The notes under the pieces: generated by a model
The model's input: only the letters and a program-made list of their open reading frames with translations
The model's database searches: none
Told to the model about the DNA's origin: nothing
DNA from: a virus
IMG/VR virus record: IMGVR_UViG_3300027974_001900
Coordinates: 32,001 to 96,000 of that record
Length of the DNA: 64,000 nt
Direction: 5' to 3' (one strand)
Made by a program: the position numbers and the translations under genes
Shown here: positions 1 to 64,000 of the stretch, piece after piece
Layout: the number at the start of each line of letters is the position of its first letter
Position numbering within the stretch: the first letter of the stretch is position 1

Positions 1-1156
1 ATCTTTGACCTGATCTCTTCCAGTCAAGTTTAATAGCTTCTTTAAGATCTTCTCTTTTGGCTGTTGCTAATAGTGTTTTTAATCTTGTTGCCCAACCTGG
101 ATGTTGTTTTTCCTGTGTTGTATTAAGAGCGTTTTCAAGTTGTTTTATTAACTCTTTAATAAGTTCAGCATCTGTTAATTCTTTTTTATCAGATTTCTTT
201 GTTTCTTCTAAATCTTCTTCCTCGTCATCGTCTTCTTCGTCGGATTCTTCTTCGTCTTCTTCGTCGGATTCTTCTTCGTCTTCTTCGTCTTGCTCGTCAT
301 CATAATACTCTTCATCATCAAAATCTTCTACGTCGGCGTCTGGATTATAATCCTCGTCGTCTTCTTCATCTTCATCTTCTTCTGAATCATAATCAATGTG
401 GAATCCAACATCGTCTTCTGCGCCGTAAAGATCTTCGTCTCCGAGATCTTCATCATCTTCAAAGTCTTCATCTTCGATGTCAACGTCCATGTCTTCTTCA
501 TCATCTAAATCAACGTCTTCATCCTCGTCATCAAATTCTTCATCACCTTCATCATTAAAATCATTTAGGTCAGAAAGTTCTTCGGCATCATCTTCAGAAT
601 CTTCGTCGTCATCTTCAAAATCATCTTCGTCAGATTCTTCTTCGTCATCGTATGGGAAGGTTTCTGATTCATCATCAAAGTCTTCATCATCATTCATTTC
701 TTCTTCTAATTCTTCATTAAGTTTAGATTTCTTTGATAATACCTTTAATTCTTGAAGAGCAAGTTGTTCTGGGGTTTCTTTGTTTTTGCTGAATTCAAAT
801 TCTGTTAAAGAATCAAGATCAATTTCAACAACGCCAGTTGGGTAAGCTTTGTCTGCAATCATTTCGCCATCCTTAAAAGCATAATCAAGCTTTGTGAAAA
901 TAGAAGATTTATTATCTTCATCTGCTTTTGCTTTCTCTGGATCAACAGGAGCAGAACCAGGAGTTACTGGCATACCAGGCATAGGAGCGGCAGCAGGAGC
1001 AGGATCAGCGGCAGGAGCGGCTTGTTCTAAAAGCCTCTCAATTTCTCCTTCAAATTCTCCAGAATATTTTTCAATTAAAGATTGTTGTGCATTTTTAATT
1101 GCAGCTTCCTTTAATTCTTTTGCGTCTAAAATTGCTTGTTCTAACATTGAACTCAT
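1..1156 (-). CDS. Prohead core/scaffold-like protein with long Asp/Glu tract (3' end runs off the window)
   Basis: Not in the ORF track. My translation from ATG at 1156 (GGAG SD upstream) gives MSSMLEQAILDAKELKEAAIKNAQQSLIEKYS..., an Ala/Pro linker, then about 175 mostly D/E residues, open to the window edge. It lies downstream of portal and protease, where scaffold and capsid genes sit in T4-like order. Confidence 0.65.
   Translation of the reverse strand, partial: MSSMLEQAILDAKELKEAAIKNAQQSLIEKYSGEFEGEIERLLEQAAPAADPAPAAAPMPGMPVTPGSAPVDPEKAKADEDNKSSIFTKLDYAFKDGEMIADKAYPTGVVEIDLDSLTEFEFSKNKETPEQLALQELKVLSKKSKLNEELEEEMNDDEDFDDESETFPYDDEEESDEDDFEDDDEDSEDDAEELSDLNDFNDEGDEEFDDEDEDVDLDDEEDMDVDIEDEDFEDDEDLGDEDLYGAEDDVGFHIDYDSEEDEDEEDDEDYNPDADVEDFDDEEYYDDEQDEEDEEESDEEDEEESDEEDDDEEEDLEETKKSDKKELTDAELIKELIKQLENALNTTQEKQHPGWATRLKTLLATAKREDLKEAIKLDWKRSGQR
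195..720 (-). repeat. Low-complexity GAN-codon tract (poly-D/E), including a 24-nt tandem duplication at 241-288
   Basis: cggattcttcttcgtcttcttcgt occurs twice in tandem (DEEDEEES x2) within a tc(a/g/t)-triplet-rich stretch. Confidence 0.85.
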
Positions 1157-1182
1157 TTATAATTTCTCCATTTATGGTATAA

Positions 1183-1190
1183 TAAATAGT
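1183..1190 (-). promoter_or_regulatory. Candidate late promoter motif ACTATTTA
   Basis: TAAATAGT on + strand, 27 nt upstream of the ATG at 1156. The same motif at similar spacing precedes four other genes. Confidence 0.6.
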
Positions 1191-1269
1191 ATATTTATTC
1201 CCTAATGATTTTTTTTCTTAATTCCGCCAATAGACAGAGAATTTCCTTTTTTACCAAATCTACTTTTCA

Positions 1270-1695
1270 TTATCCAACTCCCAATGAACCAGACCAGTTA
1301 TTACCAGTAGCAACAAAGGAAGGAACTCCTCTTGGAATTGGAGTTAATCCTGCTATAATTGAAGCAGAACTTTGCACTGTTGTATTTGAAATTAAGAATA
1401 AATCTTCAATTCTCCATTCGCCAGTATAAGATTCTCCAAAAGCTAGTGAAAAATAATTTGAAGTATTAGTAGTTCCAAGAGCGCTAAAGCCGACTCTAAT
1501 AGCTGGAGCACCAGAGACAGAACCAGTATTAACAATTGTTACAAATTTAGTTACATATGGGAACTGAACCTTCAATATTGCTGCATTACTTGCTGGTACT
1601 GTTAAGCTAGAAGTAACAAAAGGAATCCCACCTAATTGATAAGAACCCACTGACCCCAATCCAGGATTTGGCCATTGCATTGTTTCATTTGCCAT
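1270..1695 (-). CDS. Ser/Thr/Gly-rich putative virion (head decoration-like) protein
   Basis: 141 aa ORF with AAGGAG SD and its own ACTATTTA motif. Beta-rich-looking composition. Lies in the head module. Confidence 0.5.
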   Translation of the reverse strand: MANETMQWPNPGLGSVGSYQLGGIPFVTSSLTVPASNAAILKVQFPYVTKFVTIVNTGSVSGAPAIRVGFSALGTTNTSNYFSLAFGESYTGEWRIEDLFLISNTTVQSSASIIAGLTPIPRGVPSFVATGNNWSGSLGVG

Positions 1696-1719
1696 AATAA
1701 TTAACTCCTTAAGTTACAA

Positions 1720-1727
1720 TAAATAGT
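1720..1727 (-). promoter_or_regulatory. Candidate late promoter motif ACTATTTA
   Basis: TAAATAGT 25 nt upstream of the ATG at 1695. Confidence 0.6.
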
Positions 1728-1970
1728 TTACTCTTTCTTTTCTTTTGGCATGTCTTTTGCTTCTCTTTCTCTGCGAAGTTTAGCTATAACTTTTTTCCTA
1801 CGATTCTTCATTCTCGATCTTTTTGCAGTTGGAGTTTCATAATATTTTCTATTTTGAATCTCTTCTACAATCTTTTCTTTCTTAACTTTGTTAAGAAATC
1901 TTTTAACCATTCTTTCTGGGTGTTCACCTTGTCTTAGTTTAACTTCGACATTGCATCTCTTGTTTGCCAT
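1728..1970 (-). CDS. rpsU: Phage-encoded ribosomal protein bS21
   Basis: 80 aa and basic. VKLRQGEHPERMVKRFLNKVKKEKIVEEIQNRKYYETPTAKR matches the bS21 pattern V-x-x-x-E-x-x-E-x-x-(L/V)(K/R)RF...R-x-(Y/F)YEKP. Confidence 0.85.
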   Translation of the reverse strand: MANKRCNVEVKLRQGEHPERMVKRFLNKVKKEKIVEEIQNRKYYETPTAKRSRMKNRRKKVIAKLRREREAKDMPKEKKE

Positions 1971-1976
1971 ACTTCC

Positions 1977-2354
1977 TCATTTAAATCCCTTTAATCCTGG
2001 GATGTTGTTAAGAATGGATAAATCCATTCCTGGATCTCCGTCATCAACGGAACGATTATCTGGACCTGGTGCTGGCTCTAAGCCTTCAAATACGCTGGCG
2101 TATGCACCTTTACCAATAGAATCAGCAAGTTTTTTTCTTACTTCGTTTATTTGTGGTTTTGATTGTGGTTGTTGTGGCTGTTTTTTTGGAGAAGTAACTT
2201 CTGGATCTCTTCTGGTTGATTCAGAAAAGATTTGTTTATTGCCTTTATTAACTTCGTTAATAAGACTGGACAACAGCCCTTCTTCTAGCAACATCTCTTG
2301 TAAACATTCTTTAACAAGAGGCTTCATAATTTTTTTCATTTCGCTCTTTGTCAT
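1977..2354 (-). CDS. Hypothetical head-module protein
   Basis: 125 aa ORF tightly coupled to its neighbours, with an N-terminal amphipathic helix ending in LLEE. Confidence 0.6.
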   Translation of the reverse strand: MTKSEMKKIMKPLVKECLQEMLLEEGLLSSLINEVNKGNKQIFSESTRRDPEVTSPKKQPQQPQSKPQINEVRKKLADSIGKGAYASVFEGLEPAPGPDNRSVDDGDPGMDLSILNNIPGLKGFK

Positions 2355-2945
2355 TTAATCCTCAATTAGAATGTCATTCATTGCTCTAAAAATCTTATCT
2401 GATTTGGTAAAGATATTTGGTTCTTTGTGTTCCTTAAATAAGAAAGCACCAGTTGTTGATGGTTCCGAAACAAGATCAAAGCAGATTAACTGAAAGTCAT
2501 CTTGTACCATTGTTGTTCCGCCTTGGTCCTTTGTCGAACCAAGACCGCGAGAAGAAACGCCAAGCTTAACTCCGCCCCTAATAAGATCCTTTGCAATTCT
2601 ACCAGCAGGAGTATCTAATAGGCGAAGCTTTCCAATAACTTCATCATTTCTCATCTCAATGTGTGTTACGATGTGAGAAGCATTTTTTAATTCGATAACA
2701 GAGGAGTCTGGGTGGTCTAACTCGCCAAGTGCTCTTTTTTCTTGAACAAGTTTTTTATAGTTTTCTACTTCTCTTTGAAGTGTTCTCTTTGGATAAACTC
2801 TGCCGTTGCCATTCTTAGCATCTGCCCTTTGCAGACGACCAGCAAGAATGACATCGCCAGCTTCAATCATTCTCTTATCATCTTCTGTTAAAAGAGAAGA
2901 ATCATTATCAAGTTCAAGAAATTCTGTTAAAACGTATTTATTCAT
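2355..2945 (-). CDS. Prohead protease (T4 gp21-like)
   Basis: Motifs NGNGRVYP, ALGELDHP, LGVSSRGLGS and FDLVSEPST, typical of gp21-type proteases. Confidence 0.93.
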   Translation of the reverse strand: MNKYVLTEFLELDNDSSLLTEDDKRMIEAGDVILAGRLQRADAKNGNGRVYPKRTLQREVENYKKLVQEKRALGELDHPDSSVIELKNASHIVTHIEMRNDEVIGKLRLLDTPAGRIAKDLIRGGVKLGVSSRGLGSTKDQGGTTMVQDDFQLICFDLVSEPSTTGAFLFKEHKEPNIFTKSDKIFRAMNDILIED

Positions 2946-3142
2946 TATTTTATTGCCTTTAACAAACCAGTCAATCTAACTGTCTCTTCTCTAGTTTTAG
3001 CCATGCTTTTAATTCTATCCATTTCTAAATCTAGTGCAACCACAGCAGGATCTTTGGCCAATGGAGTATCTTCATTCAGGCTCTTAAACCTAGTAACTTC
3101 TTCTTCAATAATCTGATTTAGTCTTTCGTATGATATTTTCAT
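2945..3142 (-). CDS. Small head-module protein (probable start MKISYERL)
   Basis: A GGAGGT SD lies upstream of the ATG at 3142. The ORF track start at 3163 is a non-ATG extension. Confidence 0.55.
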   Translation of the reverse strand: MKISYERLNQIIEEEVTRFKSLNEDTPLAKDPAVVALDLEMDRIKSMAKTREETVRLTGLLKAIK

Positions 3143-3163
3143 AGTCAGCAACCTCCTTTGCAA

Positions 3164-3511
3164 TTAGTTGGTGGTCTTTTCATCCACTTGTTTGTCCAGA
3201 GATTGTGCCCCTGATTTGATTTTAAAATTAAAGCCATCATCGCTTACTCCCATATTTAATATGTAGCTAGTTCCAGAGCTTAAAAATCCCAATAACATAA
3301 AATTTATTATAGACTGCTCAAAACTAAATAGTTCGGTATATGGAGAAACTCCACATAAAAACATTCCTACCCAAAATCCCATACACATAGGACATTGGAA
3401 TAATTCTCCAAACCATCCTTTTGTAGGTCTAATGAATTTTAAAATTGCACCATAACAAAGTATTTGGGTTAAGCCATAAGCAATAAGAATAAAATAAATT
3501 AGTTGAAGCAT
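3164..3511 (-). CDS. Small membrane protein with CxxC-x-x-FW motif (DUF1360-like)
   Basis: Three hydrophobic segments and the motif ELFQCPMCMGFWVG. Confidence 0.6.
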   Translation of the reverse strand: MLQLIYFILIAYGLTQILCYGAILKFIRPTKGWFGELFQCPMCMGFWVGMFLCGVSPYTELFSFEQSIINFMLLGFLSSGTSYILNMGVSDDGFNFKIKSGAQSLDKQVDEKTTN

Positions 3512-3547
3512 TTATCCTCTATTGTTGTTCGAACCAATTAATTCTTC

Positions 3548-4159
3548 CTACACCCTATAAAGAATACCATAAGCAGTTTGATAAATGTTTACGTGTCCTT
3601 TTCTTGGTTTTTGTGGAACTTCACCAAGTTCGGTTGTATCTTCTTCTTCTGGATTTACAAACATATCTTCAACGTTTTCTTCATAATTCTTGGAAATGTC
3701 AATGAACTCCATTTCTTTTTCCATAAATCTCTTTGTAAGAAGAATTATGACTTGCATAACGTCAATCTTGTCGTTTGGAGGATAAAATGACTCTAACGAA
3801 TTAATAATCGCTCCACTTCTAATTGTTCCCTTAATTAAGACACCTTTTCTATCTAAAAATTTAAAGTATCTATTTTGAGCAGGATACGTATCAGATGTTA
3901 CATTGTCTTTTGGAATTGTAAATATTTTATTTTTTGATGGAATAATAACTATGTCAATCAAAGGATGGTCATAAATAACAATGTTGTTATCCAATGTTTT
4001 TCTTATATTAAGCTTAACTTTTATGAATCTTGGTCCAAAGATAATTTTAATTTCTTCTTTCTTTGGCTCCTCATCTGCGCCCATAGGTGTTCCAATGTCT
4101 TCTGGATTAACACCAGCAGCTGCAACTTCTTTACCTGTTATTTTAATAGTTATTGCCAT
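3548..4159 (-). CDS. Hypothetical protein
   Basis: 203 aa ORF in the operon, with no recognised motif. Confidence 0.6.
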   Translation of the reverse strand: MAITIKITGKEVAAAGVNPEDIGTPMGADEEPKKEEIKIIFGPRFIKVKLNIRKTLDNNIVIYDHPLIDIVIIPSKNKIFTIPKDNVTSDTYPAQNRYFKFLDRKGVLIKGTIRSGAIINSLESFYPPNDKIDVMQVIILLTKRFMEKEMEFIDISKNYEENVEDMFVNPEEEDTTELGEVPQKPRKGHVNIYQTAYGILYRV

Positions 4160-4162
4160 ATT

Positions 4163-4981
4163 TTAGTTCTCTAATTCGTTGACGAGCTTTTGGAATTTAA
4201 GGATCTTTTGTAGATACTTCTCGTCAATTTCTTCGTCTTTGAGAGCGTTAAATCTCTTTTTAACCTCAACAAGCTTCTTTAAAATTTCTTTATCTTCTTT
4301 TACCTCCGCGACGCTATGAGCGGAGTTTAATTTAGAAGAGATGTTTTGTAGTTCTTCGTTTAGAAAGACAACAAAATCGGTATTATCATCCTCTGTTGCT
4401 GTCATATATTTCTTTAACAAAGATTTTTGGTTTTCTAATAGATCGGAGTATTTCTTATTAAAAGCGTTTAAATAGCTGTGAACAACATACTTATCAATTT
4501 TCTCATTAATTTGATCCAACGTTTGTTCGCCAACTGTCATTTTTTCAATTGCTTGTCTTTCCATTAGCATTCTTGCTGGAATGGAAGCTTTGTCTCCAAA
4601 AATTTGTTGAAGAGTTGCAATATCTTTATAGTTTGGAACATAGTTTGCAAAAAATTTAGGAGTCAGTGAACGATTAACTTTTGCGATTAAAGAACTCTGT
4701 TGTTGGAATACTTTATCCATTCCAAGACCAGCATACATTCTTTTTGCTTCTGATAAAATTCTTTCTGCCAATTCTTTATCTACATTCTTTGTTTCAAGAA
4801 CAGCTTTGTAGATCTTTAATTCTTCTTTGAGAACTTTTCCTTCTGAAAAATATTCCACAAATAAATTACGAATTTCTTGTAATTTTCTTGGATCATTATC
4901 TAATTTTGCTTTTGTATATTCTCTTACAAGAGCTTCGTATAAAAACAATGTATTTCTTTTTTTATTGTGGCTTATTTTCAT
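4163..4981 (-). CDS. Helical protein downstream of portal (head assembly candidate)
   Basis: 272 aa ORF starting MKISHNKKRNT.., immediately after the portal gene. Confidence 0.6.
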   Translation of the reverse strand: MKISHNKKRNTLFLYEALVREYTKAKLDNDPRKLQEIRNLFVEYFSEGKVLKEELKIYKAVLETKNVDKELAERILSEAKRMYAGLGMDKVFQQQSSLIAKVNRSLTPKFFANYVPNYKDIATLQQIFGDKASIPARMLMERQAIEKMTVGEQTLDQINEKIDKYVVHSYLNAFNKKYSDLLENQKSLLKKYMTATEDDNTDFVVFLNEELQNISSKLNSAHSVAEVKEDKEILKKLVEVKKRFNALKDEEIDEKYLQKILKFQKLVNELEN

Positions 4982-4984
4982 TTT

Positions 4985-7042
4985 TTACTCTTCCATTATG
5001 GTTTCTAAATCCCGGTCAAGTTTATTTAATTGATCCTCGGCTGACTTATTATAATTAGTATCGATTGACTCTGCAATACCTTTTGCTAAACGATCTGATG
5101 TAACATAACCGAATCCAAAGGCATTTCTTTTAGAATTCTTACCGTAAGCTTGACTTCCCCATAAAGACTTAACGTGTCTTGTAAATGGTCCACGATCTTC
5201 TCTTTTGTCATCATCAGTTGGTTTATATTTTTTACCTTTAGAACTAAGAGTTAAGTAAGAACCATCAGCGTATTCAATCTTTACAGGTTTATCTTGTTTA
5301 TCTCTTTTTACAACACTATCTCTTTTAGCTGGGGCTTCTGGCGGTGGTGCTGCCAAAAGTGGTGAACCACCTTCTTCCCCAGGGGCTGGAGCTGCTTCTG
5401 GAGCTGGAGCTGCTTCTCCGCCAGCTGGTGCGGCTCCAGCTTCTCCTCCTTCTGGTGGAGGCGGAGTTATTGCTGCCCCTAATGTTCCTGGTCCTCCACC
5501 TAGTCCGCCTTCTATACCACCTGTAGGTTCAGCCGAAAGCGATGGACCGCCCATTCCACTCATATCACCTGCTGACGGCATATCTTGTGCAGATGCTTCA
5601 ATTGCAGCATCAACTCTCTTATCATAGAAACGTTGTCTTTCAATCTTCTCAAAATCTTCATCAGACATACCGAATATATTTTTTGAAACATATTGACGAG
5701 AAAAGAAGTTTGCACCAAGTGCTTTAGATGCAACGTCTAGTTTTTGGCTCAATCCCTCTAATTCTTGCATCATTGCAATACGAGAAGGATTATTTAGAGA
5801 GAGTTTAAAAGAAATTAAGTCATCACCTCTGAACCCAAGAGTATAAAGATGCACGATGCCAATCTTTTCCATTTCTGAAAGCATTGCTCTTTGCAGTCTT
5901 TGAACTGTTCTTGCAAAACGAATGTCTTTTTGAGCAAGTGTAGACTTATCTTCTTTATCTGACTCAGATTGTGAAAGATAAGCTCCTGGGATTTTAATTG
6001 CGGCAAATAACTTATTCTTTAAGTATTTAATATCTTCAATTGAATCAATACCTTTTTGACCGGCAAGTGGAGTAATCTTAGATACAGAACCAGCGCGGAC
6101 AGGAAGGTAATAATCTTCCTCAACGCTTAGAGGATTATAGCGAAGATCTACTTGTCCTGTTGTATCATCTACAACTTGATGTCTTTTAAGCTGTGTAATA
6201 ACGCGCTGCATATATTGCTCAACATCTTCTGGAGGAATGCCTGAAACGTCGATCTCAAATACTTTTCTGTCTGGTGCGCGAATAACTCTTGCTGCCATCA
6301 TCGCATCTTCTACGAGAATTAACTGACGCCAAATTCTTCTTGCTGGATCTAATACTGATGTGCCGTATGGAGCATACTTATCATTTCCTAATACACGAAA
6401 GTGAGCAATCTGCCAATTTTCAAACGTCAAACCGCCAGCATTCCATTGGAATTGTAGATAATTAGGGTTTGTTTGATCTTGACCTTCTAATCTCTCAACT
6501 TCCTGCGAAGGAAGGCCAATCGCTGCTTTAACACCAAGAACTTCGTCTGTATCAAGATACAAAAAGAAATCTCCATACTTACACATTGTTCTTGCCCAGT
6601 TAAAGAGATTTGATTCAATGTTTAGTGTTTTGTAGAATAAAGTATCAATAATGTTCTTGATTTCTTCGTTGTGGCAATCAATCTTTAATAGCTTTGAAAC
6701 CTCTGTAAAGGTCGTCATTTCATCTGCATAAACATCAAGAGCAGATGCCAACTCTGGATAAAATTCCATTTGCTCAAAGTCAACATATCTTTCTGCACGG
6801 CTTTGAATAGCCATGTTCCCAGAACGAAGTGAATCAAACGGGTTATAAACATTTTTCTTGTATGATAAGCCTTGTAGAGAATTAAACTTGCTTGCATACT
6901 TGTCTAATTGAAACTTTCTTTCTCTTGTTGGTTTTTGTGCTCTAAAATTAATGATAGGACCAGAGAACAACTTTGTTAATCTCTTAAATAAAGGAGACGC
7001 ACTATTTTTTGGATTGTTTCTCTGATCTGCTTTATTTGCCAT
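4985..7042 (-). CDS. Portal protein (T4 gp20-like)
   Basis: Motifs YGTSVLDPARRIWRQLILVEDAMMAARVIRAPDRKVFEID, EEDYYLPVR, IEDIKYLKNKLFAAIKIP and DIRFARTVQRLQ. Adjacent to terminase. Confidence 0.93.
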   Translation of the reverse strand: MANKADQRNNPKNSASPLFKRLTKLFSGPIINFRAQKPTRERKFQLDKYASKFNSLQGLSYKKNVYNPFDSLRSGNMAIQSRAERYVDFEQMEFYPELASALDVYADEMTTFTEVSKLLKIDCHNEEIKNIIDTLFYKTLNIESNLFNWARTMCKYGDFFLYLDTDEVLGVKAAIGLPSQEVERLEGQDQTNPNYLQFQWNAGGLTFENWQIAHFRVLGNDKYAPYGTSVLDPARRIWRQLILVEDAMMAARVIRAPDRKVFEIDVSGIPPEDVEQYMQRVITQLKRHQVVDDTTGQVDLRYNPLSVEEDYYLPVRAGSVSKITPLAGQKGIDSIEDIKYLKNKLFAAIKIPGAYLSQSESDKEDKSTLAQKDIRFARTVQRLQRAMLSEMEKIGIVHLYTLGFRGDDLISFKLSLNNPSRIAMMQELEGLSQKLDVASKALGANFFSRQYVSKNIFGMSDEDFEKIERQRFYDKRVDAAIEASAQDMPSAGDMSGMGGPSLSAEPTGGIEGGLGGGPGTLGAAITPPPPEGGEAGAAPAGGEAAPAPEAAPAPGEEGGSPLLAAPPPEAPAKRDSVVKRDKQDKPVKIEYADGSYLTLSSKGKKYKPTDDDKREDRGPFTRHVKSLWGSQAYGKNSKRNAFGFGYVTSDRLAKGIAESIDTNYNKSAEDQLNKLDRDLETIMEE

Positions 7043-7051
7043 TTTTTATTC

Positions 7052-8635
7052 TCACTTCATTAACCAAGAGAACTCTCTTGCGTTGTTGTATGCTTCAGCC
7101 CACTTCTTGCGATTTTCGGCTTTTGCGTGTTCAGGCATTCCAGGTATTGATGACTCAAATGTTCTTCCGCCAGTATTTATTCCGCTGATAAATGCTTGAC
7201 GGTATTGTACATCTCTTTGAGAAATTATTAAGGCCCCTTCTCTTACCCAGCAGGCAATTGCACAGGACATTACTAAATCGTCATTACTACCTTTAATTGC
7301 CTCCGCTTTTCCGTTGTTCCAAACAAATGTTTCTAACTCATTAATTAGTCTTTCAGAATTGATTTTTATTATCTTGTTTCTTAAAAATTCTTCCATCTTT
7401 GCAATAGCAAGGGGGCGCATCTTAACGTTTGTATTGAAACCAGGAACGGCACTTGAATCATACAATGCTGTCATCGGCTCAATAAAATCATAACTTGATT
7501 TTTTGTGGTGGTAAATAGCTGGATGTCTCATTGATTTGAGTTTTTCTAACACTCCGTAACCAAATGAGTTATTCTCTACAACCGTTAAACAAAAACCATA
7601 ATCTTTTGATGTCTCAAATAATAATTCTGCGTATGCTTCTGGGGCTAACTTGCCTTGGTATTCTGCCACTTGTTCCATAGAATCAACATCGTAAATGTTA
7701 AATGCAGAATTATCTTCCGCATCTCCACGGGCAACGTCGGCAGAAAGTAAGTACCTTCTTCCTGGTTCTGGTTCTTTCCAAATCCATAGATTTCCATCAA
7801 AACCACCTCTTCTTATTGGTTTTGATGTTCCATCTTTCATCTCTTGTAGAATTACACCGTCAACAATTGTGTTTCCAGAAAAATTAAAAGAGCATTCGTA
7901 TTCTTGTGCAATGTCCTTCGCACTAAGGTTTTTAGTATTTTCTTCCCACCATTTTTGGTCTCTGTCTGGGTGGGCGTCCCAGTTTAGCTTAATAGGATTA
8001 AAGTTGTTCTTTCCTGTCTCCGCATCTGTATAAGTCTTGTGAAACCAGTTACCAACGCCTTTTGGAGTTGATACGGCGATACAGCGACCACCAGTGGCAA
8101 TTGTAGGATAAATACCAGCCCACATTTCATCCATACCTTGAATGATGCCAGCTTCGTCAACAATGAGCAAAGAAAGAGCTTCGGAACGACCAGAGTCGCC
8201 AGTTGTTGATGCTGCCTTAACCCAAGAGCCATTATTTAATTCAAGAGTGCTTTTGTTGTCATTCTTAACCTTAGCAATCTTCATCCAATCAGGAAGATTG
8301 TTATACATTAACTTAACCTTCTTAACCATACCAACGGCAACGTTTAATTGCGTGGCAACAGATAAGACAGTCTTTTCCCTATGGAATAATACCATCCAAA
8401 GAATAAAGCCCGCAGTTGCAGTCGAAAGACCCATCTGGCGAGCTTTGAGTACGATGTTAAATCTATAATCTTGAAATTGTTTTATACAATCTTCTTGGAA
8501 TGGATAAAGTTTAAAACTAATAAGTCCTTGGACTGGATGAGAAATTTTGACAAAGTTATTGATAAAATAAATGGGGTCTTTCCCACATTTAATTATTTCT
8601 TTAACAACTTCCTTCTTAGTTAATTGGACACTCAT
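7052..8635 (-). CDS. Terminase large subunit (T4 gp17-like)
   Basis: KLYPFQ adenine-binding motif, Walker A KARQMGLST, Walker B LLIVDEA, coupling motif STPKG, QEYECSF, and nuclease motifs ADVARG...D and NDDLVMS. Confidence 0.95.
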   Translation of the reverse strand: MSVQLTKKEVVKEIIKCGKDPIYFINNFVKISHPVQGLISFKLYPFQEDCIKQFQDYRFNIVLKARQMGLSTATAGFILWMVLFHREKTVLSVATQLNVAVGMVKKVKLMYNNLPDWMKIAKVKNDNKSTLELNNGSWVKAASTTGDSGRSEALSLLIVDEAGIIQGMDEMWAGIYPTIATGGRCIAVSTPKGVGNWFHKTYTDAETGKNNFNPIKLNWDAHPDRDQKWWEENTKNLSAKDIAQEYECSFNFSGNTIVDGVILQEMKDGTSKPIRRGGFDGNLWIWKEPEPGRRYLLSADVARGDAEDNSAFNIYDVDSMEQVAEYQGKLAPEAYAELLFETSKDYGFCLTVVENNSFGYGVLEKLKSMRHPAIYHHKKSSYDFIEPMTALYDSSAVPGFNTNVKMRPLAIAKMEEFLRNKIIKINSERLINELETFVWNNGKAEAIKGSNDDLVMSCAIACWVREGALIISQRDVQYRQAFISGINTGGRTFESSIPGMPEHAKAENRKKWAEAYNNAREFSWLMK

Positions 8636-9222
8636 GCAACTCGCTTAGGAGCTTCTTCTGCCTTCTTCTTGTTCTTAAAGAGGCTCTTGTGATACTTTTC
8701 GTAATCAGCAACAATCTGACTCTTATACTCTTCTGGCTCGGGAATACCAGTAAGTTCGTAGCATTTATGTGCCGTTACAGACGTTCTAAAACGAGAAATT
8801 GGCTGAATTAAAACGTCGAAATCCTTAACTGTTTTTCCGTTCTTTAATGTTTTCTTGGCTTCTTTTGTTGCAAGACTTTTCTTTGTTGTAGCCTTAAATT
8901 GTTTTTTGACGAATGCAAGACATTTTTCAATAGTGCTTTCGATTTCGTCTTCAAACTTTCCAGCTCCCATCCTATGAATCTCGTTGAGCGGAATTTCTGC
9001 GTGGTAATTAATAGTCAGCTTTCTACCACCGACTTTAACGTGAAAACCATCCATAATTCTTTTGTCTACTAAGTAATTGCCTTCTTCTCTTCGTAAGCCA
9101 ACTTTGTTGTCAATGTCTTCGTTGTAGGTTGGTCCATCATAAGCCAGAGACATCGCTTGACCAATCCCACGGACAATTTCGTAAATATCATTTTGGACCT
9201 CGTTGTTTACTATTTCTGCCAT
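8632..9222 (-). CDS. Hypothetical protein (probable start MAEIVNN)
   Basis: Open frame that overlaps the terL start by 4 nt. The ATG at 9222 is preferred over the upstream TTG. Confidence 0.6.
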   Translation of the reverse strand: MAEIVNNEVQNDIYEIVRGIGQAMSLAYDGPTYNEDIDNKVGLRREEGNYLVDKRIMDGFHVKVGGRKLTINYHAEIPLNEIHRMGAGKFEDEIESTIEKCLAFVKKQFKATTKKSLATKEAKKTLKNGKTVKDFDVLIQPISRFRTSVTAHKCYELTGIPEPEEYKSQIVADYEKYHKSLFKNKKKAEEAPKRVA

Positions 9223-9566
9223 TTTGTTTCTCTTCCTTCTAGGTGTAAGACGTAGCAATTAAAACAACAATTAAACTTTGTCATATACATTTCGTCTGCT
9301 GCTTTATATACTTGATCTCCGCAGTAAGAACAATTTTTAAAGTTCCTCTTATTAAGTAGTTTTTCCCTGAGAATAAAACCACCCTGATCAACTTGGTTTT
9401 CATAAGGTTGTTGACGATAAAAATTCTCAACTGCCTTAACCTGATCAAGGTAGGTTTTTTCTTTCTCGGGTGTCCAAAGAGAAGAAGGGTCTAATACAGC
9501 TTTTTCACCGTATTTATCTTCAACGGCTTTTTCTAGTGCCGAGATCTGTTTTGGATCAAAAGGCAT
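9210..9566 (-). CDS. Small Zn-finger protein
   Basis: CSYC...CCFNC motif and a GAGG SD. Confidence 0.6.
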   Translation of the reverse strand: MPFDPKQISALEKAVEDKYGEKAVLDPSSLWTPEKEKTYLDQVKAVENFYRQQPYENQVDQGGFILREKLLNKRNFKNCSYCGDQVYKAADEMYMTKFNCCFNCYVLHLEGRETKWQK

Positions 9567-9575
9567 AACTACCTC

Positions 9576-9734
9576 TTATTTTGGCTTTGGAGCGCCACCT
9601 TTGTGGACTTTCTCGTTCCAGCCTTTGGTGTTTGGATCACCGGCTTTTGGCCAGTTATGACCTTTTCCACCTGGGCTTTGTGTGAATGGAGCAACTTTTG
9701 CTGGTCCGTGTCCTTTTGGCTTTTGATCTGACAT
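9576..9734 (-). CDS. 52-aa Gly/Pro/Lys-rich small protein (missed by ORF track)
   Basis: MSDQKPKGHGPAKVAPFTQSPGGKGHNWPKAGDPNTKGWNEKVHKGGAPKPK*. Has a GGAGG SD and an ACTATTTA motif 26 nt upstream. Confidence 0.75.
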   Translation of the reverse strand: MSDQKPKGHGPAKVAPFTQSPGGKGHNWPKAGDPNTKGWNEKVHKGGAPKPK

Positions 9735-9759
9735 AATTAATCCTCCTGAGATTATACAA

Positions 9760-9767
9760 TAAATAGT
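9760..9767 (-). promoter_or_regulatory. Candidate late promoter motif ACTATTTA
   Basis: TAAATAGT 26 nt upstream of the ATG at 9734, at the head of the terminase/portal operon. Confidence 0.6.
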
Positions 9768-9772
9768 ATCAT

Positions 9773-9809
9773 AAAATAAAAAGGCGTCAAGGTTTTAATC
9801 TTGACGCCT
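9773..9809 (-). terminator. Rho-independent terminator
   Basis: Minus strand reads AGGCGTCAAG-ATTAAAAC-CTTGACGCCT followed by TTTTATTTT: a perfect 10-bp stem plus U tract. Confidence 0.85.
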
Positions 9810-9827
9810 CCGAATTATTAGAAGAAA

Positions 9828-9881
9828 TTATTTCTTTTTCTTCTCGTCTTTCTTTACTGGTTTTTCTTGCTTCTTTGCCAT
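9828..9881 (-). CDS. 17-aa lysine-rich micropeptide
   Basis: MAKKQEKPVKKDEKKKK*. AGGAGG SD and ACTATTTA motif upstream, terminator downstream. Confidence 0.6.
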   Translation of the reverse strand: MAKKQEKPVKKDEKKKK

Positions 9882-9908
9882 GATATACCTCCTAACCTTT
9901 CGGTGTTA

Positions 9909-9916
9909 TAAATAGT
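9909..9916 (-). promoter_or_regulatory. Candidate late promoter motif ACTATTTA(TA)
   Basis: TAAATAGT 28 nt upstream of the ATG at 9881. Confidence 0.6.
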
Positions 9917-12900
9917 TAGTTAATGTATGCAAATCCCTCTTCATCCTTCTGAATCTCGATAATTTTATCCACTGAGTCTTTTAATGTATCTAAGTGAGTG
10001 ATTAATAATACAGTTTTAAATTGAGATTTAATCATTTCTAAAACTTTGATAAAACTGTCCATATGTTCCGCATCCAAAGATGTAGCTGGCTCATCAAGAA
10101 TAAATACGTTGCTTACTGGCAAGCTGCCACATTTAATCAGAGCTAATCTAATCGCCATAGCAACCAAGGACTTTTCTGCTCCTGAGCAGTTTTCAATCGC
10201 TCTCGGAGAAGAATTAGGATGCTGAATGTAAATTTCTAATCTACCTTCTTCATTTGCAAAGTAAGCTTCAAACTCGACAATGTTTGCCAAAAGACCGTTT
10301 ATTTCTTCGTTGATTATTGGCAGAGTTCTTTTAATTAATTCAAACGGAATACCGCTATTATGTGTGCATTTTAGAAATAACTCATAAGATGAATGTTCTG
10401 CTTTTAGTTTATTAAGTTCCTCTATTTCTTTCTCGTATGTATCAATTTGTTGCTCTAATGACGCTAAGTTTCCTACTGCTTTTGTATGATCGTTTTCCGC
10501 TGTCTTTAAAGATTCTTGTGTAGAATTCTTTTTCTTAACGAGATTAACAAGGTCTTTTTTCAATTCGTTAATGTTGTCGTATAAATCTTTGTTTGATTCA
10601 TAACGATTAATTATTTTTTCATTCTCCACAAGTTCTGTCTCAACCTCTGACTTGGTATTTTGCAACTTAACTATCTCTTTTAAGAGAGAGGAGATTTTGC
10701 TGGATGCTTCATTAGATTTATCTTTAAGCTTTGTAAGTTTATCAAGGTATTCGTTAACTTTGTCTATCTCTAACTTTAATAGATCACCTCTTAAAGCTGC
10801 TTCTTGTTCTTCGATCGTTTTAAGAGCCAACTCTACTATTGAGATTTCTGTTAGGGATTCCAGTGCGCTCTTCTTAAATGAGCATTCTTTAAATTGGTCT
10901 TTGCCGCAAGCAGCTAAATCAATAAGCTCGGCAGACTTTCTATAGATTGAAAGAGAATTGTTTTTCATCTTCTTCTCGGAGAGAAGAGAATCAATCTCTT
11001 TTAGAATCTTTTTAGAAGCTTCCTGTTTTACTTTAAGTTCTTCTACATTAAGTTTCTCTACGACTTGATTAATCTTTTCAATGGTTTCTTCGTGAGTTTT
11101 TAATTCAGCTGATTTTTTCTCAATAGCTATTTTTGTCAGAGAAAGCTGAAAGTTTAATTCTCCGTGAGTCAACCAAGCTTTCTCGATGTCAATTGGCTCT
11201 TCTACCTTTGCAAGGTCAGCGGTCAGCTTTGTAATTTTATCTTGTAAAACTTGTTGCTCTGCTTTTAAAGCTTCTACATTCTTGGCTTCTTCGTATAATT
11301 TATCAATCGCTAAATGATGCTTTATGTGTATGTCGCCAAGTATTTTTGAGTAATCTTTGTCAGTTTTCTTAATCAAGGTTTTAAGTTCATTGGCATACTG
11401 GTTAGCTGGCTTATGTTTATTTTCAAAGATCTGTAAATCAAGAAAGTTAGCAAGGACTTCCTTTCTTTTTGTTGACCCTTCATTAATAAAGTCTAATGAG
11501 CCGTGTTGAGTTGACAGACAAGTATTACAGAAGTCTTCATAAGTTCCGATCTCTTTGCGAATGTTCTTGTCTGTCTCCATTCTATCGTTGCCATTAAATG
11601 GCATAACGCTTGCTCCCGCAAAAATCTCGAAATCTAATTCTGTTTTGCCTTCTTCTATTATCTTCCCTTTTGATTTCTTAGTAATTTTTTCTGTCTTTCT
11701 TGTTATCGAGAGAATTTCATTCTCACTTAAACTAATGTAGGCGCTTCCATTACCTTCTTTCTTACGCTCATTAACTACATCAAAATTCTTACGAATGTTC
11801 TTAGAAGTTGTGTTAAACAAGGTGTAAAGAAGGCTGTCGATTATGCTGGACTTACCAGAATAATTCTTTCCAAAGATTCCAACAATTCCGCTTAATTCAT
11901 AAAAATCTATCTTGTTACCATCTTTATAATTAAAGAGATTATCCCACTCAAAATTATCAAGACTCCATTTAACATTTCTTGCAACATTATCAGATACTTC
12001 TGCATCAAGATTGAACTTAGTATTAATGTCTAATACTTGCTGCATCTGTTCTTCTGTAAGGTTTTCGGAAGCTAAGAACTCTTTGATTAGCTGTTGCTGA
12101 ACATTATTATCTCGGAGATTTAATTTTGTCTTATCACCCTTCTCTATCTCATTCTCAACCTCTTTGGCGTGCTTATTGACAACAGTAATAGACTTAGGTG
12201 AATAATTTTTTAGTATGTCTGTTTTAAGTTTATTGATCTGCTCTTGGTCATAATACTTATCCAATACTAAACGAACGTGTGAACCAACCTGGATAACAGG
12301 AAAAGATCCATCGTATTCAACAGTTATGAAAGGAGCTGGATTATTAAAGATTATTGGTTTTACAGAGAACTTATTTTTATCCTTGATGTCCCAAATAAGA
12401 ATTCCTTTCTCTGTCTCCTCTCCAAAGTTCTGTTGAATGGTTGAACCGCAATAAGCCACCTTGTCATTTAAGAATTGATGCTTATGAATGTCTCCAAGAA
12501 AACCATAATCAAAATCATCAAAGATTGACAGATTATCATCTGTATTCTTCATTGCCCAGCCAGTATCAGTCTTGGAGCCTTGAATTGCTCCGTGATACAA
12601 TGCAATGTTAATCTTTTCTGCGCTAGTTGGTTTAATCCAATTATCTCGATCAAAGATCGATAAAACATTCAGACAGAATTTATCATTAAGATGGAACTCA
12701 CCAGAATCTTTTAGAAGCTTAACTCTTGGACTATTAATAGCTTGAACAATTGGACTAATTGCATCTTGGCGATCAGCATTATTTAAATTACCATCGTGAT
12801 TACCAAGAATAATGTATAGAGGAGCTATGTCTGAAAGATTGTTGAATAGTTTTGTTGTCATCTCAACAAATTCTGGTGAGATGTTTGTTTTTGTATGTGC

Positions 12901-13035
12901 AACGTCTCCGCAACAAATGATTGCGTCTACTTTCTCTTTTTCAAGAGCATTATACATTTGTCCAAAGATGTTTTCGTAAATGTTGTGGTGTTTTAGATTT
13001 TTAATGTGAATATCTGCTAAATGGGCGAATTTCAT
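9916..13035 (-). CDS. Fused SbcD/Mre11 nuclease - SbcC/Rad50 ATPase (gp47-gp46-like fusion)
   Basis: N-terminal metallophosphoesterase motifs ADIH, GD, GNHD and LGDIH. C-terminal Walker A GKNYSGKS, long coiled coil, signature CSGAE, Walker B FILDEP and H-loop LITH. Confidence 0.92.
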   Translation of the reverse strand: MKFAHLADIHIKNLKHHNIYENIFGQMYNALEKEKVDAIICCGDVAHTKTNISPEFVEMTTKLFNNLSDIAPLYIILGNHDGNLNNADRQDAISPIVQAINSPRVKLLKDSGEFHLNDKFCLNVLSIFDRDNWIKPTSAEKINIALYHGAIQGSKTDTGWAMKNTDDNLSIFDDFDYGFLGDIHKHQFLNDKVAYCGSTIQQNFGEETEKGILIWDIKDKNKFSVKPIIFNNPAPFITVEYDGSFPVIQVGSHVRLVLDKYYDQEQINKLKTDILKNYSPKSITVVNKHAKEVENEIEKGDKTKLNLRDNNVQQQLIKEFLASENLTEEQMQQVLDINTKFNLDAEVSDNVARNVKWSLDNFEWDNLFNYKDGNKIDFYELSGIVGIFGKNYSGKSSIIDSLLYTLFNTTSKNIRKNFDVVNERKKEGNGSAYISLSENEILSITRKTEKITKKSKGKIIEEGKTELDFEIFAGASVMPFNGNDRMETDKNIRKEIGTYEDFCNTCLSTQHGSLDFINEGSTKRKEVLANFLDLQIFENKHKPANQYANELKTLIKKTDKDYSKILGDIHIKHHLAIDKLYEEAKNVEALKAEQQVLQDKITKLTADLAKVEEPIDIEKAWLTHGELNFQLSLTKIAIEKKSAELKTHEETIEKINQVVEKLNVEELKVKQEASKKILKEIDSLLSEKKMKNNSLSIYRKSAELIDLAACGKDQFKECSFKKSALESLTEISIVELALKTIEEQEAALRGDLLKLEIDKVNEYLDKLTKLKDKSNEASSKISSLLKEIVKLQNTKSEVETELVENEKIINRYESNKDLYDNINELKKDLVNLVKKKNSTQESLKTAENDHTKAVGNLASLEQQIDTYEKEIEELNKLKAEHSSYELFLKCTHNSGIPFELIKRTLPIINEEINGLLANIVEFEAYFANEEGRLEIYIQHPNSSPRAIENCSGAEKSLVAMAIRLALIKCGSLPVSNVFILDEPATSLDAEHMDSFIKVLEMIKSQFKTVLLITHLDTLKDSVDKIIEIQKDEEGFAYIN

Positions 13036-13970
13036 GCAACCTCTAATTCTTGTTGTAGTAATGTATCATAGGTCATCAATCTGGCACAAGCCTTTCTCTT
13101 CTGGAATTGTTCTTTTGTCATTTCTCCTGCGTCTTTATAAGGTAGAATATCTATCTTATAGACCTCAACACCATAATTGATAAGCTTTCGTATAATCTCA
13201 CTTTCTTTCTTCGTCGCATCTGGATCTAACGCCATATACACAGTTGTATCATAGCCGACGATCTTCTGGAACAATTTACTTTCCTCTCTCAAAGTTGAAC
13301 CAAGCATTGGAATTGCGTTGTGCCCTGCTTTGATTGCGTCAAAGATTCCTTCGACAAGAATAATATCGCTGTCAAAATCTATGTATAGTTCATTAAAGAT
13401 TATATCTTTAGAAGACGGCGGTTGCTTAAACTTAGCAAACTTATCGCCAGTAATAGTTCTACCAATGAAGTAGTTTAGGTCACCATTAGAGTTGAACGAT
13501 GGAAAAATTATTCTGTCTTTGTATTCTCCGTCAAAGCAGAAACCAATCTTCCAATAAAGTATGTCTTCTTGAGTTACACCACGCTTCTTAAGATAGTTTA
13601 ATGATTTAGCGTGCGCTAGGAGCGTCGTTTTATTTGTGAGCGTCACGAACTTCTCTGGTAAAGAGAAAACCTCTTCACGAGCCTCTGGAGTGTCTGCAAA
13701 TAGATCGTCTAGGTTTGTATCAAGATCAACCTCTCCATCGAGCATTTTCCATCTCTGGAACATCTCAAAGGTGCCTTTTTTACGCACAAGTTTGCGAATA
13801 TTGCCTGCAACATCGCAGACCCAACACTTGTACTTGCTTTTCGTAAAATTTACAGAGAGTTTCTTTTTATGGTGTTTACAGAACGGACAATAATAAAGAT
13901 ATTCATTTCCTACTTTATGATGTTCACCAAGGAAAGAATCAACAATATTTAGCTTTTCAGTGATTTCCAT
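13032..13970 (-). CDS. DNA primase (Zn finger + TOPRIM)
   Basis: CPFCKH...CWVC zinc finger, YLKKRG, RIIFP, LVEGIFDA, LDPDA and KDAGE. Confidence 0.88.
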   Translation of the reverse strand: MEITEKLNIVDSFLGEHHKVGNEYLYYCPFCKHHKKKLSVNFTKSKYKCWVCDVAGNIRKLVRKKGTFEMFQRWKMLDGEVDLDTNLDDLFADTPEAREEVFSLPEKFVTLTNKTTLLAHAKSLNYLKKRGVTQEDILYWKIGFCFDGEYKDRIIFPSFNSNGDLNYFIGRTITGDKFAKFKQPPSSKDIIFNELYIDFDSDIILVEGIFDAIKAGHNAIPMLGSTLREESKLFQKIVGYDTTVYMALDPDATKKESEIIRKLINYGVEVYKIDILPYKDAGEMTKEQFQKRKACARLMTYDTLLQQELEVA

Positions 13971-14473
13971 TGTAAATAACCGGCCTTAGCGATAATAAAA
14001 CTATCGCTTCTATCCATAGAACCCGGAACAGGGTTCCCGTGTGCGGTCAATTCTACCTTAAAGTCTGGTTCTTGGTCAAGTACAGCTTCAAACACAACTT
14101 CTTTTGCTTTTCTTCCTTTCTCCATTTTCACGCCATACATTCTACGAGCCGTAGCAGCAGAAATAAATTGAGGATCTAAACCAATTACATCACAACAAAT
14201 CCAGGAAACAATACCATTGAATCTCATTAATGTTGAAATTGTTTTAGCAGAAGACATACCAGCGGAGAAAGACATAAGAGGTTCTTCTACATAGATTGCT
14301 TTAATGTCGTATGTTTTATTAAGATTATCAACATACTTTTTAATATTTGAAGCTTTAATAAAAATGTCTTTAAGTTTTTCTAATCTTACCGCTTCACACA
14401 AGACGATCTTACCATCTTCGTCCAAGATAGTAAACGCAGTAATTGTTGTTGAGATATCAAGTCCTAAAATCAT
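13949..14473 (-). CDS. RuvC-like Holliday junction resolvase
   Basis: MILGLDIST, IYVEE and C-terminal DRSDSFIIA acidic catalytic motifs. Confidence 0.8.
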   Translation of the reverse strand: MILGLDISTTITAFTILDEDGKIVLCEAVRLEKLKDIFIKASNIKKYVDNLNKTYDIKAIYVEEPLMSFSAGMSSAKTISTLMRFNGIVSWICCDVIGLDPQFISAATARRMYGVKMEKGRKAKEVVFEAVLDQEPDFKVELTAHGNPVPGSMDRSDSFIIAKAGYLQWKSLKS

Positions 14474-14490
14474 GATTAAATTGTATCAGA

Positions 14491-15789
14491 TTAAATATCA
14501 AGTTTAAGTTTTATTGTATAATCTAATTCTGGTGTCTTTCTTACCGGATTTGCTAATTTTGCTATGGCTATTAAGTCGCCTTCTTCATTATAAACTCCGA
14601 CTTCGCTTATAAACACTTGAGATTTATAAGGAGAATTATAATTGGTAAAAGAACTTGAAATAGTGTTTTTTATTACTAACTGGTCGTTTTCAAAGTATTG
14701 TCCATTGGATGGAACAAAATAACTTCCAGTTGGAGCATTGTAAGTTGTGCCGTTAACCACTATTGAGCTTGTTTGCCCAAGAACTAAAGAATTAAGTTGT
14801 CCACCGCTTATAAACGTTCTGTTGTTGCTCCAGGTGAAATCATTCTTTTCGGCAGAACAGAACATTGTTATAGTGCTTCTTTCTGTTGAGCCTTGAAAGT
14901 TTAATTCATATGATGCAGAAACAATCGGAGTATTGCTTCCTGCATCAGTCGTCGTCTTTTGATGTGCACCAAAATAAATCCATTTTAAATTATCAGAAAT
15001 AGCAGTATAAGTATAATCTACACTATACTTGGGATCAGAAACGGGCTGAACGTAAAACTCGCTTGTATTTGCTAATTTTGAACTTCCTGTTAAGATAATA
15101 ATTCCTTCGTCGTAAAGAACAGTTCCAATTTCTGTTCCAACTAAAGAAGAATTATAAGAAGAATAAGTTTGATATATCTTTGTATTTTTTTGAGAGTCAC
15201 TAGCTTCGGCAACCAAGGTTCCGGTAACATAAATTTTTAAATTTAACATCCCTGGCTGTAATTTAATACCGTAATAAGCCGATGGTATTTCTATAAAATT
15301 TATGTCCATTAATGGCTTCAAAAAATAGTCTGAGTACCCAGAAGGATAGATGTTCTTTAAGCTACCAGCTTGAACCAAAGACGTGTTTAAATATTTTGCC
15401 GTGCTTGCATTGTTGTTATCTAAAGAATATTTTATGAATATATTATTTAATGCATAAAGTTTTTTAACTGTATTATACAACGTATAATGTTCGTAAAAGG
15501 CTCCACCAGGCTGATAAGCAATAAAATTTCTTTGTACTTGTGGAGTATAAGAAAAAGTACCACTAATAGAAAAAGAAGCGGAATAGAAAAAATTATTTTT
15601 AGTAAAGTTTTCTGATAATGATGCAGTATAAATTGTGTTCCTCTCTAACATCGTGATAGAGGAACTTACCTTATTACCTTCAGACAATTGATCGTTAACA
15701 GTTACATTGCCGTTATAAAAGACGACCTTGTAAGATGGATTTGCAGATAGAGTATTATAAAATACATCATTTTTGCCAAATTTTTTCAT
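14491..15789 (-). CDS. Virion structural protein (tail/baseplate)
   Basis: S/T/N-rich. C-terminal ISEVGVYNEEGDLIAIAKLANP..KLDI motif is shared with the next gene. Confidence 0.7.
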   Translation of the reverse strand: MKKFGKNDVFYNTLSANPSYKVVFYNGNVTVNDQLSEGNKVSSSITMLERNTIYTASLSENFTKNNFFYSASFSISGTFSYTPQVQRNFIAYQPGGAFYEHYTLYNTVKKLYALNNIFIKYSLDNNNASTAKYLNTSLVQAGSLKNIYPSGYSDYFLKPLMDINFIEIPSAYYGIKLQPGMLNLKIYVTGTLVAEASDSQKNTKIYQTYSSYNSSLVGTEIGTVLYDEGIIILTGSSKLANTSEFYVQPVSDPKYSVDYTYTAISDNLKWIYFGAHQKTTTDAGSNTPIVSASYELNFQGSTERSTITMFCSAEKNDFTWSNNRTFISGGQLNSLVLGQTSSIVVNGTTYNAPTGSYFVPSNGQYFENDQLVIKNTISSSFTNYNSPYKSQVFISEVGVYNEEGDLIAIAKLANPVRKTPELDYTIKLKLDI

Positions 15790-15790
15790 A

Positions 15791-16807
15791 TTAGTAATCT
15801 AGTCTAACAGAAAGTGTATAATTAACTGCGTCAGTATTTCTTAGAGGTTCACTTAACTTAGCGACTGCAAGTAGTTCATCGTTATCAGAATACAAGCCAA
15901 TTGTTGTTACGTAAGAATAGTTTTTGTCTGTTGGGTTGTTCTTTACAACAATCTTACTAGAACTTACATAAGTTGGATTTGAGCTAAAATTAAATTCATT
16001 AGCATCAATTCTGCAGTTATATACAGTAGAATATAATTGAGTATTGTTGCTGAATTGGATATTACCGACTAGTCTTCTAAACGAGTCTGCAATTTCTGTA
16101 ATTGAGGCAGAAGAGAATCCTTGATCAGTAGAACCTGTTCCAGTTGTTATGTAACTGCTAGAGATCCAATTACTGGTATCTAGTGTAGCCGCATTCAAAA
16201 CTAATACACCTGCTTGGTAGAATACTGTTCCGTAGGTTGTACCTCCAGAAGTTAGATAATAATATTCTCCAGCTGGGGAATCAGAGTAAACAGTTGTTGC
16301 GGAAGCTCCTGTGTCAGTTATTGTTCTTAGTCCGCCACCAAAAGGAGAAGCGTAAGAAGAAGTACCATGAGAAATTTGAACAGTTGCATATCTAATCTCA
16401 TCTTTAATTAAAAGTCTTGAGATAGGAATAAAAATAGCTTTATCTATTATTGTAGAGGAAGTATTAACTGTAAAGTTTTTTACTGTTCCTGTTACGTCAA
16501 ACCCTAATAGAGTTTGTGCCATTTGAGTATAGATTCTATTCTTATTTGTTGTTCCAGAAACCACAGTAAAACTTCCACTTCTTACACCAGCAGTTAAGTC
16601 AAAAATGTGATTTGCAGAAGAGCTTAGGTAAGGATAATCATAGACAGATTCAAACAAACCATGAGTCGCTGTAAATTTCTTTACGTTTGTATCATTTGGC
16701 CAAGTTCCGTATGTACCAGAAAGAATTGTTCCAGTAATTGGGATGTATTCAGACAAACTTTCTTTGGCTGATTGAATGTCGTTCTCTGCAAAAAATTTAT
16801 AACTCAT
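15791..16807 (-). CDS. Virion structural protein, paralog of 14491-15789
   Basis: Shares G-T-V-x-Y-x-x-G, NEFNFSSNPTY and VTTIGLYSDNDELLAVAKLSEP..RLDY with its neighbour. Confidence 0.7.
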   Translation of the reverse strand: MSYKFFAENDIQSAKESLSEYIPITGTILSGTYGTWPNDTNVKKFTATHGLFESVYDYPYLSSSANHIFDLTAGVRSGSFTVVSGTTNKNRIYTQMAQTLLGFDVTGTVKNFTVNTSSTIIDKAIFIPISRLLIKDEIRYATVQISHGTSSYASPFGGGLRTITDTGASATTVYSDSPAGEYYYLTSGGTTYGTVFYQAGVLVLNAATLDTSNWISSSYITTGTGSTDQGFSSASITEIADSFRRLVGNIQFSNNTQLYSTVYNCRIDANEFNFSSNPTYVSSSKIVVKNNPTDKNYSYVTTIGLYSDNDELLAVAKLSEPLRNTDAVNYTLSVRLDY

Positions 16808-16819
16808 TATTTAACTCCG

Positions 16820-17833
16820 TTATGGTTGGTAAATTAATACTACTGGAATGTCAATTGAATGCCCAATGTTAGCTCCAACAACTCTTAAAGAAGAGAAGAT
16901 GTGCAAAGCTGTACTGGAATTTAGACCAGAAATTGTAGTTGCTTGTGTTCTTCCGTAAGTAGTAAAATAATACGAAGGATTTGAAGCTAAGAAATCAGAA
17001 ATTCTCAAGCTAAATGCCAAATCTTTTCCTACTTGACTAATGTATGTGGCGTTCAAGCTTGTTGCTGGAGCTGAAGTTGTTGACCCATTGTTGTATACAT
17101 TAACTGTCTTGAAGAAGTTAGGATTATTAGAAGAATTTACTGTATACAAATTATAAGCCTGATTTCTATTAAATGCCGTTGAACTTACAATTGGACTTGC
17201 AGAAAAAGCTCCATTTGAGTCGATAACTTCCAAGAATAATCTATTTGCATAAACATCAAATTCATTATCTTCTAGATCTGCCAATTCTTTTTGAACGTTG
17301 CCATTTGTTGAATCAAAGCCTTGAGAAACTCTTACATTTCGTGCAACAGCTCTTGTTCCGCCAGCAGCAGCGCCAGTTCCTGTGGCAATGTTTCTGCGTC
17401 CGTCAATTAAGCCATCAATTGTAGTAATGCTGGTTCCTACACTAGCAATTGCTGTATCATTTACTAAAACAACAAATGCGTTAAATGTTGAATTTAAAAT
17501 TGATTTAGTTACAGAATCAATAAATTGGCTTTGATTTAATTTTAATACAGGCAAATAAAGAATGTTTGGGTTTGCATAGGTTTTAAGTTTGAATTGTAAT
17601 CCGGAATTTGAATTTGTTGTAGGTTCTAGTGCTGGGGTTAAATTAATGTTTAAATCATAATAAGCAGAACCGCTTGGATTGTTAATATTGAATAAACTAT
17701 AATCAATTTCATCATCAGCTACTGCAAATTTTGTTACTTTAAAATTTCCATTACCTTCTGCTAATTTTTTTCTTCCTAATTCTGTTAAAACCGCATCAAG
17801 GATTATGTCACCTGAATTATCTAAAAATGCCAT
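16820..17833 (-). CDS. Virion structural protein
   Basis: N-terminal ILDAVLTELGRKKLAEG..KFAVADDEIDY. Has an AAGGAG SD and its own ACTATTTA motif. Confidence 0.7.
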   Translation of the reverse strand: MAFLDNSGDIILDAVLTELGRKKLAEGNGNFKVTKFAVADDEIDYSLFNINNPSGSAYYDLNINLTPALEPTTNSNSGLQFKLKTYANPNILYLPVLKLNQSQFIDSVTKSILNSTFNAFVVLVNDTAIASVGTSITTIDGLIDGRRNIATGTGAAAGGTRAVARNVRVSQGFDSTNGNVQKELADLEDNEFDVYANRLFLEVIDSNGAFSASPIVSSTAFNRNQAYNLYTVNSSNNPNFFKTVNVYNNGSTTSAPATSLNATYISQVGKDLAFSLRISDFLASNPSYYFTTYGRTQATTISGLNSSTALHIFSSLRVVGANIGHSIDIPVVLIYQP

Positions 17834-17855
17834 TGTTTGACTCCTTTGTCTCTAT

Positions 17856-17863
17856 TAAATAGT
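17856..17863 (-). promoter_or_regulatory. Candidate late promoter motif ACTATTTA
   Basis: TAAATAGT 23 nt upstream of the ATG at 17833. Confidence 0.55.
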
Positions 17864-17885
17864 TGTTCAAAAATTAATTTCTCTA

Positions 17886-20800
17886 CTATGCTAGAGAAAT
17901 GCTAAACGCTGCATATGCTGCACCCCAACTAGAGGTTGTAATCTTTTTGGTAATATTTTGTACGGTATCATAGTAAAGTTTTTCACTTCCGTAGAAGAAT
18001 GCTTTATCTCCAAGATCTGTAAATTTTACTTTAACAGTTGTATTGGCAGATGAAACTAAGCCTGCATGTAACACTGCAAGTCTAAAGTCACTGTCTACTG
18101 TATAGTATGGAGTACTAACGAAAGTACCTTTAACGGCGTCATATTTAAATCCACCACCCCATACTCCACTACCTAATTCTTGTGATTTAATGTTTGCAGT
18201 TAAATCATTATTTAAAGTTATACCAAGGTTTGCTAATTTACTTTTTAAAATTAATGCGTTCGCTGACAAAGTTGGAGTCAAAGAAGTATCGTTTAAAGTT
18301 ATTGGTCCAACTGCTGCAACAATTGATCCATTAAGGGTTTCTCTAATATTTACCCTAAAAGATTCAATGCCTTCTGTTATTGAATCTTTTAGAGCAGTAG
18401 TATTAAAACCACCTCTTCCAGAAGTCAAATCTCCACTGTTAATTGTTAATGTTCCATTGATTTGCGTGAAATCTCCAGAAGTTATATTTGTTCCTGATAA
18501 ATCCCAAAATAAGGTAGTACCTACTGGAACGTTTGAGGTATAAACGAAACAACTAAATACATCTCCTTCATTTATTGAGAAGAGATCTGGCGTTATTTTG
18601 TAAGTTCTTTGTGATGTGGATGTATCATTTATTGTATAAACCTTAGATGTTGATAGAATATCTGAAGCCGCTGTTTTTCTAATGTTTATTACAAAAGTTT
18701 CCGGACCTTCCGTTAAAAGATCTTGTTTTATGTTTATTTTCAAATAAGCGCTTTTAATTTCATTAAACAATAATTTTCCAGCAGTTATTCCATCAACAAA
18801 ATCACTTGCGTTTAAGTTGCCACTTTTTCCAACAACTTCCCAATAATATTCATCCTGAGAGTTGACATCTTTACTTTGTATTATTAAATCTAAAGTTTCA
18901 CCTTCATTTAAGCTGTTTGAGGTATTTATGCTATTTGATACAAAAGAAAATACAGGCAACTTAATTGAAGTATCATTTACAGTTACAGATGGGCTTACTG
19001 CTATTATGTCTCCTCCGCCTAATACATTTGCTGGAGCTGACCTTACATTAACAAAGAATGTTTTTTGCCCATCAGTTCTTAAGTCCTTTGAAGTTGTTAT
19101 TTTTAATAAAGCAGAGTTATTGAAAATAGTAACTTTTCCTTCTGTAACCTGGTCTACTCCAAATACCGCTCTAAATGTACTGTTCAATCCATTAGAATAT
19201 TCAGCTGATTCAAAATCTAGATCATCTATATTATTACCCTCTAGATCCCAAAATAATTGTGTGCCGTCTGGTAATCCAATCGTTTTAAGTATAAAGCTTA
19301 CGGAGCTACCTTCATTAATTACATTAATATTGTCAGATAAATTTATACTAACTGGTATAATATTATTAATTGAATACTCAATGTCTTTAGAATATGTGCT
19401 ACCAAATTCATCAGTAATATTAAAAACAACCTTTAAGAATTTTAAATAATCGGTTGGTAAACTATCTTTTTTTCTAAGATCATCATAAAATCCAGGTATA
19501 TTATCTAATGAATAATTTTTTACTAAATATTTTGTTTCTTCCGGATTATTAAATATTTTTTCTGCTTCACTGTAAGATATTTGCGGCAAAGAATTAAAAT
19601 AAATTGGAACATATTTTCTGTCACTATTTCCGACAAAAACTGTAATATTATTTTTTAATTTAGTAATATAAGTTGGATAGGTTGGGTTTTTAATTCCAAC
19701 AGTAAGATATAACATCGGAAGTTGAATGTTATATTTTAAACTTTTGAAGTTATATTTTATATCAACAAATTCTTTTTTACTTGGATCGCTAATTGAAGAT
19801 AAAATTTCTGGCATTAAATGTGAATAAACTTCTTTGATTTTTTTATTTCCGAATGCTACATTTAAATCGTCTATGGTAATTACTTGGTTTTTATCAAGAA
19901 AATTTGGAAAATCATTAAGAAAATATCGTAAATTTAAATCAATTTTCTTATTAGTTTTTGGTGAAGATAATCTTAATTTTACGGTTAAACCTTTACCAAG
20001 ATCATAAGAATCGACCCGCTTAACTGTATTGTCCCATAATTGCATAGAGCCTTTTGGAGGAACAAACCTTTCTAGTTCTGGATCATAGGTTTTTTGTAAA
20101 TCTGATGCAGATACTTTTATTTTTGACAAGAAATTTTTAGTTTTATTATAAAACTCTTTTTGCTCTGGCGTATAAAAACTATAATCTAGATATGTAGAAT
20201 TATCTGTTGAGATCATCTCTAACTCTAGAACTTTTGTTGGAGAAGAAAAGTGTTTAACTATTCTAGATCCTTCATATAACTTTAATACTTCTTGATAAAC
20301 ATCGTAATCTCTTTCAGATAGAAAACAATAATAATATTTTGTATTTGCCTGTATATCATCTATTAAAGTTACATTATCTTCAATTGTTTTAGGAATTAAT
20401 TTTGTAGTATCCAGTTCTAAATCTAAAATTTTATATAATTTCTCATCTTGCAAAATATCTTCGTAAGTTGAAGGCTTTTCATTAGTTCTATAAACATAAA
20501 CTCTTTGCAAAATTAAATCATTCGAGTGAACAACTTGATCATTAAATGTAATGTTAGAAACTACTAGACTTGTTTTTACTTTCCCATTATTGCTTGGGAG
20601 CATTTTTTGTGGCGTTGGTTCTTTGAAAGTATCATAAGCAGCTTGATTTAGTTGCTTGAAGATATTAAATAATTCTTCTCTATTATAATTGCCAACTATT
20701 TGTGGTTCATTTTCTTCAAGAAAATCTAAGAAAGTATTAGAAAGATTATTTACCGAATTTTCATCTCCTACTAAATTTAATAAATTTATTAATAATTCTT

Positions 20801-21947
20801 TTGTATAAATCTTTAACCTCTTTAACATGAGATCATCTTTATATTCTTTTGATAAATCTGAAATTAATTTATTGGTTGCATTGTCAAAAATATTTTCTTC
20901 ACTGTTCGAAAGTTTTTCATAATATTCAAAATCTATGATGGCATTTTTTAAAATGTAATGAACTAAATTAAAATAACCTGCAACAGAATTAATATAATTT
21001 TTAACAATTTTAGAAGATGTTTCTTCTGATAAAGAAGTCAATAAAGCACGGTTTTTATAATAAAAGAAGGAATCAATAGGTATCACAGATGGTTTATTTA
21101 ATAAAATACCAGAAAGAAATTCTTCTTTTGTATCCTCAAATTCTATTTGCTTTGGTGGCAATAATGTAGAAGAGTAATTTGTTCTAATAGCACTGGATTT
21201 TATGGAAACTTTGTTTTTTATTTTTTGGAAAGAATCAACCGATATATTCAAATAATTTGGAGCTTCGCCAATTCCTGGAACATAAACTGTTTGCCCGTTT
21301 TTGGTTGTTACAGTAGCTCCTTTTTTTGTATATACAAGACTATTAGAATTATTAATAGTAAACCCATAATAACCATCTACATTAAAATATTTAAATAAAG
21401 TATTATAAAAGATATTTTCAACAACTTTATTTAAATCATTTGTGTTTGAAATAAAACTCTCATCTAAAAAACTATATGTAAAAGAATTAAAAAAATCCCA
21501 CCCATCGGATTCTGTAAGAGGAAATCCATTTTTTATAGAATCAAATCTTTTTTTAATTCCAAATAATCTACCATCTACAAAATAATCAATAGGAACTTTC
21601 AACTCTTCAGTTTTTTTATTTATATTTTTTATCTGCGAAGTTTCATCAGAACAAACATAATTCATAAAAAAATAAGGCAAAATACTTTGATAATAAGTAT
21701 TATTATTATTTCCTATGTTTTGTATAACATTATCAAAGTTTTGTTTAATATCTCCAACTTTTTTAAATACTGGTATTTCTTGACCAAAAACAAAAATAGA
21801 TGATTCTTTTTGTAAAATTGGCGTCATAAAGTCATCAATTTTTTTATAAGGATCATTTGTATAGTTGTTGGTTGTAAATGTATCAAAAACTTTTTTGTAG
21901 TTTCCGTACACTGTTGATCCTGAATAATTGATATTGTTAAACGCCAT
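17886..21947 (-). CDS. Large tail-associated protein with three Calx-beta-like repeats and a C-terminal LCCL-like domain
   Basis: Three roughly 110-120 aa repeats (INEG...LFW..DF..TEG.(K/E)TF.(V/I)N(V/I)R...NDTS). The C-terminal GVWGG..YTVDSDFRLAVLHAGLV matches the LCCL pattern YxxDSxxxxAAxHAG. Confidence 0.7.
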   Translation of the reverse strand: MAFNNINYSGSTVYGNYKKVFDTFTTNNYTNDPYKKIDDFMTPILQKESSIFVFGQEIPVFKKVGDIKQNFDNVIQNIGNNNNTYYQSILPYFFMNYVCSDETSQIKNINKKTEELKVPIDYFVDGRLFGIKKRFDSIKNGFPLTESDGWDFFNSFTYSFLDESFISNTNDLNKVVENIFYNTLFKYFNVDGYYGFTINNSNSLVYTKKGATVTTKNGQTVYVPGIGEAPNYLNISVDSFQKIKNKVSIKSSAIRTNYSSTLLPPKQIEFEDTKEEFLSGILLNKPSVIPIDSFFYYKNRALLTSLSEETSSKIVKNYINSVAGYFNLVHYILKNAIIDFEYYEKLSNSEENIFDNATNKLISDLSKEYKDDLMLKRLKIYTKELLINLLNLVGDENSVNNLSNTFLDFLEENEPQIVGNYNREELFNIFKQLNQAAYDTFKEPTPQKMLPSNNGKVKTSLVVSNITFNDQVVHSNDLILQRVYVYRTNEKPSTYEDILQDEKLYKILDLELDTTKLIPKTIEDNVTLIDDIQANTKYYYCFLSERDYDVYQEVLKLYEGSRIVKHFSSPTKVLELEMISTDNSTYLDYSFYTPEQKEFYNKTKNFLSKIKVSASDLQKTYDPELERFVPPKGSMQLWDNTVKRVDSYDLGKGLTVKLRLSSPKTNKKIDLNLRYFLNDFPNFLDKNQVITIDDLNVAFGNKKIKEVYSHLMPEILSSISDPSKKEFVDIKYNFKSLKYNIQLPMLYLTVGIKNPTYPTYITKLKNNITVFVGNSDRKYVPIYFNSLPQISYSEAEKIFNNPEETKYLVKNYSLDNIPGFYDDLRKKDSLPTDYLKFLKVVFNITDEFGSTYSKDIEYSINNIIPVSINLSDNINVINEGSSVSFILKTIGLPDGTQLFWDLEGNNIDDLDFESAEYSNGLNSTFRAVFGVDQVTEGKVTIFNNSALLKITTSKDLRTDGQKTFFVNVRSAPANVLGGGDIIAVSPSVTVNDTSIKLPVFSFVSNSINTSNSLNEGETLDLIIQSKDVNSQDEYYWEVVGKSGNLNASDFVDGITAGKLLFNEIKSAYLKINIKQDLLTEGPETFVINIRKTAASDILSTSKVYTINDTSTSQRTYKITPDLFSINEGDVFSCFVYTSNVPVGTTLFWDLSGTNITSGDFTQINGTLTINSGDLTSGRGGFNTTALKDSITEGIESFRVNIRETLNGSIVAAVGPITLNDTSLTPTLSANALILKSKLANLGITLNNDLTANIKSQELGSGVWGGGFKYDAVKGTFVSTPYYTVDSDFRLAVLHAGLVSSANTTVKVKFTDLGDKAFFYGSEKLYYDTVQNITKKITTSSWGAAYAAFSISLA

Positions 21948-21949
21948 TT

Positions 21950-23176
21950 TTATGCCTCTAATACAAAATACTCATAAGCCACTTTATCAAAGTATTTTTT
22001 ATTTTTTAAACTTATTCTGCAGAAAATAGAATTGAAATTAGTAACAGAATTAATATTTTCTTGGGTTATTTGTTCCCATGTTTCATGCATAGAATTTGGA
22101 TCTATTGAAACTAAATATTCTATTTTAAATTTTAAAACATGTTTAAAAAAGTAAGTTGGATATTCAAAAGAATCAATTAAGAAAGATCTATAATCATTAT
22201 TTTCTTCTTCTGTTGTTGGCTTTATGATTCCATCATTTAAAATAAAAGATAGGAATAAATTAGCACTGTCTTTTGCTTCATCTGTTTTGAGACTGGTATT
22301 TTCTTTTTTAAACAATCCCTCTTCAGAAGAAGTGTTTGCATTTGCAGTATTTGCTCTAACCAATTCTGGATCGACTACTTTTTTAGAGTTATCTTCATTT
22401 TTAACAAAAATACTCAATTGATTTAAAAATCTTTTATAATCATAATCACTTATAGAATTAACAAGCTTTCCATAATATTCTGCTAATTTTTGTTTATCTG
22501 CATCAAAGATGTTTTGAATTTGTTTGTCTATTATTATTTTCTCAAATTTAGTATAGCCATTGCTATCAAATAAAATTTGTTGTAATAATGATTTACTATC
22601 TCTTTCTGAGCTTGTGAATGCTGCTCTTTCTTTTACTTCGTCATAATTTCTAAAGTCTATGTATCCCGTTGAAACGGTTTCTGTATGTCTTATCAATTCT
22701 GAATTATCATAGTTTACCAATGCTTCATCATAATTTGCAATCTCGTTGTATAATACTCTAAGATCTCTATCTATATCTATTTCAGTTCTAGCATTTATAT
22801 TTTTTAATTTTTCATCTAAAAATCTATAATATCTAAACTTAAATGAATAGTTAAAAAGTATTCTAGCAGGAAACTCTATAAGATTGTTTTTTAATTTTAT
22901 TAGATATGTCGTAAATTGTTGATTATCTAAAATATTAATTTGTGATATTTCTGCAACGGATTCGATTGGATAAGTTCTTAAATCAGATCCTTGCAATAAA
23001 ATTTTCTTTGTTACAACTTTACTAAAAATATCTAACAGCTCTTGCTCTGTAAAGAGCTTATATAATTCTGCTCTATCTTTCAGCATAAGATTTTCGTTGA
23101 TAGAAAGAAAAATGTATAGATTATCATCTAAACTTCTAGATACATACATATTTGAAAGATAGTTTTTAGAATTCAT
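21950..23176 (-). CDS. Hypothetical tail-module protein
   Basis: 408 aa ORF in the operon. Confidence 0.6.
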   Translation of the reverse strand: MNSKNYLSNMYVSRSLDDNLYIFLSINENLMLKDRAELYKLFTEQELLDIFSKVVTKKILLQGSDLRTYPIESVAEISQINILDNQQFTTYLIKLKNNLIEFPARILFNYSFKFRYYRFLDEKLKNINARTEIDIDRDLRVLYNEIANYDEALVNYDNSELIRHTETVSTGYIDFRNYDEVKERAAFTSSERDSKSLLQQILFDSNGYTKFEKIIIDKQIQNIFDADKQKLAEYYGKLVNSISDYDYKRFLNQLSIFVKNEDNSKKVVDPELVRANTANANTSSEEGLFKKENTSLKTDEAKDSANLFLSFILNDGIIKPTTEEENNDYRSFLIDSFEYPTYFFKHVLKFKIEYLVSIDPNSMHETWEQITQENINSVTNFNSIFCRISLKNKKYFDKVAYEYFVLEA

Positions 23177-23179
23177 GGT

Positions 23180-24007
23180 TTAGCAATTTGAAGGAGTTTC
23201 CTTTCCTCCTGGTCCGTAAATATCTGCTGTTTTCATCTTTTGTTCAAAGTCAGCATTATTATCAAAAGAAATATTTAAATAATTTTCTATTGAATATTCG
23301 TTGTTTATTTCTTTATTAAATAGAAGTTGAACTAATTTTCCCTTATCTTTGCCGTCTGACGCTTCTAAATAAACTTCGATAAAATAATTATCTGTTTCAT
23401 TTTCTTCAAATGCATTTATTTCTTCAATTTCAGCTAGAAGCTCGTTGTCCTCTACTATAAATGTTTTTATATATTTTTTACCATCTTTATCAACAAAATT
23501 TTTAACTTCAACTTTTTGATAATAAGATGTTATGTTTAATTGAGGTATTACTTCTTCTAGCCCTTCGTTTTCAATAATGTTCTCAAAAGTATTTGCAGTA
23601 ATATATGTTGTATAATATTTTGGAGTTATCAAAGCACTGCCTGAAACATAGTTTTGAAAATCCGGAGAATTAATAAACTTTATTTTCCATGCTGGAGCGT
23701 ATTGATTACCAAGTATTTTATCACCAATTCTATTAGCTAGATTATGTTTTCTTATTACTTGTCCTGTTTTGCCATCTCTATAATAATCTTCTCCACTTGA
23801 ATAATAAGAAGGAGCTTTTAAACGAGCAGAAGTTTTAATTCTTGAAGCTATCTCATTCTGGGGTTCTCCATTGTTGCTTTCATATTTTACATCAATGTCG
23901 TGGAAAGAATAGCTAGCTGGTGTAAACATTCCCTTTGCTAGCAACTCTCTTCCTTTTGGAGTTAAAACTAGATCAATGACTTCTTCATTTTGTTTAAAAA
24001 ATTCCAT
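23180..24007 (-). CDS. Virion structural protein; N-terminus similar to 16820-17833
   Basis: IDLVLTPKGRELLAKG..YSFHDIDVKY resembles ILDAVLTELGRKKLAEG..FAVADDEIDY. Confidence 0.6.
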   Translation of the reverse strand: MEFFKQNEEVIDLVLTPKGRELLAKGMFTPASYSFHDIDVKYESNNGEPQNEIASRIKTSARLKAPSYYSSGEDYYRDGKTGQVIRKHNLANRIGDKILGNQYAPAWKIKFINSPDFQNYVSGSALITPKYYTTYITANTFENIIENEGLEEVIPQLNITSYYQKVEVKNFVDKDGKKYIKTFIVEDNELLAEIEEINAFEENETDNYFIEVYLEASDGKDKGKLVQLLFNKEINNEYSIENYLNISFDNNADFEQKMKTADIYGPGGKETPSNC

Positions 24008-24015
24008 GTTTTTTC

Positions 24016-27000
24016 CTACTTGTTAGTTTCAGAATCTTTTACAACATTACCTTGATTATCTAAATGAAATCCTTTAGCAACATTATTTGTCTTATCGTAT
24101 TCTAGTTCAACTTCTACTTCACCACCAGCAATCAACTCTGCTTTAGAATAAGGCCAATTGTAAGCTAATTTATAACTATCATTAATTGGATCGTTCAAAG
24201 TTCTGTTGATAACATTTTTGTAATCAGTTTCTGCTCTATAGCTTACTTTAAATACTTTGAATCTTAGATTCTTTGGCAATGTATTGCCAAATTTTACTAA
24301 ATCATCATAAGAAAAAATATTGCTATTTTTTAGATCAAATTCAATTGTTTTATTATCCATTTCCATAGTTTTTGCTATGTCTGGCATTATTCCTTGCCAA
24401 ATTTTTATTAAATCACTTCTTGTTATAACTGATTTAAATTCTTCAAAGAAGAACAAAAATGGAGCAGAAACTTTTCCATAATCTTGTAATTTTAATGGAA
24501 TCTTAGAATTTCTTCTTATTCTCATAAAATCCATAAGAGGAGGCATAATGTATTTTTTGCTAAAATTATCCATTTTTATTAAATCTTGATCTTTGCCATA
24601 ATTTTTTTCAAATTTATCTAAATTTAAATATAAAAGTTTTTCTTCAATTTCATTTTCAAGATAAACTGGAACTATCACCAATGCCTCTTCAAATGTTTTT
24701 GATGTGGCAACTTCGCCAATTCTAATTCTTTCTTTCGGATTAAATCCAACTATGTCTAGCAAAGAGCCTGTTAATGTGTTTGAATTATCTGTTGCTTGAA
24801 AAAACAAACCCGTTGTATCATCAACATCAACACCTAACTGATGCCAAACTCCTCTTATTGCATCTCCAGGAGTTGTCCCACCTGAATCATAGCCAGAAGA
24901 ATTGGTTAGTTTTGCCATTGTTCCGGAAAAATTTAAATTAGCAGTTGGATTTGTCCATTTAACATACGGAGTCCAAGTTTTATTAGTCTCTGAAAATCCA
25001 AAAATTTCTACACAATCTCCTAGATTTACTGCCTTATTAGCGACGGTAGATGATGTTACGAAAGAGCTTTCATAGGTTACTGTACTGTATCTCTTAATTT
25101 CATTAAAAGTAAATTGAGCACCTTTACCCGCGACAATCTGTACGCCAGCAGAAGCGGTAATCAAAGAGGGCTTAAACGTAATTGTTGCTGCAGCATAAGA
25201 AGCATTTTTCCAAGAAGAAGAAGGAGCTAAGTTTAAATCAGAATTAAACGAAGAGCCAGTAATTGTTTGCAAAGTAGCATCCCCACTTGTTGTTATCCAA
25301 GGTGGATTGTGGAAAATATATGGTCTTGGTCCAAAATTTTCTAAAGAAGAATAGGTTGTAAAATTAGGAGTCTTATTTATTACAAGTCTCATAGAGTAAT
25401 CTTTTGTTAAATCTGAGAAATACCAAAACTGTTCTGGGGTAGAACTTAACGATGGTAGTTTTTCATCTTTTATAAAAAATTCAACTATTTCTGAATAAAG
25501 ATTATTAGCTAGCTCTTTATAAGCAGAATCTTTTTGGAAACCTTTTTGTAATGTTGCAGAAGCACTATTAGCAAATTGTATATCCGGATCTGCATCATAG
25601 ATCTTTACATCTGCAAATTTACTTGGATCTAATGCTGCCTCAAATGGAATTTTTGTATAATAATTTCCATTTAAATTACCTGTTATTGCATTTGCACCTG
25701 TTGTACTTAAATCTGTCGTAACAACATTAAACGGCATTGCAATACCAGATTTTATTGAATTAAAAGTAATTCCAGGATAAAACAATGGTTGTAACGCTGG
25801 TTTAACCCAATAGTATGTTCCGCTATAAGATCCGGAAAATATAAAAGCCCCAGTGGCTGCATCAGTTATTGATACACCATTTTTAATAAAATATTTATAA
25901 AAATTCTTTGGTAAAACTTTGCTTAATTGTTCTGACGGGTAAAATTCTGATAATGGTACAAATTTTTTAACAGTATTTAAATTAAATTTAATTTTAGAAA
26001 TTTTTAAATCTTCATTTTTATTAAAATCAGGCAATACGTCTATAAAATCTGTATAGTTACGTCGGTCTGCGTAAAATTGACTTAAAGTTATTTGGCCAGT
26101 AGAATAATCGATATTAAAGCCTAATGGATCATATTCTGTTGATAATGAAACAATTAAATTATAAGAATCTATATATTCATAATTAACTGGTGGAGTTGTT
26201 CCTTCATTATAATAATTTCCTAACACAACTGTTGGATTATAAGAAGAAAAAACGGCATAATTTTTAAAATTATATTTTACGTCATAAGCTACAGTTTTGT
26301 AGCTATCATAATAAGGTACACTAACAGAATCCTGTATAGTGTTTTGTGGTCTATTGGTATTAAAATTTCTTCCAAATAAACATGTCCCAAGCATTTCGGT
26401 GCCATAAGGGGGAAATAAATAAGAACCAGTGAAATTAATGCCAGCATAACTATTTGAAATAAATGTTGGATTGTCTAAATGCATCAAAACACCAGATTTT
26501 TCTATAAATACAGTTCCGCTTTGATAAGTATAAGTATCCATAGGCCAAACGCTAGCATACTCTTTGCCACTTGCTGGATAGTTAAGTTGCCCTGCAGAAC
26601 TATCCTTTCCTGGATCCCAACCAAAAATTTGTGTTGACGCTCTTGAGCGATTATTAAAATTACTATTCCACGTATATAAAACACTTAGCAAACTTCTTCC
26701 TGTTGCTATGTTTCTATAAGAATTCTCTGTTTTTGGCCAAAGTTTTTCTTTATAATAAATTTTATTTATTTTTGAATTTGTTATGTTGTTTTGAATTTTT
26801 TCTTTATCAACTTCTAATAACTTATAAAACAAAGAACCGCTCTTATCTGCGTATCTTATGTTTCTTTCATCTTTATAAAGAGTATCTAATCTATCTAAAG
26901 AAATGTTGTAAAAATCTCCTAAATAAGAATAATTTGATGCAAATGGTAAAGAAATGTTTTCTTTATTACCATCACTTAAATTGTATTCTACAACTATATT

Positions 27001-28791
27001 TCTGTATTTAGAATTAATAGGAGATTGTTGATAATAAACAAATTGTTTTTTATCATCAATGTTTCCCACATAATTTGATTTTATAATTTCGAAATCAGCA
27101 CCAGAATAACCAATCCCAGAAACTACTGAACTTACTTGTTTTCTTGTTTTTAATCTAATTGGGTTGTAATAATTTGAAAGCTGTCTTTGTGTGCCAAACC
27201 CCATAAGCTTATTTCTAGAAATCAAATAAGTATTTAATGAAGTTGCACTACTGGCTGTAAATGTGGTTGAATAAGCAGAAAAACTCGAACTTTTAACCAT
27301 TTCATCTTGTGTTGTGTTAAATCCATAAGTTTCAAAATAGACGCTTCTATCTAAGGACTTACTTAAGAATGTTATCCCAGGATTTGAATAATCTTTTACA
27401 AAAACATTGTTATCAAACGACCCAGTTCCAAATCTTGAATTTATCCAACTGTACCCTCTAGGAGAAGCCGGTATTTCTCTTCTTATAAAAGCATTGTCGT
27501 ATTTTTTAACAATACCACCAGAAGATGTAATATTATAGTTTGTATTTCTTTGAATTCCGTGGAATGAAGCTGTCAAGCCATAACCAGCGGTTGTATAATT
27601 TCCGTACTCAGCATGATCAACTAAAAATTTCTTATTTAGGTAATAACGAGCAGAAGGATTTCTATAGTTAACTGTATTATACGGAGAAAATTGTCTTGAT
27701 GTTGGATCTAGATTTTGCGCTGCTCTTGTCTCTGGACCGCCTGGCGCTCCGAAAGTTTGAGCAATAATCATTTCACTATTTGTACCGTCACCAAGAGTAA
27801 AATCTTGTACTTGAAAATCTTGAGCGCCGGAAATGAACGGGCTATCAATAAGAGGGAAACTTGCAGTTGGATAAGATCTAAACCAGAGATTGTTTTCATT
27901 TCTATTTGTCGCCTGAAACACTTCATAATTTTTTGAGTAATTTCCGGCAATTCTTGGATCAGTTGTCTTAATTCTTTTTGTGCTTACAACTCTTCTAGCT
28001 CCACCTTCTCTAGAAAAACGAACTGCTAGTTTATTATAATTTGGAGTGGAGCCAAGAGGACTTGTAAAACTTATTGAAGTCCCAGAAGCAGAAATAGAGA
28101 ACATTTCTGGTCTATTAAACTGATTATCACTGCCAGTATTTATGGCAACATGTCTATGCGCATATCCACCAACATGTTGAGTAGTAAACGGACCTTGTAA
28201 TGTAGATTTTATATCTCCTTCATTATGTATTTTAGTTATGTCATAAGCCTTTGTAACACCAGAACTTGATAACACACTTCTATAACCATTAAAGTCAGAT
28301 GGAGCAATTATTGTCACGGGCATGTAGGAATTTTTTAATCCAACATTAGATCCATAAACTTTTATATTTCTTATGTACATTCCTGTTTTTGCAACCAAGT
28401 CTGCACTTTGCTGTTCTGTAAACGTTATTACTTGAGTTGGATCTCTTTGCAATAATTCATTAACATAACCATATATCTTTTGCTCATCAGTATTGTATCC
28501 TTGAGTATACGAAAAACTTGTTAAAGACTCTTTTAGTTTAACAACATTAACTTGGTCTTTATTATAATCTGTATACACAGAATCATGAACTTGTGTTCTT
28601 GTTTCTGTATTAGTTCCACTAGTAAATAAATTAGTATCGTTTCTGTTGGCATAATATTTGTAAAAAGTATCTAAAGGATTAGTTTCTGAAGTGTAAAGAT
28701 AAGAGCGGGATTTAAAGGCATCGCCTTTTATCTTTTCTTCGTCCTGAGAAACTACATTATATTTTATTTTGTTTCTTGTGCTTTGGCTCAT
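24016..28791 (-). CDS. Very large S/T/N-rich virion structural protein
   Basis: 1591 aa uninterrupted ORF in the tail/baseplate module, with recurrent (T/S)GS motifs. Confidence 0.65.
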   Translation of the reverse strand: MSQSTRNKIKYNVVSQDEEKIKGDAFKSRSYLYTSETNPLDTFYKYYANRNDTNLFTSGTNTETRTQVHDSVYTDYNKDQVNVVKLKESLTSFSYTQGYNTDEQKIYGYVNELLQRDPTQVITFTEQQSADLVAKTGMYIRNIKVYGSNVGLKNSYMPVTIIAPSDFNGYRSVLSSSGVTKAYDITKIHNEGDIKSTLQGPFTTQHVGGYAHRHVAINTGSDNQFNRPEMFSISASGTSISFTSPLGSTPNYNKLAVRFSREGGARRVVSTKRIKTTDPRIAGNYSKNYEVFQATNRNENNLWFRSYPTASFPLIDSPFISGAQDFQVQDFTLGDGTNSEMIIAQTFGAPGGPETRAAQNLDPTSRQFSPYNTVNYRNPSARYYLNKKFLVDHAEYGNYTTAGYGLTASFHGIQRNTNYNITSSGGIVKKYDNAFIRREIPASPRGYSWINSRFGTGSFDNNVFVKDYSNPGITFLSKSLDRSVYFETYGFNTTQDEMVKSSSFSAYSTTFTASSATSLNTYLISRNKLMGFGTQRQLSNYYNPIRLKTRKQVSSVVSGIGYSGADFEIIKSNYVGNIDDKKQFVYYQQSPINSKYRNIVVEYNLSDGNKENISLPFASNYSYLGDFYNISLDRLDTLYKDERNIRYADKSGSLFYKLLEVDKEKIQNNITNSKINKIYYKEKLWPKTENSYRNIATGRSLLSVLYTWNSNFNNRSRASTQIFGWDPGKDSSAGQLNYPASGKEYASVWPMDTYTYQSGTVFIEKSGVLMHLDNPTFISNSYAGINFTGSYLFPPYGTEMLGTCLFGRNFNTNRPQNTIQDSVSVPYYDSYKTVAYDVKYNFKNYAVFSSYNPTVVLGNYYNEGTTPPVNYEYIDSYNLIVSLSTEYDPLGFNIDYSTGQITLSQFYADRRNYTDFIDVLPDFNKNEDLKISKIKFNLNTVKKFVPLSEFYPSEQLSKVLPKNFYKYFIKNGVSITDAATGAFIFSGSYSGTYYWVKPALQPLFYPGITFNSIKSGIAMPFNVVTTDLSTTGANAITGNLNGNYYTKIPFEAALDPSKFADVKIYDADPDIQFANSASATLQKGFQKDSAYKELANNLYSEIVEFFIKDEKLPSLSSTPEQFWYFSDLTKDYSMRLVINKTPNFTTYSSLENFGPRPYIFHNPPWITTSGDATLQTITGSSFNSDLNLAPSSSWKNASYAAATITFKPSLITASAGVQIVAGKGAQFTFNEIKRYSTVTYESSFVTSSTVANKAVNLGDCVEIFGFSETNKTWTPYVKWTNPTANLNFSGTMAKLTNSSGYDSGGTTPGDAIRGVWHQLGVDVDDTTGLFFQATDNSNTLTGSLLDIVGFNPKERIRIGEVATSKTFEEALVIVPVYLENEIEEKLLYLNLDKFEKNYGKDQDLIKMDNFSKKYIMPPLMDFMRIRRNSKIPLKLQDYGKVSAPFLFFFEEFKSVITRSDLIKIWQGIMPDIAKTMEMDNKTIEFDLKNSNIFSYDDLVKFGNTLPKNLRFKVFKVSYRAETDYKNVINRTLNDPINDSYKLAYNWPYSKAELIAGGEVEVELEYDKTNNVAKGFHLDNQGNVVKDSETNK

Positions 28792-28802
28792 ACTTCACTC
28801 TC

Positions 28803-31800
28803 TTAAGATTTAATTAAAGAACCTATTGGTTTTATGCCTTCTTTACCCGTCGCTCCATTATTTATATCTGCCTTGCCAACATATAAATATTGATCCCCAG
28901 CATTATTTTTTGCATCTTTCACATAATAAATAAATGATTTTGGATAAATTTGTTTCTTTACTTTATTTCTTTGTAAAATTGTATTTTCAATAATTGTTCT
29001 TGCTTTTTCTGAAACATTTGCAGATGCTGGTATTAAATTTCCTAAAATTCCATCTAATGCATCGTCAATCCATTTGTACACTTCAACGTATCTTTCTAAA
29101 TCTATCGTATTTTGTATTTTTTCAAAAAAGATTCTTCTAAAAAAGTCTAAATCTTTATACTCAAATCTATACTCCGCTAACGGATCGGCAATAAGATTAT
29201 TAAATTCTACTATTGATCCAAAGAAATTTAACATGTTTTTAGAAATAATGTCATACATGCTTGTTTCAATTGCAAAGAAAAACTTTTCTGGTCTATCTTG
29301 TTTTGTATAATAATCATCATTACTTTCTAAAATGTTAACCAAATTACTTGAAAGTATATTTTCTGGGTCTTGTTGTTCTTGTCCATAAATCATTTCTTTT
29401 GATTTAATTGTGACTGATGGTTCAAATCCATACCCTGCGGCTGTATAAACTTTTGATTTAAAATTCGACAAGTAGCCAGTTGCGTATGGTGCAGAAACAG
29501 AACCAGAAGTTAAGTCATTTATGTAAAAAACATTACCAGATGCATCACTAGAAGTTATAGTAGAATAATCCCAGTGAAGTATAAGTGTTTCTGCTTTTGG
29601 TATGTAAGTACTATTACCTATCAAAGCATTCTGACTAACGTTCTTTCTACCAACATTATTTGCATTTTTTGAATGCTCTTTTAGTTCATAAGAACTTAAC
29701 TGATCCATCCAAACCATAGTTGATGCAATTCTATGGTTACTAGAATAATTTATCGTTCCTGTTGTATTTGTTCTTTCTGCTCCAACATAAACTCTCTTAT
29801 TAGAAGAGAAAAAAGCAGAAGCACTTGCTTGACTTAGGGAAGAAGTTAGTTCAAAACTGTTAAAAGTATCATCATTGATGTAAGAGTACCCAGAAAACTT
29901 AACGATGAATCCAGGATTTGTTAAAACTTTTTCTTGGTAAACCTGAAACGAGATATTCCAAAGATTATTGTTGTAAAATTCATCAAAATAACTTGATGTT
30001 AGATCTATACCATGTTTAGCAGAGTAAAGCTGGAAATAAGCTTTATCATCTCTTTCACAATATCTAACGCTAAAGGATGCGCTATCTTGTGCAACATTTG
30101 TCACAGAAGAGGATGTATCACTTGCGCCTCTTGTTCCAAACAAAGAATAGGTTTTTAAATTACTTTTCTCTGCTGCTGTTTCATAAATGTTTATTGGTTT
30201 TGATGGAAAATAAAAATTACTTTCAAAACAAATAGCACCAGTAATGTTACCAGATGATGTTATACAAGAGGTTGTATTTGAATCGGAGCTGTTATAATAA
30301 GAGTAAATTACAGAATTAGAATTCTGATTATATCTATAATTTGTTTGATCTAATACGTCTTTCTTAATCGATCGATTTACATAAGAACTTGTTAGTTGAT
30401 AATTTGTTTTATTAGAATAAATGTTAAGTTTGTATAGATCATCATCTGCGCCAAAACATTTAATTAAGTTTCTAAAAGACTTCTCAGTTCCTTTAGATTT
30501 ATAAATAACATCTAAATTGTTATAGATATTCTTGTAAACAATGTTTTTTAAATCATTAATTAAAACTGTATATTCTTTTTGATTATTTTGGGATACTACA
30601 GAAGATAGCTCGTCAAGACTTATAAACAAATTTGGAGTTTCAAAGCCCGCAGATGATAACAATAAATCATTAAATGGAGCTTCACTTCCGCTGTATTGTA
30701 AATAATCTTTGTTCTTTATATCTTTTGATTTATCAATCTGTAAATAAAGGGTATCTAAATAACTGGAGATTACTTGTGTAAAATTTAGTAATGTTTCTCC
30801 ATTTTGTAAATCATCATCAACTATCCAAGATGGTAATAAATTTTTTAAACTAAAATTATTTGTATAATCATGAGAATCAGCTAAATACAATTTTTCTGTC
30901 AAAAAAGACTGGACGCTGGGATTATCGTAATAAGTTATTGGAGAGCCAACTTCTATATTTTGCGTAGCTGTACTTATTGCTGATCCTGTATTGCGGCTAG
31001 TAGTAGAATAGCCAGTAAACGTTCCATTACATAAATGTCCAGAATAATCTAATACAACTGAATCTGTTGAATTCGCTCCTACTATACCTTCGTTAAATTT
31101 AAAATAAACACCTAAATTTATATTAGCATCATCAGTATTTGCCCCGCCGCCAACATTCTTAAAATAATTTAAACCTATTTGTTGGGCGTCTCTTTTTGTG
31201 TTCCAGAATCTAAATTCGTCAACAGATCCAGATAATTTTCCATAACCAGTTAAATCAGTTGAAGAGTTGTATTTGCCACCAAGAGCACCAATATAACCAA
31301 GGCAAGATCCTGTAATATTTACAATCGTCGCTGATTGAGTGCTCGTTGTTTTATAGGCTCCATCTAGATAAAAATCTATGCTATAACCATTAGAAGAAGT
31401 GCCATATACAAAAGCATAATGATGCCAATTTGAATCAGCTATGGTTGTAAGACCAGTATTAAATCCTATAGAAAACTGTGATGTTGAAGTACCAGAATAA
31501 AATTCTGTATATATCGAAGATGTGTTTGAAGAACCACCAGATACATAAATTGCCACTCTTTTATCTGAGTCGCTTGTTCTAGTGTAAAAGATACACTCTT
31601 TATTGGTCTGTGAGGACGTGTTTGTAAAAGAATTCTTCTTCAGCCAAAATTCAATAGTACTACCAGATGTAAAAATAAATCTAGTATTTTCTCTTCTTAA
31701 ATTTGTTGGATCATAAATATTACTTTTTGTTTGATTAAAAAAACTAATATATTCTGGTGCGCTTGATGAACCAAAACCGTTGTTTAGGTTACTTGCTCCT

Positions 31801-32168
31801 GCCCATGTTCTACCAAATTCAACATAACCTGTTGATCTTGGATACTCAAAACTATAAATATATCTTTCTAGTGGGTTTAAATCATTTTCAAACTTTAACT
31901 GTTCATATTTTGAACCGTCATAAGGAAAATAGTCTGTAATTCTTCCAACTATATTTTCATAATATTTTCTAGCCAATCCAAATTTTGCAAAGTTTTTTGG
32001 ATCACTATAATCAACATCTAATAAATGATTTTGGTTTTTCTTATCAAATTCTTTAACATAATTATCAGATTCCAATAAATCCGAAAAATCATTAATGTTT
32101 TTTTGCACCAATGGTTTTGTTGGAGTTTCTTGAGATTTATTTTTGCTAAAGAAGTCTTTTAAGCTCAT
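28803..32168 (-). CDS. Baseplate/tail protein with LamG (concanavalin A-like) domains
   Basis: TIEFWLK, NWHHYAFVY, FYLDG, GSVDEFRFWN..R and YFKFNEG..DYSG, plus a second degenerate LamG-like unit. KSKGTEKS resembles baseplate wedge motifs. Confidence 0.75.
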   Translation of the reverse strand: MSLKDFFSKNKSQETPTKPLVQKNINDFSDLLESDNYVKEFDKKNQNHLLDVDYSDPKNFAKFGLARKYYENIVGRITDYFPYDGSKYEQLKFENDLNPLERYIYSFEYPRSTGYVEFGRTWAGASNLNNGFGSSSAPEYISFFNQTKSNIYDPTNLRRENTRFIFTSGSTIEFWLKKNSFTNTSSQTNKECIFYTRTSDSDKRVAIYVSGGSSNTSSIYTEFYSGTSTSQFSIGFNTGLTTIADSNWHHYAFVYGTSSNGYSIDFYLDGAYKTTSTQSATIVNITGSCLGYIGALGGKYNSSTDLTGYGKLSGSVDEFRFWNTKRDAQQIGLNYFKNVGGGANTDDANINLGVYFKFNEGIVGANSTDSVVLDYSGHLCNGTFTGYSTTSRNTGSAISTATQNIEVGSPITYYDNPSVQSFLTEKLYLADSHDYTNNFSLKNLLPSWIVDDDLQNGETLLNFTQVISSYLDTLYLQIDKSKDIKNKDYLQYSGSEAPFNDLLLSSAGFETPNLFISLDELSSVVSQNNQKEYTVLINDLKNIVYKNIYNNLDVIYKSKGTEKSFRNLIKCFGADDDLYKLNIYSNKTNYQLTSSYVNRSIKKDVLDQTNYRYNQNSNSVIYSYYNSSDSNTTSCITSSGNITGAICFESNFYFPSKPINIYETAAEKSNLKTYSLFGTRGASDTSSSVTNVAQDSASFSVRYCERDDKAYFQLYSAKHGIDLTSSYFDEFYNNNLWNISFQVYQEKVLTNPGFIVKFSGYSYINDDTFNSFELTSSLSQASASAFFSSNKRVYVGAERTNTTGTINYSSNHRIASTMVWMDQLSSYELKEHSKNANNVGRKNVSQNALIGNSTYIPKAETLILHWDYSTITSSDASGNVFYINDLTSGSVSAPYATGYLSNFKSKVYTAAGYGFEPSVTIKSKEMIYGQEQQDPENILSSNLVNILESNDDYYTKQDRPEKFFFAIETSMYDIISKNMLNFFGSIVEFNNLIADPLAEYRFEYKDLDFFRRIFFEKIQNTIDLERYVEVYKWIDDALDGILGNLIPASANVSEKARTIIENTILQRNKVKKQIYPKSFIYYVKDAKNNAGDQYLYVGKADINNGATGKEGIKPIGSLIKS

Positions 32169-33616
32169 TCTTCTACTCTAAATTTAAAGGCGTATGGTTG
32201 TTCTTCAACTTGTCCGTTTTGTTGTAAATCAAAAGCAAATTTGAATCCATACATATATCCTTTTTCTAGAATAGACATATCAAAATCAAAGTAGTTTCCG
32301 CTTACATCAAAAGATAGGAGAGTATGCTGAGTACTTCCGGTTCCATAGGGGACAACTTCAAAATTGTCCTGTACTCTAAATAGACGGTAGTAAGCTTTTT
32401 CAATTATGGTTGGTTCTATTTCTGTCGAAGCAACTGTATAAATTGTTGGATTCCAATTCTTTTCTCTAACAAATAATCTTAGTCTTGGTTTATCATTTTG
32501 ATAATATTTTTGTTGAGCGTTTGATACTTTTAACACATAATCTGTAATACCAGAGTCACTTGAAGCATTATAAGTTATCGGATAAATTGTGCCAGTATGA
32601 AATAAAGTTGTGCCAGTTTGGTTCTGCCATACATCATAAATGGTCGAAGCAGAACCCGTATAAGCAAAGGAAGCAGAATAAACTCCAGTAGAAACCCACC
32701 CACCGGTTACTACAGAAGTATTCCCAGAACTTACACCACCGGCAATAGGCATGGCAGAAGCAGATCCGCCAAGAGTTTCGTAAATTTTTACGTAGACATT
32801 ATTTGTTCCTATTGACGGAATATTAGTCGGTTTACCATTTCTATAATTGTATAGATAAACTGTGTTTACATTTTCGGTAGACAAAAGTGAACTACTAATA
32901 TAAAAATTACCACGATCATCTGCAATTTGCGAATTCCATCTTGCTTCTATGTGTGGACGCCACAATTGGAACTCGCTTCCTCTACCAAAGAATTTCTTTG
33001 TGTAATAAGAACGAGTATCTGATAGCAAGCTTGAAGTCAAAAATACTCCAAGACCGTAAGAGCCAGTTGAACCGGTAATCCATTTTTCAACCTGTGAGGT
33101 TACATCAACTTCTAAATTTTCTAATCCGGTTTCAAAATAATATGAACCAGTTGAAGCACCAGAACCTGTAATGAAATCTCCTCCTTGTTTTGTCCATCCA
33201 GAAGTAGAAGAAGCAGAAATCCAATTAGATATTCCAAGATCCTTATACTCATCCATATCCAGACCAAATCCCTCCGTCCAGGAGCGCGAGATTGGCGCTA
33301 CAACGAGCGTAAATTCTGTCGGGGTAGTTGAGGAGTGTTCAGCATTGTAGAGCTTTACAACGAAGTTTACAGAACCACTTGCAGGAATATATCCAGAAGA
33401 TCTGTCTGAAATTATTGATGAAACGGGAAAATTTATTAAGATTCTTGATTCTTCAGTTGAATAACCAGCCGCTCCACTTGTTTGCCCATAAATATTAAAA
33501 ACTTCAAGGATGTCTGACGCGCCCATATTTGAGCCTGTGCCTCTTGTAGTAAGGGTGGCATCAAAAGCATTTGTTATTGTATTGTCCGAATTTGCAATAT
33601 ATCTCTTTACGCTCAT
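32165..33616 (-). CDS. Virion structural protein (DNRLRE-like N-terminal domain)
   Basis: ESRILINF, SRSWTEG, W..QGGDF, VDVTSQVEKW and RPHIEARW. Confidence 0.6.
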   Translation of the reverse strand: MSVKRYIANSDNTITNAFDATLTTRGTGSNMGASDILEVFNIYGQTSGAAGYSTEESRILINFPVSSIISDRSSGYIPASGSVNFVVKLYNAEHSSTTPTEFTLVVAPISRSWTEGFGLDMDEYKDLGISNWISASSTSGWTKQGGDFITGSGASTGSYYFETGLENLEVDVTSQVEKWITGSTGSYGLGVFLTSSLLSDTRSYYTKKFFGRGSEFQLWRPHIEARWNSQIADDRGNFYISSSLLSTENVNTVYLYNYRNGKPTNIPSIGTNNVYVKIYETLGGSASAMPIAGGVSSGNTSVVTGGWVSTGVYSASFAYTGSASTIYDVWQNQTGTTLFHTGTIYPITYNASSDSGITDYVLKVSNAQQKYYQNDKPRLRLFVREKNWNPTIYTVASTEIEPTIIEKAYYRLFRVQDNFEVVPYGTGSTQHTLLSFDVSGNYFDFDMSILEKGYMYGFKFAFDLQQNGQVEEQPYAFKFRVEE

Positions 33617-35406
33617 TATACTGCTACTCCCTTAATGTCTGCATCTAAATCTTGTATTTCAAAAACATGAGTCTGTGGTATAGATAAATATCTTCCATCT
33701 TTTGATAAATTATCTACTACAGAATATTGAGTTGAGCTATATCCTGCTGATGATTTTTCTACTATTTTTACGTTTTTTGTATCTACTACGTTTTTAACAT
33801 TATTTAAAAGTTTATAAATATCGGTTAAATAAATTGGCTCTCCCATCTCAAATTTTTGTTTATATTTTTCTTTTAATACGCTCAAACATTCTGACAAAGT
33901 AGCATTTACATCTTTATTCAATTCAACTACAACTTCAAATTCAATCCCGATATTAACTATTGATCCGTCTAGAATATCAATAACATCATTGATCATTTTA
34001 TAATTTGAAATCCAATTTTTAACATTTTGTTTTAAAGCTGTGGTCGCAGTTGTAAGAGAACTGTTTTCGTCTACGGAAACAACATAAATATTAATATCTC
34101 TTTTTATAGAATCAGGATCCTGAATAACGTTTACTCTTTTTACTGAACCGTATTTAGCTGGCATTCTATAAATTAAGTTTATATAATCCTGTTTGGTTAC
34201 TGCTCTATTCTGTGTAGAATAAGCAGCAGCAGATCTCATTCTTAGTTCTTCTACTGTTGGAACATCGACATATCCAACTATTGCTTCTTCATTGTCACAT
34301 TCAAAAGGAGATAACAAAGTTAACGCTTCTACCTTTGTATAAGTGCTTGATCTAAAATCAACTATTGGATTTGTAACAATTTTAACAGATCCAATTGGAA
34401 CATTTGCATTTGAACTTGGATTAACTCTATATTTAATTGTTAAAGTTGTATTTGCAGGTGATATTCCTAGTTTTTCACTCTTTATTATTTGATTTGGATC
34501 AAATAATAAATCCGTATCATAGTTTTTGCCGTAAAAATTTAAAACAACTGATGTTGGATCAATAAAATTATTCTCAACAAAGTCAGCTTCAGAGCCGCCT
34601 CCAAACTGAATTGTGCAATTACCATCTATATCAAACTCTGTAGTAAATCTTCTAAAGGTTTGAAATTGTTTTAAAATATACGGAACATTATTAGAATCTG
34701 CTCCTGTATTTTTAACAGCTTTATAAATAACATCTTGAGTTAAATAATCTACTTCGTAATATTCGTTACCATCAGAATCTGTTATGGAAATAATTTCTGT
34801 AACATTTTCTTCACCTATATCTATTGTAGAAAATTTAACATAATCTCCCATTATAAAATCTTTTGTTTTTGTCTCTCCAGAAACAACTTTTCCGTATGAT
34901 TTATAAACGTAATTTATAGGAGTTCCATTGGTATTAATTTCTCCAACGGTAATCTCAACGCCTTGTTTATTAAAATCTACATTTTCTGCAAGTATAAAAG
35001 AAGCGCCAGATTCAGATGATAAAGTTGTCCCTTCTTTTAAAATAGGTACGAGATCTAAGTTTGGTTGTCCGCCATTGCTTTGAGCAGGGACTGCAACATA
35101 AAAAGAACAAATGCCAGTTGAAGATGGGTAGCCTGGTAACTTATATCCAAGTTGTTTTGCTATTTTTAAAACATTATTTTGTTGCAAAGATGTTTCGATG
35201 AAAGATTCATTTACTTGATAATCTACATAATATGATAAAATATCTCCAACATATGCCACCAAATCAATCATCAAAGCGCCAAAAGAAGAATCATTAAAAT
35301 CTTTATATGTATCTGGATAATAAACCTTAACATAATTTAATAAATCTTTCTTAATAGACTCGAAGTCTCTGCTTGTATATGAAATAGGCGGTCTCGTCTT
35401 TGGCAT
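33616..35406 (-). CDS. Baseplate wedge protein (T4 gp6 / baseplate J-like)
   Basis: YTSRDFESIKKDL, DFNDSSFG, YVGDILSYYVD, IQFGGG and QNRAVTKQDY. Confidence 0.88.
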   Translation of the reverse strand: MPKTRPPISYTSRDFESIKKDLLNYVKVYYPDTYKDFNDSSFGALMIDLVAYVGDILSYYVDYQVNESFIETSLQQNNVLKIAKQLGYKLPGYPSSTGICSFYVAVPAQSNGGQPNLDLVPILKEGTTLSSESGASFILAENVDFNKQGVEITVGEINTNGTPINYVYKSYGKVVSGETKTKDFIMGDYVKFSTIDIGEENVTEIISITDSDGNEYYEVDYLTQDVIYKAVKNTGADSNNVPYILKQFQTFRRFTTEFDIDGNCTIQFGGGSEADFVENNFIDPTSVVLNFYGKNYDTDLLFDPNQIIKSEKLGISPANTTLTIKYRVNPSSNANVPIGSVKIVTNPIVDFRSSTYTKVEALTLLSPFECDNEEAIVGYVDVPTVEELRMRSAAAYSTQNRAVTKQDYINLIYRMPAKYGSVKRVNVIQDPDSIKRDINIYVVSVDENSSLTTATTALKQNVKNWISNYKMINDVIDILDGSIVNIGIEFEVVVELNKDVNATLSECLSVLKEKYKQKFEMGEPIYLTDIYKLLNNVKNVVDTKNVKIVEKSSAGYSSTQYSVVDNLSKDGRYLSIPQTHVFEIQDLDADIKGVAV

Positions 35407-35409
35407 TTA

Positions 35410-35784
35410 TTATACTCCCAAAACTAATGTGTCTCTTGTATTTAGTGCTGGAACTGAAAATTGTATCTGCACTATCATGTTGTTTAAATTATTTGGATCT
35501 TCAAGAACCTCTACAAAATCTATGTTAATAAACGGCATGTATCGCCTTACTTGAGTAACAACTTCAGATTGAATTTGCATTTTAGTTGTTTGATTAAAAT
35601 TTTCAAACAAAAATTTATTTAATCCAACGCCAAACTCTGGGATCATTATTCTTTCTCCCTTATCTGTTAACACAAGGGTTTTTAAATTTTGTTTAACAAC
35701 GTCAATCATACTTTTGTTCAAAGCATAAGGCCCATCTTCTTTATTGTATAATAGTGGCAGTGCCACAGAATAACCTTTAAACAC
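35410..35784 (-). CDS. Baseplate wedge protein gp25-like (sheath initiator)
   Basis: KQNLKTLVLTDKGERIMIPEFGVGL..LFE, the GPW/gp25 family pattern. Confidence 0.9.
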   Translation of the reverse strand: MFKGYSVALPLLYNKEDGPYALNKSMIDVVKQNLKTLVLTDKGERIMIPEFGVGLNKFLFENFNQTTKMQIQSEVVTQVRRYMPFINIDFVEVLEDPNNLNNMIVQIQFSVPALNTRDTLVLGV

Positions 35785-37642
35785 GATCTGTTGCCTCCCT
35801 TGCTAATGATTCTACAGTATTTATGTAATATTCCAAAAAATCATTATAATTTTTATAAGATCTTAGATCTTTTGCTGTATCTAAAATTTGTTCATTAAAA
35901 GTACCAAAATCTAGTTTTTCAATAACTGATTGAGCTAAAATATCAGACGGGAACAAAGAATCAATAAGAAATTTAAATTCTTGTTTTTCAACAATTGACA
36001 TAAATTTGTTATAAAAATTATTTTGTATATACTGAGAATTTGCTATATTAACGGCTTGCATACCATATGGATTCATCGGCATATCATCTGGAATAAATTG
36101 TTTTATTAAAACTCCGTTAACATTTATTTTCTTTTCGTTACTATCAGATAATTTTATATTAATTATTTCTTTTCTATTTAATATTAAATAATTAGTAATA
36201 TTTGGTTGTACTTTGGAAAAAGTATCTTGAATTTCTTTTACATATAAGAGATATTTTCCCTCTTTATTAAGAAAATTTTCTAAATTGTTTTTAAAAACAT
36301 TATCCATATTTTCTATTTGAAATATTTTTTGTTTTGATATGTTACTTTCTGCATACTGTTTAATATCAATTTTATTTGAATATACTCCAAAATACAAATC
36401 AAATAATTCATTTATATTAAATCCAGAATTAGAAAATTTATAAAAAATCGTCCTATTAAATGGTTCTTGTTTTTTTCTACCTAATAATTCAATTACATCA
36501 TTAATTGACATTTTGGATTTTCTTTCTTTTTCACTAAAAACAGACAAATAAAGCTTTTTGTTATTATCTAAATTTTGTAAAAATTCATTAATTTTTTTTA
36601 CATCTTCATCTTTAATAGTTTTATTAGGTATTATGGCTAAAAATCCACTATTATTACCGCTTTGTTTTAAAAAATCTTTAAGTTCTAAAATTTCTTTTTT
36701 GTTTAAAATTTTAGCTCCAGATAAATCTATGGAATTATAAGAATTATTAAACGTATAAACACCATTTTTTTCAAATTTTATTTTTTCTAAAATTTGAGGA
36801 TTTCTTATAAATAAAAATTGCTCTATATTTCTGTAGGTATCGTCTATTTTCCAATCAAAAAATTGCTGTACTGCCAAAAATTCTTTATCGTCTTTATTAT
36901 TTAATAAATCTCTTATAGAAAAAATTATTATGTCTTTTTTTGAAGAATTTCCACAATCTAATTGAATATCTAATTTTTCTTTTATTTTATAATAAAATTC
37001 TCCAGAAATACCATTAAAATTTCCTAATCCTTCATGAACTTTTTGATATAATTTTTGAATTTCTTTTTCATTTATAATTGGATAAAATAAATTACTTTTT
37101 ATATATGGTATTAAAACCGAATCATTTTCGGGATCAAATGTTGGTATAGATGAACCAATTTTAAACAAATCTTCTATAGAAGATTTAAAATTTTGTTTTT
37201 CTCCTTTTTGTCCTTCTTTGCTATCTTTTAAAGCATCTATATCTATATCAAATTTTTCTTTAACCTGGAATATGAAGTTAAAGAAAACATCAAAAAATAT
37301 ATCTTTTAATTCTCTTTCTCCAATTTCCTGTATTTCTACGTCTGATAAATTATTAAAGTTTGTCTTCATATCTTTATTTAAAACTGTTGCTAATAGCATA
37401 TATTTTCTTGTTTTTATGGACAAATTATTATAAAAAGAATCAAATAAAATTTTATTATTATTTATAAAATTTTCAAATTGTTCTTTTGAATTTATTTGTA
37501 AAGAATCTTTAGAAAAATTTGTTAAAATTGGTTTAACAAAAAAATTAGGAGAAGTAATAAATAAATTAAATAAATAAGAATAAATTATTTGCTTTATCAG
37601 AGCAATTTGAATTTTTATATTTATAAATTTGTATCCTAACAT
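35777..37642 (-). CDS. Hypothetical protein (very AT-rich)
   Basis: 621 aa ORF rich in N/K/I/F. Confidence 0.55.
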   Translation of the reverse strand: MLGYKFINIKIQIALIKQIIYSYLFNLFITSPNFFVKPILTNFSKDSLQINSKEQFENFINNNKILFDSFYNNLSIKTRKYMLLATVLNKDMKTNFNNLSDVEIQEIGERELKDIFFDVFFNFIFQVKEKFDIDIDALKDSKEGQKGEKQNFKSSIEDLFKIGSSIPTFDPENDSVLIPYIKSNLFYPIINEKEIQKLYQKVHEGLGNFNGISGEFYYKIKEKLDIQLDCGNSSKKDIIIFSIRDLLNNKDDKEFLAVQQFFDWKIDDTYRNIEQFLFIRNPQILEKIKFEKNGVYTFNNSYNSIDLSGAKILNKKEILELKDFLKQSGNNSGFLAIIPNKTIKDEDVKKINEFLQNLDNNKKLYLSVFSEKERKSKMSINDVIELLGRKKQEPFNRTIFYKFSNSGFNINELFDLYFGVYSNKIDIKQYAESNISKQKIFQIENMDNVFKNNLENFLNKEGKYLLYVKEIQDTFSKVQPNITNYLILNRKEIINIKLSDSNEKKINVNGVLIKQFIPDDMPMNPYGMQAVNIANSQYIQNNFYNKFMSIVEKQEFKFLIDSLFPSDILAQSVIEKLDFGTFNEQILDTAKDLRSYKNYNDFLEYYINTVESLAREATDRV

Positions 37643-37643
37643 T

Positions 37644-40600
37644 TTATTCCTTTATTTTGCTAATATAAGACATGAATAATTCTATATCATCTTGCATATC
37701 AATATTTGTTGCATTCTGCACCTCTTGTTCCATTTCGAGTTTTAATTTTTCTAAATAATCAATACTATATGCTATTTCATTATAATTTTTTATAAATAAA
37801 TTTTTTGAAGCTAATTTTTCAAATAGTCTTCCTACCATATACAATGGATCAACGTATAATTCATAATTAATTTTTTCTTTTATTGTATCATTATCAATTA
37901 TAATATTTTTTGTATTAAAATAATTAACTATTTTGCTTTTTCTTAAATTAAAATCTTCTAAATATTTGTTATCAACATTAACAAGATTTGTTGCTGATTC
38001 TAATAATTCTTCTTTTGTTATAGCATTCTGATAAATTATTTCTGGTGTATATCCTGTGTTATATTTAGATTTTACTAATTTTACAGATTGTAGATATTTA
38101 GCATAAATTTCTTCTGGTGGTTTTGTAGAAAATTTTAAAATCTTTTTTTGATCGTCCGTTAAAGATTTTTCATAGTCATAAATGTTTTGTTGGAAGTCTA
38201 TTATGCTTTGAAAAGGCATTACCATATACTGTGTTAAACTACTTGCTAATAATCTTGGACCATCTTTAAATAAATCAATATTAATTAAAAGTTTATTTGA
38301 ACACAGTTTATCAAATTGTTTTTCCAAATCAAGTATTTGATCTCTTATAACATTTTTATAATCATCTCCAACAGTTTCTTTAAGTAATAATTCATAATCT
38401 TTTCTTCTAGATTGTTGCGGAGTACAAATGTTTCCTACATACTTTTCTAACGACTTTGAAAGAATATCATAACAAATTCTGTAATCACAATAATTGGATA
38501 AGAAAATAAAAAGTTTTATTATATCGTCATCTTGCGCAAATAAATTTTTAAAAGGAGCATCAACTAAACTTATTGTATCTATTAAGCCTATTCTTGTTGA
38601 TTCTGTAGAAACATTTCTTAGTAAAGAAGCTAATTCGTATAAATCTATTGAAGAACTTATATCTGATAAAAATTTAGAAATTTCATCGAATGAATTTTGA
38701 GACTTTTCTAAAGAATATTCGTCTGCAAATTTAGAATAAACTAAATCTCTTGTTGCAATCTCAGATAGATCAATTAATACATTTATGTCTATAGCTAATT
38801 GAACATCATATAAGCTACTTCCAGATTCAGCCGGTGCCCCAAAAGAATCTGATGCGATTGATGGAGAAAAAAAGTTATCTTCACTGTTTTCTAGATTAAA
38901 GAAAGGAGGTTTAAATAATTCAAAATCTAAAGAACAGAGTTTTTCTAAATACGGTCTAACAAAATCAAAAAACATCTTTAGAATAAAATCTGCTGCAATC
39001 TTTAATAAAAATAAAGCTATTTTCTCAATTAATGTTAACCAAAAATCTAAAGTATCAAGGGTTGGAAAGCTTTCAATAATACCTTGAATTAAACCTTCGG
39101 GATTTAAACTCCTTGCGTATAAATCTTTAAGGTATTCAATTGTAGAAAATAAATCATCAGGTATTGTAGGAAATTTACTCGGCAAAGGCTTACAGGGATC
39201 TCTGTACTCATTAAGAACGCCTAACCAGCTTAATAATTTTTGAAGAAGTTCTGAAATAAATTCTGAGAGGGGGAATTTATTTAAAAAAACCATAATTGTT
39301 TCTACAAGATCCCATCCATCATCAATATTTCTAAAATCATTAATAACATTTACTATGTCGGCATAACATGGAAGACTGCTAACAAATGTAGAATTAGCTT
39401 CTTTAACAAGATCGTTTACAGAAAATTCATTACCTTTTATAAATTCAAATGTCTTTTGTATTTCTGTAGATACAAGCAAAATTTCTTGTGGTACATCAAG
39501 ATCTGGTAATTTAAGAATATCTCCAATTTTAAATTCATCTGTAGTAGATTTAGCTGCTGCAATAGTTAATACTGGGTAGTGAAATGATTCTCCAAATTTT
39601 TTGAGGTCTCCTTCGTTTCCAAATAAACTTAAACCAGATTCTGTATTTATTAAATAAAATGCCATAGTCTGTAAAGCAATAGATTGATATTTATTTTCTC
39701 TATAATTTGTTGTTAAATTTGCTATTCTAATAGACTTATCTATTAATCTCTCGTTTATAAATAAGTCTTCTTTATTGTAGTTAAAATTTGCATTTGGTAA
39801 AGTTAAATTTATTTTAGTTATTAAATTTACATATTTTTTTTCTACTTCCGTGGAGGTTAAATCTTTAGTTACTAAATAACCACCATCAACTCTATCAAAA
39901 CTATCATAAAGCATCCTTTCAAGAGTTCTTGTTGCAACACAAATTCTTCTTCCAGAATAGTCAATTAAATCTGCAGTTAAGTTCTGATACTTTCCAAAAA
40001 ATTCTTCAGAAACATATTTTTGATCTGTCTCTCCGAATCCAAAATTATCAAAAGTTTCAATTTTAAAAGGTGAATATTGTTTTGTAGAATTTTGTTTTTT
40101 CTTTTCATTTGGTATCGTTGTTACACCAAGTAAATTCAAAAAAGAATCAAAATGAAAAGTAACTTTAAAATCACTAGAATCAAAAGGAGTTAAATAAATA
40201 TTTTGTCTTCTTGCCTCTTTGTATGTACTAATCAGTAAATTTACATACTCATTAAAAGCAGAAGTAATGTTTCCTCTATTTATTTTTACAACTTGGCTAA
40301 TTGATTTTAAAATCTCAAATTTATCTTGAACATTAATTCTATTATAAACTTCTTCTACATGCTTGTTTCTAGCAAAATAATAATACTCAACTTCAGAGAA
40401 AGAATCTTCATTAAAATAATCTTGCATTAAACTCATTAAAGCTTCTGATTTATTCTTTAATTCGTCGATGTTATTTACTTCTAGAGAATACTTTGTAAAA
40501 AATCCCAAGGCTACTTCAAGAATAGATTGAGTATCAAAATTTCTAGAAATAGTTTTTGATAATATTATTTTTGACAAGTCATAAACAACACAAATAGCAT

Positions 40601-41477
40601 TATAAAATGTTTTCTCGTCTTTTCTACTCTTTAAAATTGGAAAAGATTTAAAATTATCTTCATAAACACCAGGATTACCTATTATATTGGCGAAGCATTC
40701 ATTTCCAATTTTTTTACCAAAAATATTTGAGATAAAATCGTTTGATTGTTTTAAAATTTGTTCTTTTTTATCTTCGTTTAATCTTTTTGTTAAAACACAT
40801 ACAACAGGAAAAGATTTGTTGTCTGGTCCGCCTTCTACATCAATAAAGTATTCAAAATTACCTGATCCTAACTTTATTGCTTTATCGACCCATCCTGCCG
40901 CAGTTCCTTCAAAAAAATTAAAAGAAGTGCTTTTTAAATTATCATATAAAGTATGTTTTATAACACTTTCATATAAAATAGTATTTAAAGTTCTTGAAAT
41001 ATAATTTATATAATCTTCTGTTTTTGCTATATCAAAGTAATCTGATAGTTTTTGTGGTAAAAAATCAAGACTTTTATCTACTGCATATTTTTTAACCTGA
41101 TCAATTGTCAAAGAAGAATTTATAGTATTTTTAATTTTATTCGTTTGAATATCACTTACATAACCAGCCACTTCTGGAACAAACAAAAATTCATCATTTG
41201 TATAATTTATTGCTCTTGAGACGTTTTCAAATAAAAATGGTTTACTTTTTAAACAATATAAAAATAAATAATATCTTTTTAAAGAGATAGTAAAATCATC
41301 TATGTTACTTTTTGATTTAGAAAATTCTGTCTTTTCGTTAAGATTACCAGTAATATCAATTGGGAAAAGATTATTAAATGTTCCATCAAATAATCCTGGT
41401 AACCATTCTTCAACATTATCAATGCTGGAGAATTCTTTTATTAAATTTATTCCTGGTAGATTATAAGAAATTGCCAT
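37644..41477 (-). CDS. Large hypothetical virion protein with hydrophobic helices
   Basis: 1277 aa ORF containing the segments WDLVETIMVFL..LLSWLGVL and FWLTLIEKIALFLLKIAADFILKMFFDF. Confidence 0.55.
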   Translation of the reverse strand: MAISYNLPGINLIKEFSSIDNVEEWLPGLFDGTFNNLFPIDITGNLNEKTEFSKSKSNIDDFTISLKRYYLFLYCLKSKPFLFENVSRAINYTNDEFLFVPEVAGYVSDIQTNKIKNTINSSLTIDQVKKYAVDKSLDFLPQKLSDYFDIAKTEDYINYISRTLNTILYESVIKHTLYDNLKSTSFNFFEGTAAGWVDKAIKLGSGNFEYFIDVEGGPDNKSFPVVCVLTKRLNEDKKEQILKQSNDFISNIFGKKIGNECFANIIGNPGVYEDNFKSFPILKSRKDEKTFYNAICVVYDLSKIILSKTISRNFDTQSILEVALGFFTKYSLEVNNIDELKNKSEALMSLMQDYFNEDSFSEVEYYYFARNKHVEEVYNRINVQDKFEILKSISQVVKINRGNITSAFNEYVNLLISTYKEARRQNIYLTPFDSSDFKVTFHFDSFLNLLGVTTIPNEKKKQNSTKQYSPFKIETFDNFGFGETDQKYVSEEFFGKYQNLTADLIDYSGRRICVATRTLERMLYDSFDRVDGGYLVTKDLTSTEVEKKYVNLITKINLTLPNANFNYNKEDLFINERLIDKSIRIANLTTNYRENKYQSIALQTMAFYLINTESGLSLFGNEGDLKKFGESFHYPVLTIAAAKSTTDEFKIGDILKLPDLDVPQEILLVSTEIQKTFEFIKGNEFSVNDLVKEANSTFVSSLPCYADIVNVINDFRNIDDGWDLVETIMVFLNKFPLSEFISELLQKLLSWLGVLNEYRDPCKPLPSKFPTIPDDLFSTIEYLKDLYARSLNPEGLIQGIIESFPTLDTLDFWLTLIEKIALFLLKIAADFILKMFFDFVRPYLEKLCSLDFELFKPPFFNLENSEDNFFSPSIASDSFGAPAESGSSLYDVQLAIDINVLIDLSEIATRDLVYSKFADEYSLEKSQNSFDEISKFLSDISSSIDLYELASLLRNVSTESTRIGLIDTISLVDAPFKNLFAQDDDIIKLFIFLSNYCDYRICYDILSKSLEKYVGNICTPQQSRRKDYELLLKETVGDDYKNVIRDQILDLEKQFDKLCSNKLLINIDLFKDGPRLLASSLTQYMVMPFQSIIDFQQNIYDYEKSLTDDQKKILKFSTKPPEEIYAKYLQSVKLVKSKYNTGYTPEIIYQNAITKEELLESATNLVNVDNKYLEDFNLRKSKIVNYFNTKNIIIDNDTIKEKINYELYVDPLYMVGRLFEKLASKNLFIKNYNEIAYSIDYLEKLKLEMEQEVQNATNIDMQDDIELFMSYISKIKE

Positions 41478-41478
41478 T

Positions 41479-42339
41479 TTAGTTTACCGTATTGTATGTG
41501 CTCAAAACATTTACCTTTGTTATTGGTAAAGTGCGGTTTATTCTTTCTAATTGATGATTAATCATATCTGTATAAGAATTTAATGTTCTTCTTAGGTCAT
41601 TAGTTAACAAAGTAGGAGCAAACTGTGCGACAAGAGTTGGCGATGGGGGTGCTAATGGAGGATGAAAATGAACCATAAGCCCTACTTTCATTTGCATTAT
41701 TTCTAAGTTTATATCAGAAATATTACTAGATAGAGATTGTAGTGTTTTATAAATTTCTTTTAATGCTTTATTTAAATTATCTCCCAAGACCATTGGTTGT
41801 GATTTTGTTGCGTACTCAGAATCTCTATCTCCAGCATAAATATGAACACCAGCTGGGGTGCTTGTCTTGAAACTGTTTGAATTTTTACTTGGAGCGCCTG
41901 AATTTATTATTACCATCTCGTTTCCACTAAACTCTATAACGTCTGCTTTGCCCTTGATAGCCGATCTTTGATCTAGTTTTGTTCCTGGTACGCCTTTAAC
42001 AAGATTTTTTGTAGAAATATTTGTTAATGAAGTTACGTGAAATTGAGCAGCAATTGAAGGCTGATTATCGTCTTGAATATCAAAATATCCAATTTTAGTT
42101 CCATCTGAGGACTGAAAAGGCTCTTTACCGTTTCCAATATAAACAGAAAATTTTGGAGCATTTGCTTTTATATTTGGATCTGATGCATATTTTGTATCAT
42201 TTAAAGTCATTAATGCAAACTTGTTTTCGTGTTCTGCTTTAAACTCGTAAGGTTGTAAAATAATTTTTGGAACAACGCTTACTGGTGGCGATGTTACTGA
42301 AGTATTGTTTTTAAATACAGAATCTGGTATTTTTGGCAT
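41479..42339 (-). CDS. Baseplate spike/hub-like protein
   Basis: QPMVLGDNL followed by a helical segment and an HxH motif (VHFHPP), as at the metal-binding tip of contractile-tail spikes. Confidence 0.55.
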   Translation of the reverse strand: MPKIPDSVFKNNTSVTSPPVSVVPKIILQPYEFKAEHENKFALMTLNDTKYASDPNIKANAPKFSVYIGNGKEPFQSSDGTKIGYFDIQDDNQPSIAAQFHVTSLTNISTKNLVKGVPGTKLDQRSAIKGKADVIEFSGNEMVIINSGAPSKNSNSFKTSTPAGVHIYAGDRDSEYATKSQPMVLGDNLNKALKEIYKTLQSLSSNISDINLEIMQMKVGLMVHFHPPLAPPSPTLVAQFAPTLLTNDLRRTLNSYTDMINHQLERINRTLPITKVNVLSTYNTVN

Positions 42340-44483
42340 TATAATAACCTTAAAATTTTTGCTACTGGTGCTGTTTTCATTTTATTTAGAATATAATCTT
42401 TTAAAGCTTTTTCTTTTTTGTTAATTGATAGTTTGTCTATTTTCTTTAATTCATCTTTTTTACCGCCGTTTATCCATAATCTTCCATTTTCTCTTTCATC
42501 GTTGGACAAGCCAGATTTTACCTGTGATGGTTTTTCTTCATCAGCGGAGAAACACAAATATTCAAAATGATTATATGCTTCATCAATAAATACTCCAAAT
42601 CCAGAATTTTCTTTTTCGTTTCCACCTTTAAAACTCTCTACAACTTTAAGACAATATAAATATACATATTCTGGTGGTATTTGATAAACGTCATTATTAA
42701 GTTGCACATAAATTACAAAGTCAACAGCTTGACCATAATAATGTCTTGATTCGGCATCAGAAGAATTTGTTTTCTTTGTTCTCAGTACATTTATTGGTAT
42801 TATTAGGACATCCTTGTCTTCTACATTTTCATTTGTCCTAACAAGTTCTCTCAGAGAAATCAAGAAATCAGATAATTTGGAAATTCTATTATCTAAAGAT
42901 TCTTTTGAAATAAAATTATCTTTTCCGTTTTTAAAGTTAGAATTTATTCCTATAAATTGTTTTGATTTCGAATTCTGTTGTTTAATTTTTTCTGGGATTG
43001 AATAAAATTTATTATTTATTTTTTTTAAATCTTCATAGGAATAAAAAGGACTATTGTTTTTGCTGCTTATTAATTCTCCTGAGATGTATAAGCTTTCCTC
43101 CAACAATAAATCTTCTGGAGCTGTGATTTCTATAGGATAACTAAATGGTATTTTAGTAGTAGAAAGAGAATCAAAAAAGAAACTTATAAAAGCTCCATCT
43201 TTGTTTCCTCTGTGCCACCTGTTTAAATCTTTTACAGGTATGTATAAATCTGTTACCGTTTGTTGAACGTTTTCACATGGGTCAAATGTAGCTCTTTCTC
43301 TTAGTGTTGTTTGAGTAGTTTGAGGTGTTTCTGTATTTGAATTATTATTAGAAATACTACCATTTTTTAATTTTTCACTTGTTTGTATATAAATGTCTAC
43401 GCTTGCCTCATTTATATCTAATCCAATAGCTTGAATATCTATAGATATATCAGTATAAAAAAGAATACTCGTTTCTATTTTTTTAATAGCATTGATATTT
43501 ACAGAAAATCTAAATTTAGATAATTGCTTTTCTATATATTTAGAAAATTTCTCTAAAGATTTTTCATCAGTAAACGTTAATCTAACTAAAACTTCAAAAC
43601 TAGATCTATCTTCACCAACAACAACCTTTGGTATTGCAGATCCATCATCTTTAAAATTATTCTTTAAATTATTTTTATTTTTTCCTATTTCTTTAACTTT
43701 TGAGTCACAATAGATTGAATAAATTATTTTTTTTAAATTATCAACATTAATTGTATTTTTTGGACCTTCTTGTCTTAAAAAGTTTTGAAATCCAGAAGGA
43801 GAAAATACATAATCTAAAGTATCAAATAGTTGATAATAACCAGCAACAGGATCTGAAACGAAAGATGAATTTAAATCAGCATTTGGAGCTGCAGAACCTT
43901 CTAACTGCAAGACTCTACAATTATTATAGCTTTGTAAGGATTGTGTTATTTTTCCTTTTAAATCAACTTCAGAATTATCATCTCCATTTGATTTATATAC
44001 AGCTATTATTTGTGGATCTGAGAAGTTTTTTGCGTTTTTAAAAACTATTTTAACTAAATCATTTACTTTAATCGCATCTTTACCAGAATAATTAATTTTA
44101 AATTTAGTATAATAATTTAATAAGCTTCCGCCCTTATCTATCCTTGAAGTAGAATAAAGTTCCGGTATATGAACAACGAATTGATTTGTTATAGTTTTAT
44201 CTTGAGTTTTATAATTTGAATAAAATCTTTCTAAGTTTGTAATAGAGTCATTAAATATATCAAATATTCCAATATCTTTATTGTTCTCTGCTATAACTTG
44301 AACAACCTTACCAACATAATAATTGTTTCCATCATTAGGGTCTGGTGCTAACTCTTGACGAATAAAATCTTCTAATAAAGATTCAACAGGTAATCTTTGA
44401 TTAACCGCAATTTTTTCTGCGTGTTTAGATTTCGGCTTTTGGTTTATCTTGCTATTTGCAACAGGAGCGTCTTCGTTTGCCAT
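42339..44483 (-). CDS. Baseplate hub-like protein with C-terminal peptidase M15-like domain
   Basis: SRHYYGQAVDF (SxHxxGxAxD) plus downstream GFGVF..YNHFE. Confidence 0.6.
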   Translation of the reverse strand: MANEDAPVANSKINQKPKSKHAEKIAVNQRLPVESLLEDFIRQELAPDPNDGNNYYVGKVVQVIAENNKDIGIFDIFNDSITNLERFYSNYKTQDKTITNQFVVHIPELYSTSRIDKGGSLLNYYTKFKINYSGKDAIKVNDLVKIVFKNAKNFSDPQIIAVYKSNGDDNSEVDLKGKITQSLQSYNNCRVLQLEGSAAPNADLNSSFVSDPVAGYYQLFDTLDYVFSPSGFQNFLRQEGPKNTINVDNLKKIIYSIYCDSKVKEIGKNKNNLKNNFKDDGSAIPKVVVGEDRSSFEVLVRLTFTDEKSLEKFSKYIEKQLSKFRFSVNINAIKKIETSILFYTDISIDIQAIGLDINEASVDIYIQTSEKLKNGSISNNNSNTETPQTTQTTLRERATFDPCENVQQTVTDLYIPVKDLNRWHRGNKDGAFISFFFDSLSTTKIPFSYPIEITAPEDLLLEESLYISGELISSKNNSPFYSYEDLKKINNKFYSIPEKIKQQNSKSKQFIGINSNFKNGKDNFISKESLDNRISKLSDFLISLRELVRTNENVEDKDVLIIPINVLRTKKTNSSDAESRHYYGQAVDFVIYVQLNNDVYQIPPEYVYLYCLKVVESFKGGNEKENSGFGVFIDEAYNHFEYLCFSADEEKPSQVKSGLSNDERENGRLWINGGKKDELKKIDKLSINKKEKALKDYILNKMKTAPVAKILRLL

Positions 44484-44489
44484 TCATTA

Positions 44490-44786
44490 TTACCCCTTAA
44501 TAATATCTAGTATCTCATCAACTTCTTCTTCTGATATGTTTAGGGATTCACTAGCGGTTTTTTCTTTCTTCATTATAGCAACCGCTTTAATAAGCTGTTC
44601 ATTTGATCTTTGTAAAGTTTCCATATATTTTGCAGCAGTAAACCCAACTTCTTTGTGAGAAACTCTTGCTGCAACCAAATCTGCGCGAAGCTCGTTAATT
44701 AATTCATAAGTTAAACCACGATCTTCCCTGATGTTTGTTATTGCTTCTTCCAACAACTCTGCATCTGTTAGTTTAGATTTCGCCAT
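44490..44786 (-). CDS. Small helical protein (probable start MAKSKLT)
   Basis: The ATG at 44786 overlaps the end of the sigma factor gene. Confidence 0.55.
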   Translation of the reverse strand: MAKSKLTDAELLEEAITNIREDRGLTYELINELRADLVAARVSHKEVGFTAAKYMETLQRSNEQLIKAVAIMKKEKTASESLNISEEEVDEILDIIKG

Positions 44787-45456
44787 CGTCCCAATCTTCC
44801 TTGAATACTTTATACTTAGCTTTAATACCAGATAGTCCACTTACAACTTGTTTTGTGTTTAAACCAGTAAGTTCTCTTATGTATAAGTAAATAGCTTTCT
44901 TGTTAAAAATTTCTATGTTGTCAATGTTATTAAAAATGTGGATTATTGAATTAAGAACTTTTCTTTCGTTTTCTCTTAAGTCCATTTTTTCCCACAAAGC
45001 TATTTCGCCCATAAGATGTGTCCAGAATTCAGAGTTTTCTCTCGTATCTTCATAATCATTGGGAGTAGATTCAGTGTCTTCGTCAATTTCCATTTCAGCG
45101 TCTTCTATGGAAACTTCTCTTTTCTTTTCTTTATTAGTTTTCTTTACATTCTGAATAAACCAATTCTTTGTAATAACTGAATAATAAGAGAATGCTTTGG
45201 AACCTTTTGTTGTGTCATACTTGTCAAGAATTGTAGTAAGCCAAATTTTACACTCATCACGAAGCTGATCTATGTTTGGTAGTGTATTAAATTTATAAGT
45301 GAAAATGATCTTATTTACCATTTCATCAAATGCGGGTTGTATAAACTCTACATATAATTTTGTTCTAACAACCCTATCATTTGATAAAGCATATTTGATA
45401 ATTGCATCTTCGTGAACTTGTGTAAAATAATAATTACTCTTCTTCGTTGTTGTCAT
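44773..45456 (-). CDS. Phage RNA polymerase sigma factor (gp55/sigma70 region 2-like)
   Basis: YFTQVHEDAIIKY...KYDTTKGSKAFSYYSVITKNWFI resembles sigma region 2.3 (FD..K..AFSY..I..N). Confidence 0.7.
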   Translation of the reverse strand: MTTTKKSNYYFTQVHEDAIIKYALSNDRVVRTKLYVEFIQPAFDEMVNKIIFTYKFNTLPNIDQLRDECKIWLTTILDKYDTTKGSKAFSYYSVITKNWFIQNVKKTNKEKKREVSIEDAEMEIDEDTESTPNDYEDTRENSEFWTHLMGEIALWEKMDLRENERKVLNSIIHIFNNIDNIEIFNKKAIYLYIRELTGLNTKQVVSGLSGIKAKYKVFKEDWDDGEI

Positions 45457-45730
45457 TCTTGTCTTCTACCTCAATAGATTGTAGAACATCGTCTAGTGCC
45501 TTACCCAATTCTTTTGTGTGTTCCACAAGAGCCATTATGGTAGGTTCACCAAAATACAATTCCATCTTGGTCAGACTTTGTAAATGTTCTTCGTATTTTT
45601 TAACTAACGGTGAGAACTGTTTAAATAGCTCGACAAGAGAAATACGATCTCTCAAAAGATTATAACAGTACCAAATTAAGAATCCGTTTAATACTGTTGA
45701 TAATGTTAATGTTAGATAAAGAAAAATCAT
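45434..45730 (-). CDS. Small protein with N-terminal transmembrane helix
   Basis: MIFLYLTLTLSTVLNGFLIWYCY followed by a coiled-coil-like segment. Confidence 0.6.
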   Translation of the reverse strand: MIFLYLTLTLSTVLNGFLIWYCYNLLRDRISLVELFKQFSPLVKKYEEHLQSLTKMELYFGEPTIMALVEHTKELGKALDDVLQSIEVEDKNDNNEEE

Positions 45731-45972
45731 CTTTTATTTTCTGCCTTATATTCTTTTAAATCGCTTCTCGCTTGTTCAATATAATTTCTCGTTTTTTTAC
45801 CAGTTTTATTTTGCATAGTTTCTGTTAGCTTGTTTACAGTTTCTTGGTATTTAAAAACTTTTTTAAAATTTTCTGTCTCGCAGTAAGGACATTTTTCTGG
45901 TTTTTCATCAAAACCATGTATTTCTACCCACTCTTTTTGACAAGACTGGCACTTGTAATCATATGCTGGCAT
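45727..45972 (-). CDS. FmdB-family zinc ribbon protein
   Basis: MPAYDYKCQSC...CPYC. Confidence 0.85.
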   Translation of the reverse strand: MPAYDYKCQSCQKEWVEIHGFDEKPEKCPYCETENFKKVFKYQETVNKLTETMQNKTGKKTRNYIEQARSDLKEYKAENKR

Positions 45973-46307
45973 TAAGACCTTCCATAATTATCTTCTAATC
46001 TAATAACGTCATCTAATTCTGGGGTTGATACTTCTACAAGTTCAACGTATTCAAAAATATCTCGACAGGAAAATCTGTGAACTATATTTGGTTCTATATG
46101 AAACACTTCACCTTCGTGAAGAGTTAATATTTTATCTTGTAAATATAAATCTAAAATACCATTTTTTACGTATATGGTTTCTGTTTTTTTTTCATGGTAT
46201 TGAAGAGAAAGTTTCTGTCCTGAATTGATATGCAAAATTTTTCCAACATACTTATCTGTTTTAGCCCAGATTATTTCATAGCCCCAAGGTTTTTCTACTC
46301 TTTCCAT
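45972..46307 (-). CDS. Cupin, mannose-6-phosphate isomerase type II C-terminal-like
   Basis: VEKPWGYE, LSLQYHEKKTE, HRF and EVSTPELDDVIRLEDNYGR. Confidence 0.85.
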   Translation of the reverse strand: MERVEKPWGYEIIWAKTDKYVGKILHINSGQKLSLQYHEKKTETIYVKNGILDLYLQDKILTLHEGEVFHIEPNIVHRFSCRDIFEYVELVEVSTPELDDVIRLEDNYGRS

Positions 46308-46510
46308 TCAAACTCCTTTTTTTCAACAACTTTTTTTACTTCTTCATTTACTTTAAAAGAAGGTGTATTCGTTACAATTAAAAATTCTGGCTGATCATCA
46401 TCAATAATAAAATCTAGATCATCTAATAATTGACTAATATCTGTTTCTTCCATAATGCACTTTTGTAAACACATCATAATTGCTGCATGTGCTTGTAATG
46501 ATAGTTTCAT
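46295..46510 (-). CDS. Hypothetical protein
   Basis: 71 aa ORF with an AAGGAG SD. Confidence 0.6.
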   Translation of the reverse strand: MKLSLQAHAAIMMCLQKCIMEETDISQLLDDLDFIIDDDQPEFLIVTNTPSFKVNEEVKKVVEKKEFEWKE

Positions 46511-46671
46511 TTATTTTCTCCTTTATTTAAAATAATACAACATGGTGTTTTTTTAATTAACTTTTGAAATTCTAAGTATGCATCTGTAAAGTTTTCAAAT
46601 ACTTTATTTAAAACCATAGCTTGAATAGTAAATTCGTCAAAATCACACACTTCCCATAATTCGTATTTCAT
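46507..46671 (-). CDS. 54-aa hypothetical protein (missed by ORF track)
   Basis: MKYELWEVCDFDEFTIQAMVLNKVFENFTDAYLEFQKLIKKTPCCIILNKGENK*. Fills the gap and has an ATGA overlap with the next gene. Confidence 0.5.
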   Translation of the reverse strand: MKYELWEVCDFDEFTIQAMVLNKVFENFTDAYLEFQKLIKKTPCCIILNKGENK

Positions 46672-47656
46672 TTTTTATCCTATTGAAGTCGTAATCGTAC
46701 ATCATTTGTACGAGTTGTTTAATGTCTGTTTTTGGCTCCCAGCCAAGTTGTTCTTTTGCTTTTGTCGGATCACCTAAAAGGTATGGAACTTCATGTGGCC
46801 TAAAGTATTTAAGGTCTTGTACAACATAATTTTGATAATCTCCAAGACTTGCATATTCAAACACTAATTTACAAAACTCTCTAACTGAATATGTTTTTCC
46901 CGTAGCTATTACATAATCTTCTGCTTTATCTTTCTGAAGCATTAGCCACATGGCCTCTACATAATCTCCTGCAAAGCCCCAGTCTCTATACGCGTCAAGA
47001 TTACCTAGTCTAAGTTCTTTCTCAAGTCCTAGAGCGATTTTAGCAACTCCAATTGTAATCTTTCTAGTTACAAATGTTTCTCCTCTTCTTGGAGATTCAT
47101 GGTTAAAAAGAATTCCTCCACAACAGAACATGTCATATGATTTACGATAATTTCTCATTAATTGATGTGCAAATACTTTTGCATTTGCATATGGAGAAGC
47201 GGGCATAAATCTTGATTCTTCATTATATGGATAATTTGGATTATCTCCGTACATTTCTGATGATGATGCCTGATAAAACTTACATGACGGATGAACATTT
47301 CTAATTGCCTCTAAAATTCTTAATGTTCCCATTGCTACACCATCAACCGTTGTTTCTGGTACTTCAAAAGATACTTTTACGTGTGACTGAGCGGCGAGAT
47401 TATAAAACTCATCTGGCTTATATTGTAGTAAAAGACGATATAAACTACCAACATCGTTTAAATCAAAATATTCTATTTTAAAGTTTTTATCATTAAAAAT
47501 ATGATCAATTCTGTCTGTAGCAATTAGAGAAGTTCTTCTTTTCAAGCCAATTATTTTATATCCTTTTGATAATAAAAATTCTGCTAAATAAGAACCATCT
47601 TGTCCTGTCACACCAGTTATAAAAGCTATTTTTTGCATTTTAGACATCCATTTCAT
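46643..47656 (-). CDS. gmd: GDP-mannose 4,6-dehydratase
   Basis: FITGVTGQDGSYLAE, LAAQSHVKVSF, FYQASSSE, SPYANAK, FNHESPRRGETFVTRKI and RDWG. The true start is probably a few codons in (about 47638). Confidence 0.97.
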   Translation of the reverse strand: MKWMSKMQKIAFITGVTGQDGSYLAEFLLSKGYKIIGLKRRTSLIATDRIDHIFNDKNFKIEYFDLNDVGSLYRLLLQYKPDEFYNLAAQSHVKVSFEVPETTVDGVAMGTLRILEAIRNVHPSCKFYQASSSEMYGDNPNYPYNEESRFMPASPYANAKVFAHQLMRNYRKSYDMFCCGGILFNHESPRRGETFVTRKITIGVAKIALGLEKELRLGNLDAYRDWGFAGDYVEAMWLMLQKDKAEDYVIATGKTYSVREFCKLVFEYASLGDYQNYVVQDLKYFRPHEVPYLLGDPTKAKEQLGWEPKTDIKQLVQMMYDYDFNRIKNEIRIMGSV

Positions 47657-48797
47657 TAATAATATTAGTTATATACGATATTTCATTTTCTTTTAAGTCC
47701 TGATGATTTGGTACATAAAAGCCATATTTATCAATATAATCAGCATTTTTCATTTCAACAATTCCATATTTTTTATACCAAAAAGGTTTTCTGCTTAAAG
47801 AACCAGCTATCAAAGGTCTTACTTCAATATTGTGGTCTTTTAACTTCTGTACTATTTCAGTTCTTCTTTCGGATAAATAAGGAAAAGCAAAGTTAGATAT
47901 AAAAGCTTCTTTATTGTTATTTATTTGTAATATATTTTTTTTCAATTTTTCTAAGTAAATATTAAAATTTTCATTTCTTTTTTTAGCAAATAAATTTAAT
48001 TTATCTATTTGTTTTAAGCCAATTTTAGCTTGTAAATCTGTAGATCTAAAATTAAAACCAGGATAATAAAAAGTATATAAAGAATCAAATTCATTTATAT
48101 TATATTTTTTTCTATATTCTTGTTGTACTTCTTTTGGCCAATCTCTATCCCATCCATGCGATCTCATAGAAGTGATCAGCAAAGAAAGCTCTTTGTCATT
48201 GGTGCAAACAAAACCTCCTTCAATTGTGCTCAAGTGGTGTCCATAAAAAAGGGAAAAAACCGAAACTTCTCCAAATGTTCCTAAATACTTATCTTTATAC
48301 TTGGATCCCATGCTTTCGCAAACATCTTCAAGCAAAATAACATCATATTTTTTACAAAGCTCTAAAACCTTGTCCATGTCTGGTACAAGTCCTAACACCG
48401 ATACCAATATAACAATAGAAGGGCTTTGTTCTTTAAAAATTTTTTCTAACTCTTCTAAATCTAAAGATAAATCATGTAGATTACAATCACATAAAATTGG
48501 TGTCATACCTAATTGCATTACAGAAGAAATATCTGTCAACCAACTTAGTGCAGGTACAACAACTTTATCATTTTTAATGCCCCTTTCTTTTAGAGCCGCC
48601 AAGGCCAATAATATTGCAGAAGACCCTGAGTTTACATAAGTTGTATGATTTGTATTTATATAAGATGACCACTTTTCTTCAAATTCGACAGTGACATCTC
48701 CTTTAGTAAGCTTTGGAATTTCATCCTGTAGAAGCCAGTCAGTAAGCGATTTAATATCTTCTTTGTTTATTGTATCAGAAACAAGTCCTATTTTCAT
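47640..48797 (-). CDS. PLP-dependent GDP-4-keto-6-deoxymannose 3-dehydratase (ColD-like, DegT family)
   Basis: NSGSSA, EDVCESMG, SLFYGHHLSTIEGG (His where aminotransferases have the catalytic Lys), RSHGW, PGFNFR and NHQ. Confidence 0.8.
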   Translation of the reverse strand: MKIGLVSDTINKEDIKSLTDWLLQDEIPKLTKGDVTVEFEEKWSSYINTNHTTYVNSGSSAILLALAALKERGIKNDKVVVPALSWLTDISSVMQLGMTPILCDCNLHDLSLDLEELEKIFKEQSPSIVILVSVLGLVPDMDKVLELCKKYDVILLEDVCESMGSKYKDKYLGTFGEVSVFSLFYGHHLSTIEGGFVCTNDKELSLLITSMRSHGWDRDWPKEVQQEYRKKYNINEFDSLYTFYYPGFNFRSTDLQAKIGLKQIDKLNLFAKKRNENFNIYLEKLKKNILQINNNKEAFISNFAFPYLSERRTEIVQKLKDHNIEVRPLIAGSLSRKPFWYKKYGIVEMKNADYIDKYGFYVPNHQDLKENEISYITNIINEMDV

Positions 48798-48828
48798 TTA
48801 AATTATTCTCCAAAAAATATTTTATTTA

Positions 48829-49617
48829 TTACGAAGGAGTTCCATCATTCCACGTATGCAAAGAAATTGCAACCTTAGCCGTGCCTTCATATGAAATTAA
48901 AATATCATTTATTTCTTCTTCGGTGTATGTTTCTGGGTAGTATTTGCCTGTTATTTCTGTATAAAGATCTTTTATAACATTATATTTTTCTGGGTGGTGT
49001 TTTAAACACCAATTTGCATAAGAATCTTGATCTGATATACAACATTCTTTTGTGGTAATTTTACAAGCTTCTTTAAAAAATATTTTATGGTCATTTCCAT
49101 ATTTATTTAAAAGTTCTTTTGTAATTTTTTTATTATACATCATAAATTCAACTATAAAAGAATCATCTGCAACTTTTTCTAAATCAAACATATGCTCGGT
49201 GAATTTAAAGTATGCCTCACAATAATGAGAATGTTGTGGAGACATGAAAAAATTTGGTTTTCCATCTTTATCAAAAAGATCTATAGGATTTAAAAAGAAA
49301 TTATCAGACTGAATATCTAGATAGTAATCTTGTTCTGTTATATCTTGAAATAAAGCTATAAATTGTGCAAAACACCAATTTTTTCTATATTTAATTTCTT
49401 CTCTATCGCAGCCAGGAAGTGCATCTTCATCTTTTACAGTTATAATTATATCATCATATTTAGTGTTTTCTGGTTTATAACCATCTGGATTGATTAAATA
49501 AATTTTTGATGGCTGTGGATTTAAAAATTTAATAGAGTTGATTACATGTTTAAGTTTACAATAATCTTTTATTCCAGATTTTATAATAACATCATATTTT
49601 TTATTTTGTTCTTTCAT
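48829..49617 (-). CDS. Putative glycosyl/nucleotidyl transferase-like protein (DUF6492-like)
   Basis: NWCFAQFI, YLDIQSDNFFLNP and SFIVEFMMY. Embedded in the glycan cluster. Confidence 0.45.
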   Translation of the reverse strand: MKEQNKKYDVIIKSGIKDYCKLKHVINSIKFLNPQPSKIYLINPDGYKPENTKYDDIIITVKDEDALPGCDREEIKYRKNWCFAQFIALFQDITEQDYYLDIQSDNFFLNPIDLFDKDGKPNFFMSPQHSHYCEAYFKFTEHMFDLEKVADDSFIVEFMMYNKKITKELLNKYGNDHKIFFKEACKITTKECCISDQDSYANWCLKHHPEKYNVIKDLYTEITGKYYPETYTEEEINDILISYEGTAKVAISLHTWNDGTPS

Positions 49618-49621
49618 AATA

Positions 49622-50551
49622 TTAAATTCCTCTTATGTTTGGATAGTTTTCTTCTAGCCACTTACAGGTTTCCTTTAATCCGTCTTCTAGGTTGGTATAA
49701 TTATTAATATCCCATCCTAGTGACAAAAATTTAGAATTATCTGACATTCTTCTATGCTGACCTTCGGAAAACTTTTCGTCCCATTTAATTTCTCCTTCAT
49801 AGTTATAAATTTTTGAAATTAAATTTGCTAAATCTCTTATACTAATTTCGTTCGTATTACCAACATTTATAGATTCAGTTTCGTTGTAGTTTTCTAAACA
49901 AAAAAGAATAATTTTTGCTAAATCATTTGAATAAGTAAACTCTCTCTTTGCACTACCATTTCCCCATAAAACTACTTCTTTATTAAATTTTTTAGCTTCA
50001 AATATTTTTCTCATTATTGATGGTATAACATGTGCATTATTTAAATCAAAATTATCATATGGTCCATAAAGATTGTTTGGTATTATACAAATAAAATTAT
50101 CTCCATATTGTTCTTTATAAGCTCTAGAATGTATGTCCATCATTCTTTTAGAAAAACCATAGCCATAATTTGAATGGTGACTTAATCCATTATGTATGTC
50201 TTTTTCTTTTAATGGCAAAGGAGCATTAAAGGGGTATATACAAGTGCTAAGTATAGAAATTAATTTTTTTACCTTAAAATCATGGCACGCTTTAACTACA
50301 TTTGTATTTATTAAAACATTTTCTGTAAAAAAATCAGCTTGAGAATATAAATTTGCTTTTAATCCCCCGACTTTTGCGGCTAGGTGAACAACATATTCAG
50401 GTCTATATTTTTCAAAAACTTCTCTAGTTTGTATTGGGTCTTGTAAATTTATTTTACTATCAAGATATATTGCACCTGGCAAGATTTTTTGTAAGGCTCT
50501 GCCCGCCATTCCGCTTCCACCAGTTACTAAAATTTTTTCATTATTTATCAT
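49622..50551 (-). CDS. fcl: GDP-L-fucose synthase / ColC-like epimerase-reductase
   Basis: GGSGMAG, HLAAKVGG, LSTCIYP, YGFSK, PNNLYGPYDNF, HVIP and WGNGSAKREF. Confidence 0.92.
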   Translation of the reverse strand: MINNEKILVTGGSGMAGRALQKILPGAIYLDSKINLQDPIQTREVFEKYRPEYVVHLAAKVGGLKANLYSQADFFTENVLINTNVVKACHDFKVKKLISILSTCIYPFNAPLPLKEKDIHNGLSHHSNYGYGFSKRMMDIHSRAYKEQYGDNFICIIPNNLYGPYDNFDLNNAHVIPSIMRKIFEAKKFNKEVVLWGNGSAKREFTYSNDLAKIILFCLENYNETESINVGNTNEISIRDLANLISKIYNYEGEIKWDEKFSEGQHRRMSDNSKFLSLGWDINNYTNLEDGLKETCKWLEENYPNIRGI

Positions 50552-51809
50552 TAATATCCTCCGAAGAAATTATAGTAAATTTAGGACATGGTACTATAAA
50601 TTTACCACCATTGTTTAAATAATTTCTTTCTCTCTCGGTAAATTCTTTTATAAAGTGCCAAGGAAGAATTAATAAATAATCAGGCTTTTCGCTTCTCATT
50701 TGTTCTTCTGATATAATTGGAATATTTGTTCCCGCTGTTCTTAGCCCGTGTTTATATGGTGAACGATCAGCAATTGCGGTTATTTGAGCATTATCAAGAC
50801 CATACCATTGGATAAGAGTATTTCCTTTTGTCGAAGCTCCATAGCCATAAATTGTTTTATTTTTCTCTTTTTCTTGTTTTATAAATGAAACCATTTTTTC
50901 TTTTAAAGAACAAATATCATTATAAAAATTAATATATGTTTCTGGATTATTAATTTGCAAACTTTCTTCATATTTTAATAAAGATTCAATTCTAAAATTT
51001 GCAACGTCTCTCTTTTGTTGGTCTCTAAACCTAGTTTTATCCGCTTCTTTTTTCATCAAAAATACTCTAAAGCTTCCACCATTTACATCATTTAAAGTAC
51101 AATCAACTATATCAAACCCCACCTTATCCATTAAGTATTTAATCGAAGATAGTGAATAATATGTTATATGCTCATGGCAGATATTATCAAAAGCCATTTG
51201 TCTTAACATTAAAGGAGTATAACTTAATTGAATGACCCAAATTCCATTATCTTCTAATATTTCTTTAACATCATTACAAAAAGAAATTGGATTATCTAAA
51301 TCATAAAACATTGCAATAGTAGTAACTATTTTTGCTTTTTTACTACCATATTTTCCAGATTTATATGCCTTGGCTGAAAAATAATCTTGTATTACTTCGT
51401 CTGCTTTTTTAGACGATTCTGTATGATAAGAATCGTCACTCGGATCTATGCCTAACTTAACAAGATGACTAGGAACATAATCAAATAAAGTTCCATCATT
51501 ACAGGCTATATCTAAAAAAATATCTCCTTCTTTTGTTTTAACCGATTTTAAACAGCTATCGACAACATCTTTTAATTCATCTTTCATTGTTTGATTGGTT
51601 CCAGAACGATACCAATATCTTCCATACATCTTTTCTTGTGGTATGGTATCTTCTAGTTGCAACAGCCCAGATTTTTCACATAATTTTAATTTTAACTCAC
51701 ATTCACCAGCTCTTGGCTGTTCGTTTTCTGTTAAAAAATCAGACATATATATATTGCCCAAAGAAAATACTTCTTTTGTTTCTTCACCCGAAATTCTACA
51801 TTTAGACAT
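50541..51809 (-). CDS. NDP-hexose C-3 methyltransferase (class I SAM-dependent)
   Basis: YWYRSG, LDIACNDGTL, FDNICHEH, YGASTKGNT and PDYLLILPWHF. Confidence 0.88.
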   Translation of the reverse strand: MSKCRISGEETKEVFSLGNIYMSDFLTENEQPRAGECELKLKLCEKSGLLQLEDTIPQEKMYGRYWYRSGTNQTMKDELKDVVDSCLKSVKTKEGDIFLDIACNDGTLFDYVPSHLVKLGIDPSDDSYHTESSKKADEVIQDYFSAKAYKSGKYGSKKAKIVTTIAMFYDLDNPISFCNDVKEILEDNGIWVIQLSYTPLMLRQMAFDNICHEHITYYSLSSIKYLMDKVGFDIVDCTLNDVNGGSFRVFLMKKEADKTRFRDQQKRDVANFRIESLLKYEESLQINNPETYINFYNDICSLKEKMVSFIKQEKEKNKTIYGYGASTKGNTLIQWYGLDNAQITAIADRSPYKHGLRTAGTNIPIISEEQMRSEKPDYLLILPWHFIKEFTERERNYLNNGGKFIVPCPKFTIISSEDINDK

Positions 51810-52115
51810 TTAATCCTCGCTTTTAAAAAATATTAAACTATTAACCGCTTTATCGCATATGAATAAATCATAAGCTGGTTTACCGAATTTTATTGAATGA
51901 TATTTGACATTCCAATCACTAAGCTGTTTTTTTGTTATTTGTTCCCAATTTATACCAGTTAATGTTCCTCTTGCTGTCCAATAAACTATATTATTACCAT
52001 CGTCATATAGTTTGTTTATTTTTTCAATATTTTGTTTTATAGGAATTGATTTTGCATAATTTCTATCTTCTGGTGTTATGCAAATCGTTTCGTCTATATC
52101 TACATAGATTATCAT
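51810..52115 (-). CDS. Small HAD-family phosphatase (capsule biosynthesis type)
   Basis: VDIDETIC (DxD), WTARG and GKPAYDLFICDKA. Confidence 0.8.
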   Translation of the reverse strand: MIIYVDIDETICITPEDRNYAKSIPIKQNIEKINKLYDDGNNIVYWTARGTLTGINWEQITKKQLSDWNVKYHSIKFGKPAYDLFICDKAVNSLIFFKSED

Positions 52116-52927
52116 TTTCCTCTCAAAGATTTTTTCTTTTCTATTTCACTTCCGACTAGTTCTCTTGGGGCTGCACTTCCTAAGGCAGATTCTATATCTC
52201 TTATACCTTTTACAAGTTTAATTAAACCTTGAGGCTCAATTGATGCCATATGATCACTACCCCACATTGTTCTATCTAAAGTTATGTGTCTTTCAATCCA
52301 AGTTACTCCCATCGCAATGGTTGCAAAAGTTGTAACTAATCCATATTCGTGCCCACTATATCCAACTTCTTTTTTATATTTTTCTTTTAAAAAGTTAATA
52401 TAATTTAAATTTAATTCATTTATTTTAGATGGATAGCTAGAATTTGTATGAAAGATAACATCAGGATTACCCAAAGATACTGCTTTTTCTATTTCCTCTT
52501 CGGTGCTCATACCAGTTGACATGAGCAAATAATCAAATTTTTTTCTAGAATATTGTAATAATTCATCTTCTGTTATTAGAGCAGATGGTATCTTACCAAT
52601 TGATTTAAAATTAGACATAAAGTCTACAGATGGTGTATCCCATACAGATGCAAACCATCCTATATTATTATTTTTACAGTATTTGTCAATTTCTTGATAT
52701 TCTTTTTCTTCAAACTCAATCTTCTTTTTGTATTCAATATAAGTCATTTCACCCCACGGAGTTTGTCTTAACTTATATTTTTGCTCTTCTGGGACGCAAA
52801 TATCAGGAGTTCTTTTTTGAAATTTTACATAATCACACCCGGCAACTTTTGCGACATCAATTAATTTTTTTGCCGTTTCAACACTACCATTGTGATTTAT
52901 TCCAATTTCAGCTATTATTTTTACCAT
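52112..52927 (-). CDS. neuB: N-acetylneuraminate (nonulosonate) synthase, NeuB family, without C-terminal SAF domain
   Basis: IAEIGINHNG, VKFQKR, KIPSA, STGM, GYSGHE and IERHITLDR..GSDH. Confidence 0.92.
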   Translation of the reverse strand: MVKIIAEIGINHNGSVETAKKLIDVAKVAGCDYVKFQKRTPDICVPEEQKYKLRQTPWGEMTYIEYKKKIEFEEKEYQEIDKYCKNNNIGWFASVWDTPSVDFMSNFKSIGKIPSALITEDELLQYSRKKFDYLLMSTGMSTEEEIEKAVSLGNPDVIFHTNSSYPSKINELNLNYINFLKEKYKKEVGYSGHEYGLVTTFATIAMGVTWIERHITLDRTMWGSDHMASIEPQGLIKLVKGIRDIESALGSAAPRELVGSEIEKKKSLRGK

Positions 52928-53552
52928 TGTATTTCTCCAAATCTTTTTGATAATCTACATCAATAACATTATTAATTGGAAAATAGATTGTATTATCATT
53001 ATACAGATTTTCATTCAGATTTTTAATTTCTTTTGTTTTAAAAATACAAATAAAATGACTTAATTCAAAACATTTTGGATAATCTTGCCTTCTGAAGAGG
53101 TTATGATTAACTAACTGTTTTCCTTTGTTATCTTCTAATTCATATAACATTAAGAATGGGTGTGCCTCAACCTTTTTTTTGCATAAAAGTGAGTCAGCAT
53201 TGTTTGAGGAAAAAAATAAAATTGCCGACTTAACATCTTCCCAAGTTCTTTCTGGATATGTTAAGTATAGCATTAGTATTATCTCTTGATCATTTATCTT
53301 GCAAATATCTACCACATTTTGCAGCACGCTTTTTGTTGATGTTGTATCTTGCGCTAAATCTTCTTCTCTTTTTAAGAGAAATATATCTTCTGAGAAAAAT
53401 TTTGCTTGTTCTAGAATGATGTCGTCGTCGCTAGATATAATTACATCTTTTAATTTATCCTTTGGTATTTTTTCTAATGTATGTAACAAAAGATTTCTGT
53501 TTTTAAATGGTAAACCTTTTGAATTTTTTCGAGCAGGTATTATTATTTTCAT
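52908..53552 (-). CDS. neuA: Acylneuraminate cytidylyltransferase (NeuA family)
   Basis: IIIPARKNSKGLPFKN, SSDD, LAQD, RRQD and IDVD. Confidence 0.88.
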   Translation of the reverse strand: MKIIIPARKNSKGLPFKNRNLLLHTLEKIPKDKLKDVIISSDDDIILEQAKFFSEDIFLLKREEDLAQDTTSTKSVLQNVVDICKINDQEIILMLYLTYPERTWEDVKSAILFFSSNNADSLLCKKKVEAHPFLMLYELEDNKGKQLVNHNLFRRQDYPKCFELSHFICIFKTKEIKNLNENLYNDNTIYFPINNVIDVDYQKDLEKYNGKNNS

Positions 53553-54412
53553 AATAAAAATTCACCAAATTCTAATGTATTATACCAAGATTCTTTGTTT
53601 AAATTAATAATAGATATCCCTCTATTTTTAGCACTCTCATTAAGAACTTTTATATCATTTTCAAGATTTGCTCTAATTGGAGTCCAAGAATTTGGACCTA
53701 AATCTTTATACATCCAGTCGGTTTTTGTTTTATCTGCGTATCCCTTACTATAATCTAAGTCCATACCAGAAACATAAATTGGGTTACACCCCATAATTAT
53801 TGCAAATGCAATCGCATGAAAAGAAACAGTGTCTCCAGTACTATAATGTTCATTGAAATTTGCTATATTCATTAAATATTCTTGTATTGTAATTCTTGGC
53901 GGAATATTCATTGAACAGCATTTGCCATCTGTAGCAAAACCAAAATTTCCTAAATGCCTTGGCGGTTGCCACATTGAACTGTTGTTACCATAATCTTTAA
54001 AATCAAAATTTTTATTTTTTACATAATATTCTTTAAAGTCTCTTAGAATTTGTAAACAATCTTTTCCTTTCCAGTGACGTTGATCATACGCAAGCCATTC
54101 AAAATTAGCATTTTCTTCAATTAATTTTTTATCTGTAAAATCTCCATCATCGGAAAAAAATACAGGTAATTTATTAATATTTAAAAAATTTAAATAATTT
54201 TTGATAGCAAATTCTGCATTACTTAATATCCAATAATCTGGCTTATCCTCAAAATAATCCCACCAATTATTTACAGAAAATCTAATAATATTTTTATTTT
54301 TATGCGCATTTATAATTTTTTCTTTGTCGTTATTCAAACTTGGGCCGTGGCCAGCAATAACACAAGGAACATTTTTATGTCTATCTAATATGTCTTTATA
54401 ATCTAATCTCAT
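53549..54412 (-). CDS. Maf/DUF115- or GT42-like putative nonulosonate transferase
   Basis: CVIAGHGPSL...STG..AIAFAIIMGCNPIYVSGMDLDY, a pattern shared by Maf and CstII-like transferases. Adjacent to neuA. Confidence 0.65.
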   Translation of the reverse strand: MRLDYKDILDRHKNVPCVIAGHGPSLNNDKEKIINAHKNKNIIRFSVNNWWDYFEDKPDYWILSNAEFAIKNYLNFLNINKLPVFFSDDGDFTDKKLIEENANFEWLAYDQRHWKGKDCLQILRDFKEYYVKNKNFDFKDYGNNSSMWQPPRHLGNFGFATDGKCCSMNIPPRITIQEYLMNIANFNEHYSTGDTVSFHAIAFAIIMGCNPIYVSGMDLDYSKGYADKTKTDWMYKDLGPNSWTPIRANLENDIKVLNESAKNRGISIINLNKESWYNTLEFGEFLL

Positions 54413-54419
54413 ATTATCT

Positions 54420-55307
54420 CTATAGTTTTATTTCCAAAGAATTTATAATTTTATCAAATATGATATCATCATAGTTTAAATAATCGTTCATGAATATATC
54501 ATAATTAATTGTGATATATTCTAACATAGATTTGTATTTCTTTTCAGAAATCTCCTCTTTTAATATATTAATTAAATCATCTGGGCTATTAAATTTTATT
54601 ATACCTCTCTCGTCAAAAAATTCTCCAATATTATCACAACCCCAATATACCGGTACTGTTCCACAGGCAAAACAATCTAATATTTTATCAGCAAAATAAT
54701 TCTTTCTTTTTGCATTTTCTATAGCAAGTTGAAACATAAAATCCACAGTTCCTTCTGCTTTTAATTTTATATGTCTATTACATCCATTACCAAATAGTTC
54801 TATTTTATCATATGATATTTTTGGTAATAAACTATCCGCTATTATATGTCTTAATCTATGACCAAAAAGCCAAGTTTTTTCAGAATATACCATTGAGATA
54901 AGTTTATTTTTTTGATGTATCTTACAATCTTTATCTCCAAGACCAGTTGAGTCAGGATTCATAAAAATATATTTATTTTTATTTTTTTTTAGTAATTCTT
55001 CATCGTGTGTTAAAATTAAATCAAAATTTTTTTCATATTTTTGTATCTCATCATATATGTGTGGCAATAAATCTCTAGGTTCTTGTAAAATAGCGACTTT
55101 AAATTTTGAATTAATAACCTCACTTAGAAAGAAAACTTTATCTGTAAATAAAGTTACGCCGTCCCAGTTTTTTTCGTTTTTTACATATTGTATTTTTTTT
55201 GGAGATCTAAGTTCTCCTGGCACTTCCCCCGCTGCTCTCATAATAGATTCTACAAATGAATTTGCATAAACAGAATCGTCTATCATATTAACAGTTAATT
55301 TTTTCAT
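54420..55307 (-). CDS. GT10 (alpha-1,3-fucosyltransferase-like) glycosyltransferase
   Basis: FQLAIENAKRKNYFADKILDCFACGTVPVYWG matches the GT10 motif F.L.FEN....Y.TEK......VP.Y.G. Confidence 0.8.
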   Translation of the reverse strand: MKKLTVNMIDDSVYANSFVESIMRAAGEVPGELRSPKKIQYVKNEKNWDGVTLFTDKVFFLSEVINSKFKVAILQEPRDLLPHIYDEIQKYEKNFDLILTHDEELLKKNKNKYIFMNPDSTGLGDKDCKIHQKNKLISMVYSEKTWLFGHRLRHIIADSLLPKISYDKIELFGNGCNRHIKLKAEGTVDFMFQLAIENAKRKNYFADKILDCFACGTVPVYWGCDNIGEFFDERGIIKFNSPDDLINILKEEISEKKYKSMLEYITINYDIFMNDYLNYDDIIFDKIINSLEIKL

Positions 55308-57319
55308 TTTGTCACACCTATTTCTTCAATTTTTGTTTTACAAGCTGCGACTCTTCTTCCCCACCATAAAATTTCAGTTCCCCAAGAATAATAATCACCA
55401 TTGAAGTTTTTTGCATTGAATTGCAATTTATTTTGTTTTTCTAACAAATTTTCTTTTTTATGTATCACATTATTAATGTTATGTACAAAAGAACTTTCAA
55501 TCGGATAATTTTTGTTTGGATCTAAAATTGCACATTCTTGATATTTTATTAATTCTTTTAGCAAAGAATCTGGAATATCAAAATTTTCTTTTATCACTTT
55601 ATAAACTTCCTCGTAGAATTTTTCTTTATTCTGATTTATTTTCATTGCCGTGGCTTCTTCAAAATCCCATGCGTAATTTTCTCTTACGTCTTCTACGATT
55701 CTTCCCCACGGGAATTTACAATCTAATATTTTGTCTAGAGTATCTGCTGTTTCTTTTAATTCATTGCCGATAAAAGTATTTGGATTATTTATCATATATT
55801 CAAGAAAAGTGCTATAAAATTTTTTATATGACACATTATATGCTGTTCTCATAAATCTACTGATATACTGTAGATATCCTAGATAATGCCCAAACATAAA
55901 AAGCCATCTATAATAATGACATTTTTTATATTCATCATGAGTCATGGTATTGCTACCAACTACCATCTCTTCTCTTTCAAATTCATTGTGTTTTGTGAGA
56001 TCAAGATGTTGAAAAGCAGTATAGGTTTCTATAACTTTTAGCCCATATTGTTCCCTATATTCTTTGGATCCAAATGGAGTATTTGGCAAAGAGGTGAGAG
56101 AATATATTCCGATATAGTTGTGTTGTTCTAATTCTATTATTTGACAAATACCATCAATAAAACTTTCTAAAGTTTCTTCTGGAAGCCCTAGAATAACCTC
56201 CATATAGCTGGGCAATTCTGTTTGATTATATAAATCTAAAAATTCTTTTAATTTTCCATTGTCAACATTTTTTCTTTTTATTGCTTTTAAAACATTTGGA
56301 TTCATAGATTGAACTGCTATTGTAATTCCTTTATCCATTTGTGCTTCATAAAAAGTTTTTGCCAAATCTAATACTTCATCAGCTTTATTTTTAGCCCAAT
56401 CACAACGGTGTTTTTCTGGATATCCATTTTCTTTTTTCTTTTTTACCAAATATTCAGTTACATGTTTATGCTCTGGCAACATACCAAAATTGGAATCTGC
56501 ATTATAAACAAAAACCACTTTATTATCTGATAACCAATCTACTTCTTTTAGAACTTTTTCTAAAACTGGAGTTCTAATTCTTTGATAATATTTTGTTCCA
56601 ATCTCACAAAATGTACACTGATACGGACAGCCCCTAGTTGTTTCAATTGTTGCCTCTAGTTTATATGGGCAGTCTTTTATTAGTTCATCAAATAGTCCGT
56701 TTAAATACGGGCTAGGCATCGTTGATAGGTCTTCTATTCTAGGTCTTACTGATGTTACATACGTATCGTCCTCAAATATTAAATCAGCTGTTTTTATTTC
56801 TATTAAATCAATACTATTTTTTATAATATTTTTTATTTTACGGTGTTCTTTATCAATAAGAGACATTTTTATCGAACAGCCTAGAACATTATGCCACTCT
56901 TTTTTGTCTTTAAGATGTTCTAAGAGAATATCTTTAAACGCCTCCTCTCCTTCTCCATGAACTATTATATCAACATATGGGTGCTCTTTAAAAAAGTTTT
57001 GACTTCTATCAGCAATTGGCGGCTGCCATCCACCATATACAATTATACAATCTGGATACTTTTCTTTTATTTTTTTCGCCATTTTATTATTAAAATGCCA
57101 ATTCCAAACAAAAGTATTAAATCCTATTACAGAAGGATTTTTTATTTTTTCTAATATTAGATCTATATCTTCTCGATAATAAAACCATCCATCTAATTTA
57201 TAATTATTAGATATTGTTTCATTTCTTAAACAATTTGACCAAATTAAACCAGTACTATATGGTAATTTAACCTGTCCAACTAGTACATCATTTATTTCAA
57301 ATAGATAAAGATTGTTCAT
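55304..57319 (-). CDS. Cobalamin-dependent radical SAM enzyme
   Basis: N-terminal B12-binding domain (IVYGG, VHGEGE), ETTRGCPYQCTFC, DSNFG and ILGLPEET. Confidence 0.88.
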   Translation of the reverse strand: MNNLYLFEINDVLVGQVKLPYSTGLIWSNCLRNETISNNYKLDGWFYYREDIDLILEKIKNPSVIGFNTFVWNWHFNNKMAKKIKEKYPDCIIVYGGWQPPIADRSQNFFKEHPYVDIIVHGEGEEAFKDILLEHLKDKKEWHNVLGCSIKMSLIDKEHRKIKNIIKNSIDLIEIKTADLIFEDDTYVTSVRPRIEDLSTMPSPYLNGLFDELIKDCPYKLEATIETTRGCPYQCTFCEIGTKYYQRIRTPVLEKVLKEVDWLSDNKVVFVYNADSNFGMLPEHKHVTEYLVKKKKENGYPEKHRCDWAKNKADEVLDLAKTFYEAQMDKGITIAVQSMNPNVLKAIKRKNVDNGKLKEFLDLYNQTELPSYMEVILGLPEETLESFIDGICQIIELEQHNYIGIYSLTSLPNTPFGSKEYREQYGLKVIETYTAFQHLDLTKHNEFEREEMVVGSNTMTHDEYKKCHYYRWLFMFGHYLGYLQYISRFMRTAYNVSYKKFYSTFLEYMINNPNTFIGNELKETADTLDKILDCKFPWGRIVEDVRENYAWDFEEATAMKINQNKEKFYEEVYKVIKENFDIPDSLLKELIKYQECAILDPNKNYPIESSFVHNINNVIHKKENLLEKQNKLQFNAKNFNGDYYSWGTEILWWGRRVAACKTKIEEIGVTK

Positions 57320-57993
57320 TTTTTTTCTCTAAAAATATTGTGTTTTCTTAAATCGTGATATGTTTTATTAGATCCATTATCTTTATTTTCTTTCTGCATT
57401 ATATCAAAAGCTAATATACCTTGTGCTGCAATCTCTGGCGGCATATACATATTCCATCCCATAATAGTAAAGATTTCATCTTCATACATTGTATTTTTAT
57501 GTGGGTGACGACCTTTTGCCCTAGCGGCTTTAAACCATTCTACTGCTTTTTCGTCATTTGTCAATATCATTCCGCCTTTTGTAAGTTTTAAAATTTTTTT
57601 TCTATGAAAGGATAAACATTGATATGAATCTTTTATATACATATTTTTAGTAAATCTTTGAGCACTATCATATATCGGATATGGTGATAACTGATATAAA
57701 CCCGACCATTCAATTTCATTTAATTCAAAATCACACCCAGCATGTTTTATTAACATCGGCAATGAAACGTATGTATTACATGGTATTTTTATTGTACCAT
57801 TAGCATTTAAATATTTTAAACACAAAAACAAAGCATCGGTACAATTATCAACAGCAACCGCAAATTTACTTCCAGCAAATTCTGCAATCTTTTTTTCAAA
57901 AATATCAACAGCATCCCAAGGGGTATTTATTTTATATCCTTTTTTTTGTAATTCTTCTAGAGCATATTCTCTTAATGGATCATATTCTAACAT
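57316..57993 (-). CDS. Short DegT/DnrJ-family PLP aminotransferase
   Basis: FEKKIAEFAGSKFAVAVDNCT, DSAQ and SFHRKKIL..KGGMILTND (catalytic Lys region retained). Only 225 aa. Confidence 0.75.
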   Translation of the reverse strand: MLEYDPLREYALEELQKKGYKINTPWDAVDIFEKKIAEFAGSKFAVAVDNCTDALFLCLKYLNANGTIKIPCNTYVSLPMLIKHAGCDFELNEIEWSGLYQLSPYPIYDSAQRFTKNMYIKDSYQCLSFHRKKILKLTKGGMILTNDEKAVEWFKAARAKGRHPHKNTMYEDEIFTIMGWNMYMPPEIAAQGILAFDIMQKENKDNGSNKTYHDLRKHNIFREKK

Positions 57994-57998
57994 TTTAA

Positions 57999-58655
57999 TT
58001 ATTCCTTATTGAACAGAGTGTAATATTCTCCGGGAGCAAACTTTTTCCCATAAAAACTAAATTTTTTCTCTTCTTTGTTATATCTATCATATGGAAGAAT
58101 TCTAAAGTCAAAACTAACTCTAGTTTTTCCAGTTGTATTAAGTTTATTTCCGTGCCTACATCTATTACCGTTAAATATTGCATATTCACCAACAGACATT
58201 TCAATTGGCTTATAATCTTCTAAGCCAGGAACCGATTCTATCCATGTACAGTTTGTATCATAACACTTTGTTAGTGGAATTTGAAAATTTATTTCCCACT
58301 CTGGGTGTCCATGATCTTCATCGTTATCATAGTGCCATTTAGAAACGGCTGTTTGATTTGGTACTTGAACTCTAAATGATGGAAATGCTTGATAAAGAAA
58401 ACTTTTACTAAATTGAGGAGCTATAACTTCTTTAACGAAATCTTCATATACTTTTTTTATTTCATCCCAATTTTTTAGCTTATCATAAAAAATTTTATGA
58501 AAATGTGTTTCTGCTTCGTTTTTTTGTTCTAATTTTTTTGATCCACAAAGCTCTAGATCTATTAAGTGTAATTCTGTTAAATCTTTTATTTGATAAAGAT
58601 CCTCAACTAATTTAACAAAGTCAAATTTTTGTTTTTCATAATTTTTTATAATCAT
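57999..58655 (-). CDS. 2OG-Fe(II) dioxygenase-like protein (StrG-like)
   Basis: YQAFPSFRVQVP, WHYD (HxD), HGNKLN and TRVSFDFR. Confidence 0.7.
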   Translation of the reverse strand: MIIKNYEKQKFDFVKLVEDLYQIKDLTELHLIDLELCGSKKLEQKNEAETHFHKIFYDKLKNWDEIKKVYEDFVKEVIAPQFSKSFLYQAFPSFRVQVPNQTAVSKWHYDNDEDHGHPEWEINFQIPLTKCYDTNCTWIESVPGLEDYKPIEMSVGEYAIFNGNRCRHGNKLNTTGKTRVSFDFRILPYDRYNKEEKKFSFYGKKFAPGEYYTLFNKE

Positions 58656-58665
58656 TTATCTTCTC

Positions 58666-59445
58666 CTAAATTACAATCCAATTTTCTGGTATTAAATCTT
58701 TTATATTTAAATGGCTATTTTTATGAGCAAACCAATTTTTTGGAGCAATAATTTGTTTATCTTTATTCTGGTTTAACCACGCTGCCCACCACGAAAAAGA
58801 ACTATTGGCTATTATATTATTTTTTATTTTTGACATTAAATATAAATCTAACACATCGTCTTGGTTATCTATAAAAATATTTTTATCATTATTAAAAGTG
58901 TTTTTGCACCACTCAATATCGTCGCTAAAAAACACAAAACTTTTATCTTTAAAAAGACTCATAGATTTATCGTAATACTCTTTATTTAATACAGTATGAT
59001 AATCAGAAAGCCTTAAATAATCGCCTCTCCTTATGTGAACAGAAACATAATCCTCGGTGAAAATTTTATCATATTTTTTGTTTATAAAATTTTCAACTTC
59101 TTTTATTGGTTTAAAAAGTTCTAATATTTTTTCTCTATTGTGTGAAAAATATTTTTCTGATTGGAAATAACCCTTAAGAAGTAAATTTGGTTTATAATCT
59201 ATTTTTAAATAAGATTGATCTTCTGGTTCATAATGAGTATTCTCAATAAAATTAAAACTATCTGTAAAATTTAAATTTTTATAAATAGTTTTAAAGTAAA
59301 TTTGTGTTTGTTTGTCGCTTGGTATTATACCACTGGACTTGTACGGAAAAACACATTTATCATTATTATCTAAAGCCAAAGAATAAGCCGTAGATATTAT
59401 AAACATCTGATTACCGAGTCTTCCTAGTAATTCTGCCGCTATCAT
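58666..59445 (-). CDS. GT11 alpha-1,2-fucosyl/colitosyltransferase
   Basis: GRLGNQMF, GYFQSEKYF, SVHIRRGDY, FSDDIEWC and IANSSFSWWAA. Confidence 0.92.
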   Translation of the reverse strand: MIAAELLGRLGNQMFIISTAYSLALDNNDKCVFPYKSSGIIPSDKQTQIYFKTIYKNLNFTDSFNFIENTHYEPEDQSYLKIDYKPNLLLKGYFQSEKYFSHNREKILELFKPIKEVENFINKKYDKIFTEDYVSVHIRRGDYLRLSDYHTVLNKEYYDKSMSLFKDKSFVFFSDDIEWCKNTFNNDKNIFIDNQDDVLDLYLMSKIKNNIIANSSFSWWAAWLNQNKDKQIIAPKNWFAHKNSHLNIKDLIPENWIVI

Positions 59446-60194
59446 AAATCACCATCAATTTTATTATATTTTTTTCTATTTCTAATTTCACTTTCCATAC
59501 TCAATTGAAAGCTATGATTTACTTTATCTTCATTTAAAACATTTGCACGATTATAAACATATAATATATCTCCAATGAACGATGCTCTATTTCCAGCCAT
59601 TTCTAGAAGTGGAAACATTGCGGCTAGGTCTCCAGCCATAAGATAAAATTGATTATTTTTATCTAACAAATCTTCTTTATCTATTTTTTTCCATAATTTA
59701 TATTTAAAACTTCTTAAATGAGAAGTCATCCAGTTACTTTCTCTAAACAAATTATTTTTTATAATCTGCTCTGGTACTTGCCTAGAAAAATTTCCTCTAA
59801 TTAATGAAGGATATTCTACATAGCTACCATATGACATCCAGCATTTTTTTTCTAAATAATTTTTGTTTAAAATTATTAATGTTTCTTTACTATAAAACCA
59901 ATCATCTCCGTCAAGAACTACTATTACATCTTCTTTCTCGCAAGAAGCATTTTCTATTCCATAAAATAAACTAGCTAATGCTCCACGATTTTTATCTGTG
60001 TTTAGTAGTTTAAAATTTTTTAAATCTTTAATTTCATCTTCTATAATTTTTTTAGAGTTATCTGTAGAAGAATCGTTTACAATAATACAATCAAAGTTTT
60101 TATAATCCTGAAGTTTTATACTTCTCAGACAAAGTTTTATCCATTTTTCAGCATTGTACATTGGTACAACAATTTTAAATTTTGTATCAATCAT
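59442..60194 (-). CDS. GT2 glycosyltransferase
   Basis: IVVPMYNAEKWI, VNDSSTD and LDGDDW. Confidence 0.88.
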   Translation of the reverse strand: MIDTKFKIVVPMYNAEKWIKLCLRSIKLQDYKNFDCIIVNDSSTDNSKKIIEDEIKDLKNFKLLNTDKNRGALASLFYGIENASCEKEDVIVVLDGDDWFYSKETLIILNKNYLEKKCWMSYGSYVEYPSLIRGNFSRQVPEQIIKNNLFRESNWMTSHLRSFKYKLWKKIDKEDLLDKNNQFYLMAGDLAAMFPLLEMAGNRASFIGDILYVYNRANVLNEDKVNHSFQLSMESEIRNRKKYNKIDGDL

Positions 60195-61018
60195 AGTATT
60201 CCTAATATTTTATCACATACTTCTTGTCTTTTATTAATCATAAAATTAATTAATTCTTCTCCGTTCAAATAGAACCAATCTTCATATAAAGCTCCAACTA
60301 GTTTATTAGTAAAAACAGTTATATTCATCATTTTTGCTTCTATTACAACCCTAGATAAAGTTTCTGGCGTTTTAGGTATAAAGCAAAAATAATTATTTTT
60401 TCCTAATTTATTTAAGAACTCATAATAATCTTGACTTTCAATCAATTCATAATTTAAATTTTTATTTTTACAAAAAGAAATTGCTCCAAGAGTATTTTTA
60501 TGTTCTATAGCGCTTAATAATATAGAACATGCATCTTTTTTTGGATTTTTTATTTTTTCTCGAACAAATTCTAAATCTTTTAAAGACCAAAGATTACCAG
60601 ATAAATTTGTAATATTATCTATTTTAAGATTATTGTATATAATATTTTTATGGAAGCTTGATTGACAAAAAATAGAAGAAGCATTTTTGTAAAAATCATA
60701 GTTAGCAATTTTATCTTCTGAGCATGTAAAATTCTTACAAAGCCCGGGATTTCTATTTTTTATATACTTATGATCGTGTTCATATAATATATATTTTTTA
60801 TTATAAAAAAACTTAATTAATTTTTGATCAATCAAACAGAAATTGCTTATAATAAAAAATTGATTTTCTTCTATTATTTTTTCATTAATATCAATACTTT
60901 TTATTTTTTTAACTTCTATTGATCTTTCTTCTAAAACATTTATTAATTCTCTATCATTTAGCTCACAGCCTCCTAAAACTTCATCATGAAAAAAATCTGA
61001 AATATATACTATTTTCAT
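60191..61018 (-). CDS. GT-B fold glycosyltransferase-like protein
   Basis: GGCELND, YEHDHK and PETLSRVVIEAKMM. Confidence 0.65.
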   Translation of the reverse strand: MKIVYISDFFHDEVLGGCELNDRELINVLEERSIEVKKIKSIDINEKIIEENQFFIISNFCLIDQKLIKFFYNKKYILYEHDHKYIKNRNPGLCKNFTCSEDKIANYDFYKNASSIFCQSSFHKNIIYNNLKIDNITNLSGNLWSLKDLEFVREKIKNPKKDACSILLSAIEHKNTLGAISFCKNKNLNYELIESQDYYEFLNKLGKNNYFCFIPKTPETLSRVVIEAKMMNITVFTNKLVGALYEDWFYLNGEELINFMINKRQEVCDKILGIL

Positions 61019-62277
61019 TTGTATTCTTGGACATCTTGTTCTAGTTGCTTAAGCCACTCGTCAATCTCAAACACTTCTTTTTTACAAATTGCTTCTGCTA
61101 ATAATGTGTATGGATTTTTTTCTTTATCTTTATTAGTTAAGTACTCTTTTAGTTTTTTAGCTTGTCCTTTAAACCTTCCATAATCCTTAAAACATTCTCT
61201 CATGGCAGATTTTGCTCCAAGTGGTCTAACAAACGCCCACTCCGATTCTGAATGTAATACTCCGTTCCAAACAACTTCTGGCTGAACTTTTTTAAGATCA
61301 TAGGGGACATTCGTAAACGCTTTCTTTTTCTTTCCGTCTATCTCTATATATAAAAAGTCTTTTTGACCAGAATAATCAATAGTAATAACAGGTAATCCAC
61401 AATAAGCAGCCTCAAACAACGGAAGACCGAATCCTTCACCGTGAGCAAAATTTACAATTGCTTTAATTTGTGGGTGAATATAAAGATTATGAATTTCATC
61501 TTCATTTAAATCTCCATGAACTAAATAAATTTTACATTTTCTATCTGGGTATGGCTTTAACAATCCTTGTAGTGCTCTTTCACATGCTATCTTATCTAAC
61601 AAAGAATTATTTGAATAGTTTACTTTACAAACTAGTCCTACATTATCATTCTTAAACTCTTCTAAAAACCAGTTAATTGTATTTGGAAGATTTTTTCTTG
61701 GACCCCATTGTGCAACACAGAGAAAATTAAAATCATAATCTAGTGGTAACCATTCTTTGTGATTATCAAAATGTTTAAATTGTTTTATTGGATAACCAAC
61801 AACCTCAACGGGTTTTTGAAGCTGTAGATCTAGAATTCTTCCGTATTGATCTTGTGCTTTCCAACTTGTATTAACTAAAGTTTCTTTTGAATGTTCAGAA
61901 ACAGTAATAATTTTATCACACTCTCTATTACAAATATCAATCCACTCTGGAGCTACTTTGTTAGTCTCTATACCTGCCGTAATTTCAACTGTAATTGGAG
62001 CTTTTCTTTTTAATTCATTAGGTATACCAACATGAACATATACATCAAATTGTCCTTGTTGATTAACATATTGAACCGTTTTGTTTATAATAGAATCAAT
62101 CCATTTTCTTTCTTCATTTTCTTCAAACAACCAAGATGTCTGACCCCAGTTTAATGGCAATGTGTAAATATCAAAAATATCTTCTTGCAAACGTAGAGAT
62201 CTTAAAACAAATCTTACATGCTCACCATAGCCAGACTGAGTTAAACCTGGTCCTTCAACTAATACTTTCTTTTTCAT
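61015..62277 (-). CDS. GT4-family glycosyltransferase
   Basis: SGYG, RKN and HGEGFGLPLFEAAYCGLPVIT. Confidence 0.88.
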   Translation of the reverse strand: MKKKVLVEGPGLTQSGYGEHVRFVLRSLRLQEDIFDIYTLPLNWGQTSWLFEENEERKWIDSIINKTVQYVNQQGQFDVYVHVGIPNELKRKAPITVEITAGIETNKVAPEWIDICNRECDKIITVSEHSKETLVNTSWKAQDQYGRILDLQLQKPVEVVGYPIKQFKHFDNHKEWLPLDYDFNFLCVAQWGPRKNLPNTINWFLEEFKNDNVGLVCKVNYSNNSLLDKIACERALQGLLKPYPDRKCKIYLVHGDLNEDEIHNLYIHPQIKAIVNFAHGEGFGLPLFEAAYCGLPVITIDYSGQKDFLYIEIDGKKKKAFTNVPYDLKKVQPEVVWNGVLHSESEWAFVRPLGAKSAMRECFKDYGRFKGQAKKLKEYLTNKDKEKNPYTLLAEAICKKEVFEIDEWLKQLEQDVQEYK

Positions 62278-63798
62278 TATTTAACCTCATTTAGAGTCCA
62301 GCGACTATATTGTTTTCTATTTTCCCAAGACCCTCTTTCTTCATAAATCTTGGTCATTAGTTCTACCCATTTATTTTGGTAGTCAGCAAATCCATAGTGT
62401 TTTAAAGCGTGCTCCCTGCCCTTCAGACCGATCTTTTTTCTATCAGTGTGTGAAAGTGTGTGCATTTTTTCAAGCGCTTGTATAAAGTCTTTACCAGAGA
62501 CTTTGTCTTCATAAATGTATGGAACTTCTTGTGAACCAATAACATATTGGGCTGCTGGCTCAATCATTACGCCAAACGTGTCTTCTCCATCTGTAACTTG
62601 CTCTTGCAAACCACCAGTTCTTGGAACGATGATTGGTGTTCCGCAATTTAGAGATTCAAGGGTTGAAAGACCAAACCCTTCCGCATCAGAAGCAGATACA
62701 GTTACGTCTGCCATATTATACATTAATCTTAAATGTTCTGGTGGCACTCCTTGATTTGAAAACAATACTCTACCGTCATCTAATCCACACTCTTTAATAA
62801 TTGCTTCAAGATCTGGTCCATTAGGATCTTTTGGATTTGTATGCATCAAAAGAACTGCTTTATCATTTCCTACTCGATCCAAAAACTCTTTAAACCACCA
62901 AATGATTGCTCCTGGTTGTTTACGACGAGCATTTCTACTATTCCAAAAAACAAGCATTGTATCATCTTTCATATTTGGAAAATGTGCTTTTCTTGCTTTT
63001 TTAACTTCATCTTCTGGAAGTGGGAAGAACTGATCTTCTGGAATTGCATGTGGAATGTAATGACATTCAATTTCTGGCGATACTGTTCTCACAATGTCAT
63101 CTGTAACCTTACTGATTGTAGCAATTACATCATTAGAATCATAGAATGGTTTATTAAACTTTGGATAAGGATAATTATCCCAAACGTGGTAGTAAACCAT
63201 TGGAACTAAAGGACGAATTTCGTTTGCAATGCTCCATAGCCATCCATAAAATCTTGGATCTGTCATAAACCAAAGAATATCTGGTTTTTCTGATCTAATA
63301 ATTGATCGAATGATATTTGGATCGCCAAACCCATCTACAGGAAAAATAGTCCAATCTTCTTTCCACTCTTCTGTTCTAACTGGTTGATAATTTTGATGCT
63401 TGATTGCACCACCTAAAGAAATTACTTGAAATTTTCCTGACTTAAGTAATCCTTCAATAAAATACTTCGTTTGAGTTGCAACACCGCTTGGCATTACCTA
63501 AAAAGTGGACTATATCATCATGAGTAAATCATGTTGGGCGCTGTCGGATCATTACCGTGCTCTTTTTAGAGTTTAGGCTAACCGTAGTCTCTGAACCTTC
63601 ACCAGTATTTCTACACAGATGCTTGGCTGCTGATTGTTACAATACTTATGCTTTTCGAGCATTCACACTTGCCGTTTCCCGCTATGTTGTAGCGCATAAG
63701 TTAGATAATGTTCCAGCAATTCACCCAATTTTATATCCGCCAATGCTTCAAGCTAACGGATGGTCTGAGATCGTCAGAACCTTAATTTTTTTCTCCAT
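62277..63798 (-). CDS. GT4-family glycosyltransferase split by a group I intron: join(complement(63756..63798),complement(62277..63496)), 420 aa
   Basis: Exon 1 encodes MEKKIKVLTISDHP plus T. Exon 2 starts TA-ATG-CCA, giving ...SDHPLMPSGVATQT..., which restores the N-terminal beta-strand and SG loop also seen in the neighbour (KKVLVEGPGLTQSGYG). C-terminal motif EGFGLSTLESLNCGTP. Confidence 0.85.
63497..63755 (-). ncRNA. Group I self-splicing intron (259 nt, no internal ORF, IA-like)
   Basis: Minus strand has P GAAUUGCUGGAA, Q AAUCAGCAG, R GUUCAGAGACUA and S GAUGAUAUAGUCC. Pairings: P3 UUGGGUG/CGCCCAA, P7 GACUA/UAGUC, P8 CAUGA/UCAUG. IGS GCAUUGGCGGAU pairs with both exons. The 5' exon ends in U (U-G wobble) and the intron ends in G. 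Confidence 0.93.
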
Positions 63799-64000
63799 AT
63801 ACACACTCTCTTAGACTGTTTAGTGTTTGTTCGCTGTCTGTTTTATAGTCGTGCTCCCAAACAACTACGACTTTATATCCAAGACCTTCTAGGAAGGTTT
63901 TTCTATCGCTATCATAACTCCAAATTTGCTCCGCTTTAAGTTTTTTCTTCTTATTAAAATAATTTTTTTCATAAAATCTTGGGTCGCAGTGCCAATATGT
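63782..64000 (-). CDS. Vsr/DUF559 (EDxHD-like) endonuclease, C-terminal part; probable free-standing homing endonuclease
   Basis: Not in the ORF track (5' end outside the window). Translation: TYWHCDPRFYEKNYFNKKKKLKAEQIWSYDSDRKTFLEGLGYKVVVVWEHDYK...GEKN*. YWH...D..R...L...GY.V..VWE is the Vsr-like pattern. Confidence 0.75.
   Translation of the reverse strand, partial: TYWHCDPRFYEKNYFNKKKKLKAEQIWSYDSDRKTFLEGLGYKVVVVWEHDYKTDSEQTLNSLRECVYGEKN

Follow-up and report, generated by a model that had tools for sequence, protein, structure and literature searches.

The window, a 64,000-nucleotide (64-kb) stretch of DNA from an uncultured tailed phage with myovirus-type genes, carries on its minus strand a group I intron (63497-63755) that interrupts a glycosyltransferase gene near its start. 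We propose that this ORF-less intron and a neighbouring homing endonuclease form a pair of the kind known as "collaborative homing", a reading to which we assign a probability of about 0.85 from comparative sequence analysis. The adjoining DNA-cutting enzyme probably helps both elements to spread between related phages. Collaborative homing is a known arrangement, with precedents described in passages of PMC3984707 and PMC10448857; the glycosyltransferase is a new host gene.

The first-pass annotation had proposed a group I intron with exactly these splice sites, and the proposal is confirmed by an Rfam match, by precise presence or absence relative to intron-less alleles and by covariation over 11 distinct variants. 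The site scored 64.1 bits with RF00028, whose gathering score is 50 (E 6e-14; 63822..63487, minus strand). No Rfam family other than RF00028 scored above threshold in the 64-kb window, and no second RF00028 match was found in the 117,360-base record. Since the covariance-model match runs past both splice sites, the boundaries were taken from the intron-less alleles and from the P1 and P10 pairings. Exon 1 (63756..63798, minus strand) is 43 nt long, has its ATG at 63798 and comprises 14 codons and the first base of codon 15, that is, MEKKIKVLTISDHP plus one T. The intron itself is 259 nt long, its last base is G63497 (the omega-G), and it appears as an exact gap when the window is aligned to the intron-less loci L001 and L033. 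Exon 2 (62277..63496, minus strand), taken from the ORF list and the match to PF00534, starts TA ATG CCA and runs from the rest of codon 15 to the stop. ORF callers place the start of the glycosyltransferase at an internal Met (63494), giving 405 aa. When the 259 nt are removed in silico, the frame reads through 420 aa starting MEKKIKVLTISDHPLMPSGV, as in the intron-less homologs, in agreement with the earlier claim that splicing restores the frame.

The comparison with intron-less homologs gave the expected junction. The gene is uninterrupted at the intron codon in 78 of 80 IMG/VR loci, and in these, as in the 420-aa homologs, the exon 1 peptide is joined directly to the gene body; the two interrupted loci, L002 and L031, carry an insert of 255 or 279 nt at the same codon. 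Ten of the 16 homologs that were fetched (419-423 aa) read ...DHPL(M/S)PSGV... without a break, and the remaining six (405 aa) all begin MPSGV. Gene callers thus cut the enzyme to 405 aa, at least six database homologs begin at the same false Met, and recognising the intron gives back the first 15 residues. All 14 complete introns, which range from 251 to 280 nt, end in G and are preceded by ...CATCCGT, and CCGT stands at the intron-site position in only 6 of the 78 intron-less alleles. Among the related loci, eight complete introns pass the RF00028 gathering score (54.7-77.2 bits) and five fall below it (L083, L085, L086, L087 and L091). A pseudo-palindrome at the insertion site, sought by eye, was rejected, its CATC..GATG arms being present only in rare Leu-Met alleles.

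The 3' end (72 codons) of a gene for a Vsr-like (EDxHD-type) endonuclease was assigned to 63782..64000 on the minus strand from its ORF and from Pfam and PHROG. The gene extends past the window (L081:1796-2686) and encodes a free-standing protein of 296 aa; its stop codon is 26 nt away from where the intron is inserted, and the gene shares 17 nt with the start of the glycosyltransferase. This neighbour, the more telling element of the locus, was absent from the earlier finding. Residues D210, E221, H228 and D254, together with eight Cys, are invariant in 37/37 sequences, and four more Cys are conserved in at least 90%. A profile of the nuclease family matches Vsr at E 0.02 and aligns the four acidic and His residues to Vsr D51, F62, H69 and D97. 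This is the pattern of the EDxHD family in the sections of PMC2677866 that also assign roles to the Vsr active-site residues: Asp, His and Asp matching D51, H69 and D97, with an extra Glu at the position of F62. An AlphaFold model of the nuclease (mean pLDDT 87) had 1vsr (target TM-score 0.64) and 3r3p (0.74-0.75) as its top Foldseek matches in the PDB, both with a probability of 1.00 and modest E-values of 1.6e-3 to 3.3e-3. The latter, the catalytic domain of I-Bth0305I, was retrieved by the fold search alone; a single-sequence search of the PDB with the nuclease gave nothing relevant, only ribosomal protein L33 at E 0.32.

The predicted active site and fold thus make the nuclease a Vsr-like enzyme of the EDxHD type. 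Like I-Bth0305I and its family, it combines an N-terminal DNA-binding region with a C-terminal nuclease of Vsr-type fold. Its N-terminal 130 residues contain three CxxC...CxxxC (Cys4, zinc-finger-like) modules, and no NUMOD family was detected in it by the Pfam scan, whereas I-Bth0305I carries an N-terminal NUMOD/helix-turn-helix region according to parts of PMC3239194. Also unlike I-Bth0305I, the nuclease gene lies outside the intron. Excerpts of PMC2677866 and PMC3239194 describe this homing endonuclease family from phages and environmental DNA, in both free-standing and intron-associated forms.

The presence of the nuclease follows that of the intron. A 22-nt word from the intron core was found at 15 IMG/VR loci, all 15 with a tblastn match to the glycosyltransferase or the adjoining nuclease, and at 13 metagenome loci, where the gene was seen in 11/11 with downstream sequence; all assessable introns with this word sit in this one glycosyltransferase gene. 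The nuclease matched 12 of the 15 intron-core loci by tblastn and, over the 80 loci described above, only L002 and L031, leaving 0/78 among the intron-less ones, counts that are subject to the bias of this sampling. Intron-less L001 keeps synteny on both flanks and lacks intron and nuclease alike, as an empty site would. The intron is patchily distributed among related phages: mapped onto a phylogeny of 87 distinct glycosyltransferases, its state needs at least eight changes, at least five of them forced by well-supported branches, and the window allele is sister to intron-less L001, as L101 is to intron-less L044 (SH-aLRT 99 for both pairs). A DNA contig from run X4 differs from the window at 3/549 positions from the nuclease end through the intron to nt 45 of exon 2 and at 52/382 positions further into the glycosyltransferase, a mosaic seen in one contig at a depth of about 6 that could be an assembly chimera.

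There are also signs that intron and nuclease have partly separate histories, and these bear on an alternative that we consider unlikely, namely that the two are independent neighbours. The nuclease would then home alone into the intergenic site that precedes the glycosyltransferase gene ("intronless homing"), with the intron a separate resident and their closeness reflecting a shared history and not a shared target. Loci L082, L089 and L106 have the intron and no detectable nuclease, and L084, L092, L099 and L108 have the intron with mere nuclease remnants. The window and L093 share 97% identity over the intron and 71-88% over the nuclease gene, the level changing abruptly where exon 1 meets the intron; upstream, their homology reaches as far as the beginning of the nuclease gene and no further. 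Independent homing, however, would predict some alleles with the nuclease and without the intron, of which the 78 intron-less loci contain none. The 26-nt spacing between nuclease gene and insertion site likewise speaks against independence, as does the family member I-Bth0305I, which is reported to cut beside intron insertion sites (PMC3239194).

Collaborative homing is also favoured over endonuclease turnover, in which an incoming free-standing nuclease replaced the intron's own former endonuclease ORF, so that the present pair would be a secondary state and would not mark a stage in the making of a composite mobile intron. This idea has been raised for similar loci in a portion of PMC10448857, and a P9 hairpin that is kept in L090, L083 and L091 but not in the other eight variants points to a remodelled 3' region. 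We nevertheless regard turnover as improbable, given that an ORF or ORF remnant is found in 0/14 complete introns and that no second nuclease type was found beside the glycosyltransferase in the loci examined.

The intron secondary structure was read on the minus strand, and the coordinates of the elements named in the first-pass annotation all agree with the sequence. The P element lies at 63711-63722 (GAATTGCTGGAA), Q at 63627-63635 (AATCAGCAG), R at 63585-63596 (GTTCAGAGACTA) and S at 63507-63519 (GATGATATAGTCC). The arms of the P5 extension, ACUUAUGC (63694-63701) and GCAUAAGU (63644-63651), were likewise read from the sequence. The internal guide sequence at 63735-63746 (GCATTGGCGGAT) forms 12 contiguous pairs with the exons AUCCGU|UAAUGC, again as claimed. 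In P1, GCGGAU (63740..63735) pairs with the end of exon 1, AUCCGU (63761..63756), with a U63756.G63740 wobble at the splice site, and in P10, read in the same way, GCAUUG (63746..63741) pairs with the start of exon 2, UAAUGC (63496..63491). P1, including the wobble, is invariant in 11/11 introns; P10 shows compensatory changes in four of its five pairs, with 92.7% of cells paired over the 11 introns.

The core helices P3, P4, P6, P7 and P8 are all present, as is the pseudoknot between P3 and P7. P3 joins UUGGGUG (63722..63728) to CGCCCAA (63534-63540) in seven pairs, 100% paired and two of them compensatory. P4 joins UGCUGG (63713..63718) to UCAGCA (63628-63633) in six invariant pairs, and P7 joins G-(A)-GACUA in R (63585..63591) to UAGUCC in S (63507-63512) in six pairs that are invariant in 11/11 introns and agree with the Rfam consensus. 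With P4 and P7 both invariant, the consensus match is their sole support, and covariation is silent on P7 either way. Compensatory changes affect 13 of the 19 pairs of P5 (UUAU/GUAA) and its extension with two inner hairpins (63637..63708), and 6 of the 10 pairs of P6 (GCC/GGU) with P6a/P6b and a GAAA loop (63595..63627), where 100% of cells are paired. The P8 hairpin, CAUGA-UUUAC-UCAUG (63519..63533), was read from the sequence, and a small inverted repeat of differing sequence occupies its site in 15/15 matched introns (11 distinct). The insert between P7 and P3' (63545..63584) folds into P7.1 and P7.2, helices of nine and three pairs; both covary, and all three pairs of P7.2 have compensatory changes. 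A pairing of the U-rich 3' tail with the UAAAA joiner was dropped, as it is not conserved across the variants.

The named structure comprises 71 pairs, of which 28 have compensatory changes, and the observed score was reached by 0/500 shuffles. Over the 11 distinct introns, 97.6% of cells are paired, against 28.3-39.9% when the partners are slid. De novo folding with RNAalifold gave 65 pairs, 24 of them compensatory. This conservation weighs against a decayed relic that has lost splicing and leaves a shortened 405-aa enzyme translated from the internal Met at 63494, which we consider very unlikely. A relic would fit the absence of P2 and P9 and the ATG directly after the 3' splice site in the window and in L093. 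Yet the pairing has been kept by compensatory changes while the host genes are only 40-72% identical, and all alleles with the intron have kept exon 1 conserved and in frame. The remaining intron-bearing alleles read Ser after the junction, and in the gene-body frame of L031 no start codon precedes that of a 395-aa ORF beginning MIEAML, further downstream. As judged from the GT-B fold, the segment lost would moreover correspond to the opening strand of the N-terminal Rossmann-like domain. That a spacer or leader merely happens to fit the group I model, as its match beyond the true boundaries on both sides might suggest, can be practically discounted in view of the E-value of 6e-14, the exact indel against intron-less alleles and the family-wide covariation.

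Extra helices P7.1 and P7.2 between P7 and P3' are a trait of subgroup IA, the type of the phage introns in T4 td/nrdB/nrdD, Twort and SPO1. The present intron resembles these in its P3-P8 core with R and S and in the two-helix insert, which fits an IA-like layout. It departs from them in lacking P2 in 11/11 variants, where the joiner between P1 and P3 is six bases, in lacking the P9 hairpin in 8/11, and in its total length of only 251-280 nt. P7 is separated from the terminal G by only 7-10 nt in 6 of the 11 variants, and the absence of P2 together with such short spacing without P9 is unusual, being atypical of functional group I introns. With P2 and the usual P9 missing, we term the intron IA-like and leave it unplaced in a named subclass. 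In blastn, 20-28% of the query, corresponding to the intron core, matched 13 phage records at 71-73% identity, including Staphylococcus, Listeria and Providencia phages. With neither P2 nor P9, so small a ribozyme may be of interest for the study and engineering of minimal self-splicing RNAs.

In the proposed splicing pathway, the transcript would fold into the P3-P8 core, and pairing in P1 would bind the guide sequence to AUCCGU, where exon 1 ends, so that the U.G wobble lies at the cut. An external guanosine would attack at this site, after which the guide would align UAAUGC of exon 2 in P10 and the terminal G63497 would be freed. The spliced mRNA would then encode the full 420-aa enzyme, and the unspliced transcript a protein without the first 15 residues. 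Other intron-bearing alleles do not conserve the internal Met at 63494.

As to mobility, intron and nuclease would together make up a selfish cassette of two parts. In mixed infections the nuclease most likely cleaves the glycosyltransferase gene of intron-less phages, at the insertion site or close to it, and donor-templated repair would transfer the intron, in many cases along with the nuclease gene. By disrupting the nuclease target, the intron would shield the genome that carries it. From the loci compared, we lean, by a narrow preference, towards a more specific reading, in which a family of naturally minimal group I ribozymes (251-280 nt, lacking P2 and in most cases P9) would persist only as the immunity half of such a two-gene cassette. 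The other half would be a zinc-finger EDxHD nuclease cutting the conserved coding site DHP|L(S/M)PSGV, and all stages of the homing cycle would be present in the metagenomic record of one phage lineage: empty site, intron with intact nuclease, intron with decaying nuclease and intron alone.

Published cases of collaborative homing, as covered in parts of PMC3984707, PMC10448857 and PMC6083498, are cyanophage S-PM2 psbA with F-CphI, a second phage system cited in PMC3984707, T3/T7-like phages and the ICP1 terminase. The present locus shares with them an ORF-less intron, a free-standing nuclease gene adjoining the interrupted gene, the co-occurrence of both elements and their patchiness across related phages. 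It differs in its host, a glycosyltransferase in a glycan-synthesis cluster and not a gene for photosynthesis, replication or packaging. It differs as well in the nuclease, which is predicted to be Vsr-like EDxHD, whereas F-CphI belongs to an Endo VII-motif family (a section of PMC6083498) and the neighbour of the ICP1 terminase intron is of the T5orf172 type (a section of PMC10448857). In contrast to the precedents, cutting at the insertion site is here a prediction. The locus is a well-sampled natural case of an intron and a free-standing Vsr-like nuclease that probably spread together. It could be used to test whether an intron serves as self-protection for a nuclease and whether pairs of this kind give rise to composite mobile introns.

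The first-pass annotation had considered the glycosyltransferase an unusual host on the grounds that phage group I introns mostly sit in DNA-metabolism or other core genes. This background needs qualifying, as the introns are not confined to such genes: intron splicing in phage capsid and tail genes is announced in the title of PMC3706429. Our search of the open-access literature found no published report of a phage group I intron in a glycosyltransferase, and a sugar-transferase gene joins the known hosts of these elements. Two candidates were set aside. In a cultured relative, Microcystis phage Mel-JY01, the gene was matched in two pieces, but its two adjacent CDS lie 10 nt apart and reflect a frameshift or stop, not an intron. 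The runs found to contain the full stretch were of DNA. Runs X19 and X20, labelled RNA-Seq and flagged "probably DNA", were considered as a source of the spliced form; contigs from these two runs match the gene at about 90% identity and break off at 63485, and the loose end, read on the gene strand, shows an uninterrupted DHPLMPS allele, which indicates an intron-less relative and not the spliced form of the window allele. The assignment of the enzyme as a GT4 glycosyltransferase rests on PF00534 (Glycos_transf_1), which scored 51.6 bits (cut-off 26.4), and on PF13692 with 46.1 (cut-off 27). The suggestion that the gene is conserved was upheld, with relatives encoded on 521 IMG/VR stretches. 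In the phage itself, the glycosyltransferase belongs to a glycan-synthesis gene cluster.

The 259-nt group I intron at 63497-63755 (minus strand) interrupts a glycosyltransferase gene close to its start. As read from the sequence, exon 1 has its ATG at 63798 and consists of 14 codons (MEKKIKVLTISDHP) plus one T; the intron ends with G63497, and exon 2 starts with TA ATG CCA in the frame of the listed 405-aa ORF at 62277-63494 (all minus strand). This ORF encodes a GT4-type glycosyltransferase (PF00534, 51.6 bits with a cut-off of 26.4). The first-pass annotation had assigned P (63711-63722), Q (63627-63635), R (63585-63596), S (63507-63519), the guide sequence (63735-63746) and a P5 extension, and the proposed sequence was present at each of these positions. 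The covariance-model search that it had recommended gave an RF00028 match at 63822..63487 (64.1 bits, E 6e-14; gathering score 50). RF00028 was the sole Rfam family over threshold in the window, and no further match to it was found in the 117,360-b viral record containing the window. Since the match overruns the true splice sites, the boundaries were set by comparison with other alleles.

Close homologs of the glycosyltransferase ORF are numerous. Among 16 that were fetched, ten (419-423 aa) read ...KIK(V/I)LTISDHPL(M/S)PSGV... unbroken, and the remaining six are 405 aa long, every one starting at MPSGV. Joining the window exons in a script yielded a 420-aa protein beginning MEKKIKVLTISDHPLMPSGV, which confirms that splicing would restore the frame. 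The exon 1 peptide is contiguous with the gene body in 78 of the best 80 IMG/VR loci encoding the gene, and lies 258 and 285 nt upstream of it in the other two (L002 and L031, respectively). DNA alignment with two intron-less loci, L001 and L033, left a clean gap exactly between ...CATCC(A/G)(C/T) and T(A/G).... The L001 glycosyltransferase is 89% identical to that of the window, and the locus is syntenic on both sides (79% DNA identity for the upstream 112-aa ORF and 84% for the gene body), with ~1.2 kb of the window absent from it. The insertion site falls within DHP|L(S/M)PSGV, the best-conserved motif near the N-terminus of the protein; homing-type elements usually insert at such conserved sites.

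A 22-nt core word of the intron matched 15 IMG/VR loci and 13 metagenome loci, eight of the latter having a core identical to that of an IMG/VR locus. By tblastn, all 15 IMG/VR loci match the glycosyltransferase or the adjoining nuclease, with the glycosyltransferase matched in 14 of them at 40-72% identity; the gene is also present in each of the 11 metagenome loci that extend far enough downstream. In 14 complete introns of 251-280 nt, exon 1 ends with ...CATCCGT and the last intron base is G; two further intron loci are incomplete, being cut by locus ends. CCGT occupies the corresponding position in just 6 of the 78 intron-less alleles, indicating that the P1 partner sequence travels with the intron. 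The Rfam gathering score was reached by eight complete introns and missed by five. The viral contig of L095 carries a second RF00028 match (8442-8646, 51.8 bits) at a distance of ~5 kb from the glycosyltransferase intron; this one presumably sits in a different gene.

The structure of the ribozyme was assessed in an alignment of 11 distinct introns with 15-nt flanks. RNAalifold recovered P1, P3, P4, P5 with its extension, P6 and P7.1/P7.2, in total 65 pairs, 24 of which show compensatory changes. Adding the P7 pseudoknot and P10 gave a written-out structure of 71 pairs, in which standard pairing was found in 97.6% of cells, compared to 28.3-39.9% when partners were slid by 1-3 columns. Compensatory changes occur in 28 of the 71 pairs, and none of 500 shuffles attained the observed score. 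P1, P4 and P7 are invariant across the 11 introns. In P10, formed by the guide sequence with the start of exon 2, four of five pairs carry compensatory changes, which gives an independent fix on the 3′ splice site. A small P8 hairpin is found in every intron, with a sequence that differs between them. P2 is absent, the P1-P3 joiner being six bases in all 11 variants, and just 7-10 nt separate P7 from the terminal G in six of them; a P9 hairpin occurs in three (L090, L083 and L091). The lack of P9 across variants marks it as a family trait rather than decay of the window copy. Similarity of the window intron to introns of Staphylococcus, Listeria, Alicyclobacillus and Providencia phages is confined to the core, covering 20-28% of the query with 71-73% identity.

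The tail of the neighboring nuclease gene occupies 63782-64000 as an ORF running off the window end, and the full gene, encoding 296 aa, is L081:1796-2686. [quoted passage not shown] Pfam gave sub-threshold matches to DUF559 and MTES_1575, PHROGs matched endonuclease families, and just 45 relatives were found in a large protein collection. An alignment of 37 relatives shows no variation at D210, E221, H228, D254 or eight Cys, and four further Cys are at least 90% conserved; the conserved Cys form three CxxC...CxxxC modules. A profile of the family matched E. coli Vsr (E 0.02), aligning the four catalytic-type positions with Vsr D51, F62, H69 and D97. The same residues, among them an additional Glu in place of F62, are described for Vsr-like homing endonucleases by Dassa et al. 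(PMC2677866); the name EDxHD was given to this family later, after I-Bth0305I (PMC3239194). The best PDB matches to an AlphaFold model (mean pLDDT 87) were Vsr (1vsr) and the I-Bth0305I catalytic domain (3r3p), with probability 1.00 and E 1.6e-3 to 3.3e-3. The present nuclease has N-terminal zinc-finger-like modules, unlike the NUMOD motifs described for I-Bth0305I.

The nuclease is linked to the intron. Within the 80 IMG/VR loci, tblastn matched it in the intron-bearing L002 and L031 only and in none of the 78 intron-less loci, four of which have <900 nt upstream, where a full-length gene would not be visible. It was matched in 12 of the 15 IMG/VR intron-core loci, ten of these matches covering at least 180 aa and some being cut by locus ends. 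Of the other three, L096 is cut, and L082 and L089 gave no tblastn match to the nuclease and have a dehydratase-like gene abutting exon 1. Two metagenome loci, L099 and L108, retain a match of 44 residues only. In L084, one of the 12 matched loci, only the C-terminal third of the nuclease is left, as a 94-aa ORF (2843-3127) that has neither zinc-finger-like modules nor the Asp, Glu and His positions. The ORF is flanked by a RecB/Cas4-like exonuclease gene on one side and the intron on the other; it represents an endonuclease in decay next to an intron that is still well formed (77.2 bits). L092 is likewise among the 12, and its nuclease gene (1004-2472, minus strand) appears to be split by an intact GDP-mannose-dehydratase-like gene (1226-2215): on one side is a 69-aa ORF carrying the zinc-finger-like motifs (2263-2472), on the other a C-terminal remnant of 65 residues (1004-1198). 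Its close relative L082 has the dehydratase-like gene and no trace of the nuclease.

In a maximum-likelihood tree of 87 distinct glycosyltransferases, a biased sample combining the best 80 IMG/VR loci with loci chosen for having the intron, the intron state requires eight changes, at least five of them forced by well-supported branches. The window and intron-less L001 are sisters, as are intron-bearing L101 and intron-less L044 (SH-aLRT 99 each). A DNA contig from sequencing run X4 has 3 differences from the window in the 549 positions of 63452-64000, a stretch comprising the end of the nuclease gene, exon 1, the intron and the first 45 nt of exon 2. In the 382 positions of 62978-63359 it has 52. 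Recent homing accompanied by co-conversion of a short tract would produce this pattern, which is seen in one contig at a depth of ~6. Between the window and L093, the intron is 97% identical, the nuclease gene only 71-88%, and the sequences upstream of the nuclease are unrelated, which counts against a simple joint history of intron and nuclease.

The layout of the locus agrees with collaborative homing as published, with splicing, nuclease activity and target being predictions. In that arrangement, an ORF-less intron and a free-standing endonuclease converge on one conserved site (PMC3984707); PMC10448857 adds further cases. The alleles found (empty; intron with intact nuclease; intron with nuclease remnants; intron alone) match the life cycle expected of a homing element. 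Neither group I introns nor EDxHD nucleases are new in themselves, and their placement next to each other is known as well. The host gene and the predicted DNA-binding region of the nuclease are new, and the ribozyme is unusually stripped down; a search of the open-access literature listed no report of such an intron in a phage glycosyltransferase gene.

The window genes include portal, large terminase and baseplate-wedge genes. The terminase is at most 41-44% identical to that of any cultured or deposited phage, the nearest being Microcystis phage Mel-JY01, Flavobacterium "immuto" phages and an uncultured phage. Runs containing the whole stretch are labelled freshwater metagenomes. In Mel-JY01 (L097, PP395634.1 83441-84932), the annotation divides the homologous glycosyltransferase between two neighboring CDS; their spacing of just 10 nt points to a frameshift or stop and not to an intron. 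A PD-(D/E)XK nuclease gene lies upstream of it, as in several metagenomic relatives. Several contigs from runs X19 and X20, labelled RNA-Seq and flagged as probably DNA, are ~90% identical to the glycosyltransferase (window 62900-63485) and have an uninterrupted DHPLMPS junction. The position immediately upstream of the glycosyltransferase or the nuclease cassette is usually taken by a conserved RecB/Cas4-like exonuclease gene with a terminal Cys cluster (L002:1024-1797, L031:948-1757, L082:6267-7040, L084:1960-2775); the window genome has the 112-aa ORF in its place. The 64-kb window has no tRNA genes; in the related contigs L083, L087, L091, L093 and L095, clusters of them are found a few kb or less from the glycosyltransferase locus. 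The interrupted gene heads a long co-oriented run of sugar-modifying genes (GT4, GT2 and others) at window positions 45972-63798.
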